Positions 1 to 64,000 of a stretch of DNA of 64,000 nucleotides are shown piece by piece. The translations under genes and the position numbers were made by a program. The notes below the pieces were generated by a model. That model worked only from the letters and a program-made list of their open reading frames with translations, had not been told where the DNA came from and ran no database searches. The number at the start of each line of letters is the position of its first letter. Positions within the stretch are counted from its first letter, which is position 1. The stretch is taken from positions 1-64,000 of IMG/VR virus record IMGVR_UViG_3300034349_000079. One strand, written 5' to 3'. The stretch is from a virus (lineage: Duplodnaviria; Caudoviricetes).

Positions 1-271
1 CAACGCTTGCAGATTATGACATATTCCCTCTTGCCATAGAAAACAATAACTTTCTGTGTTTTTCTTTGCACATCTGCATAGCAGATGGAGCATACTCCAC
101 TTCTATCAAGCATACGATACTCAGGAACTCTATTTACTTGTGGCATAGCCATTTTTTTCGGTATTGGTAGCGGTATTACTGGCATTTGCGCCGGCTTAAG
201 AGAAGCATACGTGTACTGATCAAGTATTGAAGGAGACATGTATTGACCAAGTCTTTCAATTTTTATCTCCG

Positions 272-871
272 TCATACATTCAAGCTCTGTATCTTTGCTT
301 CATCCCATAATTCCGGACGGAGTCTTTTTAAAACTTCTCCTTGATCATCGCTTGAATAAGCGCGAATGAAAGCGTGTACCCATTCAGCAGCTATTTCTAG
401 ACTCTCCATAGACTGTTTTAACATGTAAATGGCATTTGTGTTTAGTCCGATAGCCTCATATTCAAGAGCATCATATGCTGCTGTACAAGCGTTATTTGCT
501 TCAATCAGTAAAACATGCAGTTGAAATAGCCTAGCATTACATTCATCAACGGCTATGACGCTTTCTAGGTCTTGAAAAGAATTGGCTATGAATTCTACTT
601 GACCAAGCATAAATTGAGCTATTTCTTGTAGGGCTATTTCTTGATTTTTATCAACAGTTTTACCAGCCTTAATGAGTTGATACAGCAGTTGCTGGAGTAA
701 GACTCTTGGTGTAAAATTACCCCAAAGCAAGGGTAGACTGACTGTAGCAGCCTGTACTTGCTGCAAAGAAGTCAGATACGCAATTACAGCGTGACTTTTT
801 CGATATACCTTGTGTCCAACTAAGATTGAGCCTAGGTCTGCTTTCTTCTCTCGCAATTCAGTAATCTTCAT
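272..871 (-). CDS. hypothetical protein
   Basis: 199-aa ORF colinear with the minus-strand gene run; no motif recognised. Confidence 0.75.
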   Translation of the reverse strand: MKITELREKKADLGSILVGHKVYRKSHAVIAYLTSLQQVQAATVSLPLLWGNFTPRVLLQQLLYQLIKAGKTVDKNQEIALQEIAQFMLGQVEFIANSFQDLESVIAVDECNARLFQLHVLLIEANNACTAAYDALEYEAIGLNTNAIYMLKQSMESLEIAAEWVHAFIRAYSSDDQGEVLKRLRPELWDEAKIQSLNV

Positions 872-883
872 GTCATTATTTTC

Positions 884-1579
884 CTATTCTAGTGACTCAG
901 TATTACGGTCCCAACGACGCCTAGTTATGGCCGGATGGCGCAAAGAACCGTCAGGTGTTTTATTGACGAAGCTTATTTCGAAAATACTGTTGATCAAAGT
1001 CGGGTCAGTAAACCAAGCGATACGACCAAATTTTGTAATTCCGCTCGATACTCGAATTGGGCGTCCATTTAGTTCAAAAAGTAAAACTCCAACCATACCT
1101 TTGTTGTATTTACCAACACCCTCCTCAAAACCAAGACAACGAAGATCGATAGTATACTTCGTTTTCACTTTGATCCACGCATCAGTAAATGGATTATGAA
1201 TTACGAGACCTTCATGTCCTTCTTTTACTACTTCTTTTAAACGATTTTCAATATAACTAGCCGATGGATTAGTTATAGTCCCTAAACTAAGTCTTTGATC
1301 TGTTTCAGGAGATAGTGTATAGAAATCAGACAAAAGAATTTCATCTTTTCGCGCTGAATTTTTTACGAGACTAACACTTTCGGCCCAATCAGTTCTATAG
1401 AATTCCCAAATGCCATCTTCGATAGCGTTAGAAGAAATAAACTCTTCTAAATTTTCAAAAACTTTTCCTCCTTTTGAATACGGAATTCCATCAGAAATTC
1501 TAACATCTACGCCGTCAATTTTTCGACTTAGTTCAAATACACCGAGTAAACTCTCGCCGGGCCAATTTTTGAATTTCAT
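884..1579 (-). CDS. compact ATP-dependent DNA ligase
   Basis: KIDG (motif I), EGLVI (IV), WIKVK (V), OB-fold tail VSSG...PDGSLRHP. Confidence 0.85.
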   Translation of the reverse strand: MKFKNWPGESLLGVFELSRKIDGVDVRISDGIPYSKGGKVFENLEEFISSNAIEDGIWEFYRTDWAESVSLVKNSARKDEILLSDFYTLSPETDQRLSLGTITNPSASYIENRLKEVVKEGHEGLVIHNPFTDAWIKVKTKYTIDLRCLGFEEGVGKYNKGMVGVLLFELNGRPIRVSSGITKFGRIAWFTDPTLINSIFEISFVNKTPDGSLRHPAITRRRWDRNTESLE

Positions 1580-2446
1580 TTATATTGCCATTTTCATAGG
1601 ATGTGATAATTTAGGATGTGGATCATAGTTGTTAAACCAACACCATTGTTCGAGAGGAATTGTAGTCTGTTCAAGAAAATGTAAATCTGAGCATCTAGGA
1701 TGAATAATTAGAGTCGGTTGCTTTCTTGGTTCTCGTTTAATTTGTTCGGTCAATGCTTCAATGTGATTAACATAAATATGATAGTTAAAAGCAAAGTATA
1801 ATAACTTACCAAAGTTATGGCCAGTTATTTGTGCCATTATAGCTAGTAACCAAGCATATTGTGTTACATTGAACGGCATTCCAAGTCCAACATCATTAGA
1901 ACGAACATACACAAAAAGATCTAACTTATCTTCGCGCAAACCAAATTGGTAAAACATATGGCAAGACGGTAAGGCCATCATATTTAGTTCTCCTGGATTC
2001 CAATAAGAAACTATTTCTCGCCTATTATCGATTCCAGCACAAAGATCTTCGTAGACTTTTGTAACTTGATCTACAGAATACCCTTTACTATCTGTACGCC
2101 ATTTTCTACCCTGAACGCCATAAATTCTTCCTAAATCATCTACACCTTTTCGATGAAAATTATTTAACCACGTATCATTTTTATTGGCGTTAGCATCCCA
2201 GACTTTAGTACCTAAAGTTCTAAAGTCGGCAGCATTATCATATCCGCGAATAAAACCTAATTGTTCAGCAAACGCCGATTTCCAAGCAATAGGTTTTGTT
2301 GTTAGAATAGGAAACCCTTCTGCAAGATTAAACTCTAGCAGTATTCCTAACTTATACAAAGTATCTATGCCGGTACGATTGCTAGCTCGCAATCCTGTAG
2401 CTAAAATGTCGCTCACTAAGGCTATATAGGCATTATCAAAATTCAT
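1580..2446 (-). CDS. thyA: thymidylate synthase
   Basis: MALPSCH catalytic Cys, RSNDVGLGMPFN, HIYVNH; start moved to MNFDNAY behind an AAGGAG RBS. Confidence 0.95.
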   Translation of the reverse strand: MNFDNAYIALVSDILATGLRASNRTGIDTLYKLGILLEFNLAEGFPILTTKPIAWKSAFAEQLGFIRGYDNAADFRTLGTKVWDANANKNDTWLNNFHRKGVDDLGRIYGVQGRKWRTDSKGYSVDQVTKVYEDLCAGIDNRREIVSYWNPGELNMMALPSCHMFYQFGLREDKLDLFVYVRSNDVGLGMPFNVTQYAWLLAIMAQITGHNFGKLLYFAFNYHIYVNHIEALTEQIKREPRKQPTLIIHPRCSDLHFLEQTTIPLEQWCWFNNYDPHPKLSHPMKMAI

Positions 2447-2487
2447 ATAAAACTCCTTGGTAGGCCATCCCTGGCCCAAAGTTCCGA

Positions 2488-3297
2488 TCAATAGTAATCG
2501 GAGTCTAGGTCCTGCTCGTCATCCTCTTCGTAATTCGGATCCAAGCTGCCACCATAGTTGATTCTGGCCTCATTGAAGTGACCAACCACCTCATCGGTGA
2601 TGTCCGTAAGAACTTCATACCCACGACAACGAAGTTTCGAATCGTTGTAATCCGTAGGAATAGTTCCAACGTCTTCAGGCCCAATAGCAACAGCCACGAT
2701 CCTATCACCATCGTTATAGTATGTACGCAGATAGTCTCTAGAACATGCATGATAGCCACGTGAACATGTGACGTTTGGGTCAGTGTCGACCTTAGACCAG
2801 TCCAACTTTGGAACTACCGTACCCGGAGCGTTCGAGATAGCTTTAGTACGCTTGTCCGAATAATCATTGCAGACAATCTTGAAAGCCAGAAACCGGCCAT
2901 CAGGTAAGATTGGCATCTTTGTAACTTCCATGAAGCGGAACATCCGTGAACGAGTATCATGGCTAGGATTCTCAAACAGCCGTTTGATGAAATTAACGAC
3001 TGGTTCGTAATTACCATCGTCGATAGCAGCACGAAGATAAACCGCCAGATCCATGGCAATCGGAGTACCCAGATAGGTATATCCACCGCCAGAAGTCTCG
3101 ATGCCTTCTTCAACCAGCTTAAGGAATAAATCCTCAGCCCGACCTTTGATGCTCAGCAGTTGTTTCAGTTCTTCCTCATCTTGCTCAAACAGAGCTTCTT
3201 TAACGGCAGCAAACCGTCTGTCAGAACATGAGACAGGGTAAGGAACGCCGTCTAGGACGATGATAACCTCGTCATCTCTTTTAATATAATTGATCAT
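2488..3297 (-). CDS. rIIB: rIIB-like protein
   Basis: LPDGRFLAFK...CSRGYHAC...IPTDYNDSKLRCRGYEV; adjacent to rIIA. Confidence 0.85.
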   Translation of the reverse strand: MINYIKRDDEVIIVLDGVPYPVSCSDRRFAAVKEALFEQDEEELKQLLSIKGRAEDLFLKLVEEGIETSGGGYTYLGTPIAMDLAVYLRAAIDDGNYEPVVNFIKRLFENPSHDTRSRMFRFMEVTKMPILPDGRFLAFKIVCNDYSDKRTKAISNAPGTVVPKLDWSKVDTDPNVTCSRGYHACSRDYLRTYYNDGDRIVAVAIGPEDVGTIPTDYNDSKLRCRGYEVLTDITDEVVGHFNEARINYGGSLDPNYEEDDEQDLDSDYY

Positions 3298-5486
3298 GTT
3301 GTAGATTTTTCTCCGATTAATTGATTGTTAATACGTTCCGCTGCTTTTAAAGCCCTAACAGCTTGGGCATTTTTTGACTTTGCTCCTGTTGGTTTGTTAT
3401 TAGTAAATTCTGCTACCTGTTCAGCCCAGGTAGAAACCGCTGTAAACAGAATATCATTTCCATTATAACCCCAACCACGAGTAGTCGGAAACTTCACGGC
3501 AATATCGTCGATGCGAGCCTTGATCAAAAGATTATTAGGTCCTCTAATTACTGGCGCTTTCTGAATTCCGTACTTATTACAGAGTGCTTCAAAACGAATT
3601 AACCAATCCGCTGGACCGTACGCTTTAACTGTCTGCAAGTTGGATCCGTAGCCAATGACATTATTAACCTGAAGCGAATGAAAAAAGCTTCTGCGTTGTA
3701 CATAGGCAGACTTTAAAAAAGCATCAATCCATACATCAAGTTCAGAAAGTGGCTTGAAGGCTTTCTCGACAGTCTTAGTTCCACGAGATGCCGGAAGCCC
3801 GATGATTACTGGGCGCTTATACTCTGGAATAAGATCTTTAAATTCTAAAAATCTCATAAGTATAGCCGCCCCTACGCCATCGACACACCCAACTCTTGTA
3901 GCGACCCAGTAGACCTCTTTTTTTAGAGCCTTAAGAGATTGGATATTATGCGTAGCTGAATTCCAATCAACTTTGTGCTCACCTGAAGAAAGTCCATTAT
4001 ACACAAGGATATTATGTTTTGGATCTTGTATAGACTTTACAACTACTCTTGTTCGTCTCATTCGCTCGACCGCGGGAGACCTACTTAAAGCCTCTTCATC
4101 TCGCTCTTTTCTAAATGCTGCAACTTCTGCATCAAGATCCCATACTGGGAATTTATTAAGGATATCAAGAATCTGTGGATCTGTACCATACTCTTTGTCG
4201 ATTACTAGTAAAGTAGTTTTTTTAGGGAAATCTGCTGGAAATTCATAATACCTACGCCCACTACCAAGATAATCAGTCAGATCAAACTGAATAAGCTTTG
4301 CAACATAAATAGGTTCTGTTTGTTCGGAATGCCTATGAATAAGATCTAAGTAGTTATTTGATTGGTTTGGAACCTCCGTCTTTTCCCAATAATGCTTGGA
4401 CTCGTGCTGACGAATATATCTAGCACGAACTTTCAGGTTCGCTTTATCTTCGGGGAGAGTACCAAGTAATCGATACCTAAAAGTATCTTGCTCGAAATCA
4501 AGCTCCTCTTCAGCGAATAATTTATTGATGCCACGTTGTAGATCAGCCAAAAAGGTACTAATTGCACGCGGAGTAACGTTTACATACTCTCTACTTGGAT
4601 GTACAGGATATTCTCCAATAGAAGAAAGTATTTCAACGTGGTTGTTCTTGGTGATATTATCGACGATGCTAACCGCATTAACAGTTTTACCACCGATATT
4701 CAATGTGAGACTTTTTGCCTGAATAAAATCCTTGACGGTCTTCAATTCCATTTTATAGGCGACAAATCCCATGATTATGGAAATACCATTTCCGGCGCGC
4801 AAAGTTATAGGACCAAGTACTTGCTCTGCGTGTAGTTCCAAATCTTTGAAGACAATTCCATGTTGATCACCGAGTAGAACATACTTTTCTTTTGGAATCC
4901 TTGGAAGGATATTAAGCGCAGCTTGTCTAAATTGGATATAATCATTCGAACTCGACGTTGTGTATTGGACCTTGATTCCTGTCGATTCCGTAGTATCGAT
5001 ACACGATATGAGATCCACACAAGGTAGATTATCTTCATTGTAATACACAATGTAGATTCTAGCCTTTGTTCCACCATCCTCATTATGATATGAAGTAACA
5101 GTAAAGGACGTTGTGTAAGCTAGTGGACTCTTAGTACCAAGACCAAGGCCACCATGTACTTCATTACTACCACGTCTACTACTATTACCATAGTCGAGGT
5201 ATATCGCCATGAAGTCTTCATGAGACAACCCAGTACCAAAGTCGCGGATTGAAAACTGCTCCTGCCAAATAGTTGGAAGCAGAATCTCAACTGGTCGGTC
5301 TACGCAAGATTCAATGTGCGCATCTAACGCATTGATAAGCACTTCTCGAAACGGACTCTCCACATTTTTTTGGTACAAATCTTTTGATAAGACGTGCAAA
5401 ATGACAGGATTAAGTGAAATACTCGCTACTTTATGGTCTAGAACTTCAGAAGTTTGAACTGCGCTTTTGAGCGCGTTTACTATCAT
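3294..5486 (-). CDS. rIIA: rIIA-like protein (N-terminal GHKL ATPase)
   Basis: REVLINALDAH, IRDFGTGLS, GGLGLGTKS; 730 aa, ATGA-coupled to rIIB. Confidence 0.85.
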   Translation of the reverse strand: MIVNALKSAVQTSEVLDHKVASISLNPVILHVLSKDLYQKNVESPFREVLINALDAHIESCVDRPVEILLPTIWQEQFSIRDFGTGLSHEDFMAIYLDYGNSSRRGSNEVHGGLGLGTKSPLAYTTSFTVTSYHNEDGGTKARIYIVYYNEDNLPCVDLISCIDTTESTGIKVQYTTSSSNDYIQFRQAALNILPRIPKEKYVLLGDQHGIVFKDLELHAEQVLGPITLRAGNGISIIMGFVAYKMELKTVKDFIQAKSLTLNIGGKTVNAVSIVDNITKNNHVEILSSIGEYPVHPSREYVNVTPRAISTFLADLQRGINKLFAEEELDFEQDTFRYRLLGTLPEDKANLKVRARYIRQHESKHYWEKTEVPNQSNNYLDLIHRHSEQTEPIYVAKLIQFDLTDYLGSGRRYYEFPADFPKKTTLLVIDKEYGTDPQILDILNKFPVWDLDAEVAAFRKERDEEALSRSPAVERMRRTRVVVKSIQDPKHNILVYNGLSSGEHKVDWNSATHNIQSLKALKKEVYWVATRVGCVDGVGAAILMRFLEFKDLIPEYKRPVIIGLPASRGTKTVEKAFKPLSELDVWIDAFLKSAYVQRRSFFHSLQVNNVIGYGSNLQTVKAYGPADWLIRFEALCNKYGIQKAPVIRGPNNLLIKARIDDIAVKFPTTRGWGYNGNDILFTAVSTWAEQVAEFTNNKPTGAKSKNAQAVRALKAAERINNQLIGEKSTT

Positions 5487-5809
5487 TGTAGTTTGCTCTC
5501 ATCGAAAGGAGGAAAAAATGTCTTCACAGTCTCAACTTGCATTTTTCCTGCAAGGAAATACCGAATCCAGATTGTTCCTTTCGGTTCTTCATGACTATAG
5601 ACAGTGAGTAGGTGCGTTGGAAATACATCGGATACTTTCCTCATGTCAGGAACTAAAGTATCCCACCAAGTATCACCCTGATTCTTTGCGAACATATCTT
5701 CGCACTCAGGACACTCCCTGATTCGTTCAACGATTTTTAGCCGAGTGTCCTTATCAGTATCAGGAGTGAATTTTATCTTATATTTGATGTAACTTATCTC
5801 TTTGTTCAT
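5483..5809 (-). CDS. hypothetical protein
   Basis: 108-aa ORF translationally coupled to rIIA. Confidence 0.7.
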   Translation of the reverse strand: MNKEISYIKYKIKFTPDTDKDTRLKIVERIRECPECEDMFAKNQGDTWWDTLVPDMRKVSDVFPTHLLTVYSHEEPKGTIWIRYFLAGKMQVETVKTFFPPFDESKLQ

Positions 5810-5825
5810 GTTTATTTTGCCATAA

Positions 5826-6245
5826 TTAGGAAATTTGATTTCCTGTAAGACACTTCGATAAATAATCTGCTAAGGTCTTTATAGGAAGAAAAAGGTTAAT
5901 CATTGGGTCAAAGCTAAATGGATAAGGCAGAAGACAGGCGATTGTTGTACGCCCCATACCTGATCCCACTAAAACCCTTACTTTTTGATTATTTTTGTTA
6001 GCCCGCTCTAACCAAAGTCGTTGGGCGATCCATGATTTTGTGTTACAGATATCAGCAGGTAATACAACCTCAGTCCAAGGAATTTCGATCCATTTGTGCT
6101 CAATCCAGAATATGCAAGAAGAACCCTCATAAAGAAAATCTGGTGTACCAGAACGAAATGGATTATTCATTTTCTCAAAGTAGACATCCTTGTCTAACTT
6201 TGAATTGAATAGCCGAGAAAATCTAGTCTCAGGTTTCCCAGCCAT
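5826..6245 (-). CDS. PD-(D/E)xK nuclease (VRR-NUC / Holliday junction resolvase-like)
   Basis: E...GTPD...WIEHK motif. Confidence 0.75.
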   Translation of the reverse strand: MAGKPETRFSRLFNSKLDKDVYFEKMNNPFRSGTPDFLYEGSSCIFWIEHKWIEIPWTEVVLPADICNTKSWIAQRLWLERANKNNQKVRVLVGSGMGRTTIACLLPYPFSFDPMINLFLPIKTLADYLSKCLTGNQIS

Positions 6246-6401
6246 TCTCTGCTTCTTCGCCTTTGTAGTACTCCTTCAAGGCATCGTCATACCATTTCCA
6301 GTTATCACCTCCGCCACGCTCAAGAGCTTCAAGTTTTCTACTGTCATCAATGAGTTTTTTGTACTCACTATCTTCTAGAACAATTTGTTGCGTTAATTTG
6401 A

Positions 6402-6782
6402 TCATATTGCTGTAGCCTTCTCAAAAGAGCGTCTTAGATCTTCATCTTCCTCACTTTCCTCTCTATCTAAATCTCCTAGAAGATAGCCACCAGGTGGTTC
6501 CCACTGCTCACCTTGTTTAAACTGCTCAAACAGTTCTGCTACCTCTTCAGTTTCTTGAATCGGGAGCACTTGTGGCGAAGAAGAACTTTCTCTTTGATAT
6601 TTTTGCCAGGCGAGGAGTACCTTTTTGTATTGAGTCTTTAATTTCGGTGTTTGAGTATAACCGTCGATAAAGATGTCAATTTCTTCGGTATCAACTTTGC
6701 TAAGCTCATGCAGTAGCATTTCGCGCTCAGTTGAGAAACTGGTACCATCGTCGGCAACCCAAACTATTGTAGATTTACCCAT
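6402..6782 (-). CDS. hypothetical protein
   Basis: 126-aa ORF with acidic C-terminus. Confidence 0.7.
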   Translation of the reverse strand: MGKSTIVWVADDGTSFSTEREMLLHELSKVDTEEIDIFIDGYTQTPKLKTQYKKVLLAWQKYQRESSSSPQVLPIQETEEVAELFEQFKQGEQWEPPGGYLLGDLDREESEEDEDLRRSFEKATAI

Positions 6783-6784
6783 GT

Positions 6785-7621
6785 TTAGCGCTCCCGAGCC
6801 TTTCTAATTATCTCTGGTTCAGTATTAGCATTACTAGGTTCAACCGGAATACCACGCTTGTATGCATCAATCGCACGAGCCGTAAGCATATCAGTTGCTT
6901 CATCAAGCCGGTTCGCCAGGTTTGTAATAAGTTCTCTGCTGACAGGGCTTGTTGCGACGAATTCTTGTGCCCACTTATCTTTCTCACCCATACTAAATCG
7001 GACATATACAGTAATAGTATGACCAAATTTGGCATTGATGGTTGCTAGGAAGCCATCAGCAACTTTAGCATTGGCTTTCTTAGCCTCAAGGAGAAGAAAG
7101 TCTTCTCCAACTGCTGGAACATAAACAGCGAGAAGGACATGCTCAGAGCATTCCTTACCACGGCCTTTACCGCCTTTGTCTGAACCCCATTCGAATTTGC
7201 TGCATGGAGTACCACATGGCCCAGCACAATATGGCGCTATTACAGAAGCATGAGGGGATAGATTTTCGTTCTTTGCATCAAACGCTCCTTCAAGGATCGC
7301 AAAGCAGTCCACTGGATTGTTCTTACCTTCTTCATAGGATCCTGCATAATGAATGTTGCAGTGCTTTGCAGCGACAATAATACCCGTGAAAGACTGTGTC
7401 TCAGTACTATCAGCATCAGGTAAAATGAACGCCTTAGCATCAAGGCGAATTTTATTAATGGTTATAGCAGCCGAGTTTTTCAGTTGCTCAGAGTATGATG
7501 CAATCTTGCGTTGAAGTGCTTCAGGGAGAAAAGTTAAAGAAAAGACTTCATCGACAGGAGCCAGTTCATTAGCTGAGATTAGATCAGTAATATCTGTCAT
7601 ATAGTTTCCTATGTTGTTCAT
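6785..7621 (-). CDS. hypothetical protein, possibly ssDNA-binding/annealing
   Basis: 278-aa ORF with Cys cluster (C-x3-C...C...C) in the replication module; function is inference. Confidence 0.55.
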   Translation of the reverse strand: MNNIGNYMTDITDLISANELAPVDEVFSLTFLPEALQRKIASYSEQLKNSAAITINKIRLDAKAFILPDADSTETQSFTGIIVAAKHCNIHYAGSYEEGKNNPVDCFAILEGAFDAKNENLSPHASVIAPYCAGPCGTPCSKFEWGSDKGGKGRGKECSEHVLLAVYVPAVGEDFLLLEAKKANAKVADGFLATINAKFGHTITVYVRFSMGEKDKWAQEFVATSPVSRELITNLANRLDEATDMLTARAIDAYKRGIPVEPSNANTEPEIIRKARER

Positions 7622-7650
7622 TGTTTGAAAACGTCCTTGTTGTAATGGTA

Positions 7651-8373
7651 CTATCTATGTACTTGGTTAATTCGAGTTTTCGTCACGACGACAATTCCAG
7701 GAATAGAATAAAATGTTTCTAATTCCTCTAAGACTCCTTCTTTCAATCGATTTGCCAAGGTTAATGCCAGTAGCTTGGTTCCGAAAACTTCTTGTGGCGG
7801 TTTATCGTCCATATTTTCGTATAGTTTACAAAAAACTGCCGCACAAGATTCAGCATCATACTCGGCTGCCTCGAGAAAGTCCAGAAATTCTTTTTTTTCC
7901 AGCGCGAAAATTGCGAGTTCCTCTTGAATGGTTTTTACAGCGACTCGTTTTTGATACAAATACAGTTTATGGGTCCTTAAAACGTACCGTTCGAAAGCTG
8001 TTTGATCATCGATTTGCGGATAATTGAAGTCCCTTGACTTAGAGATTGTGTAAGTTGAGGTCTTAGTACCCTCAGATTTTCTTTCGTCGAACCTCTCAAG
8101 AAACTCCTGATCGATGGAGTCCCGCTCGGCACGAAGAGCTTCACTTGCACGTTCGCAGATTGCGATTTCTCCTTTAATGGCATATCTACGAGTAGCTAGC
8201 CATTCATCATCTCGATCAGCTAGTAAAGGTGCTTTTTTGGCCTCAAATTCTTGCTCTGGAGCAGATACAGGAACTGAATTTAAAACAGCCATGACTGGTT
8301 GTTGCGTCAATTTTGCAAAAGAGAAAAGATCCTCTACGAATGAGTCAGAAAATAAATCAGGTTTTTCCAACAT
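7651..8373 (-). CDS. hypothetical phage protein
   Basis: 240-aa ORF with AGGA RBS. Confidence 0.7.
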   Translation of the reverse strand: MLEKPDLFSDSFVEDLFSFAKLTQQPVMAVLNSVPVSAPEQEFEAKKAPLLADRDDEWLATRRYAIKGEIAICERASEALRAERDSIDQEFLERFDERKSEGTKTSTYTISKSRDFNYPQIDDQTAFERYVLRTHKLYLYQKRVAVKTIQEELAIFALEKKEFLDFLEAAEYDAESCAAVFCKLYENMDDKPPQEVFGTKLLALTLANRLKEGVLEELETFYSIPGIVVVTKTRINQVHR

Positions 8374-8539
8374 TTCCTACTCCTAGTAGTTTGGATTGAT
8401 TTATCTTAAGTGCTTTAGCTAGTAAGCTAAAGTTATCATCAGCCGGAAAATACTTCGCAGCTAAGTAACCACGAATAGTGCTTACTGGAATCCCTGAAGC
8501 AAGAGCTAGTTGATTTACAGTAGTCTTTTTCAATAACAT
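8357..8539 (-). CDS. XRE-family helix-turn-helix regulator
   Basis: TVNQLALASGIPVSTIRGYL...LLAKAL; probable start MLLKK. Confidence 0.75.
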   Translation of the reverse strand: MLLKKTTVNQLALASGIPVSTIRGYLAAKYFPADDNFSLLAKALKINQSKLLGVGNVGKT

Positions 8540-8568
8540 ATATCTAGCAAGTTCTGCGCTAAAAATAG

Positions 8569-9294
8569 CTAGTGCTGGTGGTATATTACATACTCTTGGT
8601 TTAGGTCCCAACACGCGCGGCATTGGCCACACTGATTTTGTTGGTAGCGGGACGGACATATATGGGCATCCTTTATTGGTTCATTGTTCTTGACGTTATA
8701 AACAGCGGAGTTTACAACTCCAACTATTGTCGTTGTTTGTTTCTCGTTTATTTTGGTCGACGAGATTCGTATTGTGAGATTTGGAGCAATCTGTTTACTT
8801 AGCGCTGAGACATAGTTCCTTTGTTGAGTTGGAAGCCATACGTTTACATAAGGTTCTATGTTCCAAGCGATTTGATTAATATCCTCCATCATCTGAGTTG
8901 ATTGAACATCGCCCGAATCAAAGAAACGAAAGTATTGATATTTATCTGCTAGATATAGCAGTCGTATACTCATTAAAATAACCCAATCCTTGTCATTTTT
9001 CCAACCATAGTAGCGATTATGCAAGGCGCTTTTGACCGTTTCAAAGGAGTACCTTCCTTTTAACGCATAACATGTGGAACAAGGAGTTCCAGGAATTTTG
9101 CGCAAGGTAGATCCAACTTGGCATTTAGTTGCAGAGATGGACCACGAGGGTCCTGGCATCTTTGAAGTGAAACTGAGAGTTCCGATCCGTTTATCGATCT
9201 CTTCAAGTATTTTTGTTTTCGATGTTGCTTGTAAGTTAGTTTGTAAGGTTGTCTGTAAAGCAGTAATTTTGCGATTTACAGGCGTATCTTCGAT
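8569..9294 (-). CDS. gp88-family Cys-rich (radical-SAM-like) protein
   Basis: TSKMPG-SWSI, C-x12-C-x2-CYA, FRFFDSGD, C-terminal C-x2-C-x2-CW; frame is open to 9316; probable start is an ATC at 9294 (first ATG is at 9159). Confidence 0.7.
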   Translation of the reverse strand: MEDTPVNRKITALQTTLQTNLQATSKTKILEEIDKRIGTLSFTSKMPGPSWSISATKCQVGSTLRKIPGTPCSTCYALKGRYSFETVKSALHNRYYGWKNDKDWVILMSIRLLYLADKYQYFRFFDSGDVQSTQMMEDINQIAWNIEPYVNVWLPTQQRNYVSALSKQIAPNLTIRISSTKINEKQTTTIVGVVNSAVYNVKNNEPIKDAHICPSRYQQNQCGQCRACWDLNQEYVIYHQH

Positions 9295-9369
9295 AGTATT
9301 CTCCTCAACTGGCGACTAGCTGATATATTTGGTCTTTACTTTCCTAGATAGACGATTCGTGATGTATAG

Positions 9370-9518
9370 AGGAACTAGATAGGACTCGAACCTATTTGAT
9401 CGGGGCATATTGAATTATCCAATAGTACACATGTGCACTGTGTAGTATCCTTTCTTTCGTTACCTGTTCCGAGACGGTCAGTAATCCGTTCTGCCTACCC
9501 ATAGCCGTTACAAGTTCC
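9370..9518 (-). ncRNA. oversized tRNA-like RNA A (8-bp acceptor, T-arm, ~115-nt interior)
   Basis: GGAACTTG/CTAGTTCC stem, ATAGG-TTCGAGT-CCTAT T-arm. Confidence 0.55.
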
Positions 9519-9533
9519 TCTATGCACCATAAA

Positions 9534-9623
9534 GGGAAGGTCAACCTAGGAATCGAACCTAGTATAACAGAGATCGTTATGCACTTGATCTCCACTGCTA
9601 TCCTGTTTGCCCGGGCCCCTTCC
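9534..9623 (-). ncRNA. tRNA-like RNA B with a long hairpin in place of the anticodon arm
   Basis: GGAAGG/CCTTCC stem, CTAGG-TTCGATT-CCTAG T-arm, ATAGCA..GAGATC/GATCTC..TGTTAT hairpin. Confidence 0.5.
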
Positions 9624-9712
9624 GCACCCTGTCTCTTTCCATAAGATGACCCAAATACAAATGCTATTACCTGGCCAGATAATTCGCTTTGTACCAAGAT
9701 GTTGACCATAAT

Positions 9713-9778
9713 TGGTGGACAATAGCGGTGTCGAACCGCTTATTCCTACGTGATAGGAAGTATTCCCGATAATTGCCC
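9713..9778 (-). ncRNA. D-stemless tRNA-like RNA C (G3:U70, A73, CCA)
   Basis: GGGCAAT/ATTGTCC-A-CCA, 12-nt TATCGGGAATAC loop, TTCCTAT/GTAGGAA hairpin, AGCGG/CCGCT T-arm. Confidence 0.7.
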
Positions 9779-9788
9779 ATAGTTTGAT

Positions 9789-9869
9789 TGGTTGACACTG
9801 GTGGATTCGAACCACCACCTCCCCCGCGTTAAGCTTAAACGCGTGGGAAAGACTTCCCAAAGAGTGCCA
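9789..9869 (-). ncRNA. D-stemless tRNA-like RNA D (G3:U70, A73, CCA)
   Basis: TGGCACT/AGTGTCA-A-CCA, 12-nt CTTTGGGAAGTC loop, 12-bp hairpin, GGTGG/CCACC T-arm. Confidence 0.7.
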
Positions 9870-9876
9870 GTATTGA

Positions 9877-10081
9877 TCTCCAGTACGGGAGTCGAACCCG
9901 TTATAGACTATACTGCGTGCATTACTTCGCAGCGAACACTGAGATTAAAACGCGCATCATCGAAACTAACTCGTCTCTGGGCTAGCCACTGCACCTGCAA
10001 AATCCCTCAGTTTCCTAAAGTCATCGCTTTTTCGCTTCACCTCTTCGTTTTTAGGCGGCGGTACCATTTGCCTTACTGGAG
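9877..10081 (-). ncRNA. 205-nt tRNA-framed RNA E
   Basis: perfect CTCCAGT/ACTGGAG acceptor, GGC/GCC D-arm, ACGGG-TTCGACT-CCCGT T-arm, ~150-nt multi-hairpin interior. Confidence 0.6.
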
Positions 10082-10086
10082 TTAAT

Positions 10087-10160
10087 TGGCGGGTCAGCAG
10101 GGAATCGAACCCCAGTCAGTAGTTTTGGAGACTACTACTTTGCCACTAAGCTACAAACCC
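10087..10160 (-). tRNA. trnW: tRNA-Trp(CCA)
   Basis: cloverleaf, GTAGT-CTCCAAA-ACTAC anticodon arm, encoded CCA. Confidence 0.9.
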
Positions 10161-10422
10161 TGAAAGCTTCTTCATTATCACGACATTTAATAACGTCATC
10201 CCAGTCGACCCATTTTCCGCTATCTCGATCAAAGATATCATAACAACCTACTTTTTCAAGGTTTACTTCTCTGTTATCTGCTTCTTTATCTTCCTTAGCA
10301 AGAGCTTCGATATCCTCCCATTTGACCCAGTCTCCTATTGTGTCTTGAATGGATTCCCAATGGCATCCATATTCTAAACCGTAGGCGGCAATATCGTATC
10401 TGTCAAGTTGTTCAATTTGCAT
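10135..10422 (-). CDS. hypothetical protein, paralog of 10374..10694
   Basis: shared RYDI..Y...W...GD.VKW.DI and DIFDR....W.DWDD modules. Confidence 0.65.
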   Translation of the reverse strand: MQIEQLDRYDIAAYGLEYGCHWESIQDTIGDWVKWEDIEALAKEDKEADNREVNLEKVGCYDIFDRDSGKWVDWDDVIKCRDNEEAFRVCSLVAK

Positions 10423-10694
10423 TTCGTTTCACTTTGTTCTTTGATCCGGGTGGTCGACCCCTTTTCTTCTTTAAGACTGGCACAGATATCATCCCAGTCC
10501 AACCATCTGCGTCCTTCTCTGTCAAAGATATCACAGTATTCGAGTAGTTTGATAATTTTGGCGATATCTCTCCATTTGACAAAGTCTCCTCTTGAATCGG
10601 ATTCTTCGGTCCAATAGACTCCATATTCTCCGTCGTCATAAGCATAAATATCGTATCTTTCAAGCATGGTTGTTCCTCTGTTGAAGATAAACAA
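10374..10694 (-). CDS. hypothetical protein, paralog of 10135..10422
   Basis: same two modules; true start probably MLERYDI. Confidence 0.65.
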   Translation of the reverse strand: MFIFNRGTTMLERYDIYAYDDGEYGVYWTEESDSRGDFVKWRDIAKIIKLLEYCDIFDREGRRWLDWDDICASLKEEKGSTTRIKEQSETKCKLNNLTDTILPPTV

Positions 10695-10917
10695 TTAGGC
10701 GCGGCAGCGCATTCTTGTATCTCTTCTATGCGTAGTTCCCATACAGACATATCTATAAGAACTGGTTTTGAGTAGTAAAAATCTGTTATGACGGCTGGAG
10801 TCCCAGTTCTAGTCCCTACGATAATCTCTCCTTGACCTAAAATATAGTCTTTACCAGTTTTTATATTTAAAATCCTGTATTTTTTCATGCCTTTGTATTT
10901 CCACATGGGACAGTTAT

Positions 10918-11115
10918 TTATCTGCCTTTACGTTCACCTAGAACACGTACTACTGCATAGAAGATTGAGCGGTGTAATACTGATTCTATTTCAGGCAAAA
11001 TATGATTTATAGACTCTTCTCTCACAATATCCAGTATAATACTATCTACTTTTCTTGAAAGTTCTTCTCCGCTCGGAGTCATACGATCAATTTCATTATA
11101 AAGTGGGTCTTTCAC
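10918..11115 (-). CDS. hypothetical protein
   Basis: 65-aa ORF in the gene run. Confidence 0.6.
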   Translation of the reverse strand: MKDPLYNEIDRMTPSGEELSRKVDSIILDIVREESINHILPEIESVLHRSIFYAVVRVLGERKGR

Positions 11116-11611
11116 GTTTCTTTATCTCCGCAGTAATTTGTTCTAATCGCACAGGCATATAGTCCCAACAATCTACCCCGATGTCTACTGCTCGTGGATC
11201 ATAGTACTTAGTACCATGTGAATGCCCATGGATATGAGCCCAACCATGGAACTTGTTCGGCCAATCATATATAGGATAATGTGACATAACCAAACCAATG
11301 TTAGAATCGGTTACGATATCTCTTGGATGAATCGAGAAGAACTCTTTTAATTTATTAACATTTCCCATATCGTGATTTCCAAGAATTAATATCTTCTTAC
11401 CTTTTAGCTCATGTAGCATAGAGTAGTCTCTAAAAAAGACATCCCCAAGGTGCCAGATAGTATCATCATCCTCAACAACAGAATTCCATCGTTCAACCAG
11501 TACTTTATTCATCTCCTGCACTGTCTGACATACTCTGTATCTATTGCTAAACTTGATGATGTTTTCGTGACCAAAATGGTGGTCGGATGTATACCAAACG
11601 TTGTTGGACAT
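11096..11611 (-). CDS. calcineurin-like metallophosphoesterase
   Basis: SDHHFGH, HLGD, LGNHD, SHYP, HIHGHSH. Confidence 0.9.
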   Translation of the reverse strand: MSNNVWYTSDHHFGHENIIKFSNRYRVCQTVQEMNKVLVERWNSVVEDDDTIWHLGDVFFRDYSMLHELKGKKILILGNHDMGNVNKLKEFFSIHPRDIVTDSNIGLVMSHYPIYDWPNKFHGWAHIHGHSHGTKYYDPRAVDIGVDCWDYMPVRLEQITAEIKKRERPTL

Positions 11612-11628
11612 TTTAAATACTCTCCTGC

Positions 11629-12327
11629 TCAAGTTCTAGGTTTTAAGACTGGGTTATATGGGCGTAGAAGCTTGCGCTCTATTTCGTGAGCCATTGTTGG
11701 TGTTCGATCCAGTCTGTAGAAATACTTTGTATCATCAGGTTCTTCAGACCATCCAAATTGTTCGTACCAGTCTGACTCTGGTTGCCCAAAGAATTCCCAG
11801 ATAGCTTGATAATTTTCTCTTGTCCAGGAAGTACGAGATGGAAGTAAGTTTCTCGTACAAGCGTGATCTGGGTACTCAGCATTTTTCCATTTTTTGTGTG
11901 TTGCTATTTTACAACCCTTATACAATAGTAGAGCACGGAGGCCAGAATGAAATTCTTCATCCCCCCAAAAAGGAGGATCAATTTCTGGATACTCTGCCTC
12001 CTCCAGTTTTGAGACTATGTCACGCCACTTAAAAAGCGCTTCCTTACGCTTCTTCAGCATCTCAGTTTTGCCACTTACCTTGATAGGACGTATGATTCGT
12101 TCTTCAGATGTGGTGGCTATAAAACGAGCTAATTGTAGTTCGGCGTTAGTCCAGAATTTTGCCATTGTGTGGTATGAATATCCACTTTCTCCATTAGCCC
12201 TTTTGGGATAACATTCACAAAGACTTTTCAAGATAAGTAGACCAGCTACTTCTACTTGATATAAGTGCTTGATACTCAGTGCCTTAGCACTTCTCTCAAA
12301 ATCTGGGAAAGGCATAAAGACGATCAT
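11629..12327 (-). CDS. pyrimidine-dimer DNA glycosylase (DenV / MSMEG_6728-like)
   Basis: FMPFPDFERSAKAL...HTMAKFW...PPFWGDEEFH pattern. Confidence 0.7.
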   Translation of the reverse strand: MIVFMPFPDFERSAKALSIKHLYQVEVAGLLILKSLCECYPKRANGESGYSYHTMAKFWTNAELQLARFIATTSEERIIRPIKVSGKTEMLKKRKEALFKWRDIVSKLEEAEYPEIDPPFWGDEEFHSGLRALLLYKGCKIATHKKWKNAEYPDHACTRNLLPSRTSWTRENYQAIWEFFGQPESDWYEQFGWSEEPDDTKYFYRLDRTPTMAHEIERKLLRPYNPVLKPRT

Positions 12328-13004
12328 CAGAATTTTCTTATGCTAGCTTCGCCATCATTAATCTCAAGAACTTCTCGTTTTCTTGGAAAACAATCGACAT
12401 TGAAGTTATCTGGATAAACTTCCCATACTCCTTGTGAGGTACCAAAAGGACGATAATTAGAATGTCCAAACACTTGTTTGATGCCAGGGACTGGTTTAAA
12501 TTCTTCTGTATCACACCAGAGAATTCCTCCAACAGGAAATAGGCCGCCTCTAGTATAGCCAATTTGTGCGAGGTTTTCGATTGGTGCTTCATCAAGATAT
12601 TTTACTATTTCTTGAAAATTCATATCTTTTTCAGGTAACCAACTTTCGCTGACTCCAGCGTGAGTGACGAGAAAATCATCTACTATAACATACCATCGAA
12701 AATTTCTTAAAATACGTGCCTTCCGTTTGTTTATTTCTTGCTGTGTTTTATGTTCATAACCAGAACATGCATAACGATTATTCAAATACCCATATTCGTG
12801 ATTCGCGATTAAAGCAGTTACATTATCTCTTGTTTCAATAGCTTCTAAAACTAAATCAACGCATTCTATTTGTTCATCTATGTTTTTATCAAAGCTATCT
12901 ACAAAATCAGATACGAATACTGTGGCTTGGTCTTTGTCTTGGAGCAAATCTCTAACATGGCCGACCAACCCATGGATGTCGCCGCATACAATAACGCTAC
13001 TCAT
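12327..13004 (-). CDS. metallophosphoesterase
   Basis: GDIHG, SDFVD, ANHE, THAG, WCD, FGHS. Confidence 0.85.
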   Translation of the reverse strand: MSSVIVCGDIHGLVGHVRDLLQDKDQATVFVSDFVDSFDKNIDEQIECVDLVLEAIETRDNVTALIANHEYGYLNNRYACSGYEHKTQQEINKRKARILRNFRWYVIVDDFLVTHAGVSESWLPEKDMNFQEIVKYLDEAPIENLAQIGYTRGGLFPVGGILWCDTEEFKPVPGIKQVFGHSNYRPFGTSQGVWEVYPDNFNVDCFPRKREVLEINDGEASIRKF

Positions 13005-13422
13005 TTGATGTTTCTCTAAGTGCTAGTTCCAAAATAGCTAGAGCATTCCACGCTGCATGCGCTAAGTGCAATGACCCAGATTCTTTATCATTTGGCCCTT
13101 CAATGAATTGTTTGAGGGTGTGGCGTCCTTGCGCATCGCTATAGCGAGTCATTCCGTCTTGTACGGTTCGCCAACCACCTCGTGTGTATTTATTAGCTCC
13201 ATCTCCTGCAACCTTTGCAACAGCTAACAAGGCTCGTGGAAAACTTTCAAAGACAAGACCAACTGGAGGCTTGTCGTCGTCATCTTTTGCCCCCGGCTGA
13301 TGAAGATTTAGTTTCTTGGTAATTAGAGGGTTTGGATTTGGAGCTGTTAAAACTATCTCAAGTATTTCTCTGAAGGAAGCTTGTGAATCACCATGCCATT
13401 CAAACTCGTTGTGGTCATTCAT
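12997..13422 (-). CDS. dATP/dGTP diphosphohydrolase (DUF5664-like)
   Basis: GAKDDDDKP...GANKY...W...RH...DKESGSLHLAHAAWNAL. Confidence 0.85.
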   Translation of the reverse strand: MNDHNEFEWHGDSQASFREILEIVLTAPNPNPLITKKLNLHQPGAKDDDDKPPVGLVFESFPRALLAVAKVAGDGANKYTRGGWRTVQDGMTRYSDAQGRHTLKQFIEGPNDKESGSLHLAHAAWNALAILELALRETSNE

Positions 13423-14075
13423 TTACGTCTCTTATTTGTTTTTGAACTCATAAATTCATCTATTGGCACGGTAAGAGCTTTTTCTAGGTCCCACCCATAC
13501 TCAAGTCTATTCCATAGGTTTTTGGCAGTTATATTGAACTTATCGGCCAAATCCGCAAGACAATAATCTTGCCCCTCATAACTTAGAATCCTATTAGTTC
13601 TTCTATTTCGTTGCTGAACAATTTTGGTAGCCCAACAACAGTTGTCTTTCGAGTAACCTAGAGAATTATCTTTTCGCTCAAGAGTATGTTTCATCGAAGG
13701 TTTTTCTCCCATATCAGACAGGAAGGTTTCGAAACTAGCAAGCCATTCTTGGCACACAGTTATCCCCCGCCCACCATAATTTTCATAGTGCTTATGACTT
13801 GGATTACTGCATCTGTTTTTCATACAAGACCAAGTAATGTATTCGCTAGTACGACTTCTACCGTGTTTTGTTGCAACACGTTTCATCCTTTCTATGCGAA
13901 GACACCCACAACTTGTAGAAGAACCGTTCATTAAAGAACCAGATTGAACTACTCTTTCAGTCCCGCAAGAACAACGAACTAGCCATCTAGCAGAACCTTT
14001 TGACGTATTTTCTGCTCTAGCAATTACTTCGTTTTCTCCAAACTTATCACCCACCTTTACTTTCAAAGAGCTCAT
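13419..14075 (-). CDS. HNH homing endonuclease
   Basis: WLVRCSCG, SCGC, RCSNP..YGGRGITVC.EW, TLERKDNSLGYSKDNCCWAT. Confidence 0.9.
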   Translation of the reverse strand: MSSLKVKVGDKFGENEVIARAENTSKGSARWLVRCSCGTERVVQSGSLMNGSSTSCGCLRIERMKRVATKHGRSRTSEYITWSCMKNRCSNPSHKHYENYGGRGITVCQEWLASFETFLSDMGEKPSMKHTLERKDNSLGYSKDNCCWATKIVQQRNRRTNRILSYEGQDYCLADLADKFNITAKNLWNRLEYGWDLEKALTVPIDEFMSSKTNKRRK

Positions 14076-14137
14076 TGCTTACTCTTAGGATTAAAGACCC
14101 TAGTATAACATAGAAGGTCTACGGAATAGTAACTATG

Positions 14138-16150
14138 TTACTTGGTGTAGTTGTAGGCGTGTCCCCCCTCTGCATCAAGAGGAATGCCAGGGGCCCAGGT
14201 CGGTGATTTACGCATTGCGGTAATGCCAAATGCCAAAGCTTCATCAGCTTCTTCTTTCTTAGCGAGGAATACAACTTCGTCATGAACAAGAAGAACTATA
14301 CGATGTTTCTTAGCTATTTCAAGAGCTTGTTCTGCCACGATTATCCTCGCTAGGCATTGGCATATATTCTCATCGAGCTTTGAGTGCCAAATACGCGTGT
14401 AGATTGCTCCAGTCTCCCGAGAGAATCCGGTTTGGTATACCAGCTCAGAAAATTCCTTATCCTTAAAAGTATGGAAGTGAAGATTCTTATAATGCAGATA
14501 TAGTTCATTCGGCATGAAGATCTTGTCATCACAGATGCCTAGTAGATTCTGTACTTTGAAGCCAGTTTGTTTCGCGGCCATCATAACTAGAGCATGCTTT
14601 AGAATGTCCCAGCCCTCGATGATCTTGTTTCTTTTAGCCCTATAGAAGTCAACAGCTGCTATAGCTCCCTCTGGAGTCATCGGAACAACTTCCCCGATAA
14701 TGGATCCAGACAGACAACCATCGAGATATTTCTTCCAGCCCATCCCAAATCCTAGGCCAAGCTCCATGGCTTTACCTACTGGGCGTAAGTGTGCATTAAT
14801 ACCATCTTGGTGCTTTGAATGCTTACGTACAGTAACTCCATATAGTGCGGAGGCAAGGGCTGCGTATGGATCATCACCATTAGCAAACAAATTAAGAAGG
14901 TCAGTCTGTCCCCACAACCAGGCATTGACTCTAGCCTCAATTTGCGAGGAATCGGCGACCACAAGTACATATCCAGGAGGAGCAGTAATAGCTTCGCGGA
15001 GCCTAGAACCACGCCCATCTCTACCTGAGGGAAGATTTTGGAGGTTGATTTTATCCCAACCACTCCACCTCATAGTATGTGCCCCACAATACTTAAGTGG
15101 AACACAAAGAGGTTTTGTACCAGCATCTGTTGCAATAAGAAAGCTTTCTGCCCTAGTTTTGCGAATCGTTGACTTAAGTCCTGTCCAAGCTGCAACTAGG
15201 TCTGATACGCGCGAATCTTCGCCAAGATTCATAAGCTCTATATCATTTTTGGCAAAAGCATAGGTATAGACTGGAGAACCATCATCGTTATATTTCAGCT
15301 CTCCCTTTGTCGTTTTTGCATGCTTCATTGGTGGTACTACACCACGCGATTTAATAAGTTCTGCAAAACATGGGCGGGAACGCATTAATCCCGTAGTACC
15401 TTTGTCCACAACTATTTGCCGACATTTAGACGACAGTTGGGCGTCTTTTATTAAACTCGATTCTAGTAATGACTTTAGTCTGATATCTTCTTCTTCAATC
15501 TCAGCTCGGCATAAACCGGCATTGACTTCAAGTATAGGAACAGTAAAAGCACGAATAGTTATGTCGATGATATGAAGTTCAACTTCTGGAAAACCTCTAT
15601 CATAGTATAAGATTTCAAAAGCTGAGCGCGTCTGCTCAGAGTCTCTTATGGCATAAGGAATTAGCGCAGTCTCTTGTTCACTACTAAGTATGCGTATTCC
15701 AGAGGTTTCTTCTAGAACACCTTCAAGTTTACCAGGTAGATTCAAGCGTTTACAGAGATTCTTTAGGCTACCACTTTCATGAACGCCCCACTCTCCATAA
15801 GACATGCTCATAGTATCAAGATAATAGTCTGCTTCAATTCCATAATGCTCGTAGGCTAAAAAGCCATCGAAGGCGCAATTATGTGAGAGCCATGCAAAAC
15901 GTTGTTTTTTTAGCTCATTGAAAAACGCTTGAAGTTTATAGTGCGTAATCCATCCAGACTTACCCTCTGGATCTACATAACTAAACCCGTGGCAATAAAA
16001 TCTTGGATCTCGTATATACATGCAAGTTGTTAATCCCTTATTTCTTAAGGAATAACCTGAGGGATTGTTTTCATAATACGTTTCAGCGTCCAAAGTGAAA
16101 ACGGGTAAAGATTCTCCCAGTGAATTTTTTACGGTTAAAATTTTACCCAA
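14138..16150 (-). CDS. polA: family A DNA polymerase with 3'-5' exonuclease
   Basis: LDAETYY exonuclease, NLQNLP, ADSSQIEARV (A), RPVGKAMELGLGFG (B), LLVHDEV (C). Confidence 0.95.
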   Translation of the reverse strand: MGKILTVKNSLGESLPVFTLDAETYYENNPSGYSLRNKGLTTCMYIRDPRFYCHGFSYVDPEGKSGWITHYKLQAFFNELKKQRFAWLSHNCAFDGFLAYEHYGIEADYYLDTMSMSYGEWGVHESGSLKNLCKRLNLPGKLEGVLEETSGIRILSSEQETALIPYAIRDSEQTRSAFEILYYDRGFPEVELHIIDITIRAFTVPILEVNAGLCRAEIEEEDIRLKSLLESSLIKDAQLSSKCRQIVVDKGTTGLMRSRPCFAELIKSRGVVPPMKHAKTTKGELKYNDDGSPVYTYAFAKNDIELMNLGEDSRVSDLVAAWTGLKSTIRKTRAESFLIATDAGTKPLCVPLKYCGAHTMRWSGWDKINLQNLPSGRDGRGSRLREAITAPPGYVLVVADSSQIEARVNAWLWGQTDLLNLFANGDDPYAALASALYGVTVRKHSKHQDGINAHLRPVGKAMELGLGFGMGWKKYLDGCLSGSIIGEVVPMTPEGAIAAVDFYRAKRNKIIEGWDILKHALVMMAAKQTGFKVQNLLGICDDKIFMPNELYLHYKNLHFHTFKDKEFSELVYQTGFSRETGAIYTRIWHSKLDENICQCLARIIVAEQALEIAKKHRIVLLVHDEVVFLAKKEEADEALAFGITAMRKSPTWAPGIPLDAEGGHAYNYTK

Positions 16151-16424
16151 TGTCCTGCTCCTCTTTTAGCCATTTGCCATACGTCTTATCTAGTGCGAGC
16201 ATACTCTTGTAAAGTTTGTCTCTGTATTTTTCTTCTGGCAATTCTCCAGAAACTATCTCAGCAATTGCGGAAGCATGATTAAATGCTCCGAATAGGAATA
16301 AAACTCCATACTGCAGATCCTTTAGGGTTCTGCCGCTATACTTGCCAGAGTTGATTAATTCTTCAACTTTCTCAGCAATTTGACGTATCTTCAACTCTTG
16401 AAAGTCGAAGTAATCATTGGTCAT
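16143..16424 (-). CDS. hypothetical protein
   Basis: 93-aa ORF overlapping the polymerase start. Confidence 0.65.
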   Translation of the reverse strand: MTNDYFDFQELKIRQIAEKVEELINSGKYSGRTLKDLQYGVLFLFGAFNHASAIAEIVSGELPEEKYRDKLYKSMLALDKTYGKWLKEEQDIG

Positions 16425-16521
16425 GCTAATACTAGTCCTGGGCCTGCAACAGCCTGAATGAATACTATGGCAGCTTGTACTACTTTGACTAGTATAGTTA
16501 AGAACGAGAATAAGAAACTCA

Positions 16522-16749
16522 TTAAATCGTCTCCGAAGTCTCTAGAAAGGTTTGCGCCGCGATCAAGGAACGCTGTGCCAGCGTTGTATATTCTTTTTCA
16601 CCTGGTACATTAGCAATATTTACACGACGAGCATAAATATCAAACGCAAGAGATATTACGAATTGCTTGCGTATTGCAGCAGCTTGTTGATTTTCCAGTA
16701 GGCGCTCTGCAGCATTCGGAGGGAGAATGAGATTTGTTACATCTGCCAT
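16522..16749 (-). CDS. hypothetical protein
   Basis: 75-aa ORF with RBS. Confidence 0.6.
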   Translation of the reverse strand: MADVTNLILPPNAAERLLENQQAAAIRKQFVISLAFDIYARRVNIANVPGEKEYTTLAQRSLIAAQTFLETSETI

Positions 16750-16764
16750 TTCATGTATCCTATG

Positions 16765-17037
16765 TTATTTACAAGCAGCTATGTGCTCATAGACTAGTTG
16801 TGGTTTGAAGTAAGGGTAGTTATCTTCTGTTACACCAATGTGAAACATATAAACCCTATATTTTTGTGTACGCAATCCTACATGTCCAGATTTGCCTCTT
16901 GTTGCTCCCCATTTAGCGTCATCAAGAGTATCAAAGAAACCATTGTAGTTACCGGGACCATACCAGTTTCTTAGGGTTCCATCCTCTTTAAAAGCTCGGT
17001 AGATTATATCGACTTTGGCTTTGGAATGATCAAACAT
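16765..17037 (-). CDS. hypothetical protein, likely paralog of 17412..17714
   Basis: TLDDAKWGATR...YRVYMFHIG vs TLAGAKRSAAR...YEVWKLHIG. Confidence 0.6.
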   Translation of the reverse strand: MFDHSKAKVDIIYRAFKEDGTLRNWYGPGNYNGFFDTLDDAKWGATRGKSGHVGLRTQKYRVYMFHIGVTEDNYPYFKPQLVYEHIAACK

Positions 17038-17371
17038 CTTTTACAAACTGCCCGTTAATTGTTTGCCCTTTTCTTGCTTGAATCTTATTATAAGCAGCAA
17101 ACAAGGCATCTCTAAGATCAGTATCATCGCAGGCTGCTACCATGACTAATGTAACTAGAACATCACCTAACTCTAAGAGCCATTTAGTATAGTTTTCCTC
17201 GGATGCATTTACTTGCAGATCTTCAAAAGCCTCCTTGAATTCTACTACTTCTGATTCAAACTTATCAAATTGACGCTTCATGTTTCCGGGATGTACGATA
17301 TTTTTATTGTATCCCCATTCTTTTACTGCATCAGCAATTTGATCAAAACTCCAATTATTATCTTCTTCCAT
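17030..17371 (-). CDS. MazG-like nucleotide pyrophosphohydrolase
   Basis: KFESEVVEF...ELGDVLVTL...AAYNKIQARKG. Confidence 0.85.
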   Translation of the reverse strand: MEEDNNWSFDQIADAVKEWGYNKNIVHPGNMKRQFDKFESEVVEFKEAFEDLQVNASEENYTKWLLELGDVLVTLVMVAACDDTDLRDALFAAYNKIQARKGQTINGQFVKDV

Positions 17372-17411
17372 TGTTTTTCCTAATTTGGTTAATTAATTGA
17401 GATCGAAGTGC

Positions 17412-17714
17412 TTATACATATTTAAAAAACACTATTTCAGGTAGAAAATAAAGTAGGCTGCTGGAAGAATCACCGATGTGAAGTTTCCACACCTCATATC
17501 GTAGTAGATTTTTCCGTGCAGCACTTCGTTTAGCACCAGCTAATGTGCCATGAATCTTGTGCCCGTCACCAAGTCCTATGTAGTCGCAGAACCAACTAGT
17601 GATTAATCCCGTCGGTACACTGTACTTATAGGTTGGATAATCAAAGATCTTTATTCTGTACCCAATGTCTTGGTGTTTAAGAGTAGGTGCTGTTATTGCA
17701 ATTGTGTTAACCAT
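17412..17714 (-). CDS. hypothetical protein
   Basis: 100-aa ORF; see 16765..17037. Confidence 0.6.
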   Translation of the reverse strand: MVNTIAITAPTLKHQDIGYRIKIFDYPTYKYSVPTGLITSWFCDYIGLGDGHKIHGTLAGAKRSAARKNLLRYEVWKLHIGDSSSSLLYFLPEIVFFKYV

Positions 17715-18738
17715 CGTTTTTCAGTAAGTACTCGTTGTTAATAACCTTAAATGACGTCGCACCATCTGCCGATTTGAATACCAACCCTTCAATTGAAGGC
17801 ATAGAAGGAAATTTTGTCCGGTTAATTAACTCCGGCAAAGCTAGAATTGATTCCATATCTGTAATACCTAATTCAGGCAGTGTAAAATTCAACCCAAGAG
17901 TAGGAACATGGTTCAAAAAATGTGCTTCGCAAAATGCCGTACGTTCAATATGCGGTAAATAACACTGGTTGTCAATATCCCAAATGTCAAAGATGTAAAT
18001 TTGTACATTGAGATAACCTGCTCTATTTCTTTGAACCCCTGGTCCTGCAAGTTCTCCTTGTACTGCAAGATTTCGACCACAGGCTTCTAGTGCCTTAATG
18101 ATCCCTGAATTCTGTGCCGCATGTATGAACGCATTCCCTGAATTTTCGGGATCCATTTTTAGATCTATGTTGTGAGAACAGACTCCAACTACTCCATCTT
18201 TTAAATAGCCTGTTATTGAACTTCCATCAACTTTCAGAGAGATTTCATACTTAGTCTCTTGGTCAAGTAGTACCTCAGGAATATTTTGTATACGCGTTTG
18301 ACTTGTGCGATGTACAAAATATGGAAAATTGCCTTTACCTAAACCCCTCATATTTTCGGGTAGTGCGCGCTCCCACTTAAGCACGCCGAGTAGCTCAGTG
18401 AGGTCCATGCCCTCGACAAATTTGGCATGCGGCCAATCAGGAAGTTTTAGCAGCAGTCCCTGTGATAATTGTCCACGTAAGCGAACTGTACGTAGTCTTT
18501 CACCTTGAACTTCTTCAAAAACCTTTGGAGAATGCCCAGGTTTTGTAAGAAATGGAGCGAGTTCTGTTGGTACCCAACTATCCACCTCAAAATATAGCAC
18601 TAATTCATCGGTCTTAAAATCATCTTTTTTTACAACACACATCCAGCCATCTACTCTGGCGACCTGGATACTATCCGCGCCTTCAATTGGATTAATTTCT
18701 GCGATACGTCGTATTGTTGCTAGTCTTCTCTCAGACAT
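17707..18738 (-). CDS. RNA ligase, Rnl2 / DRB0094 family
   Basis: N-terminal OB domain (LRTVRLRGQLSQGL), KVDGSS, QGELAGPGVQ, EGLVFK, SFKVINNEYLLK. Confidence 0.9.
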   Translation of the reverse strand: MSERRLATIRRIAEINPIEGADSIQVARVDGWMCVVKKDDFKTDELVLYFEVDSWVPTELAPFLTKPGHSPKVFEEVQGERLRTVRLRGQLSQGLLLKLPDWPHAKFVEGMDLTELLGVLKWERALPENMRGLGKGNFPYFVHRTSQTRIQNIPEVLLDQETKYEISLKVDGSSITGYLKDGVVGVCSHNIDLKMDPENSGNAFIHAAQNSGIIKALEACGRNLAVQGELAGPGVQRNRAGYLNVQIYIFDIWDIDNQCYLPHIERTAFCEAHFLNHVPTLGLNFTLPELGITDMESILALPELINRTKFPSMPSIEGLVFKSADGATSFKVINNEYLLKNDG

Positions 18739-18747
18739 AGTATCCTC

Positions 18748-19452
18748 TTAAACAACGGTAAATTTACAATGGCCCGAACCACCAGAATCATGACTGCGGT
18801 AAGGACAAAATCCACACCTAAACTGTGATGGAATCGGGCGGTAAAATTTATCTTCCATAATGATGTCTATGCGCGACAAAAAATTTTGTTGTAATCTTGC
18901 TACACTGTTATATCCATAGGTAGGAAGAGGGACAGTGTAGTCATTCTCTGGGAAATGTAAGACTAGTTGCCATTCACCGATTTCTGGGTGCTTTGCGCTT
19001 TGTCCTACCAAAAAAAATTCTAACTCATCTCTGTAGCGCGTTAAACCATAATCTGGATTTGCAAATTTCCAATCAGCGATCAGCACTTTTGTAGGACCTG
19101 TCCACGCACAGTCTATTCTAGAAGATACATAATCTCCTTCGGGTTTGCATGGAATTGGATTAAACCCCGTGTCAAAGAAATCTTGTACTTCAATCTGAAC
19201 TTCTCCTTGTGGTAAGTCATGAAAAAATGCAATCGTATCAGTAATGTATGGAAATTCATCTATTTCATGTTTTAGATAAGCCGCGACATCATTATGTAGT
19301 TGAATTCCTCGTACTCTTCTTGAAGGTTCTTTTTCAGCATTTAATTCCTCTTCAGACTTTGCTATAAGTACTTTTTGAATGTTTTTGAAGAAAAAACTTC
19401 TTGGGCATTGAAAAGTATATGGCGCAATAAATCCATTATAACTTATATGCAT
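18748..19452 (-). CDS. PD-(D/E)xK / Cas4-like exonuclease
   Basis: CPR...RGIQLH, RID...ADWK, C-terminal C-x2-C-x12-C. Confidence 0.8.
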   Translation of the reverse strand: MHISYNGFIAPYTFQCPRSFFFKNIQKVLIAKSEEELNAEKEPSRRVRGIQLHNDVAAYLKHEIDEFPYITDTIAFFHDLPQGEVQIEVQDFFDTGFNPIPCKPEGDYVSSRIDCAWTGPTKVLIADWKFANPDYGLTRYRDELEFFLVGQSAKHPEIGEWQLVLHFPENDYTVPLPTYGYNSVARLQQNFLSRIDIIMEDKFYRPIPSQFRCGFCPYRSHDSGGSGHCKFTVV

Positions 19453-19668
19453 TTAACCTCTTCCTGTGCGGCGTGTCCATACTCCATAGCATGTGAACAT
19501 TCTGTTTTGTGCCTTTTTGGTTTCAGCAACATATAGTTTCTCGTTTTCATTAGCAACGTATTGAGCGGCTATTTTCTCTGCTTCCCAGAAGTCTAAGAGA
19601 CTATGAGGTGACTTCTTGCGCTTATCTAGTTCCGCGAGAATGATCACTAGTGCTTGTTGTAAGTTCAT
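19453..19668 (-). CDS. hypothetical protein (tandem paralog)
   Basis: starts MNLQQALVIILAELDKR, identical to the next ORF. Confidence 0.7.
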   Translation of the reverse strand: MNLQQALVIILAELDKRKKSPHSLLDFWEAEKIAAQYVANENEKLYVAETKKAQNRMFTCYGVWTRRTGRG

Positions 19669-19669
19669 T

Positions 19670-19876
19670 TTAGCCCCCTAGCGTGTGCCGAATCCACGTT
19701 CCATTAACATTTATCAGAGTATTTTTTGATACTCCTATGCTTGTTATTTCTACATTTGAGTTAGTAGCATGATGTTTGGCAATTGCTTTTGCTACTAGAA
19801 ATTCTGCTGGAGTGTGATTAATTTCTCGCTTATCTAGTTCCGCGAGAATGATTACTAGTGCTTGTTGTAGGTTCAT
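19670..19876 (-). CDS. hypothetical protein (tandem paralog)
   Basis: same 17-aa N-terminus. Confidence 0.7.
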   Translation of the reverse strand: MNLQQALVIILAELDKREINHTPAEFLVAKAIAKHHATNSNVEITSIGVSKNTLINVNGTWIRHTLGG

Positions 19877-20172
19877 GCTATAAGATTTTCGAGTTCTGTT
19901 GTTGGTGGATCTGGAAGTGGTGGTATGTCAGCTTCTTCCTTTACATTTGCGGCATACCACTTCTTGGCAAAAGAAAATCGTACTGCGTCTAAATGTTCTG
20001 CAGCATCGTGTCTTTCTTCTAATCTCGCCGCTTGGTATTTATAATAGGCCTCTTGACATGGTAGATTGTGAAATTCTGCTACTACATATGCTTGTTTGTA
20101 TTCTATATTAGGAAAAGAACATGTGTTGTAACTTGAGTTTTTGGACGTAGCAAAAACGAGTTCGATAAGCAA
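19873..20172 (-). CDS. hypothetical protein
   Basis: 99-aa ORF coupled to the next gene. Confidence 0.6.
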   Translation of the reverse strand: MLIELVFATSKNSSYNTCSFPNIEYKQAYVVAEFHNLPCQEAYYKYQAARLEERHDAAEHLDAVRFSFAKKWYAANVKEEADIPPLPDPPTTELENLIA

Positions 20173-20237
20173 CTAAGTAGCTAGCATGATAGTAGGGTTA
20201 GTATTTTGCTTGTTCATTTGTTGTCTCCTTATGAAAG

Positions 20238-20260
20238 CAATTAAGCGCGACAGCGCACTC
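20238..20260. promoter_or_regulatory. ATTAA-GCGC-GACA-GCGC motif (copy 1 of 4; others at 33823, 38575, 41007)
   Basis: near-identical intergenic palindrome upstream of minus-strand genes. Confidence 0.6.
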
Positions 20261-22630
20261 TTATTTTTCCCGAACGTCGCGAACTACTTCGAGTTTCCTT
20301 TCTCTCTGTGCCCAACGTGCTTTGTCTTCATCTCCTGGATGAAATACAAAGTATGTGCCAGCGAAGACGACATTCCCTTCTCTAGCGGTTTTGCCGCGTA
20401 GATCAAGGCCGAATCTTGCCGAAGCCTTTGTGAATTTACCGGGTTTGTCGCTAGCCCAACCGGCCAGAAACTCGAATATGCGGCTTAGCTCTTTGAGAGA
20501 TAAAGCGACTTTTCCGCCACGCATCATTTTTTCGACAATCCCAGTATACATTATGGTCTCCATTGTCGCTGGAACTGGTCCTAGTGGCGGAACATATTCA
20601 GCAAAGAAACCAGCATTACCAGCGTCGAGTGCTTGGACAATATCTTCCGGAAGACTTTGTGTAACTCGCATGATAGCTTCTTTGGCCTTATTAGCCAAAG
20701 GTCTTCTAACTTTGACAACGTCAACAGCATAGCTGTAAAGACCATTGGCAAAATCTTGAAGATTCTGAGGCTGATAGAGGAACCCATGCTCATCATCGAA
20801 TAGTTCATACTCGTCATACACCCAAGGCGCTTCTACTAATGGGATCTCCTGTCTAGGTGCCACATTGAATCGCCTATCTTGAAAGCGAATCTCCACCACG
20901 TTGTGCTCATTACCCGCAATGATCAATCCAAAGTACAACTCGGCATTTTCCCATGCCTTCCGCATTTCTCTCATACCAGATTCGCCATCGATAAGACTCC
21001 GAAGCTTTGGAGTCATCTTGTTAGCATCCCATGAATCCGTGGTTAGCTCATCCAAGAATACTATCTGTGCTTCCTTCAAATGACCATTGAACTTATCCTC
21101 GATGCCCTCTGGTCCAGTAACCACGCAATGGGCCCCAAACAGCATCTTCAGGGTTCGTATGAGTCTTCCCTTGCCTGTGCCATATGTTCCACCGAGGACC
21201 CATGCGGTCTTTGGTCGCTTACCGGTTTGCCAGATGTAACTTAGCCAGTTCAAAAAATAGTATGCCGCTTCCGCATCGTTTCCACAGACATGAAGAATTA
21301 GATCCCAATATGTTGGCGGTATTGGCTGACCATTATTCACAGAGTTTATGCGATACGTAGTAGGTCGATATGTATTGATTGTTTTTGTTTCAGAATTTAC
21401 AATCTCCGTACTCGTTGGAGTAAACGAGACTGACCAGTCTTCGATAACCTCTGGCATTGGCAATCCATGCAGCGTGCACCAATCACTAGCATGTTTTAAA
21501 GTTGGACACGGCTCAACCTTTACGCCGTTTGCTAACTCGAGAGTAATTTTTTGATACTGTCCTGTATCTGCCCTATTTATGAGCCAGCGTTGAACCTTGT
21601 TTACTTCGTTTTTTGGGTTATGCGCCTCAAGTTTAAGAGTTTTAGCTCGGTTCTTCGCAATTCTGTAGTATTCTGTGGCGCATTCCTTAAGTAGAACTGG
21701 CGGTTCTCCGCGGAAGTTATGCAGAATCTCCGGATTAGCTGTTAAATAGTAGTAGCCCCACGAAGCACTTCCATTAATGTTGGTACGCGTAAAAATACCA
21801 TCTGCCTTTTCGCCAGTTACAGATAGCTTATCTGGATTAGCTAATACTTCAATAGACTCAGATTTTACAAACTTTGTCGTGAATTTCCTTTCAACTAGCC
21901 CTTTTGTTTTTCGCAGCTGAAGCAATAACTCCATAGCTTGCGCATCAACCCCACCCGGGATATCTCCCGAGATGGTAGCTTTTCGTCTTGTACCTTTTAC
22001 CAGCGTAATACGCTCGGCCACAGGGTCAGGTCCGCCTGAGATAGTTGGAACTCCAATGTAGATCAACCTACTAAGATCTGCTACGCAAATATCCACGGGT
22101 AGATGCAAAGCCATACCAGTCCTTGTCAAGGATATTTGATTCCTTATCGCTGAGATAGTTAGGTTTTTTGATTTTAACCACAGTTTCAAAGCTTCTGGCG
22201 CGATAGTATTCTCAAGCAGCATGAAAACATGTGCTGACAAACCTGCTTTGATTCCATGACTAGCTGAATACTGAAGAATGTAATCCACAGAACCTAGACC
22301 AAGATCCACTAGAACGTCATCAATTGACTGACGGCCTAGTTCAAATCCATCAAAGTCAATGACTAACCATTCAGTTGTTGATGCTGCGGTAAGTCCCGCC
22401 CGAGATTCTTGTCTAATTGCTCTGGTTAAATTGCCGCGTAGGAGGGCGTGTCCATCAGTTGAGTGCTTAACAAGCACCGTATGAAATTCTTCGATCGTGT
22501 TGATCGATTCATCATGGCTGGTACATGCTGATACTAATGGGTATGGTATAGAACTCCATTCTCCTGGTGCTTTCAGTATTAAGGTTTTTGTTAGTCTTTT
22601 TTCTGCCGACAAGAAAGTCAAACGTATCAT
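20261..22630 (-). CDS. primase-polymerase / SF3 helicase fusion
   Basis: N-terminal VIDFD...SASH...HVFMLL primase motifs; C-terminal GGTYGTGKG Walker A, VFLDE Walker B, GNE, DRRF. Confidence 0.85.
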   Translation of the reverse strand: MIRLTFLSAEKRLTKTLILKAPGEWSSIPYPLVSACTSHDESINTIEEFHTVLVKHSTDGHALLRGNLTRAIRQESRAGLTAASTTEWLVIDFDGFELGRQSIDDVLVDLGLGSVDYILQYSASHGIKAGLSAHVFMLLENTIAPEALKLWLKSKNLTISAIRNQISLTRTGMALHLPVDICVADLSRLIYIGVPTISGGPDPVAERITLVKGTRRKATISGDIPGGVDAQAMELLLQLRKTKGLVERKFTTKFVKSESIEVLANPDKLSVTGEKADGIFTRTNINGSASWGYYYLTANPEILHNFRGEPPVLLKECATEYYRIAKNRAKTLKLEAHNPKNEVNKVQRWLINRADTGQYQKITLELANGVKVEPCPTLKHASDWCTLHGLPMPEVIEDWSVSFTPTSTEIVNSETKTINTYRPTTYRINSVNNGQPIPPTYWDLILHVCGNDAEAAYYFLNWLSYIWQTGKRPKTAWVLGGTYGTGKGRLIRTLKMLFGAHCVVTGPEGIEDKFNGHLKEAQIVFLDELTTDSWDANKMTPKLRSLIDGESGMREMRKAWENAELYFGLIIAGNEHNVVEIRFQDRRFNVAPRQEIPLVEAPWVYDEYELFDDEHGFLYQPQNLQDFANGLYSYAVDVVKVRRPLANKAKEAIMRVTQSLPEDIVQALDAGNAGFFAEYVPPLGPVPATMETIMYTGIVEKMMRGGKVALSLKELSRIFEFLAGWASDKPGKFTKASARFGLDLRGKTAREGNVVFAGTYFVFHPGDEDKARWAQRERKLEVVRDVREK

Positions 22631-22920
22631 ACTAATTTTCCCCTTTTGGAATGATCGTCCGCTTTATACAAAGCAATAGTAAGACCGAAAAAGTATCAGT
22701 CAAAACGGCTGGCATAGTTCTCACCTAGAGCGGGGACGAAGGCTCTATTTTAACACTTTCGAGCCCTGCTTGCCGCTAGATCGTGTAGACTTCCCAGTTT
22801 TTGAGAACCTGTACATGCAAGCGATGGCTCCATCTAGATTACCACCTTCACCATTTAGTCTTTCAGTAAGCTCTCTGTTTATCCACAGGTTTTCTGCCTT
22901 TATGGTTAGACCCTCTTCGG

Positions 22921-23093
22921 ATTTGTAATGTAAAAACTAACTAAACCAGAACCGGGGTTGTTGTTGTTTTTTAGAAAAAAAACTTTAACTTTTGTAGAAA
23001 AACTACCTACAACTCCTTTTCTCTACTAAGAGCAAAAGAATCAATGGCTTACGGGTGTAAGTAAGAATCTTTCTAGATTACACGCTTACACCC
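22921..23093. repeat. ~175-bp AT-rich dispersed repeat, copy 1
   Basis: roughly 85% match by eye to 37776..37950; ends in a GGGTGTAAG...CTTACACCC inverted repeat. Confidence 0.9.
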
Positions 23094-23103
23094 TTGTTTT
23101 TTC

Positions 23104-23376
23104 TTACAGATGTGGATATCGCCACATTAAGAACCATACCAGTTTGAGTGCACCCCACCTCGTCAGCCGTTCTCGGATAAAGAAGTAGGTATCGATCAGA
23201 TATCTTGGATGATTGAGCCTGTAGCATACGCCGGAGATAATCATTTCCGAGAGTCGATCGGCACTATCCTCCATAATTCCTGTCTTTATAAGCTCTTGTT
23301 TTAACCACTCTAAAGCTTCCTTTTTCTTCGCTGACTCGACAGTATGGTTAGGTTTTTTTCGCAGTATTTTCATCAC
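23104..23376 (-). CDS. hypothetical protein
   Basis: 90-aa ORF. Confidence 0.6.
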   Translation of the reverse strand: MMKILRKKPNHTVESAKKKEALEWLKQELIKTGIMEDSADRLSEMIISGVCYRLNHPRYLIDTYFFIRERLTRWGALKLVWFLMWRYPHL

Positions 23377-23822
23377 ATGATCCTGTTTGCAAAGGCGTTG
23401 AGATCGCCGGCGAATTTGTCTGCCGTGATCAGAGGTTGATTACTTTGGGCCTTCCATCGTTTATTTTCTTCGCGAAGATGCTCCAACGCCAGTTCAAACC
23501 CTTTTGCGGTATTTTCCGTGTTGTGGCGCAAGTTTACCAAACGCTTTTTTAGTTCCTCATTCTTCTTTACCTCACGGAAGTACAGGTGTTTGTAGACATT
23601 GTTCACGATGGTCGGTAAAGACCACTGGTGAAATTTCGTGTGGATTTGTACAAAGGACCAGCCTTTGAGATATAGATCCCCCCAGTGGCTAATCGTTTCA
23701 GCATTTGGGCGAGGTTTCTTTTTCACAGTTGGCATGACTTCTTGGCCGCAAGGATTGTCTTGGCTACAAGAACCGCATTCAATAATTACGGTTTGTGTAA
23801 GGCAGTTTGTTTGAACACGCAC
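23373..23822 (-). CDS. hypothetical protein
   Basis: 149-aa ORF with coiled-coil-like C-terminus. Confidence 0.6.
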   Translation of the reverse strand: MRVQTNCLTQTVIIECGSCSQDNPCGQEVMPTVKKKPRPNAETISHWGDLYLKGWSFVQIHTKFHQWSLPTIVNNVYKHLYFREVKKNEELKKRLVNLRHNTENTAKGFELALEHLREENKRWKAQSNQPLITADKFAGDLNAFANRIM

Positions 23823-23847
23823 TATGGTTCTCAGTTTGTTAGTTTGT

Positions 23848-23935
23848 TGGTAGCCGTGACAGGGTTCGAACCTGCAAGCCGTTAAGGCTAGAAGATCTTA
23901 AATCTTCCGTGTACCGCCATTTCCACCACACGGCC
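23848..23935 (-). tRNA. trnL: tRNA-Leu(TAA)
   Basis: GAAGA-TTTAAGA-TCTTC, long variable arm, CCA. Confidence 0.9.
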
Positions 23936-23943
23936 GTTATTTG

Positions 23944-24024
23944 TCTTCGACGAGAGATTCGAACTCTCAAGCCTTACGGCATGGCGTTCTAAGCGCCACG
24001 TGTATACCATTCCACCAGCCGAAG
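23944..24024 (-). tRNA. trnL: tRNA-Leu(TAG)
   Basis: TGGCG-CTTAGAA-CGCCA, long variable arm. Confidence 0.9.
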
Positions 24025-24030
24025 AATTTG

Positions 24031-24101
24031 AAAGCACTCCCAGAATTGAACTGGGTATAACGGATTTGCAATCCGCCGCATTACCGGTTTGCTAAGTGCT
24101 T
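24031..24101 (-). tRNA. trnC: tRNA-Cys(GCA)
   Basis: AAGCACT/AGTGCTT acceptor, GCGGA-TTGCAAA-TCCGT. Confidence 0.9.
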
Positions 24102-24108
24102 ATTACTT

Positions 24109-25005
24109 TCAATGTCCTCTAAACCCTTTCGCTTCTAACGAATATGCGGTAGCATATGATTTAAGACCTTCCGAAGTGCGCTTTGTCTGCATTATCTGGC
24201 TGGTGGCCAAACCTAGTTGAGTGCTCGCTTCGGAGAAAGCGTTGATTCCAACACCAACGTAACCGATATCCCAACCTGCTGCTACTTTTCTAGCGACTAG
24301 TTCCTTGATGGCTTCCTTCGTTGTTTCCTTCGAGGAATTTTCCTCCCCATCGGTCATGATCCTGACCATTACATGGAAGTAGTCTGGGAGGGCCGTAAGC
24401 GCCTTAAAGACGGCATCCAGGAGGGATGTAGATCCGCTAGCATAAACCTGGTTGTTGCTGTACCCGATCGTCAGGGGCTGGACATACTTGAGCTGAACGC
24501 GGTTATATAGCACAGTATAGGCTGCACTAAACGCGATCAATGTAACATAGCACTCACCAGATAGTAGTTTTTGCTCTTCAATGAAGGTGTTAAAGCTGCC
24601 AACGGCGTCGGTTAGTATATTGCCCATTGAACCGGAAATATCCTGAACCCAGATGATATCCGTTAGCAGTGGTCTTGTACCTACTTCAGTCGTTACGCTG
24701 GAGTCATTCTCGTCAATGCGTACATCGTCAACTGATGGGATTAGTTGATCTACAATGACAGGCGGTGGAAGAATTGGTCGGTAGGCTGCACGTAGAACAT
24801 CGTTGATTTCATCGTTGATTTCAATGGTGTTCTTTTGCGGCACCCTCTTAGTGATAGGATTTATCCGTTCTTTATTGAGGAAGTCCTGGAAAAGAAGACC
24901 AGGCGGTGGAGGATCTACCAGCGGATCATCTATGATGATCTCACGGATGTAGGAGTTAGAATTAAGTGGTTGTAGCACTATGTTATCATCCTGTTGTTGT
25001 GGCAC
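24109..25005 (-). CDS. von Willebrand factor A (MIDAS) domain protein
   Basis: DISGSMG, TSLLDA, IMTDGEENSS; low-complexity N-terminal ~115 aa. Confidence 0.85.
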   Translation of the reverse strand: MPQQQDDNIVLQPLNSNSYIREIIIDDPLVDPPPPGLLFQDFLNKERINPITKRVPQKNTIEINDEINDVLRAAYRPILPPPVIVDQLIPSVDDVRIDENDSSVTTEVGTRPLLTDIIWVQDISGSMGNILTDAVGSFNTFIEEQKLLSGECYVTLIAFSAAYTVLYNRVQLKYVQPLTIGYSNNQVYASGSTSLLDAVFKALTALPDYFHVMVRIMTDGEENSSKETTKEAIKELVARKVAAGWDIGYVGVGINAFSEASTQLGLATSQIMQTKRTSEGLKSYATAYSLEAKGFRGH

Positions 25006-25087
25006 AGTGTCTTCGACAAAAGACTGAAGTACTTGCGTTAAGGTTTTGTTGGCAAAACGAAACTAGTTTCTCTTGAAATGCCTATAT

Positions 25088-25387
25088 TTATTGGCTTGAG
25101 TCAGCGGGGTTACCGCCACTCATTATGCCAACTTTGGCTTTACAGCCGAAGTTTATCCAATAGGCGGTGCTACATTCAAGGTTGTCTACTCGTTGTCCAT
25201 TGATGTAGATAGAGCACGATCCCCAACCATTATTGTCAGAGTCATACATCCCTTCCACGACCGAGAGTTGCGGCGTCCTCTTAGTGATAGGATTTATCCG
25301 TTCTTTATTGAAGAAGTCCTGAAAAGTACCACCTACTAGGATCACAGCAGCGAGACCCAGGAGTGCTGGAATGGCATATTCGCGCAT
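25088..25387 (-). CDS. hypothetical protein with N-terminal signal/TM segment
   Basis: hydrophobic N-terminus; shares FQDF.NKERINPITKR.PQ with the vWA gene. Confidence 0.65.
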   Translation of the reverse strand: MREYAIPALLGLAAVILVGGTFQDFFNKERINPITKRTPQLSVVEGMYDSDNNGWGSCSIYINGQRVDNLECSTAYWINFGCKAKVGIMSGGNPADSSQ

Positions 25388-25403
25388 ATTATGGCATCTT
25401 GTT

Positions 25404-25433
25404 AAAAAGAGGCCCGTAGGAGATCCTACGGGC
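25404..25433 (-). terminator. rho-independent terminator
   Basis: GCCCGTAGG-ATCT-CCTACGGGC followed by CTCTTTTT on minus strand. Confidence 0.75.
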
Positions 25434-25442
25434 TAAGGGTGA

Positions 25443-25895
25443 CTACACTACGTAGTCTTCGTAGGTGAGGCCTAGTTTAGTAGCGATCTGCTTCAGAACT
25501 ACTGTCTCAGTGGCGTCTACCTCACCGTCACTGGCGGCGATGTCATATGCAATTAGGAAAACATCTTCACAATCAGCGACAGAATCATCTCCTTCGGCGT
25601 TACGCAAATCGCCGATCTCACGCAGCAACGCGGCTTTACCGGCCATCGGACTCGCTTCGATCTTAGTGGCATAGGCAATCACGATCTTGGAAACGTCGGA
25701 TGCACTAAAGGCACCCTTGATCTTGTTGTGGTTGGCCAGGGTGATTTGGCCATTCTTCAACTCATCTTTGCTGATGCCACCGGAAGCCGCAGCCACTAGG
25801 ATAAAGGCAGCAGCGATGGCTTCGAACACGTCCTTGTTAACTTTCTTGGCCTGGCCAGATTTGAGTTGAGTAGTGAAACGGTCTAGAAGACCCAT
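25443..25895 (-). CDS. terB: TerB-family tellurite-resistance protein
   Basis: LVAAASGGISKDE...IAASDGEVDATETVVLKQIATKLGL; start MGLLDRF. Confidence 0.85.
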   Translation of the reverse strand: MGLLDRFTTQLKSGQAKKVNKDVFEAIAAAFILVAAASGGISKDELKNGQITLANHNKIKGAFSASDVSKIVIAYATKIEASPMAGKAALLREIGDLRNAEGDDSVADCEDVFLIAYDIAASDGEVDATETVVLKQIATKLGLTYEDYVV

Positions 25896-26034
25896 AGTTT
25901 TATGCTCGTGGTTGGTTAAAAGGGGTTGTGCCAGTCTTTCCTGGCTGCCAAGCATGGACTTGTTTAGCCTCGCTACTATGCTGGGCCCAACGAGGAGGTT
26001 ACTTCTCGTAATTAAATGAGACGTAGAACTGGCC

Positions 26035-26365
26035 TTATTTTTCTTCGCGCTTGTTCATACGAAGGATCCTACTACATTACACGGCTTTTTTCTTCGTGTA
26101 ACTAGAAAATCAGACTTCTTTTACTTCGCGCCGATAACTAACGAAGGATCTTAAATTCCCGTCTATTCGGGACAAGCTGAGCATTATTTTACTTCGCGCT
26201 TTGCGTCTACGAAGGTTTTCCGAGGTCAACGGAGGTCATCATGAAACAGCCGCGTCCCAACTTTATTTTACTTCGCGAGGACGCACACGAAGGTTTTTGC
26301 TCGTCTCTCCGAACTTGTCGCGGCACATCATTTATTTACTTCACCGCACCGTTTATGGTGAAGGT
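26035..26365 (-). repeat. tandem array of structured RNA repeats (CCTTCGT-N9-11-CGCGAAG-TAAAATAA)
   Basis: five full and one degenerate unit, 68-81-nt period, compensatory stem change in one unit. Confidence 0.85.
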
Positions 26366-26374
26366 TCTCCAGGA

Positions 26375-27004
26375 TTAGTTTAAGGTACGTGGCGTAGTGT
26401 ATGCTTTTTCTAGGCTCCAACCTAGCTTTAGCCGTGTAGTGATGAGAGTTGAACATCCTCCTAGATCTTTTGCCCAATCTGCTTTGCATTGAGTCTTACC
26501 ATTGAAGGTATAAAATACAGAGTTGGACTTATTTCTAGCTTGCGTAGCATTTGAGGCTCACACACAATTATCCTTTGAATACCCTTTAGAACCATCTAAA
26601 CGTTCTAAGGAATAGCCAGGCGGTCTTTGGCCCATATCGTCACGAAATTTTGTAAAGTCGTCCCATTCCTTGCAAATCGCTATTCCTTTCCCTCCGTAAT
26701 CTAAGTAACTGACATTCTTGGGATTAGAACAACGCTGGCGCATGTTTAACCAAGTACTGTATAACTGTCCTTTAGCCCCTCGTCTTGCTTCTCCATGTGT
26801 ACAATTTTGTTTCGCTAGTTCAGTTTTTAGACAACCACAACTTTTTGTATTTCCAGTTACAAGCTGTGTTCCAGTTGTCTCAAACTCTTTTCCACAAACA
26901 CAAACACACTTCCAGCGTGACCTGCCGTTCTTCGAATTTGGCCCTCGGTTTAAAACGGTTAATCGATCAAAAGCTCTACCGGTAAGTTCTAAGGGCCTAG
27001 TCAT
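26375..27004 (-). pseudogene. HNH endonuclease interrupted by in-frame TGA at 26558-26560
   Basis: KDNCV*ASNATQARN aligns with KDNCCWATKIVQQRN of 13419..14075; frame continues 60 codons to TAA. Confidence 0.8.
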
Positions 27005-27065
27005 ATTTATCTCCCAAAAAGAGCATTTTAACATGCCTAGGCCCTTAGTGCACGGTTCCTCGCAG

Positions 27066-28673
27066 TTAAATTTTCTCCGCGATGAAATCGGACACAATCT
27101 GAGGAAGGCTCGCATCAGCCCCAACGCAGTCCAGCATTCCGGAGTCTTTTGGATCAGCGATTGTGAAATTAGTCGCAGTCAAGCCCATGACTACTAACTT
27201 CACGTCGTGGCCTACTTGCTGGCGGTATTCGCGCAAAGCTTGTACTGGCTGAATACGGCCGGCGTAAGTCTCTGAATCCGTCGCGATAATTACAGTCTCA
27301 AAGTTCCGTTGCTTCTGTTTAGCCCAAACCACGGGGAGACTGCAATCAGTTCCGCCGAACGGTAATCGATTAGTTTGGCGAATTATATCGTCTAAGCGTT
27401 GTTTAGGGCTGATGTTGAGCGGAATAAAAGACGTCGAAAAGGCCATGAACTCGTAGTCTTCTTCCAGACGCGCGACTGCCATAGCAAAGGCAACAGAGGC
27501 AGTTCTTGCAGTCATATGCGTTCCTGCGACCATGCTACCGTCCATCGAGCCGCTGACATCCATGGCAAACAGGATTTTCTTTCCTGTCGGAGCAACGTTT
27601 TTGAAAGATAGGTAGAAAGCCGCATCCAGAGCATCTACTATCTTTTGAACCGGAGTCCAAGTTAAAGAACCTTTTACACCGCGCCCTGCCTGATAGGTTG
27701 TAAGAGCCAGAAGGATTGAGAAAGGATGTACACGCGCTTTTTGTAAAGCTTCTGCATCCTGTAGTTTGGAGATCACCAACTTTGTTGCTTCGCTATTTGG
27801 TTGAAGTAAGCCAATATTCGTCATCTTCGATAAGTTTCTAAGCGCCGCATGGAGTGGCATCTTTTGGAGCAAGGCTTCCCAGACGGAGACGCTATTGAGC
27901 CAGGTATTCGGAACCATCTCTCTTGTGAGCCCAAAATCATTTATCAGCGCGATATTTGGCTTATCTGGGCTAGCCATTGCCTTGATATGAGCTTGGACAG
28001 TTTGTGGAAGCATTGACTCATCCGCAACTACTTTTCCAACCGCCCACTTGAATAGATCATTCATTTCAGCATCTTTTGGGACTGGATGCGCCATACGTAG
28101 TGCGTCTTTTGTGGACCAGTCGTTACGAGTGCGATACTTGGTGAATTGATAGCCGAGTTGATCTGGGGTCTTGGATGTATACCACGAGGCAACAGTTTCG
28201 CGTAAAACACGTCCCCAGCCTCTAAGTGGATTCACATAGCTGATGAACTCAAACAAATGGCTCTGAGTCCGTACTACAGAAGAAAATACTTTCATGGCTT
28301 CATGACGTACAGGCAGAGTTCCATGCGAGAAGGCCAAGGCCAAAGCAAACAAGGTTGGACTTACTTTAGGACCCCTGCCTTCCACCGAGATTTGCTTGAG
28401 TAGCTGAATAGCTTCAACACCGATGTCTGAAGGAGCGGAGAAAATATCTACGGCTACTTTAGCGTTGTCCTTAGTCAGTTTCTGTTCTGTTGCGTAGTAT
28501 GTACCTCCGGAACTTCCAAGAATAAGAAAACGTTCGAACTGTTTAAGTGGAGAAATTGTAAAGGTCATGCCATGGGCATTGTTAAGCGACATTTCCCGTT
28601 CTCTACCAGGAATGACCTGCGTTTGTGGAGTTGTAGAATATGAGCGAGCGAAGTTTGCGTACGGACCGGACAT
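27066..28673 (-). CDS. rsr: Ro60/Rsr TROVE-domain RNA-binding protein
   Basis: RFLILGSSGGTYY, GWGRVLR, KYRTRNDWSTKDALRMAHP, MPLHAALRNL, vWA DVSGSM, GGTDCSLP, TDSET. Confidence 0.95.
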   Translation of the reverse strand: MSGPYANFARSYSTTPQTQVIPGREREMSLNNAHGMTFTISPLKQFERFLILGSSGGTYYATEQKLTKDNAKVAVDIFSAPSDIGVEAIQLLKQISVEGRGPKVSPTLFALALAFSHGTLPVRHEAMKVFSSVVRTQSHLFEFISYVNPLRGWGRVLRETVASWYTSKTPDQLGYQFTKYRTRNDWSTKDALRMAHPVPKDAEMNDLFKWAVGKVVADESMLPQTVQAHIKAMASPDKPNIALINDFGLTREMVPNTWLNSVSVWEALLQKMPLHAALRNLSKMTNIGLLQPNSEATKLVISKLQDAEALQKARVHPFSILLALTTYQAGRGVKGSLTWTPVQKIVDALDAAFYLSFKNVAPTGKKILFAMDVSGSMDGSMVAGTHMTARTASVAFAMAVARLEEDYEFMAFSTSFIPLNISPKQRLDDIIRQTNRLPFGGTDCSLPVVWAKQKQRNFETVIIATDSETYAGRIQPVQALREYRQQVGHDVKLVVMGLTATNFTIADPKDSGMLDCVGADASLPQIVSDFIAEKI

Positions 28674-28712
28674 AATAACACCTTAACGTTGGTTGGTTGG
28701 TTGGTTGAAAGA

Positions 28713-28773
28713 AGGGCTAATTAATTATCAAACGGTTTATCATTACAGGTGGTAACGTTTGAAAATCGGCCCT
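28713..28773 (-). ncRNA. Y RNA-like element Y1
   Basis: AGGGCCGA-stem-TTACC...TTAGCCCT. Confidence 0.75.
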
Positions 28774-28783
28774 AAAAAAGAGA

Positions 28784-28858
28784 AGGCTAAAAGCGTCAAA
28801 GAGGATTTTCATAGTCTGACGACTAAGTCATGGAAGATAATTCTCTGACTACGGCCCT
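28784..28858 (-). ncRNA. Y RNA-like element Y2
   Basis: AGGGCCGT-N10-TTATC...TTAGCCTT. Confidence 0.75.
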
Positions 28859-28865
28859 AAAACGG

Positions 28866-28939
28866 GGTGAGTGACGGGCTTCGGACCCGTATTTCTAGGA
28901 ATCACAGTCCTAGGCTTTACCAATTAAGCTACACTCAAC
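28866..28939 (-). tRNA. trnH: tRNA-His(GTG)
   Basis: TAGGA-CTGTGAT-TCCTA, G-1/C73; atypical TCCGAAG T-loop. Confidence 0.85.
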
Positions 28940-28948
28940 ATTTGGAGC

Positions 28949-29063
28949 GGGCAAAGCGCTGTGTTTGAGAGTTCAAGGTCTACAAGTATCTCGGTTGTAG
29001 CCTAGTCTTTAATTCGAATGGTTAGTTCGGATGTTGTCAAGATAATCAAACACTATCGGCCCC
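28949..29063 (-). ncRNA. Y RNA-like element Y3 (long form, two internal hairpins)
   Basis: GGGGCCGA-TAGTGTTTGA-TTATC...TCAAACAC..TTTGCCC. Confidence 0.7.
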
Positions 29064-29145
29064 AGAAACATTTGCATAGTTTATTCGGCAAGCTCCTACT
29101 ATGCTAGGAGTTTCACGGCCAGTCCTAGTTAGAACTGTCCTTGCC

Positions 29146-29457
29146 TTATTTTGGTAAAACGCTCGCAGCAAGCTGGTTGATGCTGCGTAAGAAAAGCAAA
29201 CGCGTTCTTGGATAAGTCCACTTTAGCCAATGTCTCTCGTTTGTTGGATCTCCTATCTCTTCAGACAGAATCATCCGCCATATTTGTGCTGGAGTGTACT
29301 TATGAATGTAGTTTTGATCCCGCGCTGCTTGGGCACTTACTACATGTCCGTGCATAATAGCTCTACGAATAGCCTTACGAACGGGGTCACTTTTATTATA
29401 TCGAGAATGATACAAATGATCTTTTGACATTGGCCTCTGATGAGAGCACCTACTCAT
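29146..29457 (-). CDS. hypothetical protein
   Basis: GAGGT RBS before MSRCSHQ. Confidence 0.6.
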   Translation of the reverse strand: MSRCSHQRPMSKDHLYHSRYNKSDPVRKAIRRAIMHGHVVSAQAARDQNYIHKYTPAQIWRMILSEEIGDPTNERHWLKWTYPRTRLLFLRSINQLAASVLPK

Positions 29458-29837
29458 AGTAGACCTCTGATTATTTCCTACATTTTCAACTAGCTTGCGG
29501 AGTATATTCGCTAGAAGCAACAAGCCGCCCCCGTGGTCCTAAAATTGAGTACACGAGCCTCCCGCCTGGCATTTTAGTAGGTTAAAACCCCCTGAAAAAA
29601 TTCGTCACCTGTGGGGTTATTTATCCTAGCATATTCTCCCACCGGTCTTCTTACAAGCCGAGGTGTGGCAAACGGATAAAGGGCGTTTTGTAAGACAAGC
29701 CCTTTAACAACTCTCTCACCTAAATGATCAATTTCTTGAGCGATGATGACAAAACGGTACTACCATAGAGATTTTTATTTTAATCCCCGGCCCTAAAGAC
29801 CGTTGGCTTTTCTTATTAGACGATGGTAGCATTAGTT

Positions 29838-29912
29838 TGGCGACCCTGCGGGGTTTCGAACCCCGGTAATGTGATAGACAATCACATGTCCTAGCCTTTA
29901 GACGACAGAGCC
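29838..29912 (-). tRNA. trnD: tRNA-Asp(GTC)
   Basis: TGTGA-TTGTCTA-TCACA, G73, CCA. Confidence 0.9.
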
Positions 29913-29921
29913 ATATTTTGT

Positions 29922-29981
29922 AGGGCTAAAGATAGTTTTGCTGTTTGATCGCCTAATGATAAAGCAAAACTGGACGGCCCT
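29922..29981 (-). ncRNA. Y RNA-like element Y4
   Basis: AGGGCCGT-AGTTTTGCT-TTATC...AGCAAAACT-ATCTTTAGCCCT. Confidence 0.75.
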
Positions 29982-29986
29982 GAAAT

Positions 29987-30116
29987 TGGTGGAGTAGCCT
30001 CGATTTGCACGAGGATCGTTCATTTTACAGATGAGAATACATCACTATCGTACCGGGTTTGGACGGTCAAGATGTTGCAATGCACTTTTAACGCTCTACT
30101 ATTAAGCTACTACTCC
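29987..30116 (-). ncRNA. tRNA-Tyr(GTA)-like RNA with a 56-nt Y-module insertion in the anticodon stem
   Basis: complete acceptor, D and T arms and CCA; removing the insert gives GTTCAT-CTGTAAA-ATGAAC. Confidence 0.75.
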
Positions 30117-30122
30117 AGAAAT

Positions 30123-30187
30123 TGGCGCGAAAATAAGGGATAATCTACCGGCCGTGTTTGGCTAAAGATGTAGGTCCCGTTTTCGCA
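30123..30187 (-). ncRNA. circularly permuted Y-like RNA with CCA end (P1)
   Basis: TGCGAAAA/TTTTCGCG-CCA outer stem; inner ATCTTTAGCC-loop-GGCCG...TTATC. Confidence 0.65.
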
Positions 30188-30192
30188 TTGTT

Positions 30193-30259
30193 TGGTGCGA
30201 AATAAATAAACTCCACCGGCCAGTGGTTATAGGTGGGATCCTAGTCTAAATATTCCGCA
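30193..30259 (-). ncRNA. circularly permuted Y-like RNA with CCA end (P2)
   Basis: TGCGGAATA/TATTTCGCA-CCA; inner TAACC-ACT-GGCCG. Confidence 0.55.
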
Positions 30260-30264
30260 TTGTT

Positions 30265-30340
30265 TGGTAGCGAGGGCGCGATTCGGACGCGCGATCTTAG
30301 GTTTATGAGACCCATGAGATAACCACTTCTCCACCTCGCT
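30265..30340 (-). tRNA. trnM: tRNA-Met(CAT), initiator-like body
   Basis: TGGGT-CTCATAA-ACCTA, CCA. Confidence 0.85.
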
Positions 30341-30473
30341 AAATTTTAAGTGTCTCTAGATCAATATTTCTATTTCTATCTTACGCCCGCGAGCGGTAGA
30401 TGGCTACTTATAGAACAAGACCTTGTTAATTCCCTAGAGACCGATCAAGGCTATTCCGTTTTACTCATATATT

Positions 30474-30525
30474 CGGTGGACATCAACGGGGTTGAACCGT
30501 TCACTACCGTCGTAGCTTAATGTCC
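30474..30525 (-). ncRNA. 52-nt tRNA minihelix-like RNA
   Basis: GGACATT/GATGTCC-A-CCG, AACGG-TTCAACC-CCGTT T-arm, one 4-bp hairpin between them. Confidence 0.55.
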
Positions 30526-30534
30526 GTAATTAGT

Positions 30535-30656
30535 TGGGACTGAGAGGTTTCGAACCTCTGACATGCTGTTGTGATAATACACCAAATCCGGACTATTTGT
30601 CAAGTTTGGATGGCGCATGTTTTTGACGGCTGCTCTACCAGCTGAGCTACAGTCCC
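30535..30656 (-). ncRNA. tRNA-like RNA with a 47-nt Y-module insertion in the anticodon stem
   Basis: GGGACTG/CAGTCCC, GCTC/GAGC D-arm, AGAGG/CCTCT T-arm; insert contains CTTGAC/GTCCGG helix. Confidence 0.7.
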
Positions 30657-30667
30657 ATTTAAAAAGG

Positions 30668-30817
30668 TGAGGGGAGCAGGTTTCGAAGCTGCAATTTCAC
30701 TATTAAGTGAACCGGTTCCTATTATTATGTAAGTCTATCGACCCATTTGTAATGGGTAAATATATCGATATACAATTTTATATATACCGGTGCGTCTACC
30801 AATTTCGCCATCCCCTC
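30668..30817 (-). ncRNA. tRNA-Leu-like RNA with a ~62-nt Y-module insertion in the anticodon loop
   Basis: Leu-type D-arm and variable arm, CCGGT/ACCGG stem; insert contains TTTACCC/GGGTCGA bulged helix. Confidence 0.7.
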
Positions 30818-30822
30818 ATAAC

Positions 30823-30898
30823 TGGCTCCGAAAAGAGGTTTCGAACCTCTGACAAACTGCTTAACAGGCAGCTACTCTACCAACTGAGTTATATCGGA
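30823..30898 (-). tRNA. trnN: tRNA-Asn(GTT)
   Basis: GCTGC-CTGTTAA-GCAGT, G73, CCA. Confidence 0.9.
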
Positions 30899-30916
30899 TT
30901 AGTGCAGAGGATTATA

Positions 30917-30945
30917 ATAATAATCTAAATCCTCGTGAAAGTCAA
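30917..30945 (-). promoter_or_regulatory. sigma70-type promoter driving the tRNA/Y-RNA cluster
   Basis: TTGACT-17 nt-TATTAT upstream of tRNA-Asn. Confidence 0.6.
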
Positions 30946-31043
30946 ATGCTTTCTCCTGTATGTTGTCGATCAAAGCGAAAAGTTCTTCGTCTGAAATGTC
31001 ATCGTTAAATAGTTCGTTGTCTATCATTTTTATACACGTTGTG

Positions 31044-31118
31044 TGGTCGGCGCCGAGGGAATCGAACCCCCTTAGTCATGGTCCCAAACCATGCGATCAG
31101 CCAATGAACCAGGCACCG
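31044..31118 (-). tRNA. trnP: tRNA-Pro(TGG)
   Basis: CATGG-TTTGGGA-CCATG, CCA. Confidence 0.9.
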
Positions 31119-31125
31119 AGATGGA

Positions 31126-31185
31126 AGGGCTAGTTAGTTATGCTGGGGTTGTATCTTAGAAGGATAACCCATCAAGAACGGCCCT
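31126..31185 (-). ncRNA. Y RNA-like element Y5
   Basis: AGGGCCGT-N10-TTATC...CTAGCCCT. Confidence 0.7.
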
Positions 31186-31385
31186 AAAATCAAAACGCGC
31201 TTACATGGAGACGTCTAGAATTCTCCTAGTGGGTTACACCACGTTTTTCTGTAAAGTAAGCGCCTCATCATCCTAGAATAGTGTGGTTAATGTTGCTTTT
31301 ACACCACAAGGTTTTATTGTAGCAACCCTTCAGCTAGTCATTAATATTACCGTTCGTCAGACTAGCAGTTGAGAACGAGTATTCT

Positions 31386-31461
31386 TGGAGCGGACACGGA
31401 AAGAATCAAACTCCGGTCATTAGCTTGGAAGGCTAAGGTAATATCACTATACGATATCCGC
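31386..31461 (-). tRNA. trnG: tRNA-Gly(TCC)
   Basis: TTAGC-CTTCCAA-GCTAA, U73, CCA; bulged T-stem. Confidence 0.85.
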
Positions 31462-31471
31462 AAAAAACGGT

Positions 31472-31531
31472 TGGGATAATTGATTTATCATGCGAGTGTC
31501 AGTAATTTAGGTAACGCACGACTTCGTCCCA
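31472..31531 (-). ncRNA. Y RNA-like element Y6
   Basis: TGGGACGA-N9-TTACC...TTATCCCA (compensatory C-G to A-U change). Confidence 0.7.
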
Positions 31532-31537
31532 GAAACT

Positions 31538-31627
31538 TGGTGTATGGTAGTTGATTCGAACAACTGTGGGCCATCAAGACCAACGGATTTACAGTCCGTC
31601 CCCGTCAACCAGCTTGGGTAACCATAC
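31538..31627 (-). tRNA. trnY: tRNA-Tyr(GTA)
   Basis: ACGGA-CTGTAAA-TCCGT, long variable arm, CCA. Confidence 0.9.
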
Positions 31628-31677
31628 AAGTAAGTAATAGTACCACATTTTGTCACAATGTGGTACTACGGTTTCGC

Positions 31678-32040
31678 TCAATCCCGAATGAGCTCAACGT
31701 ATTTGATATACTCGCCGAGCACTTCGACAACGACATCTGCGTCGATGCTATCCCCGCTATTAACGTTTTTGCGTAGCCAAGTTTGAACGGCATACGGGAG
31801 AGCGTCTTCCTTGAAGCTCAACACGACGCAGATTTCACCGTCCTCCGGAGGGTCAAACTCCCTGAAAAGAAGCTTATTCAGGTTTGCAACCAGGTCAGTC
31901 CCGTCATCGCACATGTCTTCGAAGAAGTCGTTATCTTCAGCGAATTCCAGAGCTGTGATAATCGCGGTCTTAAGCGTGGCGAGCTCGAGCTTTACACTAT
32001 CGATCTCAGCGTTAAGATCAGCTTTATTCTTCTCAGCCAT
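31678..32040 (-). CDS. hypothetical protein
   Basis: GGAG RBS before MAEKNK. Confidence 0.65.
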   Translation of the reverse strand: MAEKNKADLNAEIDSVKLELATLKTAIITALEFAEDNDFFEDMCDDGTDLVANLNKLLFREFDPPEDGEICVVLSFKEDALPYAVQTWLRKNVNSGDSIDADVVVEVLGEYIKYVELIRD

Positions 32041-32242
32041 GTTGCTTCTCCGGGAACTTGCTGTAGAGCCAGGTGGCGGCATTGACCGGCCATTGGAGGG
32101 CGATCTTGAAGGAGTTTTGCGCCGAAATACCCTGGCTCTTGTGGATATAGCCACCACGAACGAGAGCGATGAAGGCATAGATTAAGAAAAGGTCGCCAAA
32201 TGCGAACATAGTGTTGGATCTCAGGTTGTAGGTTGTGGGTTG

Positions 32243-32512
32243 TCAGGCAGCGAGTGCAGCAGCTGCTGCACCAGGGCCGTTGTCGCGGTCGTATAGCCGA
32301 GGATCGAGGCTATCGCCTTCAATTTCGACTCTCATAACGCGGCCATGAACATAGTCAAAATAGTTGTATTGGTCTAACAGGCTTCTGGCTTCTTCCTCCG
32401 TCATGGGCGCAGGATCGAAGTGCAAGATATCCAGGCCAAGAGGCTTAGCCGCATCGTAGAGCTTGCGTAGAACATCTACCTTGTCAAGTCCAGAAATGTC
32501 GATGTCTGTCAT
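32243..32512 (-). CDS. conserved phage hypothetical protein
   Basis: IDISGLDK..VL..LY...YFDYVHGRVM...LYDRDNGPGAA pattern recognised from phage proteins. Confidence 0.7.
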   Translation of the reverse strand: MTDIDISGLDKVDVLRKLYDAAKPLGLDILHFDPAPMTEEEARSLLDQYNYFDYVHGRVMRVEIEGDSLDPRLYDRDNGPGAAAAALAA

Positions 32513-32804
32513 TTGTTTGTTTCTCCAAGTAGGTTGTTTTACCGCGATACAAGTGACCAAGCTTTTGGTCATTTGTGCAGCCACTGGTTACTGCATAGCC
32601 TGCCTTATGAAGTTCGGCCCGAATGCTGAGTGGCAGCGCATCAGGCCAGCGAACAAAAGTCTTTTCTTGAACGATGGCTATTTTTATAGCATCTTTCAAG
32701 TCTTGCCGAGTTACATTCACCGAAAGCCTCGAAAGTTCGCGCGCTTCTTCAGCCGGTATGAATTCAGTTTCTAGCGCCATTTTTATTCACCACATTTAGG
32801 GTTG

Positions 32805-32828
32805 AAAAAAGCTAGCCCGAAGGCTAGC
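32805..32828 (-). terminator. rho-independent terminator
   Basis: GCTAGC-CTTCGG-GCTAGC followed by TTTTTT on minus strand. Confidence 0.75.
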
Positions 32829-32837
32829 TAAGCTCGA

Positions 32838-33089
32838 TCAGATGGTGCTCTTGTTGTGCGCCAGCGTTCTCTTTACCCGCTGGCACAGACCACGTAGACA
32901 TTCATCGCTCAGCTTAAGCGTGTTGTTTCGTTTGCCGATGATAGGAATTGGCGGTGTCGTCGTATAGTCGATCCGGATCAGGAAGTTACCGCCTTTGGTT
33001 GTTTCCACGTAGCTCGTGACGGTCCCTACCAGTTCAGGGTATCCGTGCTTGAACATTGCTCGAAGCGCTTTTGCTTTTTTGGCGCGCAT
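32838..33089 (-). CDS. hypothetical basic protein
   Basis: 83-aa ORF ending just before a terminator. Confidence 0.6.
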   Translation of the reverse strand: MRAKKAKALRAMFKHGYPELVGTVTSYVETTKGGNFLIRIDYTTTPPIPIIGKRNNTLKLSDECLRGLCQRVKRTLAHNKSTI

Positions 33090-33098
33090 GATTATGAC

Positions 33099-33788
33099 CT
33101 AGATCTGAAGGAGAGTGGCAGCATTCATGGTGCCAGTTGCACTGATAGTCTTGCCGCCAGCACGACGGCTGGCAACATTAGACTGAAGGGCGCGGAAGTT
33201 AGGACCGGTATGTACACGATACGCAATAGCTTGCGTTAAGGCAGCTGTCAGGGCCTCAGGTGTCTTGTTAACCGGCATGATGGGCGTGCTACTCGTCGCG
33301 TTCCAGGCGAATTGAATAGAATCGCGGGCATGCGGAAAGAACGCGTCACGCTGCAACCCCATGCTCAAAACCGATTCGACGCACGCCGAAATCTCAGCGA
33401 ATTCCAACTTGAATCCGGCGATCTTATCACCCGTGATTTTGTGCTCGAACTCCGGGTGCATCACGACAATGCCGTCGGCTACCGCAAACATGGAAAACAC
33501 GGGCGTTGCCGTCCCGTCAATAAAGGCATCTTCTCCGTCGATTGCAACCTGAAGCTTGCGGACAATGGTTGCAATTTGAACGACGATCTTGTCCGCAAGC
33601 GCGTTGATAACATTCAGGGGCAGCAGCCCTCGGTCGCCACGGACAGCGACATCGCCGATGTGGGCCGTCTTCAGGGTGATATCCACCAGGGGAGTGCGAA
33701 TAACCATTTCTTGGCTCGCACCAATCTGGGTGATGGCGTCGATTTCAACAGGTTTGTCGTTCAGAATGTCGATCAGGAGGTTGGACAT
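33099..33788 (-). CDS. hypothetical protein
   Basis: 229-aa ORF. Confidence 0.7.
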   Translation of the reverse strand: MSNLLIDILNDKPVEIDAITQIGASQEMVIRTPLVDITLKTAHIGDVAVRGDRGLLPLNVINALADKIVVQIATIVRKLQVAIDGEDAFIDGTATPVFSMFAVADGIVVMHPEFEHKITGDKIAGFKLEFAEISACVESVLSMGLQRDAFFPHARDSIQFAWNATSSTPIMPVNKTPEALTAALTQAIAYRVHTGPNFRALQSNVASRRAGGKTISATGTMNAATLLQI

Positions 33789-33843
33789 AGGGTACTCGAT
33801 GAGATAGAGTGATCAGAAAAACGATTAAGCGCGACAGCGCACT

Positions 33844-34083
33844 CTAAGACGTTTTCTTTTTCACAAGATCAGCCACAGTCTTTTCGATGTCGGACATAAT
33901 CTTCCAAGAGCTGATGTCGTCATCTGTAATAGTTATGCCGAAGGTGACTTCAAGATCGTCGGCATACTCGCAGAGTTCTTCATCACTCAAATACAGATAG
34001 TCTTCCAAAGACTCTGTTGGTTTTATACTACCAGGGAAACAGAAGAGAAAATCTTCCATTAAAGTATATACTGTTTCATTCAC
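33844..34083 (-). CDS. acyl-carrier-protein-like protein
   Basis: acidic 79 aa; LE-x-x-F-G-I-x-I-x-D-D-D...SDI pattern; SD instead of DS at the phosphopantetheine site. Confidence 0.6.
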   Translation of the reverse strand: MNETVYTLMEDFLFCFPGSIKPTESLEDYLYLSDEELCEYADDLEVTFGITITDDDISSWKIMSDIEKTVADLVKKKTS

Positions 34084-34120
34084 AGTGCTTCTCCACGCTT
34101 AACATGGTTGAGCATGTTGC

Positions 34121-34345
34121 TCATTTGTTTAAGGCATCTATTGCTTGGCAATATTCGCCATATTTAGGGTCTTTGTAAGATTTGCAATTACAATACCAGT
34201 CTTTCATTTCCGAGCGTGTACAAGTTTTTCCTTTTGCTTTACCATCTGTCGCTGATCCGCCCTTGTTAACTTTTTTCACCAAACGACGGGAGGTTGTTTT
34301 GTTTGGCGTATTCTTTATGGTCTTGGTTATACCTAATTCAGCCAT
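34121..34345 (-). CDS. hypothetical basic Cys-containing protein
   Basis: 74-aa ORF. Confidence 0.5.
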   Translation of the reverse strand: MAELGITKTIKNTPNKTTSRRLVKKVNKGGSATDGKAKGKTCTRSEMKDWYCNCKSYKDPKYGEYCQAIDALNK

Positions 34346-34418
34346 GGTTAGCTCCGCGGTTAAAGTGAAAGCCTCAATAGAAGCTCAACAAGATCTCTAG
34401 TCTTGTTGAGCTTCGTTA

Positions 34419-36308
34419 TTATACCAGAGTCAAACATACACGACAAGAGTTTGGAGAGGCCCTTATTACCTCAACATTTACTTTTTCGTGTCCGTCTGTA
34501 AAACGGTGGAACTCTGCCGCTGTTGCAGGAATGGGCTTCAAGTCCGCTACCTTGTATGCGCCATTCACCCATCCAGTATCGCAGATCATGGTGATCAATC
34601 TCGCAGTTTGTTTGCCAAACCGTTGGAAAAGCTCCGGGGGGGCAAACCTCGCGCTAAGACGAGGCGGGCCGAACGCGATCAAAGCGATGTTGGCATCTTC
34701 GGTGGAGAATTTCTCTCCACCAATCGAACCCGTCAAACTGGCAATCTCAAACTGCCCACGTATCGTTCTAAGCTGTTCGATCAGATCGGCCTTATAGCCT
34801 TCACGTAGCGCTTCATCTTCGATCTCTTCTGCACCAGCGGCTTCTCCGAGGTCGGATGCCAAAGTGCGGTAATTCAGGGCTAGGCTCTTCATTGCCGAAG
34901 CGGCAAGCGGATTACAGGCCGCTCTTGCACCTTCTAGGATCGAGTTTGGTAGGCGAGCATTAGCCTGGTTACGAAAGAACTCCACGTCTGTGAAGAGTTG
35001 GTTTAGTACCAGGGCGCGATTGGCCAGGGCGTGCTCGAATAGCGTACCCTCATCCCAGGTACCGATTTCTACAGCATTTATCAAGGCGATCCATGCCAGG
35101 CGCTTGTTCTCTAGTCCTCCGACGTTTTTGAGCTTGTTGATAAAGTCCGTGATAAATGGCTTTTCAGCCCCATGTTGTCGAACCAATTCCATCAACATGA
35201 GGAACTGAGACTCGACTGTTGCGTTATCGACCGGATGTTTCTTAGCCTGTACCGACGCTTGAGCGACGCCTGCCAATATGCCGCGCAGATGTTCGTCGGC
35301 CAGACCGCGTTCGATCAGCCGCATAGCAGCGAGGATAGTAGGACCTAGCCTACCTGTCACTGTCGATGCAGCAGCTTCGATCATTTGTTTACCGACGTCG
35401 TCAGAGGCGTATTGCTTTGCTTCAGGAGCCAAATAGTCCGGTCTGGATACGGCTCCCTTGGGAAGCAAGACCGCGCTTGGGGCGTAAATTACCCCATTAT
35501 CCCCATCGAAATCTCCACCTCCGGCTTTCCAGTGTTTGGAAGCTGGGTTAAGGATGATGCCATAGATAGCACGAACGGTATCATCGAGCCATTCCAGCAC
35601 ACCAGTGTACATTGCCGGATACATGGATGTCCCGTCTGGCAAAGCTGGATCACGGTGAATCAGGAACCACCGGCCCATCAGTTCATGCGGCTTGACACCG
35701 AGTTGCTTCGCCAATTTGAGGGCTGAGCCCTTCAGTAGCATGAAGCACGGAAACTCTTGATGTTCAAACCTCTCATCATAGGCACCAAAGCGCTCGGATG
35801 GAGTACTTGGCACCAGGGTTGAGCCGTAAATGATGGCTCTTATTCCAGGCGTTTCCAAGCGGTTAAAAGCATCCCATGGCGCGAGTTGATCAAGCAGAAG
35901 GGCTGGCGGGACACCAAATTCGATCTTTAGCTTGCTGTCACGGCCGAGAAGGTCGAGCGCGGTTTTTGTAGTATACCGCAAGGAGTCTTGGTCGAGAAGA
36001 GCAGCGGGATCCTTTGCGCTGAACGAAACGGTCTGCAAGGCCAAGCGGCAACGTTGCTCTCCGATTTCACCTAATTTGTGAAATTTTCCGCTCCCCCCTA
36101 GCGGCTTGCCGAAGCCAGCCTCGTCGCACTTCATCTCCTCTTCATACTCTCCCGTACGGGGATTGTATAGCAACGGACGAACAATTCCCTTGGCTATGGT
36201 AATTGCCCCATCTACGGCTGTTGAGATGAACGTTCCCTGGGCTGGCTCGGAAACACGTGGCCCTAGATATAATGTTCCATCATTTTCGGAACTTTTGAAG
36301 CTTTTCAT
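34419..36308 (-). CDS. single-chain two-barrel RNA polymerase (YonO / RdRP-like)
   Basis: RLETPGIRAII, HRDPALP, GGGDFDGD catalytic motif. Confidence 0.75.
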   Translation of the reverse strand: MKSFKSSENDGTLYLGPRVSEPAQGTFISTAVDGAITIAKGIVRPLLYNPRTGEYEEEMKCDEAGFGKPLGGSGKFHKLGEIGEQRCRLALQTVSFSAKDPAALLDQDSLRYTTKTALDLLGRDSKLKIEFGVPPALLLDQLAPWDAFNRLETPGIRAIIYGSTLVPSTPSERFGAYDERFEHQEFPCFMLLKGSALKLAKQLGVKPHELMGRWFLIHRDPALPDGTSMYPAMYTGVLEWLDDTVRAIYGIILNPASKHWKAGGGDFDGDNGVIYAPSAVLLPKGAVSRPDYLAPEAKQYASDDVGKQMIEAAASTVTGRLGPTILAAMRLIERGLADEHLRGILAGVAQASVQAKKHPVDNATVESQFLMLMELVRQHGAEKPFITDFINKLKNVGGLENKRLAWIALINAVEIGTWDEGTLFEHALANRALVLNQLFTDVEFFRNQANARLPNSILEGARAACNPLAASAMKSLALNYRTLASDLGEAAGAEEIEDEALREGYKADLIEQLRTIRGQFEIASLTGSIGGEKFSTEDANIALIAFGPPRLSARFAPPELFQRFGKQTARLITMICDTGWVNGAYKVADLKPIPATAAEFHRFTDGHEKVNVEVIRASPNSCRVCLTLV

Positions 36309-37175
36309 ACATGACTCTTTTAGTCGTCGTACTGTTAGTCTTCTCTTGGTTCTTGCCTTTCACGAGGCGCTGGTAAAGGCCGTTTATCTCTCCGGGCTTG
36401 TCGCCTATTTTTCTCATTTTCTTTCTTGGATTCTTTGATTTCCATCCATTCTTCTGTGCGCGGTTTTCTCATAGTAGTTGTAAAGCAAGAAGTGGAATTC
36501 CAAGCGCAAATGCGACTAACCAGCCGAGTCTAAAGAGGTCCCCAAGCTGTTGAAAATTAAGTGCAGATATATTACGTGTCGATATAAACAAACAGAAAGC
36601 CATGAGGGCTAAAACAAATAGTGCAAACATCTCAGTATCCTGGGTGAACGTAGTCTAGTCGTGGGTCATCGAAATAATCGTCCGTGTCATCGGGTTCTTC
36701 TTTTTTAATCTTTTTTGGTAATGGATAATCAGGTGGCCCATCAATCCATGTGGCCTCCCATTCCTTGTATGCTTGAGTGAAAGTTTGTTGCATTTTTCAA
36801 AGTATTCCATTGGTTAAGAATCCTATCGATTCTTATAAGTGGGAGGCCACCCACTCTTTCAAGTGTGTAGCGATCCTAGACGAGGACGACTACTAGGTCG
36901 TCCATGAACTAGGTATCTGGTTCTCCAAGACGCTTTGGAATCATAGGCCAGAGTCCATACAGCCATAAGCTGCGTGTTCCCAATGCGCCCACAAACGGCC
37001 GATGGCGGCGGATTGCGGTTGGGCATCGCCCTCAAGGACCATGCTGTCATAGGCAAGCACCAGGAGGAGGTCATCGACGCAGAATTGGTTGTTGTAATAC
37101 ACAGTAGTTCTTCTTTATTGATTGGGCGAGCGAGTGTTCTTTTAAGGCTAGTATACGCTCTATTGGCCAGAGTTT

Positions 37176-37751
37176 CTAGTCCAAATCCAATTCTTCGCTC
37201 GATGATCCGGGCCGCCGAAGCAGGATAGCGACACGGAGAAAGTTGCGAGATCCAAAAGCTGCGAAAACCTCCTCAGGATCCTTGCAAAAATAGGCCCGCT
37301 CATCGGCCATTCCCACCGGGTATAGGCCAAGGCACTCGCAGGCTTCAAGTATGATTGCAACAATCTCGGGGGAAAAACCTTCCTCAGATTTCGCTATTTT
37401 GATCTTGTAGCGATCTACCAGGGGCCTGAATCGTTGGGGTTCTGCCCGTGCATACACCTGATCCATTATACCCTGGTCACCAGGAAGTGGGGTGGTCGTG
37501 TATACGATACAAGCTGAAGCCGTTTGCCTGAAGACTTCCGCCCTTTTAGCCTCGTATAGCAGCATGGCCCTATCTGCTTGTTTGCCCTCTTTCATGGCGT
37601 TTCCGATCTCTGCCCAAATCCTCGCGGCAGGAATACGGTTATTGTCTAACAGCACACCCGGATGACCCCACGTAGTCACCGGAATGGAAAGAACACTCGT
37701 GCCGTCGGTAATCTCAAGGATGTTGTCATTGATCGCTTCTGTTATTCGCAT
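37176..37751 (-). CDS. hypothetical protein
   Basis: ORF probably starting MRITEAIND, directly downstream of repeat copy 2. Confidence 0.6.
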   Translation of the reverse strand: MRITEAINDNILEITDGTSVLSIPVTTWGHPGVLLDNNRIPAARIWAEIGNAMKEGKQADRAMLLYEAKRAEVFRQTASACIVYTTTPLPGDQGIMDQVYARAEPQRFRPLVDRYKIKIAKSEEGFSPEIVAIILEACECLGLYPVGMADERAYFCKDPEEVFAAFGSRNFLRVAILLRRPGSSSEELDLD

Positions 37752-37775
37752 CTTACACCTTGTTTTGCGGGGAAG

Positions 37776-37950
37776 ATTTGTAATGTAAAAACCAACCAAA
37801 CTAGAACCGTAGACTTGTTATTGTTTTTTAGAAAAAAAACTTTAACTCTTTTAGAAAAACTACTTACAACTTCTTTTCTTTACTAAGAGCAAAAGAATCA
37901 ATGACTTATGGGTGTAAGCGAGAATCATTCTAGATTACACGCTTACACCC
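37776..37950. repeat. ~175-bp AT-rich dispersed repeat, copy 2
   Basis: matches 22921..23093. Confidence 0.9.
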
Positions 37951-38036
37951 ATGATTACGCTCGTGTTTCTAACCAGAGCGTAAACCCTGGCTGGACCACA
38001 ATCCATAGAATCAAAGCCAAGGCTAATGCATCCATA

Positions 38037-38550
38037 TCACCCCGCCCGGTTCAAAACCAGATTATCGACCGCTTGGTAAAAGGCGATCAGCAGACCGGTG
38101 TGGCTGTTGAAGGTGTCGTTGGTGCCGCAGACTGCGTGGCCCGAACCAACGGACAGGGTATCGTCTTTCTCCCGATACTGGACAGCGACGAAAGTCGTCC
38201 GGTCTTCGACATCAATGACGATGTCGGTAATGACGATATCGTAGGCTTCCAGATCTTTGGCGGTGGTCTTGTATCCATTGGTTGAGCGACGGAGTGCTTC
38301 CTGCGCGTGGCGCTTCAGATCAAAGCCCTGTTGAGTGGCCCGGGACTTGGCCTTCTTCAGGCGACGACGCAGGTCGACGTTGGTCTGCTCCAGGTCATCG
38401 GCGCGGGTTACTTGGCGCCAGTAACGCTGTTCATAGGCCTCTGCGCGCTCTTCGCTGACAGCAGCGTCGGCTTGAGCTTGGGCGGCTAATTGGTAAGCAA
38501 CTCGTGCTTTGACTTCATTCAAGACGGCTTCTTCGGAAACGTGGGACATT
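38037..38550 (-). CDS. hypothetical coiled-coil protein
   Basis: start probably MSHVSEE. Confidence 0.65.
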
Positions 38551-38592
38551 TTGTGTTCTCTTCGGTTAAACAGACAATTAAGCGCGACAGCG

Positions 38593-38883
38593 CTATTCAT
38601 AGATCTCTATGGCTCTCTTTAGGACCTCTTTTAGAGTGCCTTCAGCAGCGAGTATCGCTGGATACAGTACGATGGAGCGACTGTTTGCCCACCGGTCAAA
38701 GGAGAGGCTGTTGGCTAAATGGATCTCGGTGGTGTCACTATTGTTACCACCGGAGCCGAGATGAACCATAATCTCGCAGTTTCCGATATGTCTGTGGATA
38801 CTGGATCTATCACTGTCATACCAACCAAGTACGAAATCCAGAATTTGGTTTATTGCGTCTTTCTTCTTCATTTGGCGCTCCAA
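38593..38883 (-). CDS. hypothetical protein (paralog of 38901..39149)
   Basis: MKKK.AI..., L.P.I......KE.LKRA.EI.E. Confidence 0.65.
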   Translation of the reverse strand: MERQMKKKDAINQILDFVLGWYDSDRSSIHRHIGNCEIMVHLGSGGNNSDTTEIHLANSLSFDRWANSRSIVLYPAILAAEGTLKEVLKRAIEIYE

Positions 38884-38900
38884 ACAGACAGTTCAACGCT

Positions 38901-39149
38901 TCACTCAAAGATCTCTACGGCCCTCTTTAGGATCTCCTTAGCAAGCGGACCGTGATCGTAGATCGTTGGAAGCAAGATCATGGCTCGACTGGCAGACCAG
39001 CCTTGCCATCCTACCACGCTGGCTATGTGGATTTTGTTCTTGTAAACGGCCAAGCGACAGTTACCGACTGTGCATTCAAACCTCTCAGCGGACTTACTGG
39101 AAAAGAGTGCTCCGTGCAACAGTTTTCGTATTGCCTTTTTCTTTTTCAT
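38901..39149 (-). CDS. hypothetical protein (paralog of 38593..38883)
   Basis: same N- and C-terminal pattern. Confidence 0.65.
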   Translation of the reverse strand: MKKKKAIRKLLHGALFSSKSAERFECTVGNCRLAVYKNKIHIASVVGWQGWSASRAMILLPTIYDHGPLAKEILKRAVEIFE

Positions 39150-39200
39150 CTTTGATTCTCGCTGCTATTGGCCCGTCAGTAGAACCTAAAATTGTGGGTG

Positions 39201-39274
39201 TGGGGGGCCCGGGAGTCGAACCCGGACCTTAGCAGCTTAAGTGGCTGCGATACTTGCCGTTGTACGAACCCCCC
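39201..39274 (-). tRNA. trnK: tRNA-Lys(CTT)-like, with A33
   Basis: GCAGC-CACTTAA-GCTGC, GGGGGGT/GCCCCCC acceptor. Confidence 0.7.
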
Positions 39275-39396
39275 TTTGTTGATGTAGCATAGCAGATGCA
39301 GTACCATTGCCGTACTGTTTTGCTTCAAAGTACCCACTTCTATAGAGCGTAGTATAAGGATATTCTGGCTCTATTTTCATGGATATACCTGTATTT

Positions 39397-39472
39397 TGAG
39401 ACGCCTCGGATTCGAACCGAGGACCTATTCCTTAAAGGGGAACTGCTACTAACCAGGCTGAGCTAGCGTCTC
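39397..39472 (-). tRNA. trnK: tRNA-Lys(TTT), with C33
   Basis: GTTCC-CCTTTAA-GGAAT. Confidence 0.8.
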
Positions 39473-39488
39473 GTTGAAAAAATGTTCA

Positions 39489-39562
39489 TGGGCCGGGAAG
39501 GATTCGAACCTCCGATCTAGAAATTATGAGTTTCTTGGCTTAGGCCACTAGCCAACCGGCCC
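39489..39562 (-). tRNA. tRNA-Ile2/Met(CAT)
   Basis: AGAAA-CTCATAA-TTTCT; GGGCCGG/CCGGCCC acceptor. Confidence 0.85.
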
Positions 39563-40431
39563 TATTTAATCAGTATTTGACCCTCACACGAAAGTGAGGC
39601 AGCGGGCAGCGTTACATCTATACAGACCAACGCTGCAATCATTGCCATTATGAAGATAGCAACTAACCATTTGTTCATAGTAGCACCAGTACAAGCACCA
39701 AGATCCAGGCTATTAGCCCATACCACGCTGGGGTCCAATTAATGGACAAGTCTTCGTTGACGTCTATTGAGCGCTGGCGTTGAGCTTCTACGCTGTTGCT
39801 GAAGCGGTGCCAGAGTTTATACGTAAACTGCAACGCCATCAGAAGCAAGCACACGACAGCTAGCGCCGTGATAGCAATTGTGCAAGCCAATAGCAGCCAA
39901 TCGAACATATTATTTCCGGACGATCACGTTACCGCGAAGTAGGATCAGGGTGATTAAAGAGGCAAACCAGGAAGTACTGGTAAGGCCAACGCCGGTCGCA
40001 AACAGCGTGCTCGTCGACCACACGAGCAAAGCGGGGACCAGCCAGACCAAGAAAAGGAGGATCGCCCCCACCACAATTATTGCAGCGCCGTTGGTTACAG
40101 ATGACTTCGAACGCTGTGCGTTGAAAGCTTGTCGGAATTTCGTGTTCATATATTACCTCGCTATTTTTTGAAGGCCCAGAAAACCCGGGGCTTTAAATTT
40201 CGACCTATTCTACCACAGCGTCAACAGCCTCTCAAAGCCCTGCTTTTCCTGCCATTACAAACCTCCAAAGGAAAGGTCTTGTTATCTCGGCTATCGTTAG
40301 GAATATTGCACCAGTCGGCGCGAGCTGCCCTGTTAGCAGCACTCCTGGCCTTGCATCCGTTAAATGCGTCCTTCTTGGTCTTGCCAGGTTTGCGGACGAA
40401 CTTTTCGTCGCGAACACGGATATCGGTCATG

Positions 40432-40776
40432 TTATGTTGCTTCTGTTTTTGCCGCGGGGTTGATAGGGAACACGTTGGTGCTTGATAACATTTCGTGTCC
40501 AGGTTTGCGTAAAAGCATTACGCGTTTCGTACTTGTAAAGTAGTCGACGTCGACTGGGACAGCGATGTCGCCAAGTTGAAACTCTGCCGGAGCTGGAGGG
40601 TCGTTCCCATACGCAACTTCCAGATTGACGAGAGCAGTGACTATCTGATGGACCTTTATGATCGTAGCATGATAGTCGTCACCACAGATGGACTCCCCAA
40701 CAAAATTGCGGGGAAGGAATTCGTAGAACCCATTAGTCGTGTTTAAGACGCATGGATAAAGTAATGTACTTCTCAC
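40432..40776 (-). CDS. hypothetical protein
   Basis: 114-aa ORF with GGAG RBS. Confidence 0.6.
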   Translation of the reverse strand: MRSTLLYPCVLNTTNGFYEFLPRNFVGESICGDDYHATIIKVHQIVTALVNLEVAYGNDPPAPAEFQLGDIAVPVDVDYFTSTKRVMLLRKPGHEMLSSTNVFPINPAAKTEAT

Positions 40777-41126
40777 ATCTCACCTCCATGGGGTGGGTCG
40801 GGCGGGGAGCAGAAAAAATAACTAGGCAGATTCCCTGGTAGAAACTAAAGTTTACTAACATAAGGCCGCCGTTATGACGCCATTGGTCAATCCACGGTGG
40901 TGTAGCAGAAACAGAAGTTTGTCTATCTCGCCAATCCTTCAAAGTTACATGTTTCATCCTGAAGGTTCGCGCCATGAGCAGCACCTCTATAACAGAAAAG
41001 AAAAAACAATTAAGCGCGACAGCGCACTCCTAAAACTCCCTTTTTCTCTTTCGCGAAGCGTTTTGTCGCACCACAGCTCACCAGGGTGAAAATCAAGCAA
41101 ACTTCCTTGTCACCGATAAACTCCTG

Positions 41127-41465
41127 TTATTTTCCAAAGAGATCCTGAAGCATTTTTTCCTGTTGAATTTCTATCACCTCAAAACGAACACGTTGAAGAT
41201 TTATACGAAACTCGTCGGGCAAATCAGCAACTTCATCCTCCGTCAAAAGTGCCAAACTGAGATCTTCTTTGAAACGTAAAAAACTAGTGCAGAAAGCACA
41301 AATAGTAATGTCTCCAGGTTCAGGTCTATACGTGACACCAGGTTTCCCCATCAAAGATTCCATAGGTACAGCAGCCGTAATAGCTTGCTTACATACAGGA
41401 CAAACAGCATTAGCCATAAAATAGGATTTCTTGCGGGTCATAAATAACTTCATAGAATTAAACAA
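41127..41465 (-). CDS. Cys4 zinc-ribbon family protein (paralog 1)
   Basis: CPVC...PGDITICAFC..FL.F..D..L. Confidence 0.7.
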   Translation of the reverse strand: MFNSMKLFMTRKKSYFMANAVCPVCKQAITAAVPMESLMGKPGVTYRPEPGDITICAFCTSFLRFKEDLSLALLTEDEVADLPDEFRINLQRVRFEVIEIQQEKMLQDLFGK

Positions 41466-41498
41466 GGAGAGATATATATTGATGGTTGTCGTCCGTAC

Positions 41499-41774
41499 TT
41501 ACATATATAACGATTTAATTCGATCAATAACCTCCCTTACTGCTTGAATAGCCATTCGAAACTCATCTGGCAAATCAAGGATTTCTTGCTCCGTTATAAG
41601 TCGAAGTTTCATATCATCCTCAAAAACGAGAAAACTAGCGCATTCTACGCATATTGTGACATCGCCAGGAATAACCTGCCTATTTTTGCCGACAAGAACA
41701 CTATTCAAACGTGCTTGACAAACAGGACAAAGACTGGTAGGAGTACTGAGAACTTTACAAAGTTTTTCAAACAT
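41499..41774 (-). CDS. Cys4 zinc-ribbon family protein (paralog 2)
   Basis: CPVC...PGDVTICVEC.SFLVF. Confidence 0.7.
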   Translation of the reverse strand: MFEKLCKVLSTPTSLCPVCQARLNSVLVGKNRQVIPGDVTICVECASFLVFEDDMKLRLITEQEILDLPDEFRMAIQAVREVIDRIKSLYM

Positions 41775-41834
41775 AACAGCCTCTCATTGACGTAAGTACA
41801 GTTCCATCCGCCTGCGGCAGACAGAACCGCACTA

Positions 41835-42404
41835 TTATTTGGAAGATACCAAGTGTTTAAAACGCTGGTAAGCATAACTGACGATAAAAACAGCTAAAGC
41901 TTCAGCGCTTTCTAAGCCATTCCGTTTGACAAAATCTGAACCGTGAAGTTCATCACGGCAAGTTATCAGAGCGTCAAAGGCAATCCGATCATCTCTGGTC
42001 TTTATCACCCTTTGCATGTCCCACTGATCAGCAGCAGCATTCAAATCCTCGCGGTCTCCGCGAAGGCCAATATAGGCAAATCGACGACAGTCGAATTCGC
42101 GGCAACTGGCGGGACGGATAGGATAAATGCTGCAATGATCTTCAATCAGATAAGAACATGTACCATCTTTTGTACGGGGTAAAACACGCGGAAACATCGT
42201 ACCCGCGGTAACTTCCAAAGCCGAGTTATCGGTAGGAAGCACTTCAATTTCATAGCCATGACAGCAAGCGGTACAAGTACCACAAGGAACATTGTTGCTG
42301 AAAGGACGACGGTCAATATACGCTTGGAAAACGGCATTCGTATGTCGTAACCAAGACGCGACGGAACCTGGGTACTTAGTACCTGGAAGAGCCGGAGCAG
42401 TCAT
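41835..42404 (-). CDS. YkgJ-family Cys-cluster (Zn/Fe-S) protein
   Basis: CGTCTACC...CSYL...CSIYPIRPASCREFDC. Confidence 0.8.
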   Translation of the reverse strand: MTAPALPGTKYPGSVASWLRHTNAVFQAYIDRRPFSNNVPCGTCTACCHGYEIEVLPTDNSALEVTAGTMFPRVLPRTKDGTCSYLIEDHCSIYPIRPASCREFDCRRFAYIGLRGDREDLNAAADQWDMQRVIKTRDDRIAFDALITCRDELHGSDFVKRNGLESAEALAVFIVSYAYQRFKHLVSSK

Positions 42405-42412
42405 AGATCCTC

Positions 42413-42658
42413 CTAATGACGTTTAGTAGCATTAACAGCAGTGCGAAGTCTCTGCATAAGTATGCGCATCGAATCTTTCAACCCCACGATCTCAACTTCG
42501 GTCATAAGTTTGAGCCTATAATCAGTGTCTAAAATAAGAAAAGAACCGCAACTAAAGCATACGCTATGGTTACCCGGTTCCGGTTCTTGAACAGCAAGCG
42601 CCAGTTTGTACTTAGTACTACAAACTGGACAAAAAGTATCTATGGCTTTAATAGACAT
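42413..42658 (-). CDS. Cys4 zinc-ribbon family protein (paralog 3)
   Basis: CPVC...PGNHSVCFSCGSFL. Confidence 0.7.
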   Translation of the reverse strand: MSIKAIDTFCPVCSTKYKLALAVQEPEPGNHSVCFSCGSFLILDTDYRLKLMTEVEIVGLKDSMRILMQRLRTAVNATKRH

Positions 42659-42671
42659 GACTTTACCTCAT

Positions 42672-43193
42672 TCAGTGTTTATCACATTCTCGGCGAGCTT
42701 GCATCATCTCAATACGAATCTGATCTGGAAGTTCAACGACCTCATCTTCGGTCATAACTCGAAGCTTGAGATCGTTATCAAAAACCAAGAAACTACCACA
42801 CTTACCGCAAATACCGGGATTACCGGGTTTTACGGCTTCGAAGTAAACAGTTGCTATAGCCAGATTCAAAGAGTACTCGCACACAGGGCAAGTATCGTTT
42901 ATATCAAGCTTCGCAGGATGCTCAATAGCCATTATCTGAGCACGAAAACTCACAAGCTTTCTGGAAAACCATCGGGGGAGATTAAGAACCTCCGATTCAG
43001 TTATAACCCTAAGGTTCATTTGCTGATCAAAAACTAGGATATTTCCACAGAAATTACACATAGCAATGTCATTAGGTCGAACGGAAGACCCGTCTGTCGA
43101 AATAGCCGTGTTAATATACTTGTGGCACGCTGGACATTCAGTACTGGGAAAAGAGCCTGCAAATAGCATGATACTTACCTCATAATGTGACAA
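42672..43193 (-). CDS. Cys4 zinc-ribbon family protein with two tandem domains (paralog 4)
   Basis: CPAC..PNDIAMCNFC and CPVC..PGNPGICGKC. Confidence 0.7.
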   Translation of the reverse strand: MSHYEVSIMLFAGSFPSTECPACHKYINTAISTDGSSVRPNDIAMCNFCGNILVFDQQMNLRVITESEVLNLPRWFSRKLVSFRAQIMAIEHPAKLDINDTCPVCEYSLNLAIATVYFEAVKPGNPGICGKCGSFLVFDNDLKLRVMTEDEVVELPDQIRIEMMQARRECDKH

Positions 43194-43290
43194 GAGCTAT
43201 CCAGGCACCCGTCGGTGCCTGGTAAGCTTGCGTAGATTGCATGACCAAGCGTCCCTGATTTTGCAATCCATTTTGTTGGGATACCATGGC

Positions 43291-43848
43291 TTATGCCATT
43301 ACAAACTCGATCTTGTAGAACAATCGATCGAACAGACGCATGATCAATGCATACAGCCCAATAACTGCCCTATACGAACGTGTAGCAGGCCAGCCGCCAG
43401 CAGCTTGGTCCATGGTCCAAGACACAACTAGCGGAGCAGGTGCTTCGACCTTGCCGTTACGGAAGCCAACGATCAGCGCCTTACACCAGGCGGTAAGCCA
43501 GGTGAATGCAGACGCGACTTGCTTGCTAAGCTTAACCTCGCCGTCGACAGCCAATCGTTGAGTTCCGAAGAAACAACGTAGCTCACGGCCAAGAACAGCG
43601 TAGATCAAAGCGCAGAGAACTGCGGTCGTAAAACCACCAAGCGTGGCAGCAGCGATGCCCATCAGCCAGAGGCCGAACAGGACATCGCTAACAACCAGAT
43701 AGCCTAGCAGCTTCGGTAAGTGCTCCAGCGGCAGTATGTACAGCAAGCCCAATGCGGCAATGACGGCGAGCAAAAACTCACCGCCAAAAACCACATAGGC
43801 AAGCAGCACTAATGCGACCGCTAGAAAAACAGCGGTCTCTCTATCCAT
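43291..43848 (-). CDS. membrane protein
   Basis: several hydrophobic segments. Confidence 0.65.
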   Translation of the reverse strand: MDRETAVFLAVALVLLAYVVFGGEFLLAVIAALGLLYILPLEHLPKLLGYLVVSDVLFGLWLMGIAAATLGGFTTAVLCALIYAVLGRELRCFFGTQRLAVDGEVKLSKQVASAFTWLTAWCKALIVGFRNGKVEAPAPLVVSWTMDQAAGGWPATRSYRAVIGLYALIMRLFDRLFYKIEFVMA

Positions 43849-43852
43849 GGAA

Positions 43853-44110
43853 TCACGCTGCCAGAGCCGGGGCCGACGAACGGAACCAATCGGTCACACC
43901 GTTGTAGGCCAACATAGCTCCGCCGGACACAAGCCCGATGAGCAGCACGGTGATACCGGCAATAAGCTCGGAGATGAACGGAACAAACAGGAAAGTCAGG
44001 GCGATCATGAACGCCGTACCGGCGCTCGTGAAAAACACCCAGACCAACAGAAAGGCAGTAAGGAACTGCGCAGTCTTAGAAACGAAATAAGCGGTGCTAA
44101 GGTCTTGCAT
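43853..44110 (-). CDS. membrane protein
   Basis: hydrophobic 85 aa with GGAG RBS. Confidence 0.6.
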   Translation of the reverse strand: MQDLSTAYFVSKTAQFLTAFLLVWVFFTSAGTAFMIALTFLFVPFISELIAGITVLLIGLVSGGAMLAYNGVTDWFRSSAPALAA

Positions 44111-44133
44111 GACATACTCCGGGAGTGACAGGG

Positions 44134-44802
44134 TTAAATGGCAACGTTACGAACTGCGACTTTAGCGGTAGCAGCGCGAGTAACGGTACCGGGACCAGTG
44201 GCAGCCGAGCTGCCGGAATCGCCAGGCTTATCGGACGGAACCGAAGTAGCCAAAGGCGCAGATTCAGAGTCAGAATCAGACTCGAAAACAAAACTCTTCA
44301 GCCAGATAAACTGGGCTTTCATCAAGTTGACCAGGAAACCGCCAACCAAGTGGATGCCGGTGAGCGCCATGCCAATGGCAACGAGCATGCTGAGAAAGTG
44401 CAAGCCGATGGCAAGCACGCCGGCGCCCATGAACATGCCGACCGGCATAACCATCAAGGTTCCGGTCCATAGGCCATAGCCGGTGAAGCCAGCAGACACG
44501 AACATGGCAGCCGTGAACTTGGTCGTCATGGACTTGGTGTCAAAAGCAGAATGACCAGCATTCAGGGCAGCCTCCCAGATCTTGGAGAAAAAGCCCATGA
44601 TCATCTGACCGGTGCGAGTGAGCCAGGACTTGGAAGGCTTAGAAGCTTGCTCAAAAGCTCCAACACTGGTCTCCACTTTAGAAGCGGTTCCGTACATCCC
44701 ATCAATCGTGGCCTGCATCCGAGCGATCTGCGCCCGAAGGTCAGCGACGACTTCCTCATTGGTTTTGCCAAGGTTGGCATTGGTATTGGTATGATTGGAC
44801 AC
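44134..44802 (-). CDS. membrane protein with N-terminal coiled coil
   Basis: 222 aa with 2-3 TM segments. Confidence 0.65.
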   Translation of the reverse strand: MSNHTNTNANLGKTNEEVVADLRAQIARMQATIDGMYGTASKVETSVGAFEQASKPSKSWLTRTGQMIMGFFSKIWEAALNAGHSAFDTKSMTTKFTAAMFVSAGFTGYGLWTGTLMVMPVGMFMGAGVLAIGLHFLSMLVAIGMALTGIHLVGGFLVNLMKAQFIWLKSFVFESDSDSESAPLATSVPSDKPGDSGSSAATGPGTVTRAATAKVAVRNVAI

Positions 44803-44935
44803 GGTTGATCTCCAGCGGGTTAAAGACAGCCAAATGGCCAGGAATAGAATTACGATGCTACCTCACACAATGCGCGAGCCTAAATCCTCGCGCAAAGCGC
44901 GTCCCCTGCGTAATAACTATCCTTACTTATCCAAC

Positions 44936-45388
44936 TCACCCGAATTCATCACTAAATACACCTCCGGAAGTTTCAGCGCGTTCTGCAAGAGCAGTACGAA
45001 CTTCAATATCTTGACTACGCTCAAGAAGCCGTCCGCCTGGATAGCCAAACGCTATAAGCAGAAAGAAAGCAAAAGCGCTAGCAACCCAATCAATACCAAA
45101 GGCAATTGGGAGCAAGCATAGCGAAACCGCCAAGCCTATGGTAATAGGGAAGTTGTATTCTATGCAAAACAGCAAACAATTCGCTACGAGTATACGCCTG
45201 GGTTTAGCCCAGCACACGATACAAATAAACGTAGCAAGAACAGTATTGATACTTGCATAAACAGCAATAATTCCAAGCACAGCAGGAATACTACCGAAAT
45301 ATACAAGGACCAACGCCCAGGAAATGGAAGCCAAGCTAAACAGCAAAGCTCCCCAAATCTGCATCCATACACTATAAGCTTTCATGTT
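44936..45388 (-). CDS. membrane protein
   Basis: multiple TM segments. Confidence 0.6.
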   Translation of the reverse strand, partial: NMKAYSVWMQIWGALLFSLASISWALVLVYFGSIPAVLGIIAVYASINTVLATFICIVCWAKPRRILVANCLLFCIEYNFPITIGLAVSLCLLPIAFGIDWVASAFAFFLLIAFGYPGGRLLERSQDIEVRTALAERAETSGGVFSDEFG

Positions 45389-45395
45389 AAGTACC

Positions 45396-45902
45396 TCATT
45401 CAAATGTTTCCAAATCGGCGTCGCCTTGACGTCGACCGTCGCCTTGGCGTCGACCGTACGAGACGGGAATACGAATCTGTCTACGATTACCTTCAGGTCC
45501 TAGCAGACCAACTTGGACATCGTGACGAATATTCATTAAAAGTTTGCCAAATTGATTTTCACCGACGGTACGGTAAACACCCCAAAAGGTATTTCCGCAC
45601 CTGTTGTGATAAACTAACTCCTCATCTCCAGTTGCAAGCAATTGAGAACGAAGATAAGGCGTAACAAATTTAAGTTCATTCAAATTTATCATAAGCTGTA
45701 GTCTCATATCATGCCATCCAGGACGAAGTTGAACAAGATTACCGAGGCGACGAGCTTCCTGAGCTGAACCGCACGTAAGTATATCGCGAGCAATAAGCAA
45801 ATCAGTAGTCTTGGAAGCACAATAATGTATAGTGACACAAGTACCTCCAAAAAAGTAATCAGGATGGAGGAACGAAAAGTGCCCAGTGAAATCCTCGATC
45901 AT
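45396..45902 (-). CDS. NADAR/YbiA-family protein
   Basis: F.FL...Y, AQEARRLG, W...RL.LM...KF...LR.QLLATGDEELV, FWG, GENQFGKLLM.IR. Confidence 0.85.
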   Translation of the reverse strand: MIEDFTGHFSFLHPDYFFGGTCVTIHYCASKTTDLLIARDILTCGSAQEARRLGNLVQLRPGWHDMRLQLMINLNELKFVTPYLRSQLLATGDEELVYHNRCGNTFWGVYRTVGENQFGKLLMNIRHDVQVGLLGPEGNRRQIRIPVSYGRRQGDGRRQGDADLETFE

Positions 45903-45951
45903 AACTACCTCAAGCTGGGTCCTGGCAAAAGCCAGAACCCAACATACTACA

Positions 45952-46560
45952 TCAGGCGAGGGGGGGCCTGGCGGGGGCGACAGGAGCTGAATCCTTGCTT
46001 AATAGTCGTTCAAACTGTGCGACGGTGAGTACTAGGTTGTCGAGACGAATAGTACCATCATCGAGACGGGCAACCTCGGCTTGCGTGAAGTTACCGCCTT
46101 TGGCCCGGAGTTGCACGAGCTGGGCCGCCAAGGCGTCATCCAGTTCGGGCTCCTCAAGGGCTTCGCAAAGCTCCTTGACCTGCGTTTGAAGCTCAGCGAT
46201 CTGCTCAACGAACGGAGCAGTGAGCAGCACCTGCTCTTCCAAAATCCGGTCGTTTATATTATGCGTTTCGACGAGGTTGTCGATGCGGGCATTGAGCTCG
46301 CCATACATTTCAGCCAACATTTCGAGGGTCAACGGTTGCTCGTCGCCATTGCTGCCGTAGAGCGCAGCGGCGTGCAAGGCAGTTTCAAGCGTGGTAAGCG
46401 GCTGATCCCCCGCGGGGAGCGCAACCAAGTCATCGACGATATCGACGATATCGCCGGCATGATACGCCGGACCTGTTGCAGCGGTTGATGCGCTTGGTTT
46501 CAACGCTGAAAACGTGCCAGAACCGGCAGTATTACGTTGACGATTACTTCTGTTGGACAT
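45952..46560 (-). CDS. hypothetical protein
   Basis: 202-aa ORF with AGGAG RBS. Confidence 0.65.
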   Translation of the reverse strand: MSNRSNRQRNTAGSGTFSALKPSASTAATGPAYHAGDIVDIVDDLVALPAGDQPLTTLETALHAAALYGSNGDEQPLTLEMLAEMYGELNARIDNLVETHNINDRILEEQVLLTAPFVEQIAELQTQVKELCEALEEPELDDALAAQLVQLRAKGGNFTQAEVARLDDGTIRLDNLVLTVAQFERLLSKDSAPVAPARPPLA

Positions 46561-46620
46561 ACAAATCTCCTATCAAGGTCAAGCCTTGATAACTGTGGTT
46601 GAACGAACAAAATGAAAGCG

Positions 46621-47373
46621 CTAATGACGCTTTTTATCGATCTGACGATCAAAATTGTCGTCAGAATTGCCAGAAAGTTTGCCAGCGGAACCGAAAAGCT
46701 GTTCCATAATGGCGTCGATGCTTTGCTTCATCGTGCTCGAAGAAGAAAAAGCAACTTCGCTAACGCTACCAAGCTGGGCAAGCTTGGATTCAAGCGGTGC
46801 ATGACGAGTATGCTTAGGTGCCAAGCATTCATCGCGATGTTCGCATGTAACGCACTCGCGCGCGGCTCTAGCATTTCTGGTACTGAATATGGTCTTGATG
46901 ACTTTTTCGTTAATGGCCGTAAAGACGATAAAAACTTGCCTATGGAAACGGCGAGAAAGCCTTCCGAAATTATTATTCTCAGAAGCTTCCATTATCCATT
47001 CCATCGGAACAATGTTTTGACGGCTAAGCCATGGTGGGCTCAAATCGCCTCCAGATGCGATCACGCAAGGTCCAGCGGCGATTGCTTCCGGTGTGCCAAC
47101 CACTGCCTGAGAAGCGAGCAATACGTCGCGAAAAGATGCATAGTGCATGGTAGATAATGCAGTATCAATTTCACCTTCTGGGAAAACGAATACCGGATGA
47201 AGAGACCAACTGGAATTTGCCAAGGCGTTTTCCTCGTCATCGTAATGCTGAATAGCAATTATCGCTAACGGAAATGGCGCGCCCGCCTTTTCGATCCATT
47301 CGAGCATGGCTGCGCGAATGATCGCTGCCTTTTCAGGCAACGGGGAAACACCAGAGGTATTGTAACCGAACAT
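46621..47373 (-). CDS. hypothetical protein with C-x2-C-x5-C motif
   Basis: AGGAG RBS before MFGYNTSG. Confidence 0.6.
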   Translation of the reverse strand: MFGYNTSGVSPLPEKAAIIRAAMLEWIEKAGAPFPLAIIAIQHYDDEENALANSSWSLHPVFVFPEGEIDTALSTMHYASFRDVLLASQAVVGTPEAIAAGPCVIASGGDLSPPWLSRQNIVPMEWIMEASENNNFGRLSRRFHRQVFIVFTAINEKVIKTIFSTRNARAARECVTCEHRDECLAPKHTRHAPLESKLAQLGSVSEVAFSSSSTMKQSIDAIMEQLFGSAGKLSGNSDDNFDRQIDKKRH

Positions 47374-47374
47374 G

Positions 47375-47755
47375 TCAAGCACTCCTAGAATCAGGCCGTT
47401 TAGGTATAAAGTCCCACTCTTTAGGGAATCGGATATTTGGAGTAGCCTCCTTAAATAACGCTGCAACTTGTACGGCTGTAAAGCCGGCAAGATTGCAACC
47501 AATGTTAGAAAGCTGGAATTCCAGCTTTGGATGATCACTCGCATACTGAAGGAAGCGAGCGACACTAGCAGTAAAAACTGCGGGAAACTTTCCAGATACA
47601 CCAGAATGAATGTCTTTGGAAATAATGGCATAGGCATTTCCCTGAGGACCATCAGATTGACCGAAACGGGCACCATAATGCTTGCGAGCATGACGCGCTG
47701 CGCCTTTTAAATGATGCCCTTCAGGATCAGAACTGAATACATAAATTACTGTCAC
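47375..47755 (-). CDS. A1S_2505-family (macrodomain-like) phage protein, paralog 1
   Basis: IYVFSS...GHH.KGAA..A...YGA..G...G.QG..YAI. Confidence 0.75.
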   Translation of the reverse strand: MTVIYVFSSDPEGHHLKGAARHARKHYGARFGQSDGPQGNAYAIISKDIHSGVSGKFPAVFTASVARFLQYASDHPKLEFQLSNIGCNLAGFTAVQVAALFKEATPNIRFPKEWDFIPKRPDSRSA

Positions 47756-48026
47756 ATGGGAGACCCTCCAAGGCGTTCATTCAAAATACGCAGAGCCGTT
47801 GCACGATCGCTGGCTATGAAAGGTTCAACAACTTGCTGAACGAAGTCGTTGCCTTCGCAGTCTTCGGTATAATCTTTAACATCGCCAAACCAACGCTTCA
47901 GTTGAAGCAAGCCGTTGCTATGGAGATAACCCCACCACCAAATGGCGTTGGGATTTCGACCGAAAGAATCTTGCATATGATTACCTCACTGAAAAAAGGC
48001 CGATCCATCGGCCAAACACAGCGGAG

Positions 48027-48530
48027 TTACATGATATCCAGGATCGGAATTCCATACTCCTCGGCCATATGAAGCATCTGACCAACACCATCGGTGCGCC
48101 TACCGGCGAACGTTATACTGTAAACACGATCCACCGGTGTGTTGAGATACGGCCCCAGGAGAATAAAGCAATTCCTGGCTTGCATTAATCGCGCGGCTTC
48201 AGAAGCCCGGGTCCAAGCCGGATGGAATTTCTTCGCCAAGTCGAGCGCCGCCTGCGTTACACCGTGCCGAACGATGAAATTGAAGTAGGCCAGATTGGTC
48301 GCAGGATCTTTCCAAGATCCAATTTCATATGTTGGCCAAGGCAAATAACATTCGCAATAACCTTCTGCTTGGCGCCAACCTCGCATGAATGCCTGGCTGG
48401 CGCCCCAATCGCAGCCGGTGCGAAGTGTATGCCCTGCTTTACCAAGTTCCCGTGAGAAAGCAGCTGCACGATCAACAGCAGCATTAGATGCAGAACGGCT
48501 ACCAACCCCGGTAAAAATCATATAAATCAC
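48027..48530 (-). CDS. SLOG/DprA-like protein
   Basis: FTGVGSR, LRTGC..GA..AF, L.ARNCF.LLG, GVGQ. Confidence 0.75.
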   Translation of the reverse strand: MIYMIFTGVGSRSASNAAVDRAAAFSRELGKAGHTLRTGCDWGASQAFMRGWRQAEGYCECYLPWPTYEIGSWKDPATNLAYFNFIVRHGVTQAALDLAKKFHPAWTRASEAARLMQARNCFILLGPYLNTPVDRVYSITFAGRRTDGVGQMLHMAEEYGIPILDIM

Positions 48531-48823
48531 CTCAAATTGGTTTAGCTAAAGTGCAAGGAACGTTTTCACTCTGACTCCCATCGGTCGCAAGCGTCAAAAA
48601 GAGGAAGTTCGTTAGTACATAATACCAATCGTTGATACCTCGCAGAATAAACGGTATGTGGAAAAAACTGGCCGTGAAGGGGATATGCGATGACATCAGC
48701 GGCATCGATAGTCCGATAAAAACGGCACGTAGAACATTTCTGGGTTTGGCCATCTAACAACATAGATATACCTATACTTTTGATTGATACAAAACCGTAT
48801 TTACAGTGCCCGTATCTCCTATA

Positions 48824-49261
48824 CTACACTTCCGGGATTTGAAAGAATAAAGTTCGATCTAAAATGAATTGTTCAGAATCAGGCACAAAATGCCATTCTA
48901 TTGGCACAATATATTCTTTAATAAATGAAAATTCCTCTGATGTCATTGTATGTAATACAGCGTTTGGAAACATTGTGTAGAGCGATAGTAAAGCAACTCT
49001 CTTTGTCATTTTGAAAACAGATGACAAAGCAGTTATACGATATTTGATTGGAGCAGTTTTGTCGGTATAAACCAACCAATTAAAGCTGTACATAGGTATT
49101 AGTGGTCTGGTATCCCTTTCATAAAGGCGAATTATAGCGATAGCAACTGGTCTATCAGCCTTATAAATTCGTAAAGCAGCTTGAGAAAAATCTGATGCAT
49201 AGAAATCTATGACATCAGTTACCGTGCACAAAGTGCTTAGATAAACCATAGTTTTTCTCAC
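48824..49261 (-). CDS. hypothetical protein
   Basis: 145-aa ORF. Confidence 0.55.
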   Translation of the reverse strand: MRKTMVYLSTLCTVTDVIDFYASDFSQAALRIYKADRPVAIAIIRLYERDTRPLIPMYSFNWLVYTDKTAPIKYRITALSSVFKMTKRVALLSLYTMFPNAVLHTMTSEEFSFIKEYIVPIEWHFVPDSEQFILDRTLFFQIPEV

Positions 49262-50323
49262 CTACAAAAAAGGCCAATCCTTTGGCCAATGAGGATCATT
49301 CATTCATTCAATCGATACTGAAACACCAAGCGGCAAAGCATACAGCGAAAATAAACGCTGCTATGACAAGCCAATCAATAAAACCAGGAAGTTTGGCCAT
49401 GGTAGCAATCTCAAGTTGGTGTTGTCAAAATTCAAATTGGATACATGCCTCCTAATCTGATAATGAGAGAGCCAATGATCACGATAAGTACGACAACTAT
49501 CGCGAACAGTAAAGCCCAGGGGTCAAACTTATGTGCCATAGTTAGTCAACGCCGTTGCAATCCAAAAGATCATCCATTGGTTCTTCCCAATAAGCAGTAG
49601 CGGGCTGAAATTCCTCAGAAGGAACCAGCCGGACAGGGGCAACAACGTTGATCTCGATTTCGATATTGCATTCCTCCGTTACGTTAAGGGAGACAGTCAA
49701 GCCAAAGGAGACAATGCCTGCAATACCTTGCGTAAAGGTTGTGGATAACACCTCGCTCACAACGGCAAGAACCTGCCTATGAAATACAAGAGTCTGTGCC
49801 ATGTCTTCTGGTGACATAATAATTTTCATACGCACCTCGTTGGTTTAAACCACGAACAACTCACCTATAGCGCGAGCCCTAATCCCTGGCGCTACGCGCC
49901 CGTTGACATTTTGGGGCTGTACATAATGTAAATAATAATAACCAAGAGCGAGGTTGACAAAAATGAGTAACAACATGACAAATTTGAAATTAAAAATCTT
50001 CATTTGATTCCTCCGCGAAATCATAACATTCGATGTAAAGATCAATGTCAAGAACATCATAACTTTCTAAGGTGTAACACAAAGTTGCTCCAGTCGTCAA
50101 ACCTTTAGCATCATAAGCAACAAAAAATACTTCTTGATAGGCTCCAAAAGTTGTATCCATGGAGATTCGCTTGTAGCCATTAGACGCGAAATGAATAATC
50201 CAATCGCTAGGGGGAATCTGTGGAAACTCGCATACAGTACTCACTGTGACAGTATGAAATAGGTTGTATGACATCTTATTATCACTTATAAAGTAGGGCT
50301 CCGGCTGCCGGAGCCCAACATCG

Positions 50324-50779
50324 CTAAACAATCACCGTCGCATCTTGAAAGTCATTCAGAATGTCGACAAGCGCGTGCGCTTGATTGATAGCCGTAGAGG
50401 CAAAGCAGTCGGTCAGGGTATAGTTATTAGAAGCAGCCAGGCGAGCCAGCTCCTTGATGAGGTCTGGATGAGCATCTGCCCATACCTCCCATAGCGCCTT
50501 ATAGGCTTCATAGAGTTGTGCAGAAGTCATATCATTCAATGGGGGCTTACGTTTGCCGAGCTGCCAGTTCTGGCCACCAGGGTCATAACCTTTGGTGTCA
50601 CACTGATAGTGCATTTCGATAGAGCGGCCATCTGGCATAATAGCGTTAAAAGCCGAGAAGCGTTTATCGCCACGGCTGCTGACTTCGTAACCATTACCCA
50701 GGCGCGCCCAAAGATAACGTCGATTCATAATCACTCCGCTACGTGGATTGTTGTTGGCCCTGTGATGGGCGGGCTTCAT
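50324..50779 (-). CDS. conserved phage protein, possibly NADAR-related
   Basis: GYEVSSRGDKRFSAF...DGRSIE.HYQ...KGY; family link is tentative. Confidence 0.55.
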   Translation of the reverse strand: MKPAHHRANNNPRSGVIMNRRYLWARLGNGYEVSSRGDKRFSAFNAIMPDGRSIEMHYQCDTKGYDPGGQNWQLGKRKPPLNDMTSAQLYEAYKALWEVWADAHPDLIKELARLAASNNYTLTDCFASTAINQAHALVDILNDFQDATVIV

Positions 50780-51192
50780 TTCTCACCGTGTACCACGAGA
50801 GCACTAGTAATAGTTATTACATGGCAGGTAAGCTTCACCATGCCAGGGAGTTGCTGATCTGCAAAAGCAGCACGTAGTTCTCTCGCCTTTTCTACCTCTC
50901 TTGCCCGCGATACCTTTGTTCTCGCGGTCTTATCAGCAAGCCTTTCCAGCCTACGATTCTCTTTACGCTGGCGTTTAGCTTCTTTGGCCATGAACGCCTC
51001 GCGATTTCTCTCGCGTTCAAGGCGTACTTTAATCTCATCAATTTTGTCGTGCCTCGCAAGTAACAGTTCAAGTCGTCGAGCTGATGTGTCGTCGAGCAGT
51101 TGAACTAGCTCGATTTCTATAAGATCAGGGATCTTTGAAAGTTCTATAAGTTCTTCATCTGTGAGCGAACCAAAATGTACAGTTGTAAACAT
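50776..51192 (-). CDS. hypothetical charged protein
   Basis: 138-aa ORF. Confidence 0.6.
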   Translation of the reverse strand: MFTTVHFGSLTDEELIELSKIPDLIEIELVQLLDDTSARRLELLLARHDKIDEIKVRLERERNREAFMAKEAKRQRKENRRLERLADKTARTKVSRAREVEKARELRAAFADQQLPGMVKLTCHVITITSALVVHGEK

Positions 51193-51412
51193 TCTGTAAA
51201 TTACCTCAATTGGTTAGAATTTTGGGCCCTTTCGACACGTTCACAATAAGCTATATCAAAGAGTTTAAGCTCATGTGCAGTGAGCGCATGGCTATAAATC
51301 AATGGTTGCTCGTATTTGCGTGGATCGTTCGGCCAGTACATTGTCACCAACTCTTCGATCTGTTCTTCGGTGAGCATAATGCTTACCTATTGATTAGAGC
51401 ATAAAAGTTACC

Positions 51413-51850
51413 TTACTCGTCGGCTCTGGCTTTCAAGGCAGCTATGCGGAGCTTGATCCGGATGATCAAATCATCCAAAGCTAGATGCGCTATACTTGGA
51501 TCTTCGGGTGGAATCCACTCGACGGCAACGTACTTAGCGATTTCAAGCACCTTGCTAAAAATCAGGGAGGCAATTGTTCTATGCGGGAAATCTTGATCAA
51601 GCATGATCACTAACATCTTCCCGCAAAGCTCGATAAGTTGCTCCCCAGTGAGAGCTGTACCAGGCTCGCAGATACCTACTCGTATGGCCATCCCTCTGAT
51701 GATCCTAGTAAGCTCATCACGCTGACCGCGAACCTCTTCCAACTCGGCAGTGCGTTGTTGAAGCATTGCTAAAGTTTCATCACGCTGCTGGTGCATACGG
51801 GAGAGCTGACGATTACGCTCTCCAGAAGTACCTTCTTCTTCTTCATTCAT
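51413..51850 (-). CDS. hypothetical protein (paralog of 51847..52254)
   Basis: MA..VG.CE.G..L...QL...C..MLVIM. Confidence 0.65.
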   Translation of the reverse strand: MNEEEEGTSGERNRQLSRMHQQRDETLAMLQQRTAELEEVRGQRDELTRIIRGMAIRVGICEPGTALTGEQLIELCGKMLVIMLDQDFPHRTIASLIFSKVLEIAKYVAVEWIPPEDPSIAHLALDDLIIRIKLRIAALKARADE

Positions 51851-52254
51851 ACTAAATCTCCAGGTTGGGCTTTCAAAGCGGTTATATGATTCTTGATTTG
51901 AGTACTCAAATACTCCAAAGCTAGAAAAGCTTGCTCGGAAGTAGTTGGCATCTTCCAGGCGATACCAACATGATTGGCAATATCGAGCAATTGCGCAAGG
52001 AGCATGAGCGCAGTCTCTTCATAACGATTAGGAGCATGCATAATCACGAGCATGTCTGCACAAAAGCCCGTGAGTTGCGTACTAGAAAGATTGGCACCCG
52101 TTTCACATAAGCCTACGCTCGTAGCCATGTAGGCAATAAGACGTCCCATATCATTACGTTGCTCGGTCCTTTCGTTCAGTTCTGCGGTAAGCAGGGCTAT
52201 CTCGGCATTGCGTTCATTAAGAGCTTGCTCAAGTTCTTTTTCATTGGTGTTCAT
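51847..52254 (-). CDS. hypothetical protein (paralog of 51413..51850)
   Basis: same motif. Confidence 0.65.
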   Translation of the reverse strand: MNTNEKELEQALNERNAEIALLTAELNERTEQRNDMGRLIAYMATSVGLCETGANLSSTQLTGFCADMLVIMHAPNRYEETALMLLAQLLDIANHVGIAWKMPTTSEQAFLALEYLSTQIKNHITALKAQPGDLV

Positions 52255-52267
52255 GTTAAGTTTCCGA

Positions 52268-52627
52268 TCAAACGGCTAATGGAACCCACGCATCAGGCAA
52301 CCGCACATTAGGTGTATAGCCCTTGAAAAGTGGGGCAATCTGTATAGGCATAAAGCCTGCGAGTCCGCAACCAATGTCGGCCACGATAAACGTGTCATCA
52401 GGATGTTCGCGGGCATATTGCAGGAAGGCAATCACGCTAATCCTGATCTGTTCCGCGGTGATAGCGAGCTCATCACGCCTTAATTCTTTTGTTATGATGG
52501 CGTAAGAATCATTTTGTCGACCTTCGGCACGACCAGAGATAGCGCCATATACAATGCGAGCGTGCTTAGCAGCACCCTTACCATGATGCTCTTCGGAAGT
52601 ACTTCCAAATACGTAGATTGTTGTCAT
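52268..52627 (-). CDS. A1S_2505-family protein, paralog 2
   Basis: IYVFGS...HHGKGAA...IGCGLAGF. Confidence 0.75.
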   Translation of the reverse strand: MTTIYVFGSTSEEHHGKGAAKHARIVYGAISGRAEGRQNDSYAIITKELRRDELAITAEQIRISVIAFLQYAREHPDDTFIVADIGCGLAGFMPIQIAPLFKGYTPNVRLPDAWVPLAV

Positions 52628-53477
52628 AGTAGTACACACGTCTCTATCCAGTCGGGAATGTCTTCAATATGTTCTACCCAACCGGGAACTTCACGCTCTA
52701 AATAGGGCTCACCTTTATCCCTATCAAGTTCTTTATCATAGTCATTGACATCGCACCAAGTGCCATCTTTCCACATATAAATTTGCATAGCCATTACAGC
52801 TGCCGCCTCAACCATTTATCAATGTCCGCGATAAATTTAACAGACTGTAGAACCGTCCACGTCACAATAATAGAACCTCTATCAGCGTCAAGTGATGGAT
52901 CGTAGTCATTGACATCCATCCAGGAGAGGTCTTTAAACACATGAATTCTCATTGTAGACTCCAATAGGTTGACGATCACTGATTGCGCGAGCCCTAATCC
53001 CCGCGCGAACGCGCGCCTATATAAGACGCGTCACAGAGAATTTGGTACAACCATAGGACGGCTGTACCTCCTGCTCCTTCTCCTGGCCACACACACAGCG
53101 TAACCAGAGTCGGCGTTGAAAGGCCAAAACATCCAATGAGGTGTCTTGGCCAGAAGTGATTTGTTCTCCCAGCCGGAGGATAGGCAATTCAGTCTAGTAT
53201 GCTGTTAACTATCGCTTCAAGCGGACGGCCTTCGTTCACTCACTGATTACGCAGTCATAATCCGCGCGCGAAGCGCGCGCCCCTACGCAAGAAGCGAAAT
53301 AGGGCGAACAGGAAACTAGCTTATTTTTTAACGTGTTTTCAATAAATAAAATATGAGCAAAATCAATAACTTACCTAACCTTTTTTGTGCTTAGTTACAG
53401 AACTGATGACCCCACCGCAGAAGGTTAAGGCAAAAGTGCAGAGCCAGAGCTTACGCTCTGACCCTGCACTACACTGC

Positions 53478-54347
53478 CTATTCCGCAAATGGCGAATCGC
53501 CAGCATGAGCTGCGAGAGCCTCGAGGAGACGAGAATCCACTGTCGAATTAGAGGCTGCCGGAGTAGCCAGTTCTGGCCAGTGAATCTGGTGACCGCCCAT
53601 CTCGATGAGTGTGCGGTAGCCGACAGGCTGACCAGCCTGATCATGCATACCGGAAGGCAGGTTGTCCTTGAGCCAGTTGGCAAAACCATTAGCCGGGTCG
53701 TTATAACGAGCGTTGCGGGTGCCAGCGTCGCGAGCCTTATCCAAGAGGATGTAAGCCTGGTCATGGGGAACGGTCGGAATCATCGGGTGATGAGTGACCC
53801 AGACCGGATGGATTTGGTTCCGGGTACCCGGGACGCGCTGCCATTGGCAAAGCTTGCCTTTCCAATTGTTCTTATACTGAACAAGGAAGTTCCCCCGATC
53901 GGACGGCGGAACAGGCACGTCGGCAGGCGGGTCGTTGACCGAGCCATTGGCATTGCCGGTACCTTCCATGGAGAGCGCAGCGGCCAGCATGTCCGTGGCG
54001 GGAACCACGGCGGGCTGAGCCTGATGAACGGGCTGAGCCTGATGAACGGGCTGAGCCTGATGAACGGGCTGAGCCTGATGAACGGGCTGAACCTGGTTTT
54101 GCATAAACTGCTGCACCATGGCGGCGAGCTGTTCAGAAGTCGGCGGGACGGGAGCGAGGGCGGGCGGCACGGAAACCATGCCAAGCATGGCTTGCTGGAT
54201 AGCTGCGAACCCAGCACGGAGCTCGATCTTCAGATCCAAAACATCGGCCTTGACGGCATCGAGTTCGGGATTTGACGGAATGACCTTCAAGGCGGCGGCC
54301 TTGATAGCACGAGAAGCACGAGCGGTAGGAGTCGGGGAAGTGGACAT
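53478..54347 (-). CDS. early protein with QPVHQA repeats
   Basis: GGAGAATACA-ATG start; low-complexity centre. Confidence 0.7.
   Translation of the reverse strand: MSTSPTPTARASRAIKAAALKVIPSNPELDAVKADVLDLKIELRAGFAAIQQAMLGMVSVPPALAPVPPTSEQLAAMVQQFMQNQVQPVHQAQPVHQAQPVHQAQPVHQAQPAVVPATDMLAAALSMEGTGNANGSVNDPPADVPVPPSDRGNFLVQYKNNWKGKLCQWQRVPGTRNQIHPVWVTHHPMIPTVPHDQAYILLDKARDAGTRNARYNDPANGFANWLKDNLPSGMHDQAGQPVGYRTLIEMGGHQIHWPELATPAASNSTVDSRLLEALAAHAGDSPFAE
54011..54096. repeat. 18-bp tandem repeat (4 full + 1 partial)
   Basis: cgggctgagcctgatgaa x4, encoding (QPVHQA)n. Confidence 0.95.
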
Positions 54348-54442
54348 TGTATTCTCCAAACAGGTGGGTAGTGGAAAGGCCCACGCACAGTGCGTGAGTC
54401 TTAATCCTGGCGCAAAGGGCTTGATAGCACGTTTTCAGATTT

Positions 54443-54757
54443 TCAGGTTGTCTGCATCTGGCACGTTAGGTGTTGGATCTTCACCAGGGCCCGGCCGCCG
54501 TGCTCGTCTTCAATCACTTGCACTCCGGGAACGAACGTCAGCGCCTCAGATAAGGCATAAGAGCCGTCCTGGTTAAGATACTGACTTGTCACCTGCACCA
54601 AGCAGCCGACGCCATCGATCTGCATGGCCTTGGTGGATTTCGTCCAATTTTGCTGATTAGAGCTTTCCTTGCTAATTAATCGCCAGGCATCGACACCGAA
54701 TACCTTCACATCCGTTGTTGTTGCAGTCTTCGTGTCATCAAGCGTTTTCATGGCCAT
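54443..54757 (-). CDS. conserved phage hypothetical protein
   Basis: W.KSTKAMQIDGVGCLVQVT...SEALTFVPGV pattern. Confidence 0.65.
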   Translation of the reverse strand: MAMKTLDDTKTATTTDVKVFGVDAWRLISKESSNQQNWTKSTKAMQIDGVGCLVQVTSQYLNQDGSYALSEALTFVPGVQVIEDEHGGRALVKIQHLTCQMQTT

Positions 54758-54790
54758 GATATATCTCCAAACAAGTGGTGGATTATGAGC

Positions 54791-54838
54791 GAAAGGCCCA
54801 CGCACAATGCGTGAGCCTTAATCCTGGCGCGAAGCGCC
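54791..54838. promoter_or_regulatory. representative of the early-region AAAGGCCCACGCACA..GCGCGAGCCTTAATCCT-GCGC-GAA-GCGC motif (~10 copies, 44.8-59.3 kb)
   Basis: recurrent intergenic motif always upstream of a minus-strand RBS. Confidence 0.65.
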
Positions 54839-55169
54839 TCTACAGTGGTGTCAATTCAGAATTGACATTAAGGCGACGGACATAGTTCGGGCAACCGCAA
54901 TACGGGATGTTCTGCGAACCATCTACGTTAGCGGTGCCAGTCACCATGTCGTAAATACATGTGGCATTCTTATCGAGCTTGCCATAAGGGCCGGGAAGCG
55001 GGCAGTCAACGCAGGTAAAACCCATATGCAGGTGATGACCGGTGGTCATAGAGATCGGAATCACCGGAGCGGTGAAATTCGTGCATGTTGTGCATGCGTG
55101 CATGTTGTACTCCAGGGTTAAAGAAGGATGGCTCCAAGCGCGTGAAACATTGTGCTTGGAGCCAAAGGG

Positions 55170-55547
55170 TTAAACAAACTTCCGCATAAGCAAAGAAGCA
55201 GCAGCCTCGATCTTGGTCTGAATGCCGCCGACCAAGGTCTTAGCCAAGTCGAGAATCGGCTGAACAGCCTTATAGATCTTGACCACGACGGCGATCTCTT
55301 CGTCACCGATGTCGGTGAAGAGCTTGAGTGCGGCCGGAGAAATCTCGATTTCGACCTTGCTATCACGGAAAGAAGCTCGCGTCGAGATGTAAGCCGGATC
55401 AAACTTAGCGCGAATGACCTCCTCGATCACGGTTATGGTCACCGGAGTGACATCCTTTTCAGGAATGAATTCGGCCAGGAGCTTGGCCCCATTGACGTTG
55501 GAAGCGTTCAGAACGTTCAGGTCAGCGGCAGTGATGATCAGTTTCAT
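55170..55547 (-). CDS. hypothetical protein
   Basis: GGAGAATACG-ATG start MKLIITA. Confidence 0.65.
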   Translation of the reverse strand: MKLIITAADLNVLNASNVNGAKLLAEFIPEKDVTPVTITVIEEVIRAKFDPAYISTRASFRDSKVEIEISPAALKLFTDIGDEEIAVVVKIYKAVQPILDLAKTLVGGIQTKIEAAASLLMRKFV

Positions 55548-55635
55548 CGTATTCTCCAAACAGGTGGTTAGTGGAAAGGCCCACGCACAAGGCGCGAGCC
55601 TTACTCCTAGCGCGAAGCGCAAGCGCAAGCGCAAG

Positions 55636-55989
55636 CTAAAGCATCGAAGTTTTCCAACCATCGGGAAGATGGACATTGTCAGGACAGCCCTTAAAGAGCG
55701 GAGCGATCTGGCTCGGTTTGAAACCAGCTAGACCGCAACCTATCGCAGTCACTTTGAAAGTGAGACCAGGGTTAAGGCGGGCGTAGTCAAGGAAGCGATC
55801 AACGCCAACCTTGACTTGCTCTACGGTAATGGCCGGATAACCTGGTCTAAGTTCTTTCGTGATAATGCCATAAGCATTACCTTGGCGGCCTTCGGCCTGG
55901 CCATAAATCGCTCCATACTGTAGACGAGCGGTCAGGGCCGCACCCTTACCATGACGGCCTTGCGGGTTTGAGCCAAATACGAACACCAT
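55636..55989 (-). CDS. A1S_2505-family protein, paralog 3
   Basis: VFVFGSNPQGRHGKGAA...IGCGLAGF. Confidence 0.8.
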   Translation of the reverse strand: MVFVFGSNPQGRHGKGAALTARLQYGAIYGQAEGRQGNAYGIITKELRPGYPAITVEQVKVGVDRFLDYARLNPGLTFKVTAIGCGLAGFKPSQIAPLFKGCPDNVHLPDGWKTSML

Positions 55990-56058
55990 AAAGATACTCC
56001 AGTTAGTGGAAAAGCCCACGCACAAGGCGCGAGCCTTAATCCTAGCGCGAAGCGCCTT

Positions 56059-56418
56059 TTAATCCGGATAGAGTGCAGGAACGCGTTCTGCAAGGAAGGA
56101 GCGCTCGCGCTCAGCCAACCAAGCGTTAACGTCTTCGATGCCATCAGGAACGTCGACGACTTCATAGTTGTCGCCCCAGTCGATCATATTGTCTTTGTAT
56201 TCCTGCTCGCTGCACCAAGCCAGGTTAGGTAGCACATAGATCCTGCCCGGCTTAGGAATGTAATCCGGCGGTCGTTTGGCTTTCAGAAGTTCATCGAAGA
56301 TCTCGCAGTAAACCGCGCGGTCTTCCTCTGAAAGTTCCAAAGTACTATTCCAAACCTTGAGATCAATCCCATCAAACAGGGCTTGTGCTAAGGCTTTAAG
56401 TTCTTCTCTCGTCATCAC
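56059..56418 (-). CDS. hypothetical two-module early protein
   Basis: AGGAG RBS; modules shared with neighbours. Confidence 0.65.
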   Translation of the reverse strand: MMTREELKALAQALFDGIDLKVWNSTLELSEEDRAVYCEIFDELLKAKRPPDYIPKPGRIYVLPNLAWCSEQEYKDNMIDWGDNYEVVDVPDGIEDVNAWLAERERSFLAERVPALYPD

Positions 56419-57390
56419 ATACTCCTGGGTTTAAAATTTAGGTTCTGGGCTTGCGTCCAGAACCATAAAGTCTATTTCTCGACGCGGTTGACATTCCAGG
56501 GCGAAATGGCCCAAGCCGTATCCTGTTCAGCCAGTTCTTCGGCAGTAAACTGCGCGCGATAAGCGGCTTTACGCTCGGCCTCACGAGCTTGGAGCCATGC
56601 GTCGATGTCATCTACGTCGCCAGGAACGTCGACAATTTCAAAGTCGTCGCGTGCATTCATGGCGACCTCGAGATCTTTCTCTTCGTCCTCGCTGATCCAA
56701 GACAGGTCCAGCCAGACATAAATTCTTGTTACGTTCATTGTTTAATACCCAGTTCGTCAAAAGGCTGAGTGTACCACTCAGTATTAGGATCAGCCTCAGC
56801 CAAAAGCTGGTCATAGGCTGCTTCAAACGCAGCACGCTCTTCCTTCGACAGAGCGGCGATAGACATCGTTATAGCGGCTGAAGTATCGTCGTTGAACACG
56901 GCATAAGCCAGGCTTTCAGGAGTCGCGTTCATCACATTCTCCAAAGGGTGGAGGCTCCAAGCTTGCGCCTGGAGCTTTATTGAGATCAATCTTCAGACAA
57001 GATTTAGCATGTGCAAGAGTCTTATCGACCTTATCTTGATTGCTGCAGTTTGATCCGAAAATCAAGAAACGAGGATTGAATGCTAAACCATTCTGTTTGA
57101 AGACTTTCAACCAAAGTTTTCTCCTATGCATTTGTTTCAGAACAGTGTTCTTACCAAAATGTATATTCCAGTTAAAACCTGTCAATTCATGCAGTAGTAT
57201 CTGGGCTCCTATAGCAATATCTCCTAATTCATCCATATTACGGTCTTCCAAGAACTCGGATATTTCTCCCAAGAGTTCTTTTACCGAATATGTACCACTC
57301 ACGTATTTAGCGCAGTAAGCAGTGATTTTCATATGTCACCACACATTGTGTAAGAATTTAGCTCCAAGCTTGCGCCTGGAGCCATAAGGT

Positions 57391-57666
57391 TCATTCGTTA
57401 GCGATACGTGCAAGCACGTCGCCATGACAGCGCTGGGGGTGGCACCAACAACCCAAGACTTTGCCACGAAGTTCACGCTTTGCCTTGGCAACGAGATCGG
57501 GTTGTGCCATCAACCACGCCTCGTATGCATCGACGGCCTTGTCTCGCGTCGCCACGCGGTGCTCGGCCAACGTACCAGCCTTGTGGCTGAATGGGTTGCC
57601 CCACGGGCCTGGCCGCCCAATGTACACATCATGTGCTTCTTTCTTACAGTGTACTACGTACTTCAT
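57391..57666 (-). CDS. DUF4326-domain protein
   Basis: DVYIGRPGPWGNPF...LRGKVLGCWCHPQRCHGDVLA. Confidence 0.85.
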   Translation of the reverse strand: MKYVVHCKKEAHDVYIGRPGPWGNPFSHKAGTLAEHRVATRDKAVDAYEAWLMAQPDLVAKAKRELRGKVLGCWCHPQRCHGDVLARIANE

Positions 57667-59738
57667 GATAACCTCGTTCTCCAGGGATGGAAGCTCCAGG
57701 CGCTTTGCACCTAGAGCCTTGTTGGGGTTAGAGCGGGAGTTCTAGCTGCCCGAACTCAATAGCAATAGCCTTGTTGGTCATATATCCATGAGTCTTGGGG
57801 AAAATCTCAGGGATCATGATTGCCAAGACGTTGTGAAGCAGGGTGTCGGTAGAACCGTACTTCTCAAATGTGTCATCATCGTAAGCGAGATTAACATTCG
57901 GAGAAGCTAGAGCATACCAACGCTTGTAAATCTGGGCGGCAATTGAATGTACAGGAGATGCCTTAAAGATCTCATAGCTTGGGACATCGGTATCGTAATC
58001 GGGATCAAGCTCAGCGGCAATCACTGTATCTTCGTTACCGTTGTACGGCACAGTTCGAAGCTGAACTTCGAGAACTCGAAGGGCGCTAACGACCTCAAGA
58101 CAACGGACAGAACCATCGATCAACATTGCCATGGAAGTACTCCAGGTTGGGAAGTGAGAACACAGGACAGGCGCGAGCCTTAATCCTAGCGCGAAGCGCT
58201 TGCGCCACACATTGTGTAAGGCTTCTAGGAGCTCGCGCTCCTAGAACCTTGAATTTAAAACAGGGATTGAGGCTCCAAGCGCTTTGCGCCTGGAGCCTTG
58301 TTATTAAAACGGACTTTCGTCGTCGTTGTCGTCGTCGATGACGGAACACGCTTCAATGTTCGTCATACCAAAATACGCATACCATTCGTTATTGAAGATC
58401 TGAAGCTCTTCGTCGGTCAAGGCAGCGATCTCTTTTGCCGGATACGTGCCTTCGTTATAAACGACCTTTCCAAATGCCTGAAAAGCCAGTGCAGTGATCT
58501 GTTCAACGGTCATGGTAATCTCCAACAGGGTCGGTGAAAGGTTCCAGGCTTGCGTCTGGAGCCTTGTTGTTTAGGCAAACAGAGCCAAGATGTCAGGATG
58601 AACCATCTTAGAACCGGTTGACAGACTGAACACGCCGCACTTAGTAGACACATAGCTGTGCCCATTATACTGGCGAGACTGCAGCGTCTTGACGACTTGC
58701 AGCTTGTCGACAGTAGGCGTACCGGAGAACTTTGCGCCGTGCTCATCGATGAGCTGGGCAAAACCGGACGTATTAGTGCGATAGTGCAAGAAATACTTGC
58801 CTTTGTACAAAACAACTGCGCACATAGCAGAACTCCAAGGTCGGTGGAAGGTTCGAAGTTCCTGTGACTAGACACAAAGAACTCCGAACCAAGTTGTTAG
58901 GACGCGATGCCTTCAGGGCCATCGTAGGGCAGCGGGCCAGCGGCAAGTGTATCCGCAACCATTGCAGCATACTCTGCCTTATAGTACGGAGCCTCGAACT
59001 GTTCTGCGACCAAGGCGATGTATTCGCGGTCGAGCTGTTCGAGCTCTGCGTCGAATGCCGCGCGTTCAGCAATAGGCACAGAGCCGCGAATAGCCTCGTA
59101 CTTGCAATACTCTTCCAAGGTGCGTGGCACTGGGGCATAGGCTTCTAAGGCAAGCTTGAAAATCTGTTCGACGTTCATGGATCTCTCCGGTATGTGGTGG
59201 GCGTGACGGTGTCACTCCTCACTAGCTGCGCAGCCGTAATCTTGGCGCGAAGCGCCTTTTCCATCATTTCATTGAACGATGATCGTGGATCCTTGAACGC
59301 GGTAGAATTCACCGGGTCCCCTCTTGGCTTGATAGTATCTTTTGAATCGAAGTGGGTCTATCTGTGCCTGGATGTAGGGAGGAGACTTGAACGTTAATGC
59401 CTCTCATTTCTACAGTTTTTTTAGTCACGAAAATAAAATAAAATTTTCTTGCGGCCCCACTATTAGAGTGGTATACTTTGTCCTTTAACGTAGGAGGGAA
59501 ATAATTCGGGCGTACACGTTGTATCTGGTCTACACACATGGTATAATCTTCAACCACACATTAGAAGATATATATATATATAGAGAAATTACGTGAAAAA
59601 AGTACCATTGAAAATACTTAGCTGGCGGGCTCCGAAGGCGCTACAAGACTACGTAGAAACATGCGCCAAAGAGGAGTTTCGCAGTGTAAGCAACATGCTT
59701 ACTGTCTTAGTCGAAGCAGCCAAAAAAGAGAGAGCCAA

Positions 59739-59975
59739 ATGTCAAACCTCGGCCACCGCACCGTAACAGCCATACTGCCACACGCGACAGTAAGACTCTT
59801 GGAAGCCTATGCGCTAAGAAACGGGTTGAGCCGGGCCAACGCGATTCTACGATTCATCGAGCAGGGTTTAGCCAGCGAAGGCTCTAAGATAGCCAAGACA
59901 ACAACGTACAATGACGAATGTGCCCACAACAAAGCGGGAATACCACGGCACTACGTGCTACGAGAACTACTATGA
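59739..59975 (+). CDS. ribbon-helix-helix-like regulator
   Basis: RTVTAILP...LLEAYA...GLSRANAILRFIEQGL. Confidence 0.6.
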   Translation: MSNLGHRTVTAILPHATVRLLEAYALRNGLSRANAILRFIEQGLASEGSKIAKTTTYNDECAHNKAGIPRHYVLRELL

Positions 59976-60169
59976 AAATGAATCCAGTAGAAAGACTTGC
60001 AACAAATCCTACAAGTTTGCGACTTGCTATTAACGCACGTTGCTACCAATGTGAGGGAGAAGACGCGGATCCTCACGTAAGACAGCGCATCAAAACGTGC
60101 CCATGCACTGATTGCGCCCTGTGGGGAGTAAGGCCGGGTTATAAAAAAGAGGTGATTGATGGAACTTAA
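59972..60169 (+). CDS. small Cys-rich phage protein
   Basis: AINARCYQC...C.CTDCALWGVRP. Confidence 0.65.
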   Translation: MKMNPVERLATNPTSLRLAINARCYQCEGEDADPHVRQRIKTCPCTDCALWGVRPGYKKEVIDGT

Positions 60170-60716
60170 TATCCCAGAATATGGTGATGAGCCACCTGAT
60201 GATGCAATTGCAGAGATTGCAAAAGTAGCCCCCGGTTTAACTTCCCAAGAACGTCTGTATGTTTACTGGCGGTCTATCGCGCTTCCTCCCGGGGCAGCTT
60301 TCCAGAAGGCGGGGTATGCTGGCACAGGGTGGCGAGCTGTAGAAACCAGACCGAAGATACGCGCAGCCTTGCAGGATCTCAACGAACTTCTAGAACCTGA
60401 CTACCGGATCACGCAGAAAAGAGTTGTAGGTATTCTGATGGAAGCTGTAGATATCGCCAGACGTAGAGACCAGGCGAAGAATCTCATCGAAGCTGCTGTT
60501 GCCCTTGCCAACGTTGCGGGTGTGATGTCTGCTACCAAGCTCCAGGTCAATGGTACCCACAACCATCTGCTGTCCGTCAGGCCAGAACTGGCGGCACTTC
60601 AGCTGCTTCCCAGAGTTGGTTTAGAAGAGTTAGTCGGCATAAGGCGCACCTTACCAGCTTTAATGCCTCCTGTCGAAGAAGGTGTCTTTGAGGAAGTTGC
60701 TGCGGCCCCCGCCTAA
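60156..60716 (+). CDS. terS: terminase small subunit
   Basis: HTH with A...AGY, PKIRAAL, ITQKRVV..L; upstream of TerL. Confidence 0.75.
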   Translation: MMELNIPEYGDEPPDDAIAEIAKVAPGLTSQERLYVYWRSIALPPGAAFQKAGYAGTGWRAVETRPKIRAALQDLNELLEPDYRITQKRVVGILMEAVDIARRRDQAKNLIEAAVALANVAGVMSATKLQVNGTHNHLLSVRPELAALQLLPRVGLEELVGIRRTLPALMPPVEEGVFEEVAAAPA

Positions 60717-60719
60717 TTA

Positions 60720-61760
60720 ACACATGTCGATAAACTTCAAACGGCACTGCCATCTGTGGGCCAGACATTTCAAAGTTTAATATTTGCGCGGCCGTACGTA
60801 GGCCAGACCGGTAAATAAAAAGCCTTTCAAAACAACTAGATAGCACCAAGAACATGGTGCCATCTAGAACATATAATTTGTATATATATATGTCAAACGG
60901 CAGCATAGTCCAGAAAACTCCCGACCAAGTTGGAATTCTCCCAAAACCTGCTCACCATGACGAGCGTTAGTTGCTTTTTGAACCATGTCAAATAAAGGGC
61001 CTCTACGGGCCTTTTCAGGGCGCCACATCCCCACCCTGTAGGAGTCTACGGGGGCAGTGCCAGGAGCGCTGTGGCGGGCGTGTGAGGGCCATTTTATGGG
61101 GTGTAGAAACGATGTCCGAGGTATATCGAGACCAAAAACTCAGAACCAAGTTGGAGGTTTGCAAAACCGTGTGTAAGCGGTTCACTGTGGGACGAAAACG
61201 GTGGTTTTAGAATCTAAATAAACAGCCTAAATCAGCAAAGTGTGTACAAATTACTTACACAGTTGATTATATTGGGTATTTTTTTCTGGATAGGAAAAAC
61301 TCTATAAAAAACAACGCTGTAAGTGGTTTTCAAAATGTAATGAAAGTGTAAAAAGTTGTTTTGGGCTCTTTCTAAATAAACTTTTTTCCTAAGTCCTTGA
61401 TTTATACATACTTAATGTATAAGAAGAGAAAGAAAAAATAAGGTTGTATTTGTAATTGATTTTAAAATTATAGATCTTTTTTTTTAAATTATAGATCTTT
61501 CTATATAGTTTACTATATAGAATAAATAAACTTGGTAAGTATTAAATAAAACACACTTTTTTTGAAGCCTCAGCTCTGGTAATATAGAAAACTCATTACA
61601 AATTACCGCCTTAAAAATCAAGCACTTACATAGTACAACACTTTACATTATATATCAATGACTTACAAATGCAGTCCTGAAAAAGGCCCTTATATTTAAA
61701 CCGACCAACGGCGCTACATAAACGTCTAAGTTATGGTACACTACCATCTTTACTTGGAGA
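60720..61760. other. AT-rich non-coding region (candidate packaging/origin site)
   Basis: no credible ORF; direct repeat AAATTATAGATCTTT x2; three AATCAA(T/G)N(C/A)CTTA-like motifs. Confidence 0.5.
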
Positions 61761-62097
61761 GATGATCAATGATACCCACACAAAAATGTACTATGTGCGG
61801 ATACGACCAACAATTTAGCGAGTTCCTAGGCAAATACCGGTCGAAGCAGTTCGTGGGTGTATGTAACACATGCCTCACAGTAGGACATGGTGGTAAGACC
61901 GCCACAGCACAACGAAACCCTGCTCCCAGCACCGACGAAAAGGTACTAAGGGACAGACAAATAAACGTTCTGACTGTTGCACTTGTGGTGCTTCAAAACT
62001 ACGAAGCCTCGCCAACGAGAGTCGAAGAAATCGACGATCTGCTAAAGACCATATGCGAAACTATAGTCCGTGCACTCCCAGATTGGAAACTATCAGA

Positions 62098-62568
62098 ATG
62101 AAAAAGACCGGCTTCCTGATAAAGCTTGAGTGGAAGAACCACCCACTGGCACGCGAGCCGCGTAGAGTACTAGCCGCCATGCTCAAGGTTCTAGGTTCTT
62201 ATCCCAGCGTCGAATGCGATAACCCATCACCTACTGGCTACACCCCCACTGACCTGCGGCGCCACCTGGAGAAGCTTTTCCAACCTGGCATGTCTTGGGA
62301 GAATTCCGATTCATGGCACCTGGAACATATCGTTCCAATTCACACAAATGTCACACTCGGAATAGTTGACTTAGAAAAGATACATGCCCTTAACAACTTC
62401 AAACTGGTGTGGGATAAACCAACCGTTCGGAATCAAAAACCAGAGGAATCAAATGATGCGCGAAGAGCCTACAACAGAATCTACATGCGGACCTATAGAA
62501 AGCGCCCGGAACAACTTGCCTACCAGCGAGAGTACAGAAAACCGCGAGGAAAGGGCCGCCCGTCGTAA
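62098..62568 (+). CDS. HNH-like endonuclease-associated protein
   Basis: LEKLFQPGMSWEN...WHLEHIVPI...NNFKLVW. Confidence 0.65.
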   Translation: MKKTGFLIKLEWKNHPLAREPRRVLAAMLKVLGSYPSVECDNPSPTGYTPTDLRRHLEKLFQPGMSWENSDSWHLEHIVPIHTNVTLGIVDLEKIHALNNFKLVWDKPTVRNQKPEESNDARRAYNRIYMRTYRKRPEQLAYQREYRKPRGKGRPS

Positions 62569-62693
62569 GTACATGAGGGAGTACATGAGGGTCTATTGTG
62601 ACAACGACGAGTTTCGTCATAAGCGCAAACTGTATATGCGTGCTTACAGGGCAGCAGCAGAACTGAAAGAGATGCAAAAGAGAGACGCTCGGC

Positions 62694-64000
62694 ATGTCTA
62701 GACCAATCATAGTTAAGTGCCCTCTCTGCAAGGACAAAGTAATCAAAGGGCACCTACAAGGTTCAGGGATCTGCGTACGATGCCACGAGGGCAAGGCAAG
62801 AGCCATTAGCGATGCACTGGCCGAAGCTTTCGTCGCTTCCTCCAACATGGAAGAAGAAGCACTCTCAATCTTCTTAAACCTGGAACGCCGCAAACAAGCA
62901 GTAATAAAACGTAAGGAGGACGCTGAATACAAACACGCCCTGGCAGTGGAAGAGAACCGCCTTCTTGCAATACATAGAGAGCAAGCCTCTGTTGCCTTGG
63001 CTCGTAGATCTCTTCTCCATTATGTGGAGCGTAGGATTAAGAATTATCAGACAGGGTGGTTGCACGAGGATATTGCGCGGCGAATCGAAAAGTTTGTGGA
63101 GGGTGTAGAAAGAGGAGAGTCGCCACGATTAATACTCTCGATTGGGCCACGTCTGGGCAAGGCCCTGAAAAATAAGGAGAAAATTCTTACCGCAAACAGA
63201 GGCTGGATAACGCACGGAGAGCTCAAAGTGGGTGACCTAGTGTTTGGGTCAAATGGAAAACCCACTGAAGTAGTAGCAGTTGGACAAGAGATCTACGATC
63301 TAGACCACGAAATCGAGTTCCAAGGTGGTCAGAAACTAACAGCTCACGCTGAGCACGAGTGGTTTATACGTAGAATATCAAGAAACCGCGAGTGGGACAT
63401 AGTAGAAACTAAGCACTTGGTGACTTCGGCACGCACCGGAAAACCACTACTGCAGGTTTTTGGGCCTCCGGGAAAAAGAGGTTCTCAATTCGCCTTTGCC
63501 GTGCCATGCACTCCTTCATTAATCTACCAAGAGAGTATTCTACCAATGGATCCGTACGTTATGGGAGCTATTCTTGGAGACGGTTGTTCAGTAGACGCGA
63601 GAATAACTCACCATAAAGACGAGAAGGAGATTATACGAGAGATTGAACGTAAAGGATACGTTCGTACTAGTACATCTTATTATACGGCCGCTGGATCAAG
63701 TAACACCAGATTCGGAAACACTGGCGGAAGGCATTCATCAAGAATGTTACGTGAAATGAAAAGCTCTGGTATTTATGGGAATAAGCATATTCCTAGAGTT
63801 TACTTTGCTTCATCCGAACGCCAACGCCTGGAGCTACTTGCCGGGCTTATCGATACGGACGGAACAGTCTGTAAGTCAACCTCTAGAGTATCAATCTCGA
63901 CCTGTAGTGATCAACTAAGAGACGACTACGTAGAACTTATACGCAGTCTCGGTCAGCGTCCCTACGTGTGCACTACGCAACCATGTCTATCCACATCTGG
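62694..64000 (+). CDS. terL: terminase large subunit (partial, runs off window) containing an intein
   Basis: open frame MSRPIIVKC...PRLILSIGPRLGK (Walker A), then intein; absent from the ORF track because it has no stop in the window. Confidence 0.85.
   Translation, partial: MSRPIIVKCPLCKDKVIKGHLQGSGICVRCHEGKARAISDALAEAFVASSNMEEEALSIFLNLERRKQAVIKRKEDAEYKHALAVEENRLLAIHREQASVALARRSLLHYVERRIKNYQTGWLHEDIARRIEKFVEGVERGESPRLILSIGPRLGKALKNKEKILTANRGWITHGELKVGDLVFGSNGKPTEVVAVGQEIYDLDHEIEFQGGQKLTAHAEHEWFIRRISRNREWDIVETKHLVTSARTGKPLLQVFGPPGKRGSQFAFAVPCTPSLIYQESILPMDPYVMGAILGDGCSVDARITHHKDEKEIIREIERKGYVRTSTSYYTAAGSSNTRFGNTGGRHSSRMLREMKSSGIYGNKHIPRVYFASSERQRLELLAGLIDTDGTVCKSTSRVSISTCSDQLRDDYVELIRSLGQRPYVCTTQPCLSTS
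63162..64000 (+). mobile_element. Ala1 intein with LAGLIDADG endonuclease (partial)
   Basis: ALKNKEKILTANRGW...GELKVGDLVFG, block B AHAEHEW, PYVMGAILGDG, LLAGLIDTDG. Confidence 0.85.

What the first reader, a model, noticed from the sequence alone, without database searches (positions are those of the whole stretch)
30535..30656. Second tRNA-Y chimera, with the insert at the same 28/29 position
Removing 47 nt after G27-C28 gives a perfect GCTGT/ACAGC anticodon stem with an atypical 9-nt loop (TATATCACA). The insert forms CAAACTTGAC/GTCCGGATTTG with a bulged C, essentially the GUCCG/UUGAC Ro site. It shares CTTGAC, TCCAAAC and CCGG with the Tyr insert. An independent tRNA body with the same graft site argues for a selected architecture.
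Basis: partly seen in the sequence, partly recalled or inferred. Interest (0 to 1): 0.8.

Follow-up and report, generated by a model that had tools for sequence, protein, structure and literature searches.

The report
tRNA-shaped Y RNA beside phage Ro60
This phage gene makes a small RNA with the body of a normal tRNA whose anticodon loop is replaced by a hairpin carrying the docking helix for the phage's own Ro60 protein; it belongs to a widespread family that I could not find described in the literature, and it is not a decoding tRNA with an insert at position 28/29.

Summary
The gene is real. It lies on the minus strand at 30656-30535 (122 nt) and scores 46.9 bits on Rfam tRNA. The acceptor, D and T arms are perfect, and 56 nt sit between the two strands of the anticodon stem. 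A full-length Ro60 gene (27066-28673, minus strand) lies 1.9 kb downstream.

A covariance model built only from six other phages picks this insert as the second-best hit in the window (18.6 bits, E about 0.01). Its middle A-U pair is a compensatory change from the family's C-G.

The "28/29 graft" and the 9-nt decoding loop are not supported for this RNA. The UGU they need lies in a conserved, strongly covarying 8-bp helix, and the layout matches relatives in which a contiguous 27-31/39-43 stem encloses the module. The neighbouring Tyr chimera does have the 28/29 split, so the two RNAs represent different sub-designs.

Best reading: a non-decoding Y RNA in tRNA order, a circular permutation of YrlA, that docks phage Ro60. 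Binding itself is untested.

Other agents of this scan reported the same class on other DNA (notes from at least 19 genomes). I found no paper that describes it.

The parts
30650..30656 (-). acceptor stem, 5' strand (RNA nt 1-7)
   Evidence: Seven Watson-Crick pairs with 30536-30542.
30632..30647 (-). D arm (nt 10-25) with A14, G15, G18, G19 and A21
   Evidence: Rfam tRNA alignment; 4-bp stem.
30626..30630 (-). closing (anticodon) stem, 5' strand GCCGU (nt 27-31)
   Evidence: Pairs with 30565-30569 at 4 of 5 positions, with a C29.A41 mismatch. It is homologous to the stem of the neighbouring tRNA-Asn. Twelve relatives have 5 of 5 contiguous pairs.
30619..30625 (-). 7-nt A-rich 5' linker CAAAAAC (nt 32-38)
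   Evidence: Relatives have an A-rich linker of the same length, for example L043:1882-2018.
30611..30618 (-). outer helix, 5' strand (nt 39-46)
   Evidence: Eight pairs with 30577-30584; pair probability 0.6-0.9. All 8 pairs covary across the family.
30599..30603 (-). Ro-type helix, 3'-strand equivalent UUGAC (nt 54-58)
   Evidence: R1 alignment. Family consensus is UUGCC.
30594..30598 (-). 5-nt capping loop AAAUA (nt 59-63)
   Evidence: Sequence. Relatives have variable loops or extra hairpins at this position.
30588..30593 (-). Ro-type helix, 5'-strand equivalent GUC[C]GG, with the bulged C at 30590 (nt 64-69)
   Evidence: R1 alignment. The family has a nearly invariant U.G next to the bulge (54 of 59 rows), and the A57-U65 pair of this RNA is a compensatory change at the pair that is C-G in 51 rows.
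30577..30584 (-). outer helix, 3' strand (nt 73-80)
30573..30577 (-). UUAUC motif (nt 80-84)
   Evidence: Conserved as (G)UUAYC at the 3' edge of every module. It corresponds to the YUAY of YrlA (PMC4201824).
30565..30569 (-). closing stem, 3' strand ACAGC (nt 88-92)
30543..30559 (-). T arm (nt 98-114)
   Evidence: A 21-nt stretch (RNA nt 94-114, the last four variable-region bases plus the whole T arm) is identical to tRNA-Asn at 30834-30854.
30535..30542 (-). acceptor stem, 3' strand plus discriminator A; no encoded CCA
27066..28673 (-). phage Ro60 (TROVE + vWA) gene, the presumed protein partner
   Evidence: PF05731 at 78.8 and 62.4 bits. Full-length match to human and Xenopus Ro60 and to D. 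radiodurans Rsr, E 1e-105 to 1e-114.

Best explanation
The gene encodes a non-decoding, tRNA-shaped Y RNA.

Shown from sequence and comparison:
- It has a complete tRNA body with normal 5'/3' connectivity.
- A 5-bp anticodon-type stem closes around a 56-nt module instead of a 7-nt loop.
- The module runs: 7-nt linker, 8-bp outer helix, asymmetric internal loop, Ro-type bulged helix (UUGAC / GUC[C]GG) capped by 5 nt, then UUAUC.
- This order of elements is the circular permutation of YrlA, with the acceptor stem open and the Ro stem closed.

Inferred:
- The bulged helix docks the phage's own Ro60.
- The tRNA body lets RNase P, RNase Z and the CCA-adding enzyme cut the RNA out of the tRNA/Y-RNA cluster transcript and stabilise it.
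- The tRNA body also offers a tRNA-like surface to a second partner, as proposed for YrlA. Bacterial and Thermus-phage Y RNAs are reported to tether Ro60 to PNPase.
- It does not read codons.
For: (1) tRNA body: Rfam tRNA 46.9 bits, with all tertiary-contact positions present.

(2) Ro60 lies 1.9 kb downstream on the same strand.

(3) Model R1 was built from six modules of other phages only. In the window its top hits are 30723-30774 (18.8 bits, E 0.009) and this insert at 30573-30617 (18.6 bits, E 0.011), both aligned end to end.

(4) Over 79 other Ro60 loci, R1 gives 58 hits at E<=1. All are on the Ro60 strand and nearly all lie within about 1.5 kb of the gene. Of the 57 checked (an identical duplicate left out), 33 sit inside a normally ordered tRNA body with 6-7 of 7 acceptor pairs, mostly 7.

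(5) Covariation: 90.6% of cells are paired against 67.3% in shuffles; 186 cells have changes on both sides against 58.7; 0 of 500 shuffles reach these values; slid controls give 32-51%.

(6) The A-U pair in this RNA's Ro helix is compensatory to the family's C-G, which makes the helix identical to the vertebrate GUCCG/UUGAC core (PMC4201824).

(7) No single excision restores a 7-nt loop with U33.

(8) Six linear mini-Y RNAs in the same cluster share the layout G-rich Ro strand, 9-11 nt, UUAYC.

(9) Published precedent: phage Ro60 binds Y-like RNAs encoded next to it (PMC12135203), and M. smegmatis YrlA is cut by RNase P and receives CCA (PMC4201824).
Against: No binding or expression data exist. 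Thermodynamics alone prefers a different apical pairing (UCC:GGA plus ACU:AGU); the Ro-type helix has a probability of at most 0.10.

This copy is a weak family member. It scores 18.6 bits against 20-55 for most relatives. It has GUCCGG instead of GGCCGA, so it does not match GNCGAAN0-1G. It has ACA where relatives have GGA before the closing stem, a C.A mismatch in the closing stem, and no encoded CCA, although seven of the ARAGORN tRNAs of the window, including five of the six in this sub-cluster, encode it.

Alignment A5 was fitted to the model, which favours pairing.
Confidence: 0.7

Rival explanations
1. A decaying or inactive paralogue. It was once a working tRNA-shaped Y RNA (or a tRNA-Asn copy that acquired the module) and no longer binds Ro60.
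For: It has the lowest-range R1 score. It deviates from the family at the Ro strand, at the GGA motif and in the closing stem, and it has no encoded CCA.
Against: The acceptor, D and T stems are all perfect and the tertiary positions are intact. The deviation in the Ro helix is compensated on both strands. The 8-bp outer helix is intact.
Confidence: 0.12
2. An intron-bearing pre-tRNA. The module would be cut out and the halves rejoined, for example by the phage Rnl2-type RNA ligase, to give a working tRNA.
For: Excision restores perfect tRNAs for the neighbouring Tyr chimera and for the Leu chimera at 30668-30817. An RNA ligase gene lies at 17740-18252.
Against: For this RNA, no excision gives a 7-nt loop with U33. 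No bacterial or phage enzyme for such splicing is known. The module is a conserved, covarying Ro60-linked element that is also found without any tRNA around it.
Confidence: 0.06
3. One reading: the module is grafted between nt 28 and 29, leaving a GCUGU/ACAGC stem with a 9-nt loop that might decode or frameshift.
For: Five of five Watson-Crick pairs after removing nt 29-75. The 28/29 split is real in another sub-type of the family, with at least eight relatives at 5 of 5, and in the Tyr chimera.
Against: Pair probability is 0.003-0.005 and the fold costs 18 kcal/mol more than the MFE. The UGU belongs to the covarying outer helix. The 5' and 3' spacings (39 and 13 nt) match the contiguous-stem sub-type, not the split sub-type (32-34 and 17-19 nt). 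The 9-nt loop would contain the conserved UUAUC motif.
Confidence: 0.03
4. The insert doubles as, or is mainly, an internal sigma-70-type promoter (TTGACA, 18 nt, TATTAT at 30603-30574) that drives the downstream RNAs.
For: It is the only match of 11 or more of 12 in the whole 64-kb window. Both hexamers coincide with the places where this copy departs from the family consensus.
Against: About one such match per window is expected by chance (1.05 in shuffles). The Ro strand and UUAUC motifs resemble the two hexamers anyway. Relatives do not keep promoter spacing. The spacer is 18 nt.
Confidence: 0.05

Closest known systems
YrlA (Y RNA-like A, Rfam RF02553; Chen et al. 2014 PMC4201824; Wang et al. 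2018, 10.1101/312249)
   Same: Encoded beside a Ro60/Rsr gene. Both have a T arm, a D arm and an acceptor-type stem with tRNA tertiary positions; a Ro-type strand followed by a stem strand and a YUAY/UUAUC motif leading toward the T arm; and no anticodon loop.
   Different: The connectivity is circularly permuted. Here the 5' and 3' ends are in the acceptor stem, as in a real tRNA, and the Ro helix is closed by a loop. In YrlA the ends form the Ro stem and the acceptor-like stem is a closed hairpin. A 5-bp anticodon-type stem is kept. RF02553 gives no hit here at E<=1. Cultured actinophages carry the canonical form (52.1 bits in Gordonia phage Forza), and model R1 does not hit them.
Vertebrate Y RNAs (Ro60 site GGUCCGA / UUGAC; Stein et al. 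2005 as cited in PMC4201824)
   Same: The bulged-C helix has the same core letters, GUC[C]G paired to UUGAC, with a G.U next to the bulge.
   Different: Here the helix is a capped hairpin at the tip of a tRNA arm, not the terminal stem of a linear RNA. The last pair is U.G instead of U-A.
Linear phage Y-like RNAs: Yrl1 and Yrl2 of Thermus phage phiLo (PMC12135203) and the six ~60-nt mini-Y RNAs of this window
   Same: They lie upstream of the phage Ro60 gene and have the same two-helix layout with a CG(A)-containing internal loop and UUAYC.
   Different: Those RNAs are stand-alone, with free ends at the Ro stem. This one is embedded in a tRNA body.
Engineered tRNA scaffold for recombinant RNA (Ponchon and Dardel 2007; cited from my own knowledge, not checked here)
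   Same: A structured RNA replaces the anticodon loop of a tRNA, so that tRNA processing and stability are borrowed.
   Different: This one is natural, conserved and linked to a specific protein partner.

Membership tests
tRNA (RF00005) | Cloverleaf body scoring above the Rfam gathering threshold | tested here: met
   46.9 bits against 29.
tRNA (RF00005) | 7-nt anticodon loop with U33 and a purine at 37 | tested here: not met
   56 nt lie between nt 31 and 39. No single excision restores such a loop. Standard ARAGORN does not call it.
YrlA / Y RNA | Encoded next to a Ro60/Rsr gene | tested here: met
   Ro60 at 27066-28673 on the same strand, 1.9 kb downstream.
YrlA / Y RNA | Ro-strand motif GNCGAAN0-1G (bacterial) or GGUCCGA (vertebrate) | tested here: inconclusive
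   This RNA has GUCCGGA. It contains the vertebrate core GUCCG but fails GNCGAA. Several relatives have GCCGAAG or GUCGAAG, which fit the motif.
YrlA / Y RNA | Bulged helix formed with a complementary UUGAC-type strand | tested here: met
   Aligned by R1. The helix covaries in the family and this RNA's A-U pair is compensatory. It is not favoured by free energy alone.
YrlA / Y RNA | tRNA-like D and T arms with tertiary-contact nucleotides | tested here: met
   U8, A14, G15:C48, G18, G19, U54, U55, C56, A58 and G53:C61 are all present (alignment; sequence).
YrlA (RF02553) | 5' and 3' ends form the Ro stem and the acceptor-like stem is a closed hairpin; score at or above 69 bits | tested here: not met
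   Connectivity is that of a tRNA. There is no RF02553 hit at E<=1 in 28500-32500. In relatives the model only hits across the junction of two adjacent units, below threshold at 35-38 bits.
YrlA / Y RNA | Physical binding to Ro60 | not testable with these tools
   Needs RIP, EMSA or a structure.
tRNA-ordered Y module family (defined here and in earlier notes of this scan) | Module (outer helix, Ro helix, UUAYC) inside a normally ordered tRNA body next to Ro60 | tested here: met
   R1 at 18.6 bits over positions 1-48 of 48. The spacings equal those of L043:1882-2016 and L080:6990-7122.

The most novel reading that the evidence does not exclude
The tRNA-ordered Y RNAs are handled as tRNAs: processed, given a CCA end and, for those that keep an anticodon hairpin, recognised by synthetases or by anticodon nucleases. 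They would then bring Ro60, and through it an exonuclease or the phage RNA ligase, to tRNA-handling machinery. That would make them decoys or repair platforms against tRNA-cleaving host defences. This copy, which has no anticodon, would be the pure tether version.
Probability: 0.12. Interest if true: 0.9.

Novelty: new variant of a known kind. Interest (0 to 1): 0.66.

Why it matters
Y RNAs and Ro60 are conserved from bacteria to humans, yet the purpose of the tRNA-like half of bacterial Y RNAs is still unknown. A natural version with true tRNA ends, recurring next to Ro60 in many uncultured phages, has three consequences.

- Ro60 partner RNAs would be made and trimmed by the ordinary tRNA machinery.
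- It gives a concrete intermediate for how YrlA arose from tRNA.
- Some "odd tRNAs" or "tRNAs with introns" in phage genomes would in fact be protein-docking RNAs.

It also supplies defined constructs for binding and structural work.

Tried and rejected
- **Close relatives of this phage.** None was reachable. Megablast against cultured phages found nothing, two viral-contig scans found nothing, and the 100%-identical Ro60 entry has no retrievable contig. The best other Ro60 is 53% identical. All comparisons therefore use distant relatives.
- **Rfam.** It reports only tRNA here. There is no YrlA, Y_RNA or ribozyme hit at E<=1.
- **ARAGORN in intron mode.** It calls this gene "tRNA-Phe(aaa)" with a 29-nt intron and a long extra arm. 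I rejected that call because it has A at position 33 and no support from relatives.
- **MAFFT alignments A2 and A3.** The helices were out of register, so I did not use them for a model.
- **Motif counts.** Counts of Ro-like motifs in the window are not significant on their own.
- **R1 on the whole 83.6-kb record.** Run through the genome search at E<=0.001, it returned nothing, because the window hits sit at E about 0.01.
- **RtcB.** Absent from the record.
- **Two reviews by the Wolin laboratory.** Not held in the paper library, so my literature check is incomplete.

Full report
WHAT IS THERE

The window is part of an 83.6-kb uncultured virus record. The minus strand from 31627 to 28700 holds a dense run of tRNA genes and small structured RNAs, directly upstream of a 535-aa ORF at 27066-28673.

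That ORF is a full-length Ro60. Pfam TROVE scores 78.8 and 62.4 bits. It matches human and Xenopus Ro60 and D. radiodurans Rsr end to end, with E from 1e-105 to 1e-114.

The finding's coordinates are exact. Nucleotides 30656 to 30535 give a 122-nt RNA that scores 46.9 bits on Rfam tRNA, while standard ARAGORN skips it. Its features are:
- a 7-bp Watson-Crick acceptor stem;
- a 4-bp D stem and a 5-bp T stem;
- U8, A14, G15:C48, G18, G19, U54, U55, C56 and A58;
- discriminator A, with no encoded CCA.

A 21-nt stretch covering the last four variable-region bases and the whole T arm is identical to the neighbouring tRNA-Asn. Between GCCGU (nt 27-31) and ACAGC (nt 88-92) lie 56 nt.

The arithmetic is right. 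Removing nt 29-75 is the only single excision that gives five Watson-Crick pairs, and it leaves the 9-nt loop AUUAUCACA.

Energetically the fold is poor: -22.6 kcal/mol against -40.6 for the MFE. The split stem has a probability of 0.003-0.005.

The MFE instead keeps GCCGU/ACAGC, with a C.A mismatch, and builds an 8-bp helix from nt 39-46 and nt 73-80. That helix uses the UGU the split stem would need. The inner Ro-like pairs GAC:GUC reach a probability of only 0.10.

RELATIVES

No close relative of the phage was retrievable; the next best Ro60 is 53% identical. A Ro60 profile recovered 80 viral loci out of 522 matches.

ARAGORN in intron mode then found 119-170-nt tRNA-like genes with 26-92-nt "introns" in many of these loci, nearly all just upstream of Ro60. 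Aligning them shows a common module:
- a stem strand;
- CUUGCC;
- a variable cap;
- GGGCCG(A/G);
- the complementary stem strand;
- GUUAUC.

The 8-bp outer helix has a different sequence in almost every member.

INDEPENDENT TEST

I built covariance model R1 from six modules of other phages only: 48 positions and 13 pairs, with nothing from this window.

With filters off, its two best hits in the 128 kb of window sequence are the Leu-like chimera (30723-30774, 18.8 bits, E 0.009) and this insert (30573-30617, 18.6 bits, E 0.011). Both align over all 48 positions. The Tyr chimera comes sixth at 11.7 bits. The calibration is short, so these E-values are rough.

Across 79 other loci, R1 gives 58 hits at E<=1. 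Every one is on the Ro60 strand and nearly all lie within about 1.5 kb of the gene.

On the resulting alignment:
- 90.6% of cells are paired, against 67.3% in shuffles;
- 186 cells carry changes on both sides, against 58.7;
- 0 of 500 shuffles reach either value;
- sliding the partners drops pairing to 32-51%.

The alignment was fitted to the model, which favours pairing. The slide control and the strand and position bias do not depend on that.

The family's Ro helix is UUGCC / GGC[C]GA, with a nearly invariant U.G beside the bulged C. In this RNA the middle C-G pair has become A-U on both strands. This is a compensatory change, and it makes the helix letter for letter the vertebrate core GUCCG/UUGAC quoted in PMC4201824. 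Its proposed outer extension (CAAA/UUUG) is replaced by the conserved 8-bp helix.

WHERE THE MODULE SITS

The family has sub-types.

- **Split sub-type.** The module lies between nt 28 and 29, and an intact anticodon hairpin with U33 and R37 follows. Examples are Asn in L027:4351-4475, Ile in L059:269-391, Thr in L063:4618-4748, Arg in L031:4301-4429, Lys in L042 and L043, and the Tyr chimera of this window. At least eight have 5 of 5 split pairs. The module starts 32-34 nt from the 5' end, and UUAYC lies 17-19 nt before the T stem.
- **Contiguous sub-type.** A contiguous 27-31/39-43 stem closes around the module and there is no anticodon hairpin. Twelve relatives have 5 of 5 contiguous pairs and the stem covaries. 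The spacings are 36-48 nt and 13-19 nt.
- **Stemless sub-type.** There is no anticodon stem, and UUAUC runs straight into the T arm. An example is L044:4766-4862.
- **Linear form.** The module also occurs as linear mini-Y RNAs in tandem.

This RNA has spacings of 39 and 13 nt, the same as L043:1882-2016 and L080:6990-7122. It has a 7-nt A-rich linker like L043. Its stem is homologous to that of tRNA-Asn. It therefore belongs to the contiguous sub-type. The claim of "the same 28/29 graft site as the Tyr chimera" does not hold, and the Leu chimera is different again, with its insert between nt 33 and 34.

This copy is a divergent member. It has ACA where relatives have GGA, a C.A mismatch in the closing stem, GUCCGG rather than GGCCGA, and a low-end R1 score.

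RELATION TO KNOWN RNAS

Read from the cap of the Ro hairpin, the order of elements is: Ro strand, stem strand, UUAUC, T arm, acceptor, D arm, stem strand, Ro partner strand. This is exactly the order Chen et al. give for YrlA (GNCGAAN0-1G, YUAY, T, AS, D; PMC4201824). Wang et al. call YrlA a circularly permuted tRNA with a closed acceptor stem (10.1101/312249).

Here the permutation is undone: the acceptor stem is open and the Ro stem is closed.

Rfam YrlA does not hit this RNA. In relatives it hits only across the junction of two adjacent units, below threshold. Cultured actinophages carry the canonical form, and R1 does not hit it.

Published work provides precedent:
- phage Ro60 binds adjacent Y-like RNAs and host PNPase (PMC12135203);
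- M. smegmatis YrlA is cut by RNase P and receives CCA (PMC4201824);
- a Ro60-like phage protein counters a defence system, and its authors guess that nearby "tRNAs" may be Y RNAs (PMC11482910).

I found no paper describing the tRNA-ordered form. Two reviews were not available.

Other agents of this scan reported the same class in other genomes. I reached the reading from my own searches before I saw those notes.

MECHANISM AND RIVALS

Best reading (0.70): a non-decoding Y RNA that docks phage Ro60 through the capped bulged helix. The tRNA body would supply processing, stability and a second binding surface. Binding and expression are both inferred.

Rivals:
- an inactive, decaying copy (0.12);
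- a spliced pre-tRNA (0.06), which no excision can produce here, although an Rnl2-type ligase gene exists at 17740-18252;
- an internal sigma-70-type promoter (0.05). TTGACA-18-TATTAT at 30603-30574 is the only match of 11 or more of 12 in the window, but about one such match is expected by chance.

VERDICT

This is a new variant of a known kind: Y RNA/YrlA in tRNA order, contiguous-stem sub-type.

Noticed in passing
window 30341-30534 (-): The spacer between this RNA and tRNA-Met holds another small tRNA-like element: a 6-bp terminal stem (GGACAU/AUGUCC) followed by ACC, a 4-bp tetraloop hairpin, and a T-arm-like hairpin with loop UUCAACC. No tool calls it.
   Followed up: no
window 31531-31472, 31185-31126, 29981-29922, 29064-28947, 28858-28783, 28773-28713 (-): Six linear mini-Y RNAs, mostly about 60 nt. 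Each has a 4-5-bp terminal stem, a CG(A/U) internal loop, an upper stem of 7-9 bp and a loop beginning UUAYC. The defining pattern occurs 6 times here against 1.8 expected in the whole window.
   Followed up: partly
window 29987-30116 (-) and 30668-30817 (-): Two more tRNA-ordered chimeras. The Tyr-type has the module between nt 28 and 29 and an intact CUGUAAA loop. The Leu-type has a 62-nt module between nt 33 and 34, and removing it restores a UAG loop. The three chimeras in one cluster use three different insertion points.
   Followed up: partly
window 30603-30574 (-): The best sigma-70-like promoter match of the whole window (TTGACA, 18 nt, TATTAT; 11 of 12) lies inside the Y module, made from the Ro partner strand and the UUAUC region.
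   Followed up: partly
window 28864-31627 (-): The tRNAs nearest Ro60 include all four with GUN anticodons (His, Asp, Asn, Tyr). This is the set cleaved by colicin E5-type anticodon nucleases (from my own knowledge). It may be chance.
   Followed up: no
window 17740-18252 (-): An Rnl2-family RNA ligase domain (PF09414, 73.3 bits) in a 346-aa frame, about 10 kb from the Ro60 cluster. No RtcB in the record.
   Followed up: partly
window 31395-31461 (-) and 29758-29830 (-): Two weak tRNA-like genes, at 32.9 and 25.9 bits on Rfam tRNA. The first has a UCC loop and a truncated T arm.
   Followed up: no
L059:269-529 and L031:4024-4280: Adjacent tRNA-ordered units have near-identical acceptor stems. 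[quoted passage not shown] Rfam YrlA hits exactly these junctions, at 37.9 and 35.1 bits against a threshold of 69. This may be a route between the two topologies.
   Followed up: partly
L092:2078-2148 (Mycobacterium phage Sparky): A weak R1 hit (12.4 bits) in an unannotated gap between tRNA-Ser and tRNA-Pro, upstream of the Ro gene of a cultured phage.
   Followed up: no

Follow-up and report, generated by a model that had tools for sequence, protein, structure and literature searches.

A phage two-barrel RNA polymerase related to P23-45 gp64, with its N-terminal domain probably encoded by a separate gene

The minus-strand open reading frame (ORF) at 34419-36308 of the DNA analyzed here (the window, a stretch of 64,000 nucleotides from an uncultured peat phage) encodes, from its ATG, a protein of 629 aa that we call P0001. 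On its motifs and predicted structure, P0001 is a two-barrel RNA polymerase (RNAP), built to the ancient plan of the cellular enzymes, with both barrels, the Mg-binding DFDGD loop, and the bridge-helix region in one chain, and it is likely the catalytic core of a DNA-dependent, non-virion, phage-encoded enzyme related to gp64 of phage P23-45. The N-terminal domain of this enzyme is probably supplied by a separate gene, P0081, located upstream of the P0001 gene, which would make it a two-piece rather than a single-chain polymerase.

The catalytic core and its relationship to gp64

A reading of the window from sequence only had picked out R-x-P-x-L and GGDFDGD in this 629-aa protein and proposed a very small two-barrel RNAP with the catalytic loop of such enzymes. 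Both motifs are confirmed: HRDPALPDG occupies residues 218-226 (R219-x-P221-x-L223, residues 219-223), and GGDFDGD occupies residues 264-270, with the triad at D266/D268/D270. In an alignment of 33 homologues, H218, R219, D220, P221, P224, G265, D266, D268, G269, and D270 are invariant, and likewise K357, H358, and V360 in the helix that follows the Asp loop, so the motif in P0001 does not arise by chance. A phmmer search of the whole library gave 62 relatives of P0001, all metagenomic, with E<=1e-30 for 35 of them.

The family is unnamed. Pfam, PHROGs, and NCBIfam contain no match to P0001 (Pfam is empty even to E 10, and there is no Pfam RNA_pol_Rpb1 match that would place it among multisubunit beta-prime/Rpb1 chains), and these libraries are also empty for P0081 and for the fused forms described below (in NCBIfam for P0028, in PHROGs for the 824-aa ORF of G001). 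Neither megablast of the region nor tblastn with P0001 and P0028 returned a match among GenBank phages, and the family is missing from the capsid relatives KPP25 and AP1. Scans of IMG/VR, JGI, and GTDB for further loci gave two that were informative and one Deinococcus match.

The sequence-only reading had asked for an AlphaFold check of the double-psi beta-barrel (DPBB) fold, and the model of P0001 (pLDDT 88.1, pTM 0.77) predicts both barrels. A first, DPBB-B-like barrel (residues ~1-80) is followed in the predicted structure by a helical connector/clamp (residues ~91-149), a second barrel, DPBB-A (residues ~155-275), that carries D266/D268/D270, bridge-helix/trigger-loop-like helices with the invariant KKHxV at 356-360, a helical C-terminal clamp region, and a family-specific beta mini-domain (residues ~570-629) that terminates in a conserved S-T-R-V. 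P0001 thus shows the features of the two-barrel superfamily, namely a DxDGD loop after R-x-P-x-L and, by prediction, two DPBBs around one active site and a bridge helix.

When the model was searched with Foldseek, the top matches were P23-45 gp64 and P74-26 gp62 (E 3e-13), followed by QDE-1, gp96, RDR2, and beta-prime. With VIA-align, P0001 superposes on gp62/gp64 (8f5m/8f72) with Z 20.4 and an rmsd of 3.9-4.1 A over 437-439 residues, spanning residues 1-571 of the model, while QDE-1 and RDR2 give Z 17-18.6 and gp96 gives Z 11. The Rpb1 and beta-prime chains align with residues ~143-431 only (Z ~10-11), so residues 1-142 of P0001 would correspond to the beta-like barrel and connector. These scores bear out the kinship to QDE-1-type RNA-dependent RNA polymerases (RdRPs) and to multisubunit RNAPs that had been proposed from the motifs, and the superposition on gp62/gp64 supports the small two-barrel polymerase itself. 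Because both barrels lie within the P0001 chain, a beta-like partner is needless; the earlier statement that none is recognizable in the window is narrowly true, but a partner gene of another kind, P0081, lies upstream.

The link to gp64 is also present, weakly, in the sequences. Profile-profile comparison of the family with gp64 by hhalign gave a probability of 93.3% (E 2.6e-7, 200 columns) and paired HRDPALPD with NRRPDLPT, GGDFDGD with GADYDGD, and QAxVDAKKH with QVAVDRQKR (P0001 family first), and a family HMM recovered gene 64 in the P23-45 genome with E 0.0027. Among PDB chain sequences, phmmer and a family-profile hmmsearch missed gp64 and gp62 and gave chance matches only, and the strings HRDPALP and GGDFDGD are absent from the supplementary tables of PMC10770324. 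YonO of the Bacillus prophage SPbeta is also a phage single-polypeptide RNAP with a DFDGD loop, but the kinship to it that had been suggested did not hold up: its hhalign probability is 0.08% (E 0.66), the Foldseek and VIA libraries used for fold comparison contain no YonO-named entry, and the closest relative is instead gp64 (Z 20.4-21.8 with the fused form included, hhalign 93%).

With gp64, small two-barrel enzymes of a single subunit are already established (PMC10770324). P23-45 gp64 and P74-26 gp62 (PDB 8F72, 8F5M; Chaban et al. 2024, PMC10770324) are likewise two-barrel RNAPs of ~600 aa with the same order of first barrel, clamp connector, Asp-triad barrel, bridge helix, and C-terminal clamp. 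They are the best fold match and the only profile-level sequence link, and gene 64, like the P0001 gene, sits in an early/replication block and not within a virion protein. In contrast, identity to P0001 is only ~15%, the gp64 phages have thermophilic hosts whereas those of the P0001 family are mesophilic (peat), and the C-terminal beta mini-domain of ~55-60 residues is found in the P0001 family and not in gp64. The fused form of the family has ~98 extra N-terminal residues relative to gp64, and the N-terminal domain, which lies within the gp64 chain, is a separate gene in the phage studied here.

The detached N-terminal module

P0001 starts at the first barrel, its residue 1 corresponding to residue ~101 of gp64, and so has no N-terminal domain of its own, although every characterized single-subunit two-barrel RNAP has one. 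The earlier description of the enzyme as single-chain is doubtful here: both barrels are in one chain, but the N-terminal domain has a gene to itself, of 191 aa and ~870 bp upstream. That gene, P0081 (37176..37751, minus strand; ATG at 37751, with the longest ORF beginning at a TTG at 37799), was recognized by its homology to the N-terminal module of fused family members of ~800 aa. Over its full length it is homologous to their first ~185 residues, with 36% identity to P0028 (E 7e-26) and 32% to P0030 (E 2e-19). N-terminal domain and core, joined in one polypeptide in gp64, are also joined in the fused relatives P0028, L002, and L003, and in L002 and L003 the module adjoins the core in line with it. 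Dependence on a second subunit encoded elsewhere, a possibility raised earlier, is touched by P0081, although P0081 lies inside the window and is not of the beta-like type.

In the predicted model of fused P0028, the protein is one folded body (pLDDT 92.8, pTM 0.88), residues 99-729 superpose on gp64 residues 2-574 with Z 21.8 over 518 residues, and the second half of the N-module takes the place of the gp64 N-terminal domain. A profile of the N-module had zero sequence similarity to gp64 and likewise to the Deinococcus ORF, and the equivalence of the two domains, as modeled, is structural only.

P0081 and the core have diverged equally from the fused forms (36%/32% for the N-module, 36%/33% for the core), which points to co-descent. 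In a quick tree, 30 short forms nest inside the fused forms (SH-aLRT 84), so the split appears to be derived from a fused form. On the pattern of the fused homologues only, P0081 and P0001 would assemble into one enzyme.

The same tree bears on a different explanation, in which P0001 is a true single-chain minimal enzyme, fully active alone, and P0081 is dispensable, a relic of fission, or repurposed. Some ~30 members share the short architecture and the same start residue, and these short forms are the majority of the family and one group in the tree. Moreover, a search of 5.8 billion proteins found a free-standing N-module for none of the other short forms, including P0002, which is 62% identical, so the core may act alone and P0081 may be an accessory or a relic. 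However, the P0081 ORF is intact, and its 32-36% identity to the modules of the fused forms equals that of the core, a sign of purifying selection. The search for N-modules, made with a single sequence and a 3-sequence profile, hinges on shared exact words, and the N-terminal domain is conserved across gp64, gp96, QDE-1, and phi14:2 gp66 (PMC10770324). We consider a self-sufficient P0001 unlikely and favor the two-piece enzyme.

The ~870-bp spacer that splits the enzyme consists of three small, tightly abutting minus-strand ORFs (36335..36793) and an uncertain stretch at 36794-37175. The ORFs encode an acidic protein of 53 aa (36632-36793), a hydrophobic, membrane-like protein of 53 aa (36469-36630), and a basic protein of 45 aa (36335-36472); their starts and stops overlap, and the last stops 27 nt ahead of the P0001 ATG. 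Within 36200-38700, Rfam matched neither an intron nor any other RNA family. Contigs from the peat metagenome cross 33800-37827 with zero differences and zero joints, and none of those over the region carries a fused polymerase variant.

Polymerase pieces are on separate phage genes in the multisubunit RNAPs of phiKZ and AR9 too (PMC7598289), but there the barrels themselves are divided over subunits homologous to beta and beta-prime, whereas in the phage studied here the two barrels stay together in P0001 and the split affects the N-terminal domain only.

Template, gene context, and proposed role

The most likely function of P0001 would be DNA-dependent transcription of phage genes. In P23-45, gp64 is by experiment a monomeric DNA-templated RNAP that is absent from virions and transcribes early and middle genes (PMC10770324). 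The P0001 gene lies just past the early region and before the primase and DNA polymerase genes, and in a complete 67-kb relative the polymerase is near the beginning of the leftward gene block. From gene position in these two phages we infer a scheme like that of T7 or P23-45, in which the polymerase genes would be transcribed first by another polymerase (that of the host, or a virion enzyme encoded in the third of the genome that is unsequenced), and the P0001 enzyme would next transcribe the middle or replication genes from phage-specific signals. None of the public RNA runs is listed as containing the polymerase region.

The viral record (83.6 kb) is ~64% complete, which leaves room for a second, virion polymerase. 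Within the record, a D-x-DGD scan of ORFs of at least 60 aa found P0001 and one chance-like 141-aa ORF, and the family profile found no gene besides P0001. In the complete 67-kb relative, ORFs of at least 60 aa with D-x-DGD or D-[FYLIVM]-D-x-D included three extra matches, none RNAP-like, and the family profile found the known polymerase gene only. Neither the sequenced part nor the complete relative showed a TMP-fused virion paralogue.

The fold scores of QDE-1 and RDR2 are near those of gp64 (Z 17-18.6 vs 20.4), so the fold alone is compatible with RNA-templated synthesis, and P0001 could be an RNA-dependent or dual (DNA/RNA-dependent) polymerase acting, for instance, on the Ro60/Y-RNA/tRNA battery or producing double-stranded or small RNAs in the manner of QDE-1. 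QDE-1 and RDR2 (PF05183) share the single-chain two-barrel core and the DxDGD loop with P0001, the fold match covers ~340-450 residues, and it grows to ~460-575 residues for the fused homologue, which includes the N-module. As leads only, look-alike clusters in the ESM Atlas include proteins named for an RdRP domain, one cluster having PF05183 on 46% of its members. In addition, a Ro60 gene and Y-like RNAs lie 1-6 kb downstream of the polymerase in two of three related phages. Unlike QDE-1 and RDR2, P0001 comes from a phage, is a far smaller protein, and has no PF05183 match even at E 10, and its kinship to them is at the level of the superfamily. By fold and by profile alike its closest relative is gp64, and gp64 and gp96, the biochemically characterized phage members of the clade named in PMC10770324, use DNA templates.

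The Ro60 gene itself is real, as the sequence-only reading had it (27066-28673, minus strand; TROVE and vWA_Ro60), but its tie to the polymerase is not upheld. The gene order X-RNAP-(Ro60)-primase-DNA polymerase is common to three distantly related phages, the Ro60 neighborhood occurs in one related phage fragment, and the complete 67-kb relative lacks Ro60 while retaining the polymerase. The adjacency is therefore explained by inherited gene order, in which Ro60 and the RNA genes are inserted between polymerase and primase. Nothing in the gene context points to RNA-templated activity of P0001, and we regard an RNA template as very unlikely.

A third explanation is that P0001 is packaged in the virion and injected, as in N4, crAss, or gp96-like systems, and reads the early GCGC-GAA-GCGC hairpins. 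Outside the family, the closest matches by sequence are polymerase modules within giant proteins of 2,300-4,000 aa (phmmer ties the family to modules in metagenomic proteins of 2.3-4.0 kaa with E down to 4e-11), one of these giants bears the virion-structural-protein signature phrog_6958, and the BFVD list includes crAss-like giant proteins. The ten early-region motifs hold a hairpin in the template strand, and sigma-70 hexamers are not apparent by eye upstream of them. The gp96 tape-measure fusion and crAss-like phi14:2 gp66 belong to the same two-barrel clade as P0001, but P0001 is small, free-standing, and clamp-bearing, and it is encoded outside the structural module, among early/replication genes on the strand opposite the head genes. 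The clamp-bearing, non-virion gp64 fits twice as well as the flat virion enzyme gp96 (Z 20.4 vs 11). We regard a virion-packaged P0001 as very unlikely and prefer a non-virion, DNA-dependent polymerase related to gp64.

Candidate signals and significance

Directly upstream of the P0081 gene is an AT-rich non-coding repeat (37775..37956, minus strand) that begins with a hairpin of 11 bp (GGGTGTAAGCG...CGCTTACACCC). The primase gene has another copy upstream of it, at 22920-23099 (families D3/D9, 91% identity over 142 nt). Over 37775-37956 the summed contig depth is ~5x the flanking value, and the repeat is where several contigs end. This repeat is a candidate regulatory/promoter region for the polymerase operon. 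At the other end, a perfect palindrome with a 15-bp stem (34380..34414) starts 5 nt past the P0001 stop codon and is possibly a transcription stop or an RNA-stability hairpin.

The genome also carries GCGC-hairpin signals of two classes, A and B, with 10 early and 5 middle copies, and these repeated motifs are the obvious putative signals for the P0001 enzyme. One class A copy is at 58189-58199. Class B (family D5; 38582..38593, minus strand, sense AGAGT-GCGC-TGTC-GCGC-TTAATTG) has minus-strand starts at 41025, 38593, 33840, 20256, and 10710. The copies at 38593 and 33840 flank the block that contains both polymerase genes, and the one at 33840 additionally scores as terminator-like; class B is a candidate promoter or terminator. 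Sigma-70-like promoters and terminators show no excess over shuffled expectation in 33700-38700, and the relatives L002, L003, and G001 have no repeated hairpin or k-mer signal resembling classes A and B. In a more elaborate scheme, P0081 would be a dissociable initiation/specificity subunit and P0001 the most compact cellular-type RNAP able to elongate by itself, with exchange or absence of the module switching between the two GCGC-hairpin classes, read as extruded DNA hairpins as in phage N4; we think this improbable.

The cellular transcription enzyme has its simplest relatives in the single-subunit two-barrel RNAPs, of which, to our knowledge, few have been studied, namely YonO, crAss gp66, and P23-45 gp64 and gp96. 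The P0001 family, with dozens of members and annotation absent from every library searched, would carry the gp64-like type beyond a handful of Thermus phages into a lineage of mesophilic phages of 67-131 kb in peat and other metagenomes. A functional tie of the polymerase to Ro60 is no longer required, and P0001 is a candidate polymerase for the two hairpin-motif classes of its genome. The natural fission of N-terminal domain and core is a ready experiment on the role of that domain, in which fused and split enzymes may be directly compared.

The polymerase core and its relatives

The sequence-only reading described a 629-aa protein carrying the catalytic-loop motifs of two-barrel RNA polymerases (RNAPs), and we confirmed this ORF (P0001) on the minus strand at 34419-36308, where HRDPALPDG spans residues 218-226 and GGDFDGD spans residues 264-270. 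P0001 had no match by sequence search in Pfam, PHROGs, NCBIfam, or the PDB, and neither megablast nor tblastn found a relative among GenBank phages. A word-indexed search gave 33 metagenomic homologues at 29-62% identity, and phmmer run exhaustively against 1.84 billion representatives gave 62 relatives, which make up a separate, unnamed family. About one-third of the family is ~780-840 aa long and carries ~190 additional N-terminal residues. Because H218, R219, D220, P221, P224, G265, D266, D268, G269, D270, K357, H358, and V360 are invariant across the family alignment, the motif marks a conserved active site rather than a chance occurrence.

To compare folds with QDE-1 and the phage RNAPs, as the sequence-only reading had suggested, we used an AlphaFold2 model of P0001 built from the family alignment (pLDDT 88.1, pTM 0.77). 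The two-barrel fold was predicted, and the closest PDB structures by Foldseek were the Thermus phage RNAPs P32 gp64 and P74-26 gp62 (E 3e-13), followed at ranks 2-5 by QDE-1, the P23-45 virion RNAP gp96, plant RDR2, and bacterial beta-prime. Matches in BFVD were P23-45 gp64 itself and modules within crAss-like giant proteins. In VIA-align, gp62/gp64 scored Z 20.4 over 437-439 residues (rmsd 3.9-4.1 Å), QDE-1/RDR2 Z 17-18.6 over ~340-450 residues, gp96 Z 11 over 251-265 residues, and Rpb1/beta-prime Z ~10-11 over model residues ~143 to 431 only, which bears out the kinship with cellular RNA-dependent and multisubunit polymerases proposed earlier. Because Rpb1/beta-prime align only from ~143 to 431, we assign residues 143-431 of the model to a predicted beta-prime-like barrel with the Asp triad, bridge helix, and trigger-loop region, and residues 1-142 to a predicted beta-like barrel and connector. 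The predicted fold thereby places both barrels in the single P0001 chain, where a beta-like partner would be unnecessary, in keeping with the earlier failure to recognize one.

Profile alignment of the family gave a 93% probability for gp64 (E 2.6e-7), pairing HRDPALPD with NRRPDLPT, GGDFDGD with GADYDGD, and QAxVDAKKH with QVAVDRQKR, and a weak match to gp96 (39%). SPbeta YonO, which had been put forward as kin, gave no profile match (0.08% probability), so it was dropped as a comparator and P23-45 gp64 fits instead. Chaban et al. 2024 (PMC10770324) describe gp64 as a monomeric, DNA-templated, crab-claw-shaped RNAP that is not in virions and whose GC-rich promoter drives early and some middle genes. 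They place it in a clade of phage/plasmid single-subunit enzymes and eukaryotic RNAi polymerases, and report an N-terminal domain common to gp64, gp96, QDE-1, and phi14:2 gp66. P0001 falls in this clade, nearest gp64. Judged from the model, it is almost certainly a two-barrel RNAP, and it is quite likely to be DNA-dependent and non-virion.

The N-terminal module upstream

In the structural alignment, residue 1 of the P0001 model corresponds to residue ~101 of gp62/gp64, and therefore the 629-aa protein is without the N-terminal domain. Upstream on the minus strand lies P0081 (37176-37799; likely start ATG at 37751, giving 191 aa), which is homologous to exactly the N-terminal extension of the ~780-840-aa family members. 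It is 36% identical to residues 7-183 of the fused relative P0028 (E 7e-26) and 32% identical to a second, P0030 (E 2e-19), a divergence equal to that of the P0001 core from the same proteins. Two related viral contigs encode the module fused directly to the core, as ORFs of 807 and 824 aa. P0028 was modeled as one compact body (pLDDT 92.8, pTM 0.88), to which QDE-1 and RDR2 align starting at residue 19-66. Because P0028 residues 99-729 superpose on gp64 residues 2-574 (Z 21.8, 518 residues), the second half of the N-module is predicted to occupy the place of the gp64 N-terminal domain, an equivalence that is structural only, as the N-module profile had no sequence match to gp64. The first ~98 residues are specific to the P0001/P0028 family.

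The two genes are separated by ~870 bp, in which three small abutting ORFs occupy 36335-36793 and the rest is an uncertain stretch; no intron-like RNA was found in this spacer. Peat-metagenome contigs from two runs span the whole P0081-P0001 stretch, showing neither differences nor alternative joints, but these runs may be the record's own source and so are not independent. In a quick maximum-likelihood tree with a midpoint root, 30 short forms including P0001 make one group within the fused forms with moderate support (SH-aLRT 84), and the short architecture looks to be derived from the fused one. Searches based on shared exact words found no free-standing N-module for any other short-form member, and therefore the core may be self-sufficient in many phages. 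For P0001 itself, we lean toward a two-piece enzyme with P0081. The description "single-chain" holds for the two barrels and not for the N-terminal domain, and should be reworded as a two-barrel core with a detached N-terminal domain gene.

Candidate signals and gene neighborhood

Two classes of intergenic GCGC-hairpin motif are orientation-specific, on the sense strand of leftward genes, and are candidate signals. Class A, GCGC-TTC-GCGC-yAGGATTAAGGCTCGCGC, has 10 early copies at 44.9-59.3 kb (44864-59256), which by inspection by eye only did not match sigma-70 hexamers. Class B, AGAGT-GCGC-TGTC-GCGC-TTAATTG, has five copies at 10.7-41.0 kb (10688-41032), each 25-35 nt before a ribosome-binding site and start codon; the polymerase block is bracketed by two of the five, and the one at 33840 also resembles a terminator by score. 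No comparable repeated motif was found in related phages. A perfect palindrome with a 15-bp stem (34380-34414) starts 5 nt past the polymerase stop codon. An AT-rich non-coding repeat of ~180 nt, opening with an 11-bp hairpin, lies directly upstream of P0081 (37775-37956) and upstream of the primase gene (22920-23099), the two copies sharing 91% identity over 142 nt. Contig depth marks this repeat as multi-copy, as metagenome contigs pile up ~5-fold and break there, so further copies are probably in the unsequenced part of the genome.

The phage is tailed and comes from peat metagenomes, and its record of 83.6 kb is estimated to be 64% complete; the same proteins are also on a 131.6-kb contig. 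The record encodes terminase, portal, major head protein, family A DNA polymerase, primase-helicase, ribonucleotide reductase, rIIA, thymidylate synthase, RNA ligase, Ro60, and many tRNAs. The large terminase ORF (~900 aa; window 62694-64000, L008:3-2714) has LAGLIDADG/Hom_end homing-endonuclease matches mid-ORF, an insert that looks like an intein, and the 1,031-aa ribonucleotide reductase ORF (L008:5436-8531) also has a foreign insert-like segment. Two distant relatives in IMG/VR (35-50% protein identity) keep the gene order, which is a 185-aa gene, polymerase, optional Ro60, primase, and DNA polymerase. Each of the three related phages has this 185-aa gene upstream of the polymerase (31-37% identity; window 43291-43848, minus strand), and in the complete relative G001 the two are direct neighbors. 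No family matched it and an Atlas search was uninformative; one possible role is that of a transcription accessory factor.

The Ro60/Y-RNA battery nearby had been given as one reason to test which template the polymerase uses. In the fragment relative G002, Ro60 lies ~2 kb downstream of the polymerase, and between them are an insert-bearing tRNA-like RNA and a Y/sbRNA-like match just under gathering score. At L003:13000-15444, in a related phage fragment, three elements lie within 1.2-2 kb after the fused polymerase: a 128-nt tRNA-like RNA with a long insert, a match to an Rfam family of nematode stem-bulge (Y-like) sRNAs (36.8 bits, just under gathering score), and a 547-aa Ro60 with 49.5% identity to that of the window. 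The Ro60/Y-RNA cassette is therefore found again in an equivalent genomic position. Ro60 is absent from G001 (67 kb, rated complete), which does have the polymerase. The closeness thus reflects a gene order inherited among these phages, in which Ro60 and its RNAs form an insert, and the neighborhood is no evidence that the polymerase serves Ro60.

Transcription order and related polymerases

In G001, the leftward block has the polymerase among its first genes. The family profile found no second member there, an ORF scan with the Asp-triad pattern gave three further matches (two in 325-432-aa ORFs, one in 138 aa), none RNAP-like, and the 2,211-aa virion protein had no Asp-triad match. Because the polymerase sits early and no other RNAP was found, the G001 data favor a T7-like order, with the polymerase gene transcribed first, by the host enzyme. 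The window's phage may have an additional virion polymerase, as one-third of its genome is missing.

By plain phmmer, both family barrels also match internal modules of giant 2,300-4,000-aa metagenomic proteins (P0065, P0066, P0070, P0075-P0077, P0080; E down to 4e-11), and P0070 also has the virion-structural-protein signature phrog_6958. The giant proteins may thus be polymerases of virions, in parallel to gp96 and crAss gp66. In Deinococcus xinjiangensis NBRC 107630 (NZ_BAABRN010000001.1, L005:8927-11482), an 851-aa ORF without a Pfam match carries HRDPALPDGTS, GGGDFDGDD, and QWAVDCQKRD and aligns with the family profile (hhalign 97.5%, E 6e-12). A bacterium of the Deinococcus-Thermus phylum therefore carries a two-barrel RNAP homologue in its genome, and a prophage or plasmid may be where it resides.

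A small two-barrel RNAP of the gp64 type has been known since 2024; what is new here is a mesophilic gp64-like family, not described before, in which a domain has split off naturally.
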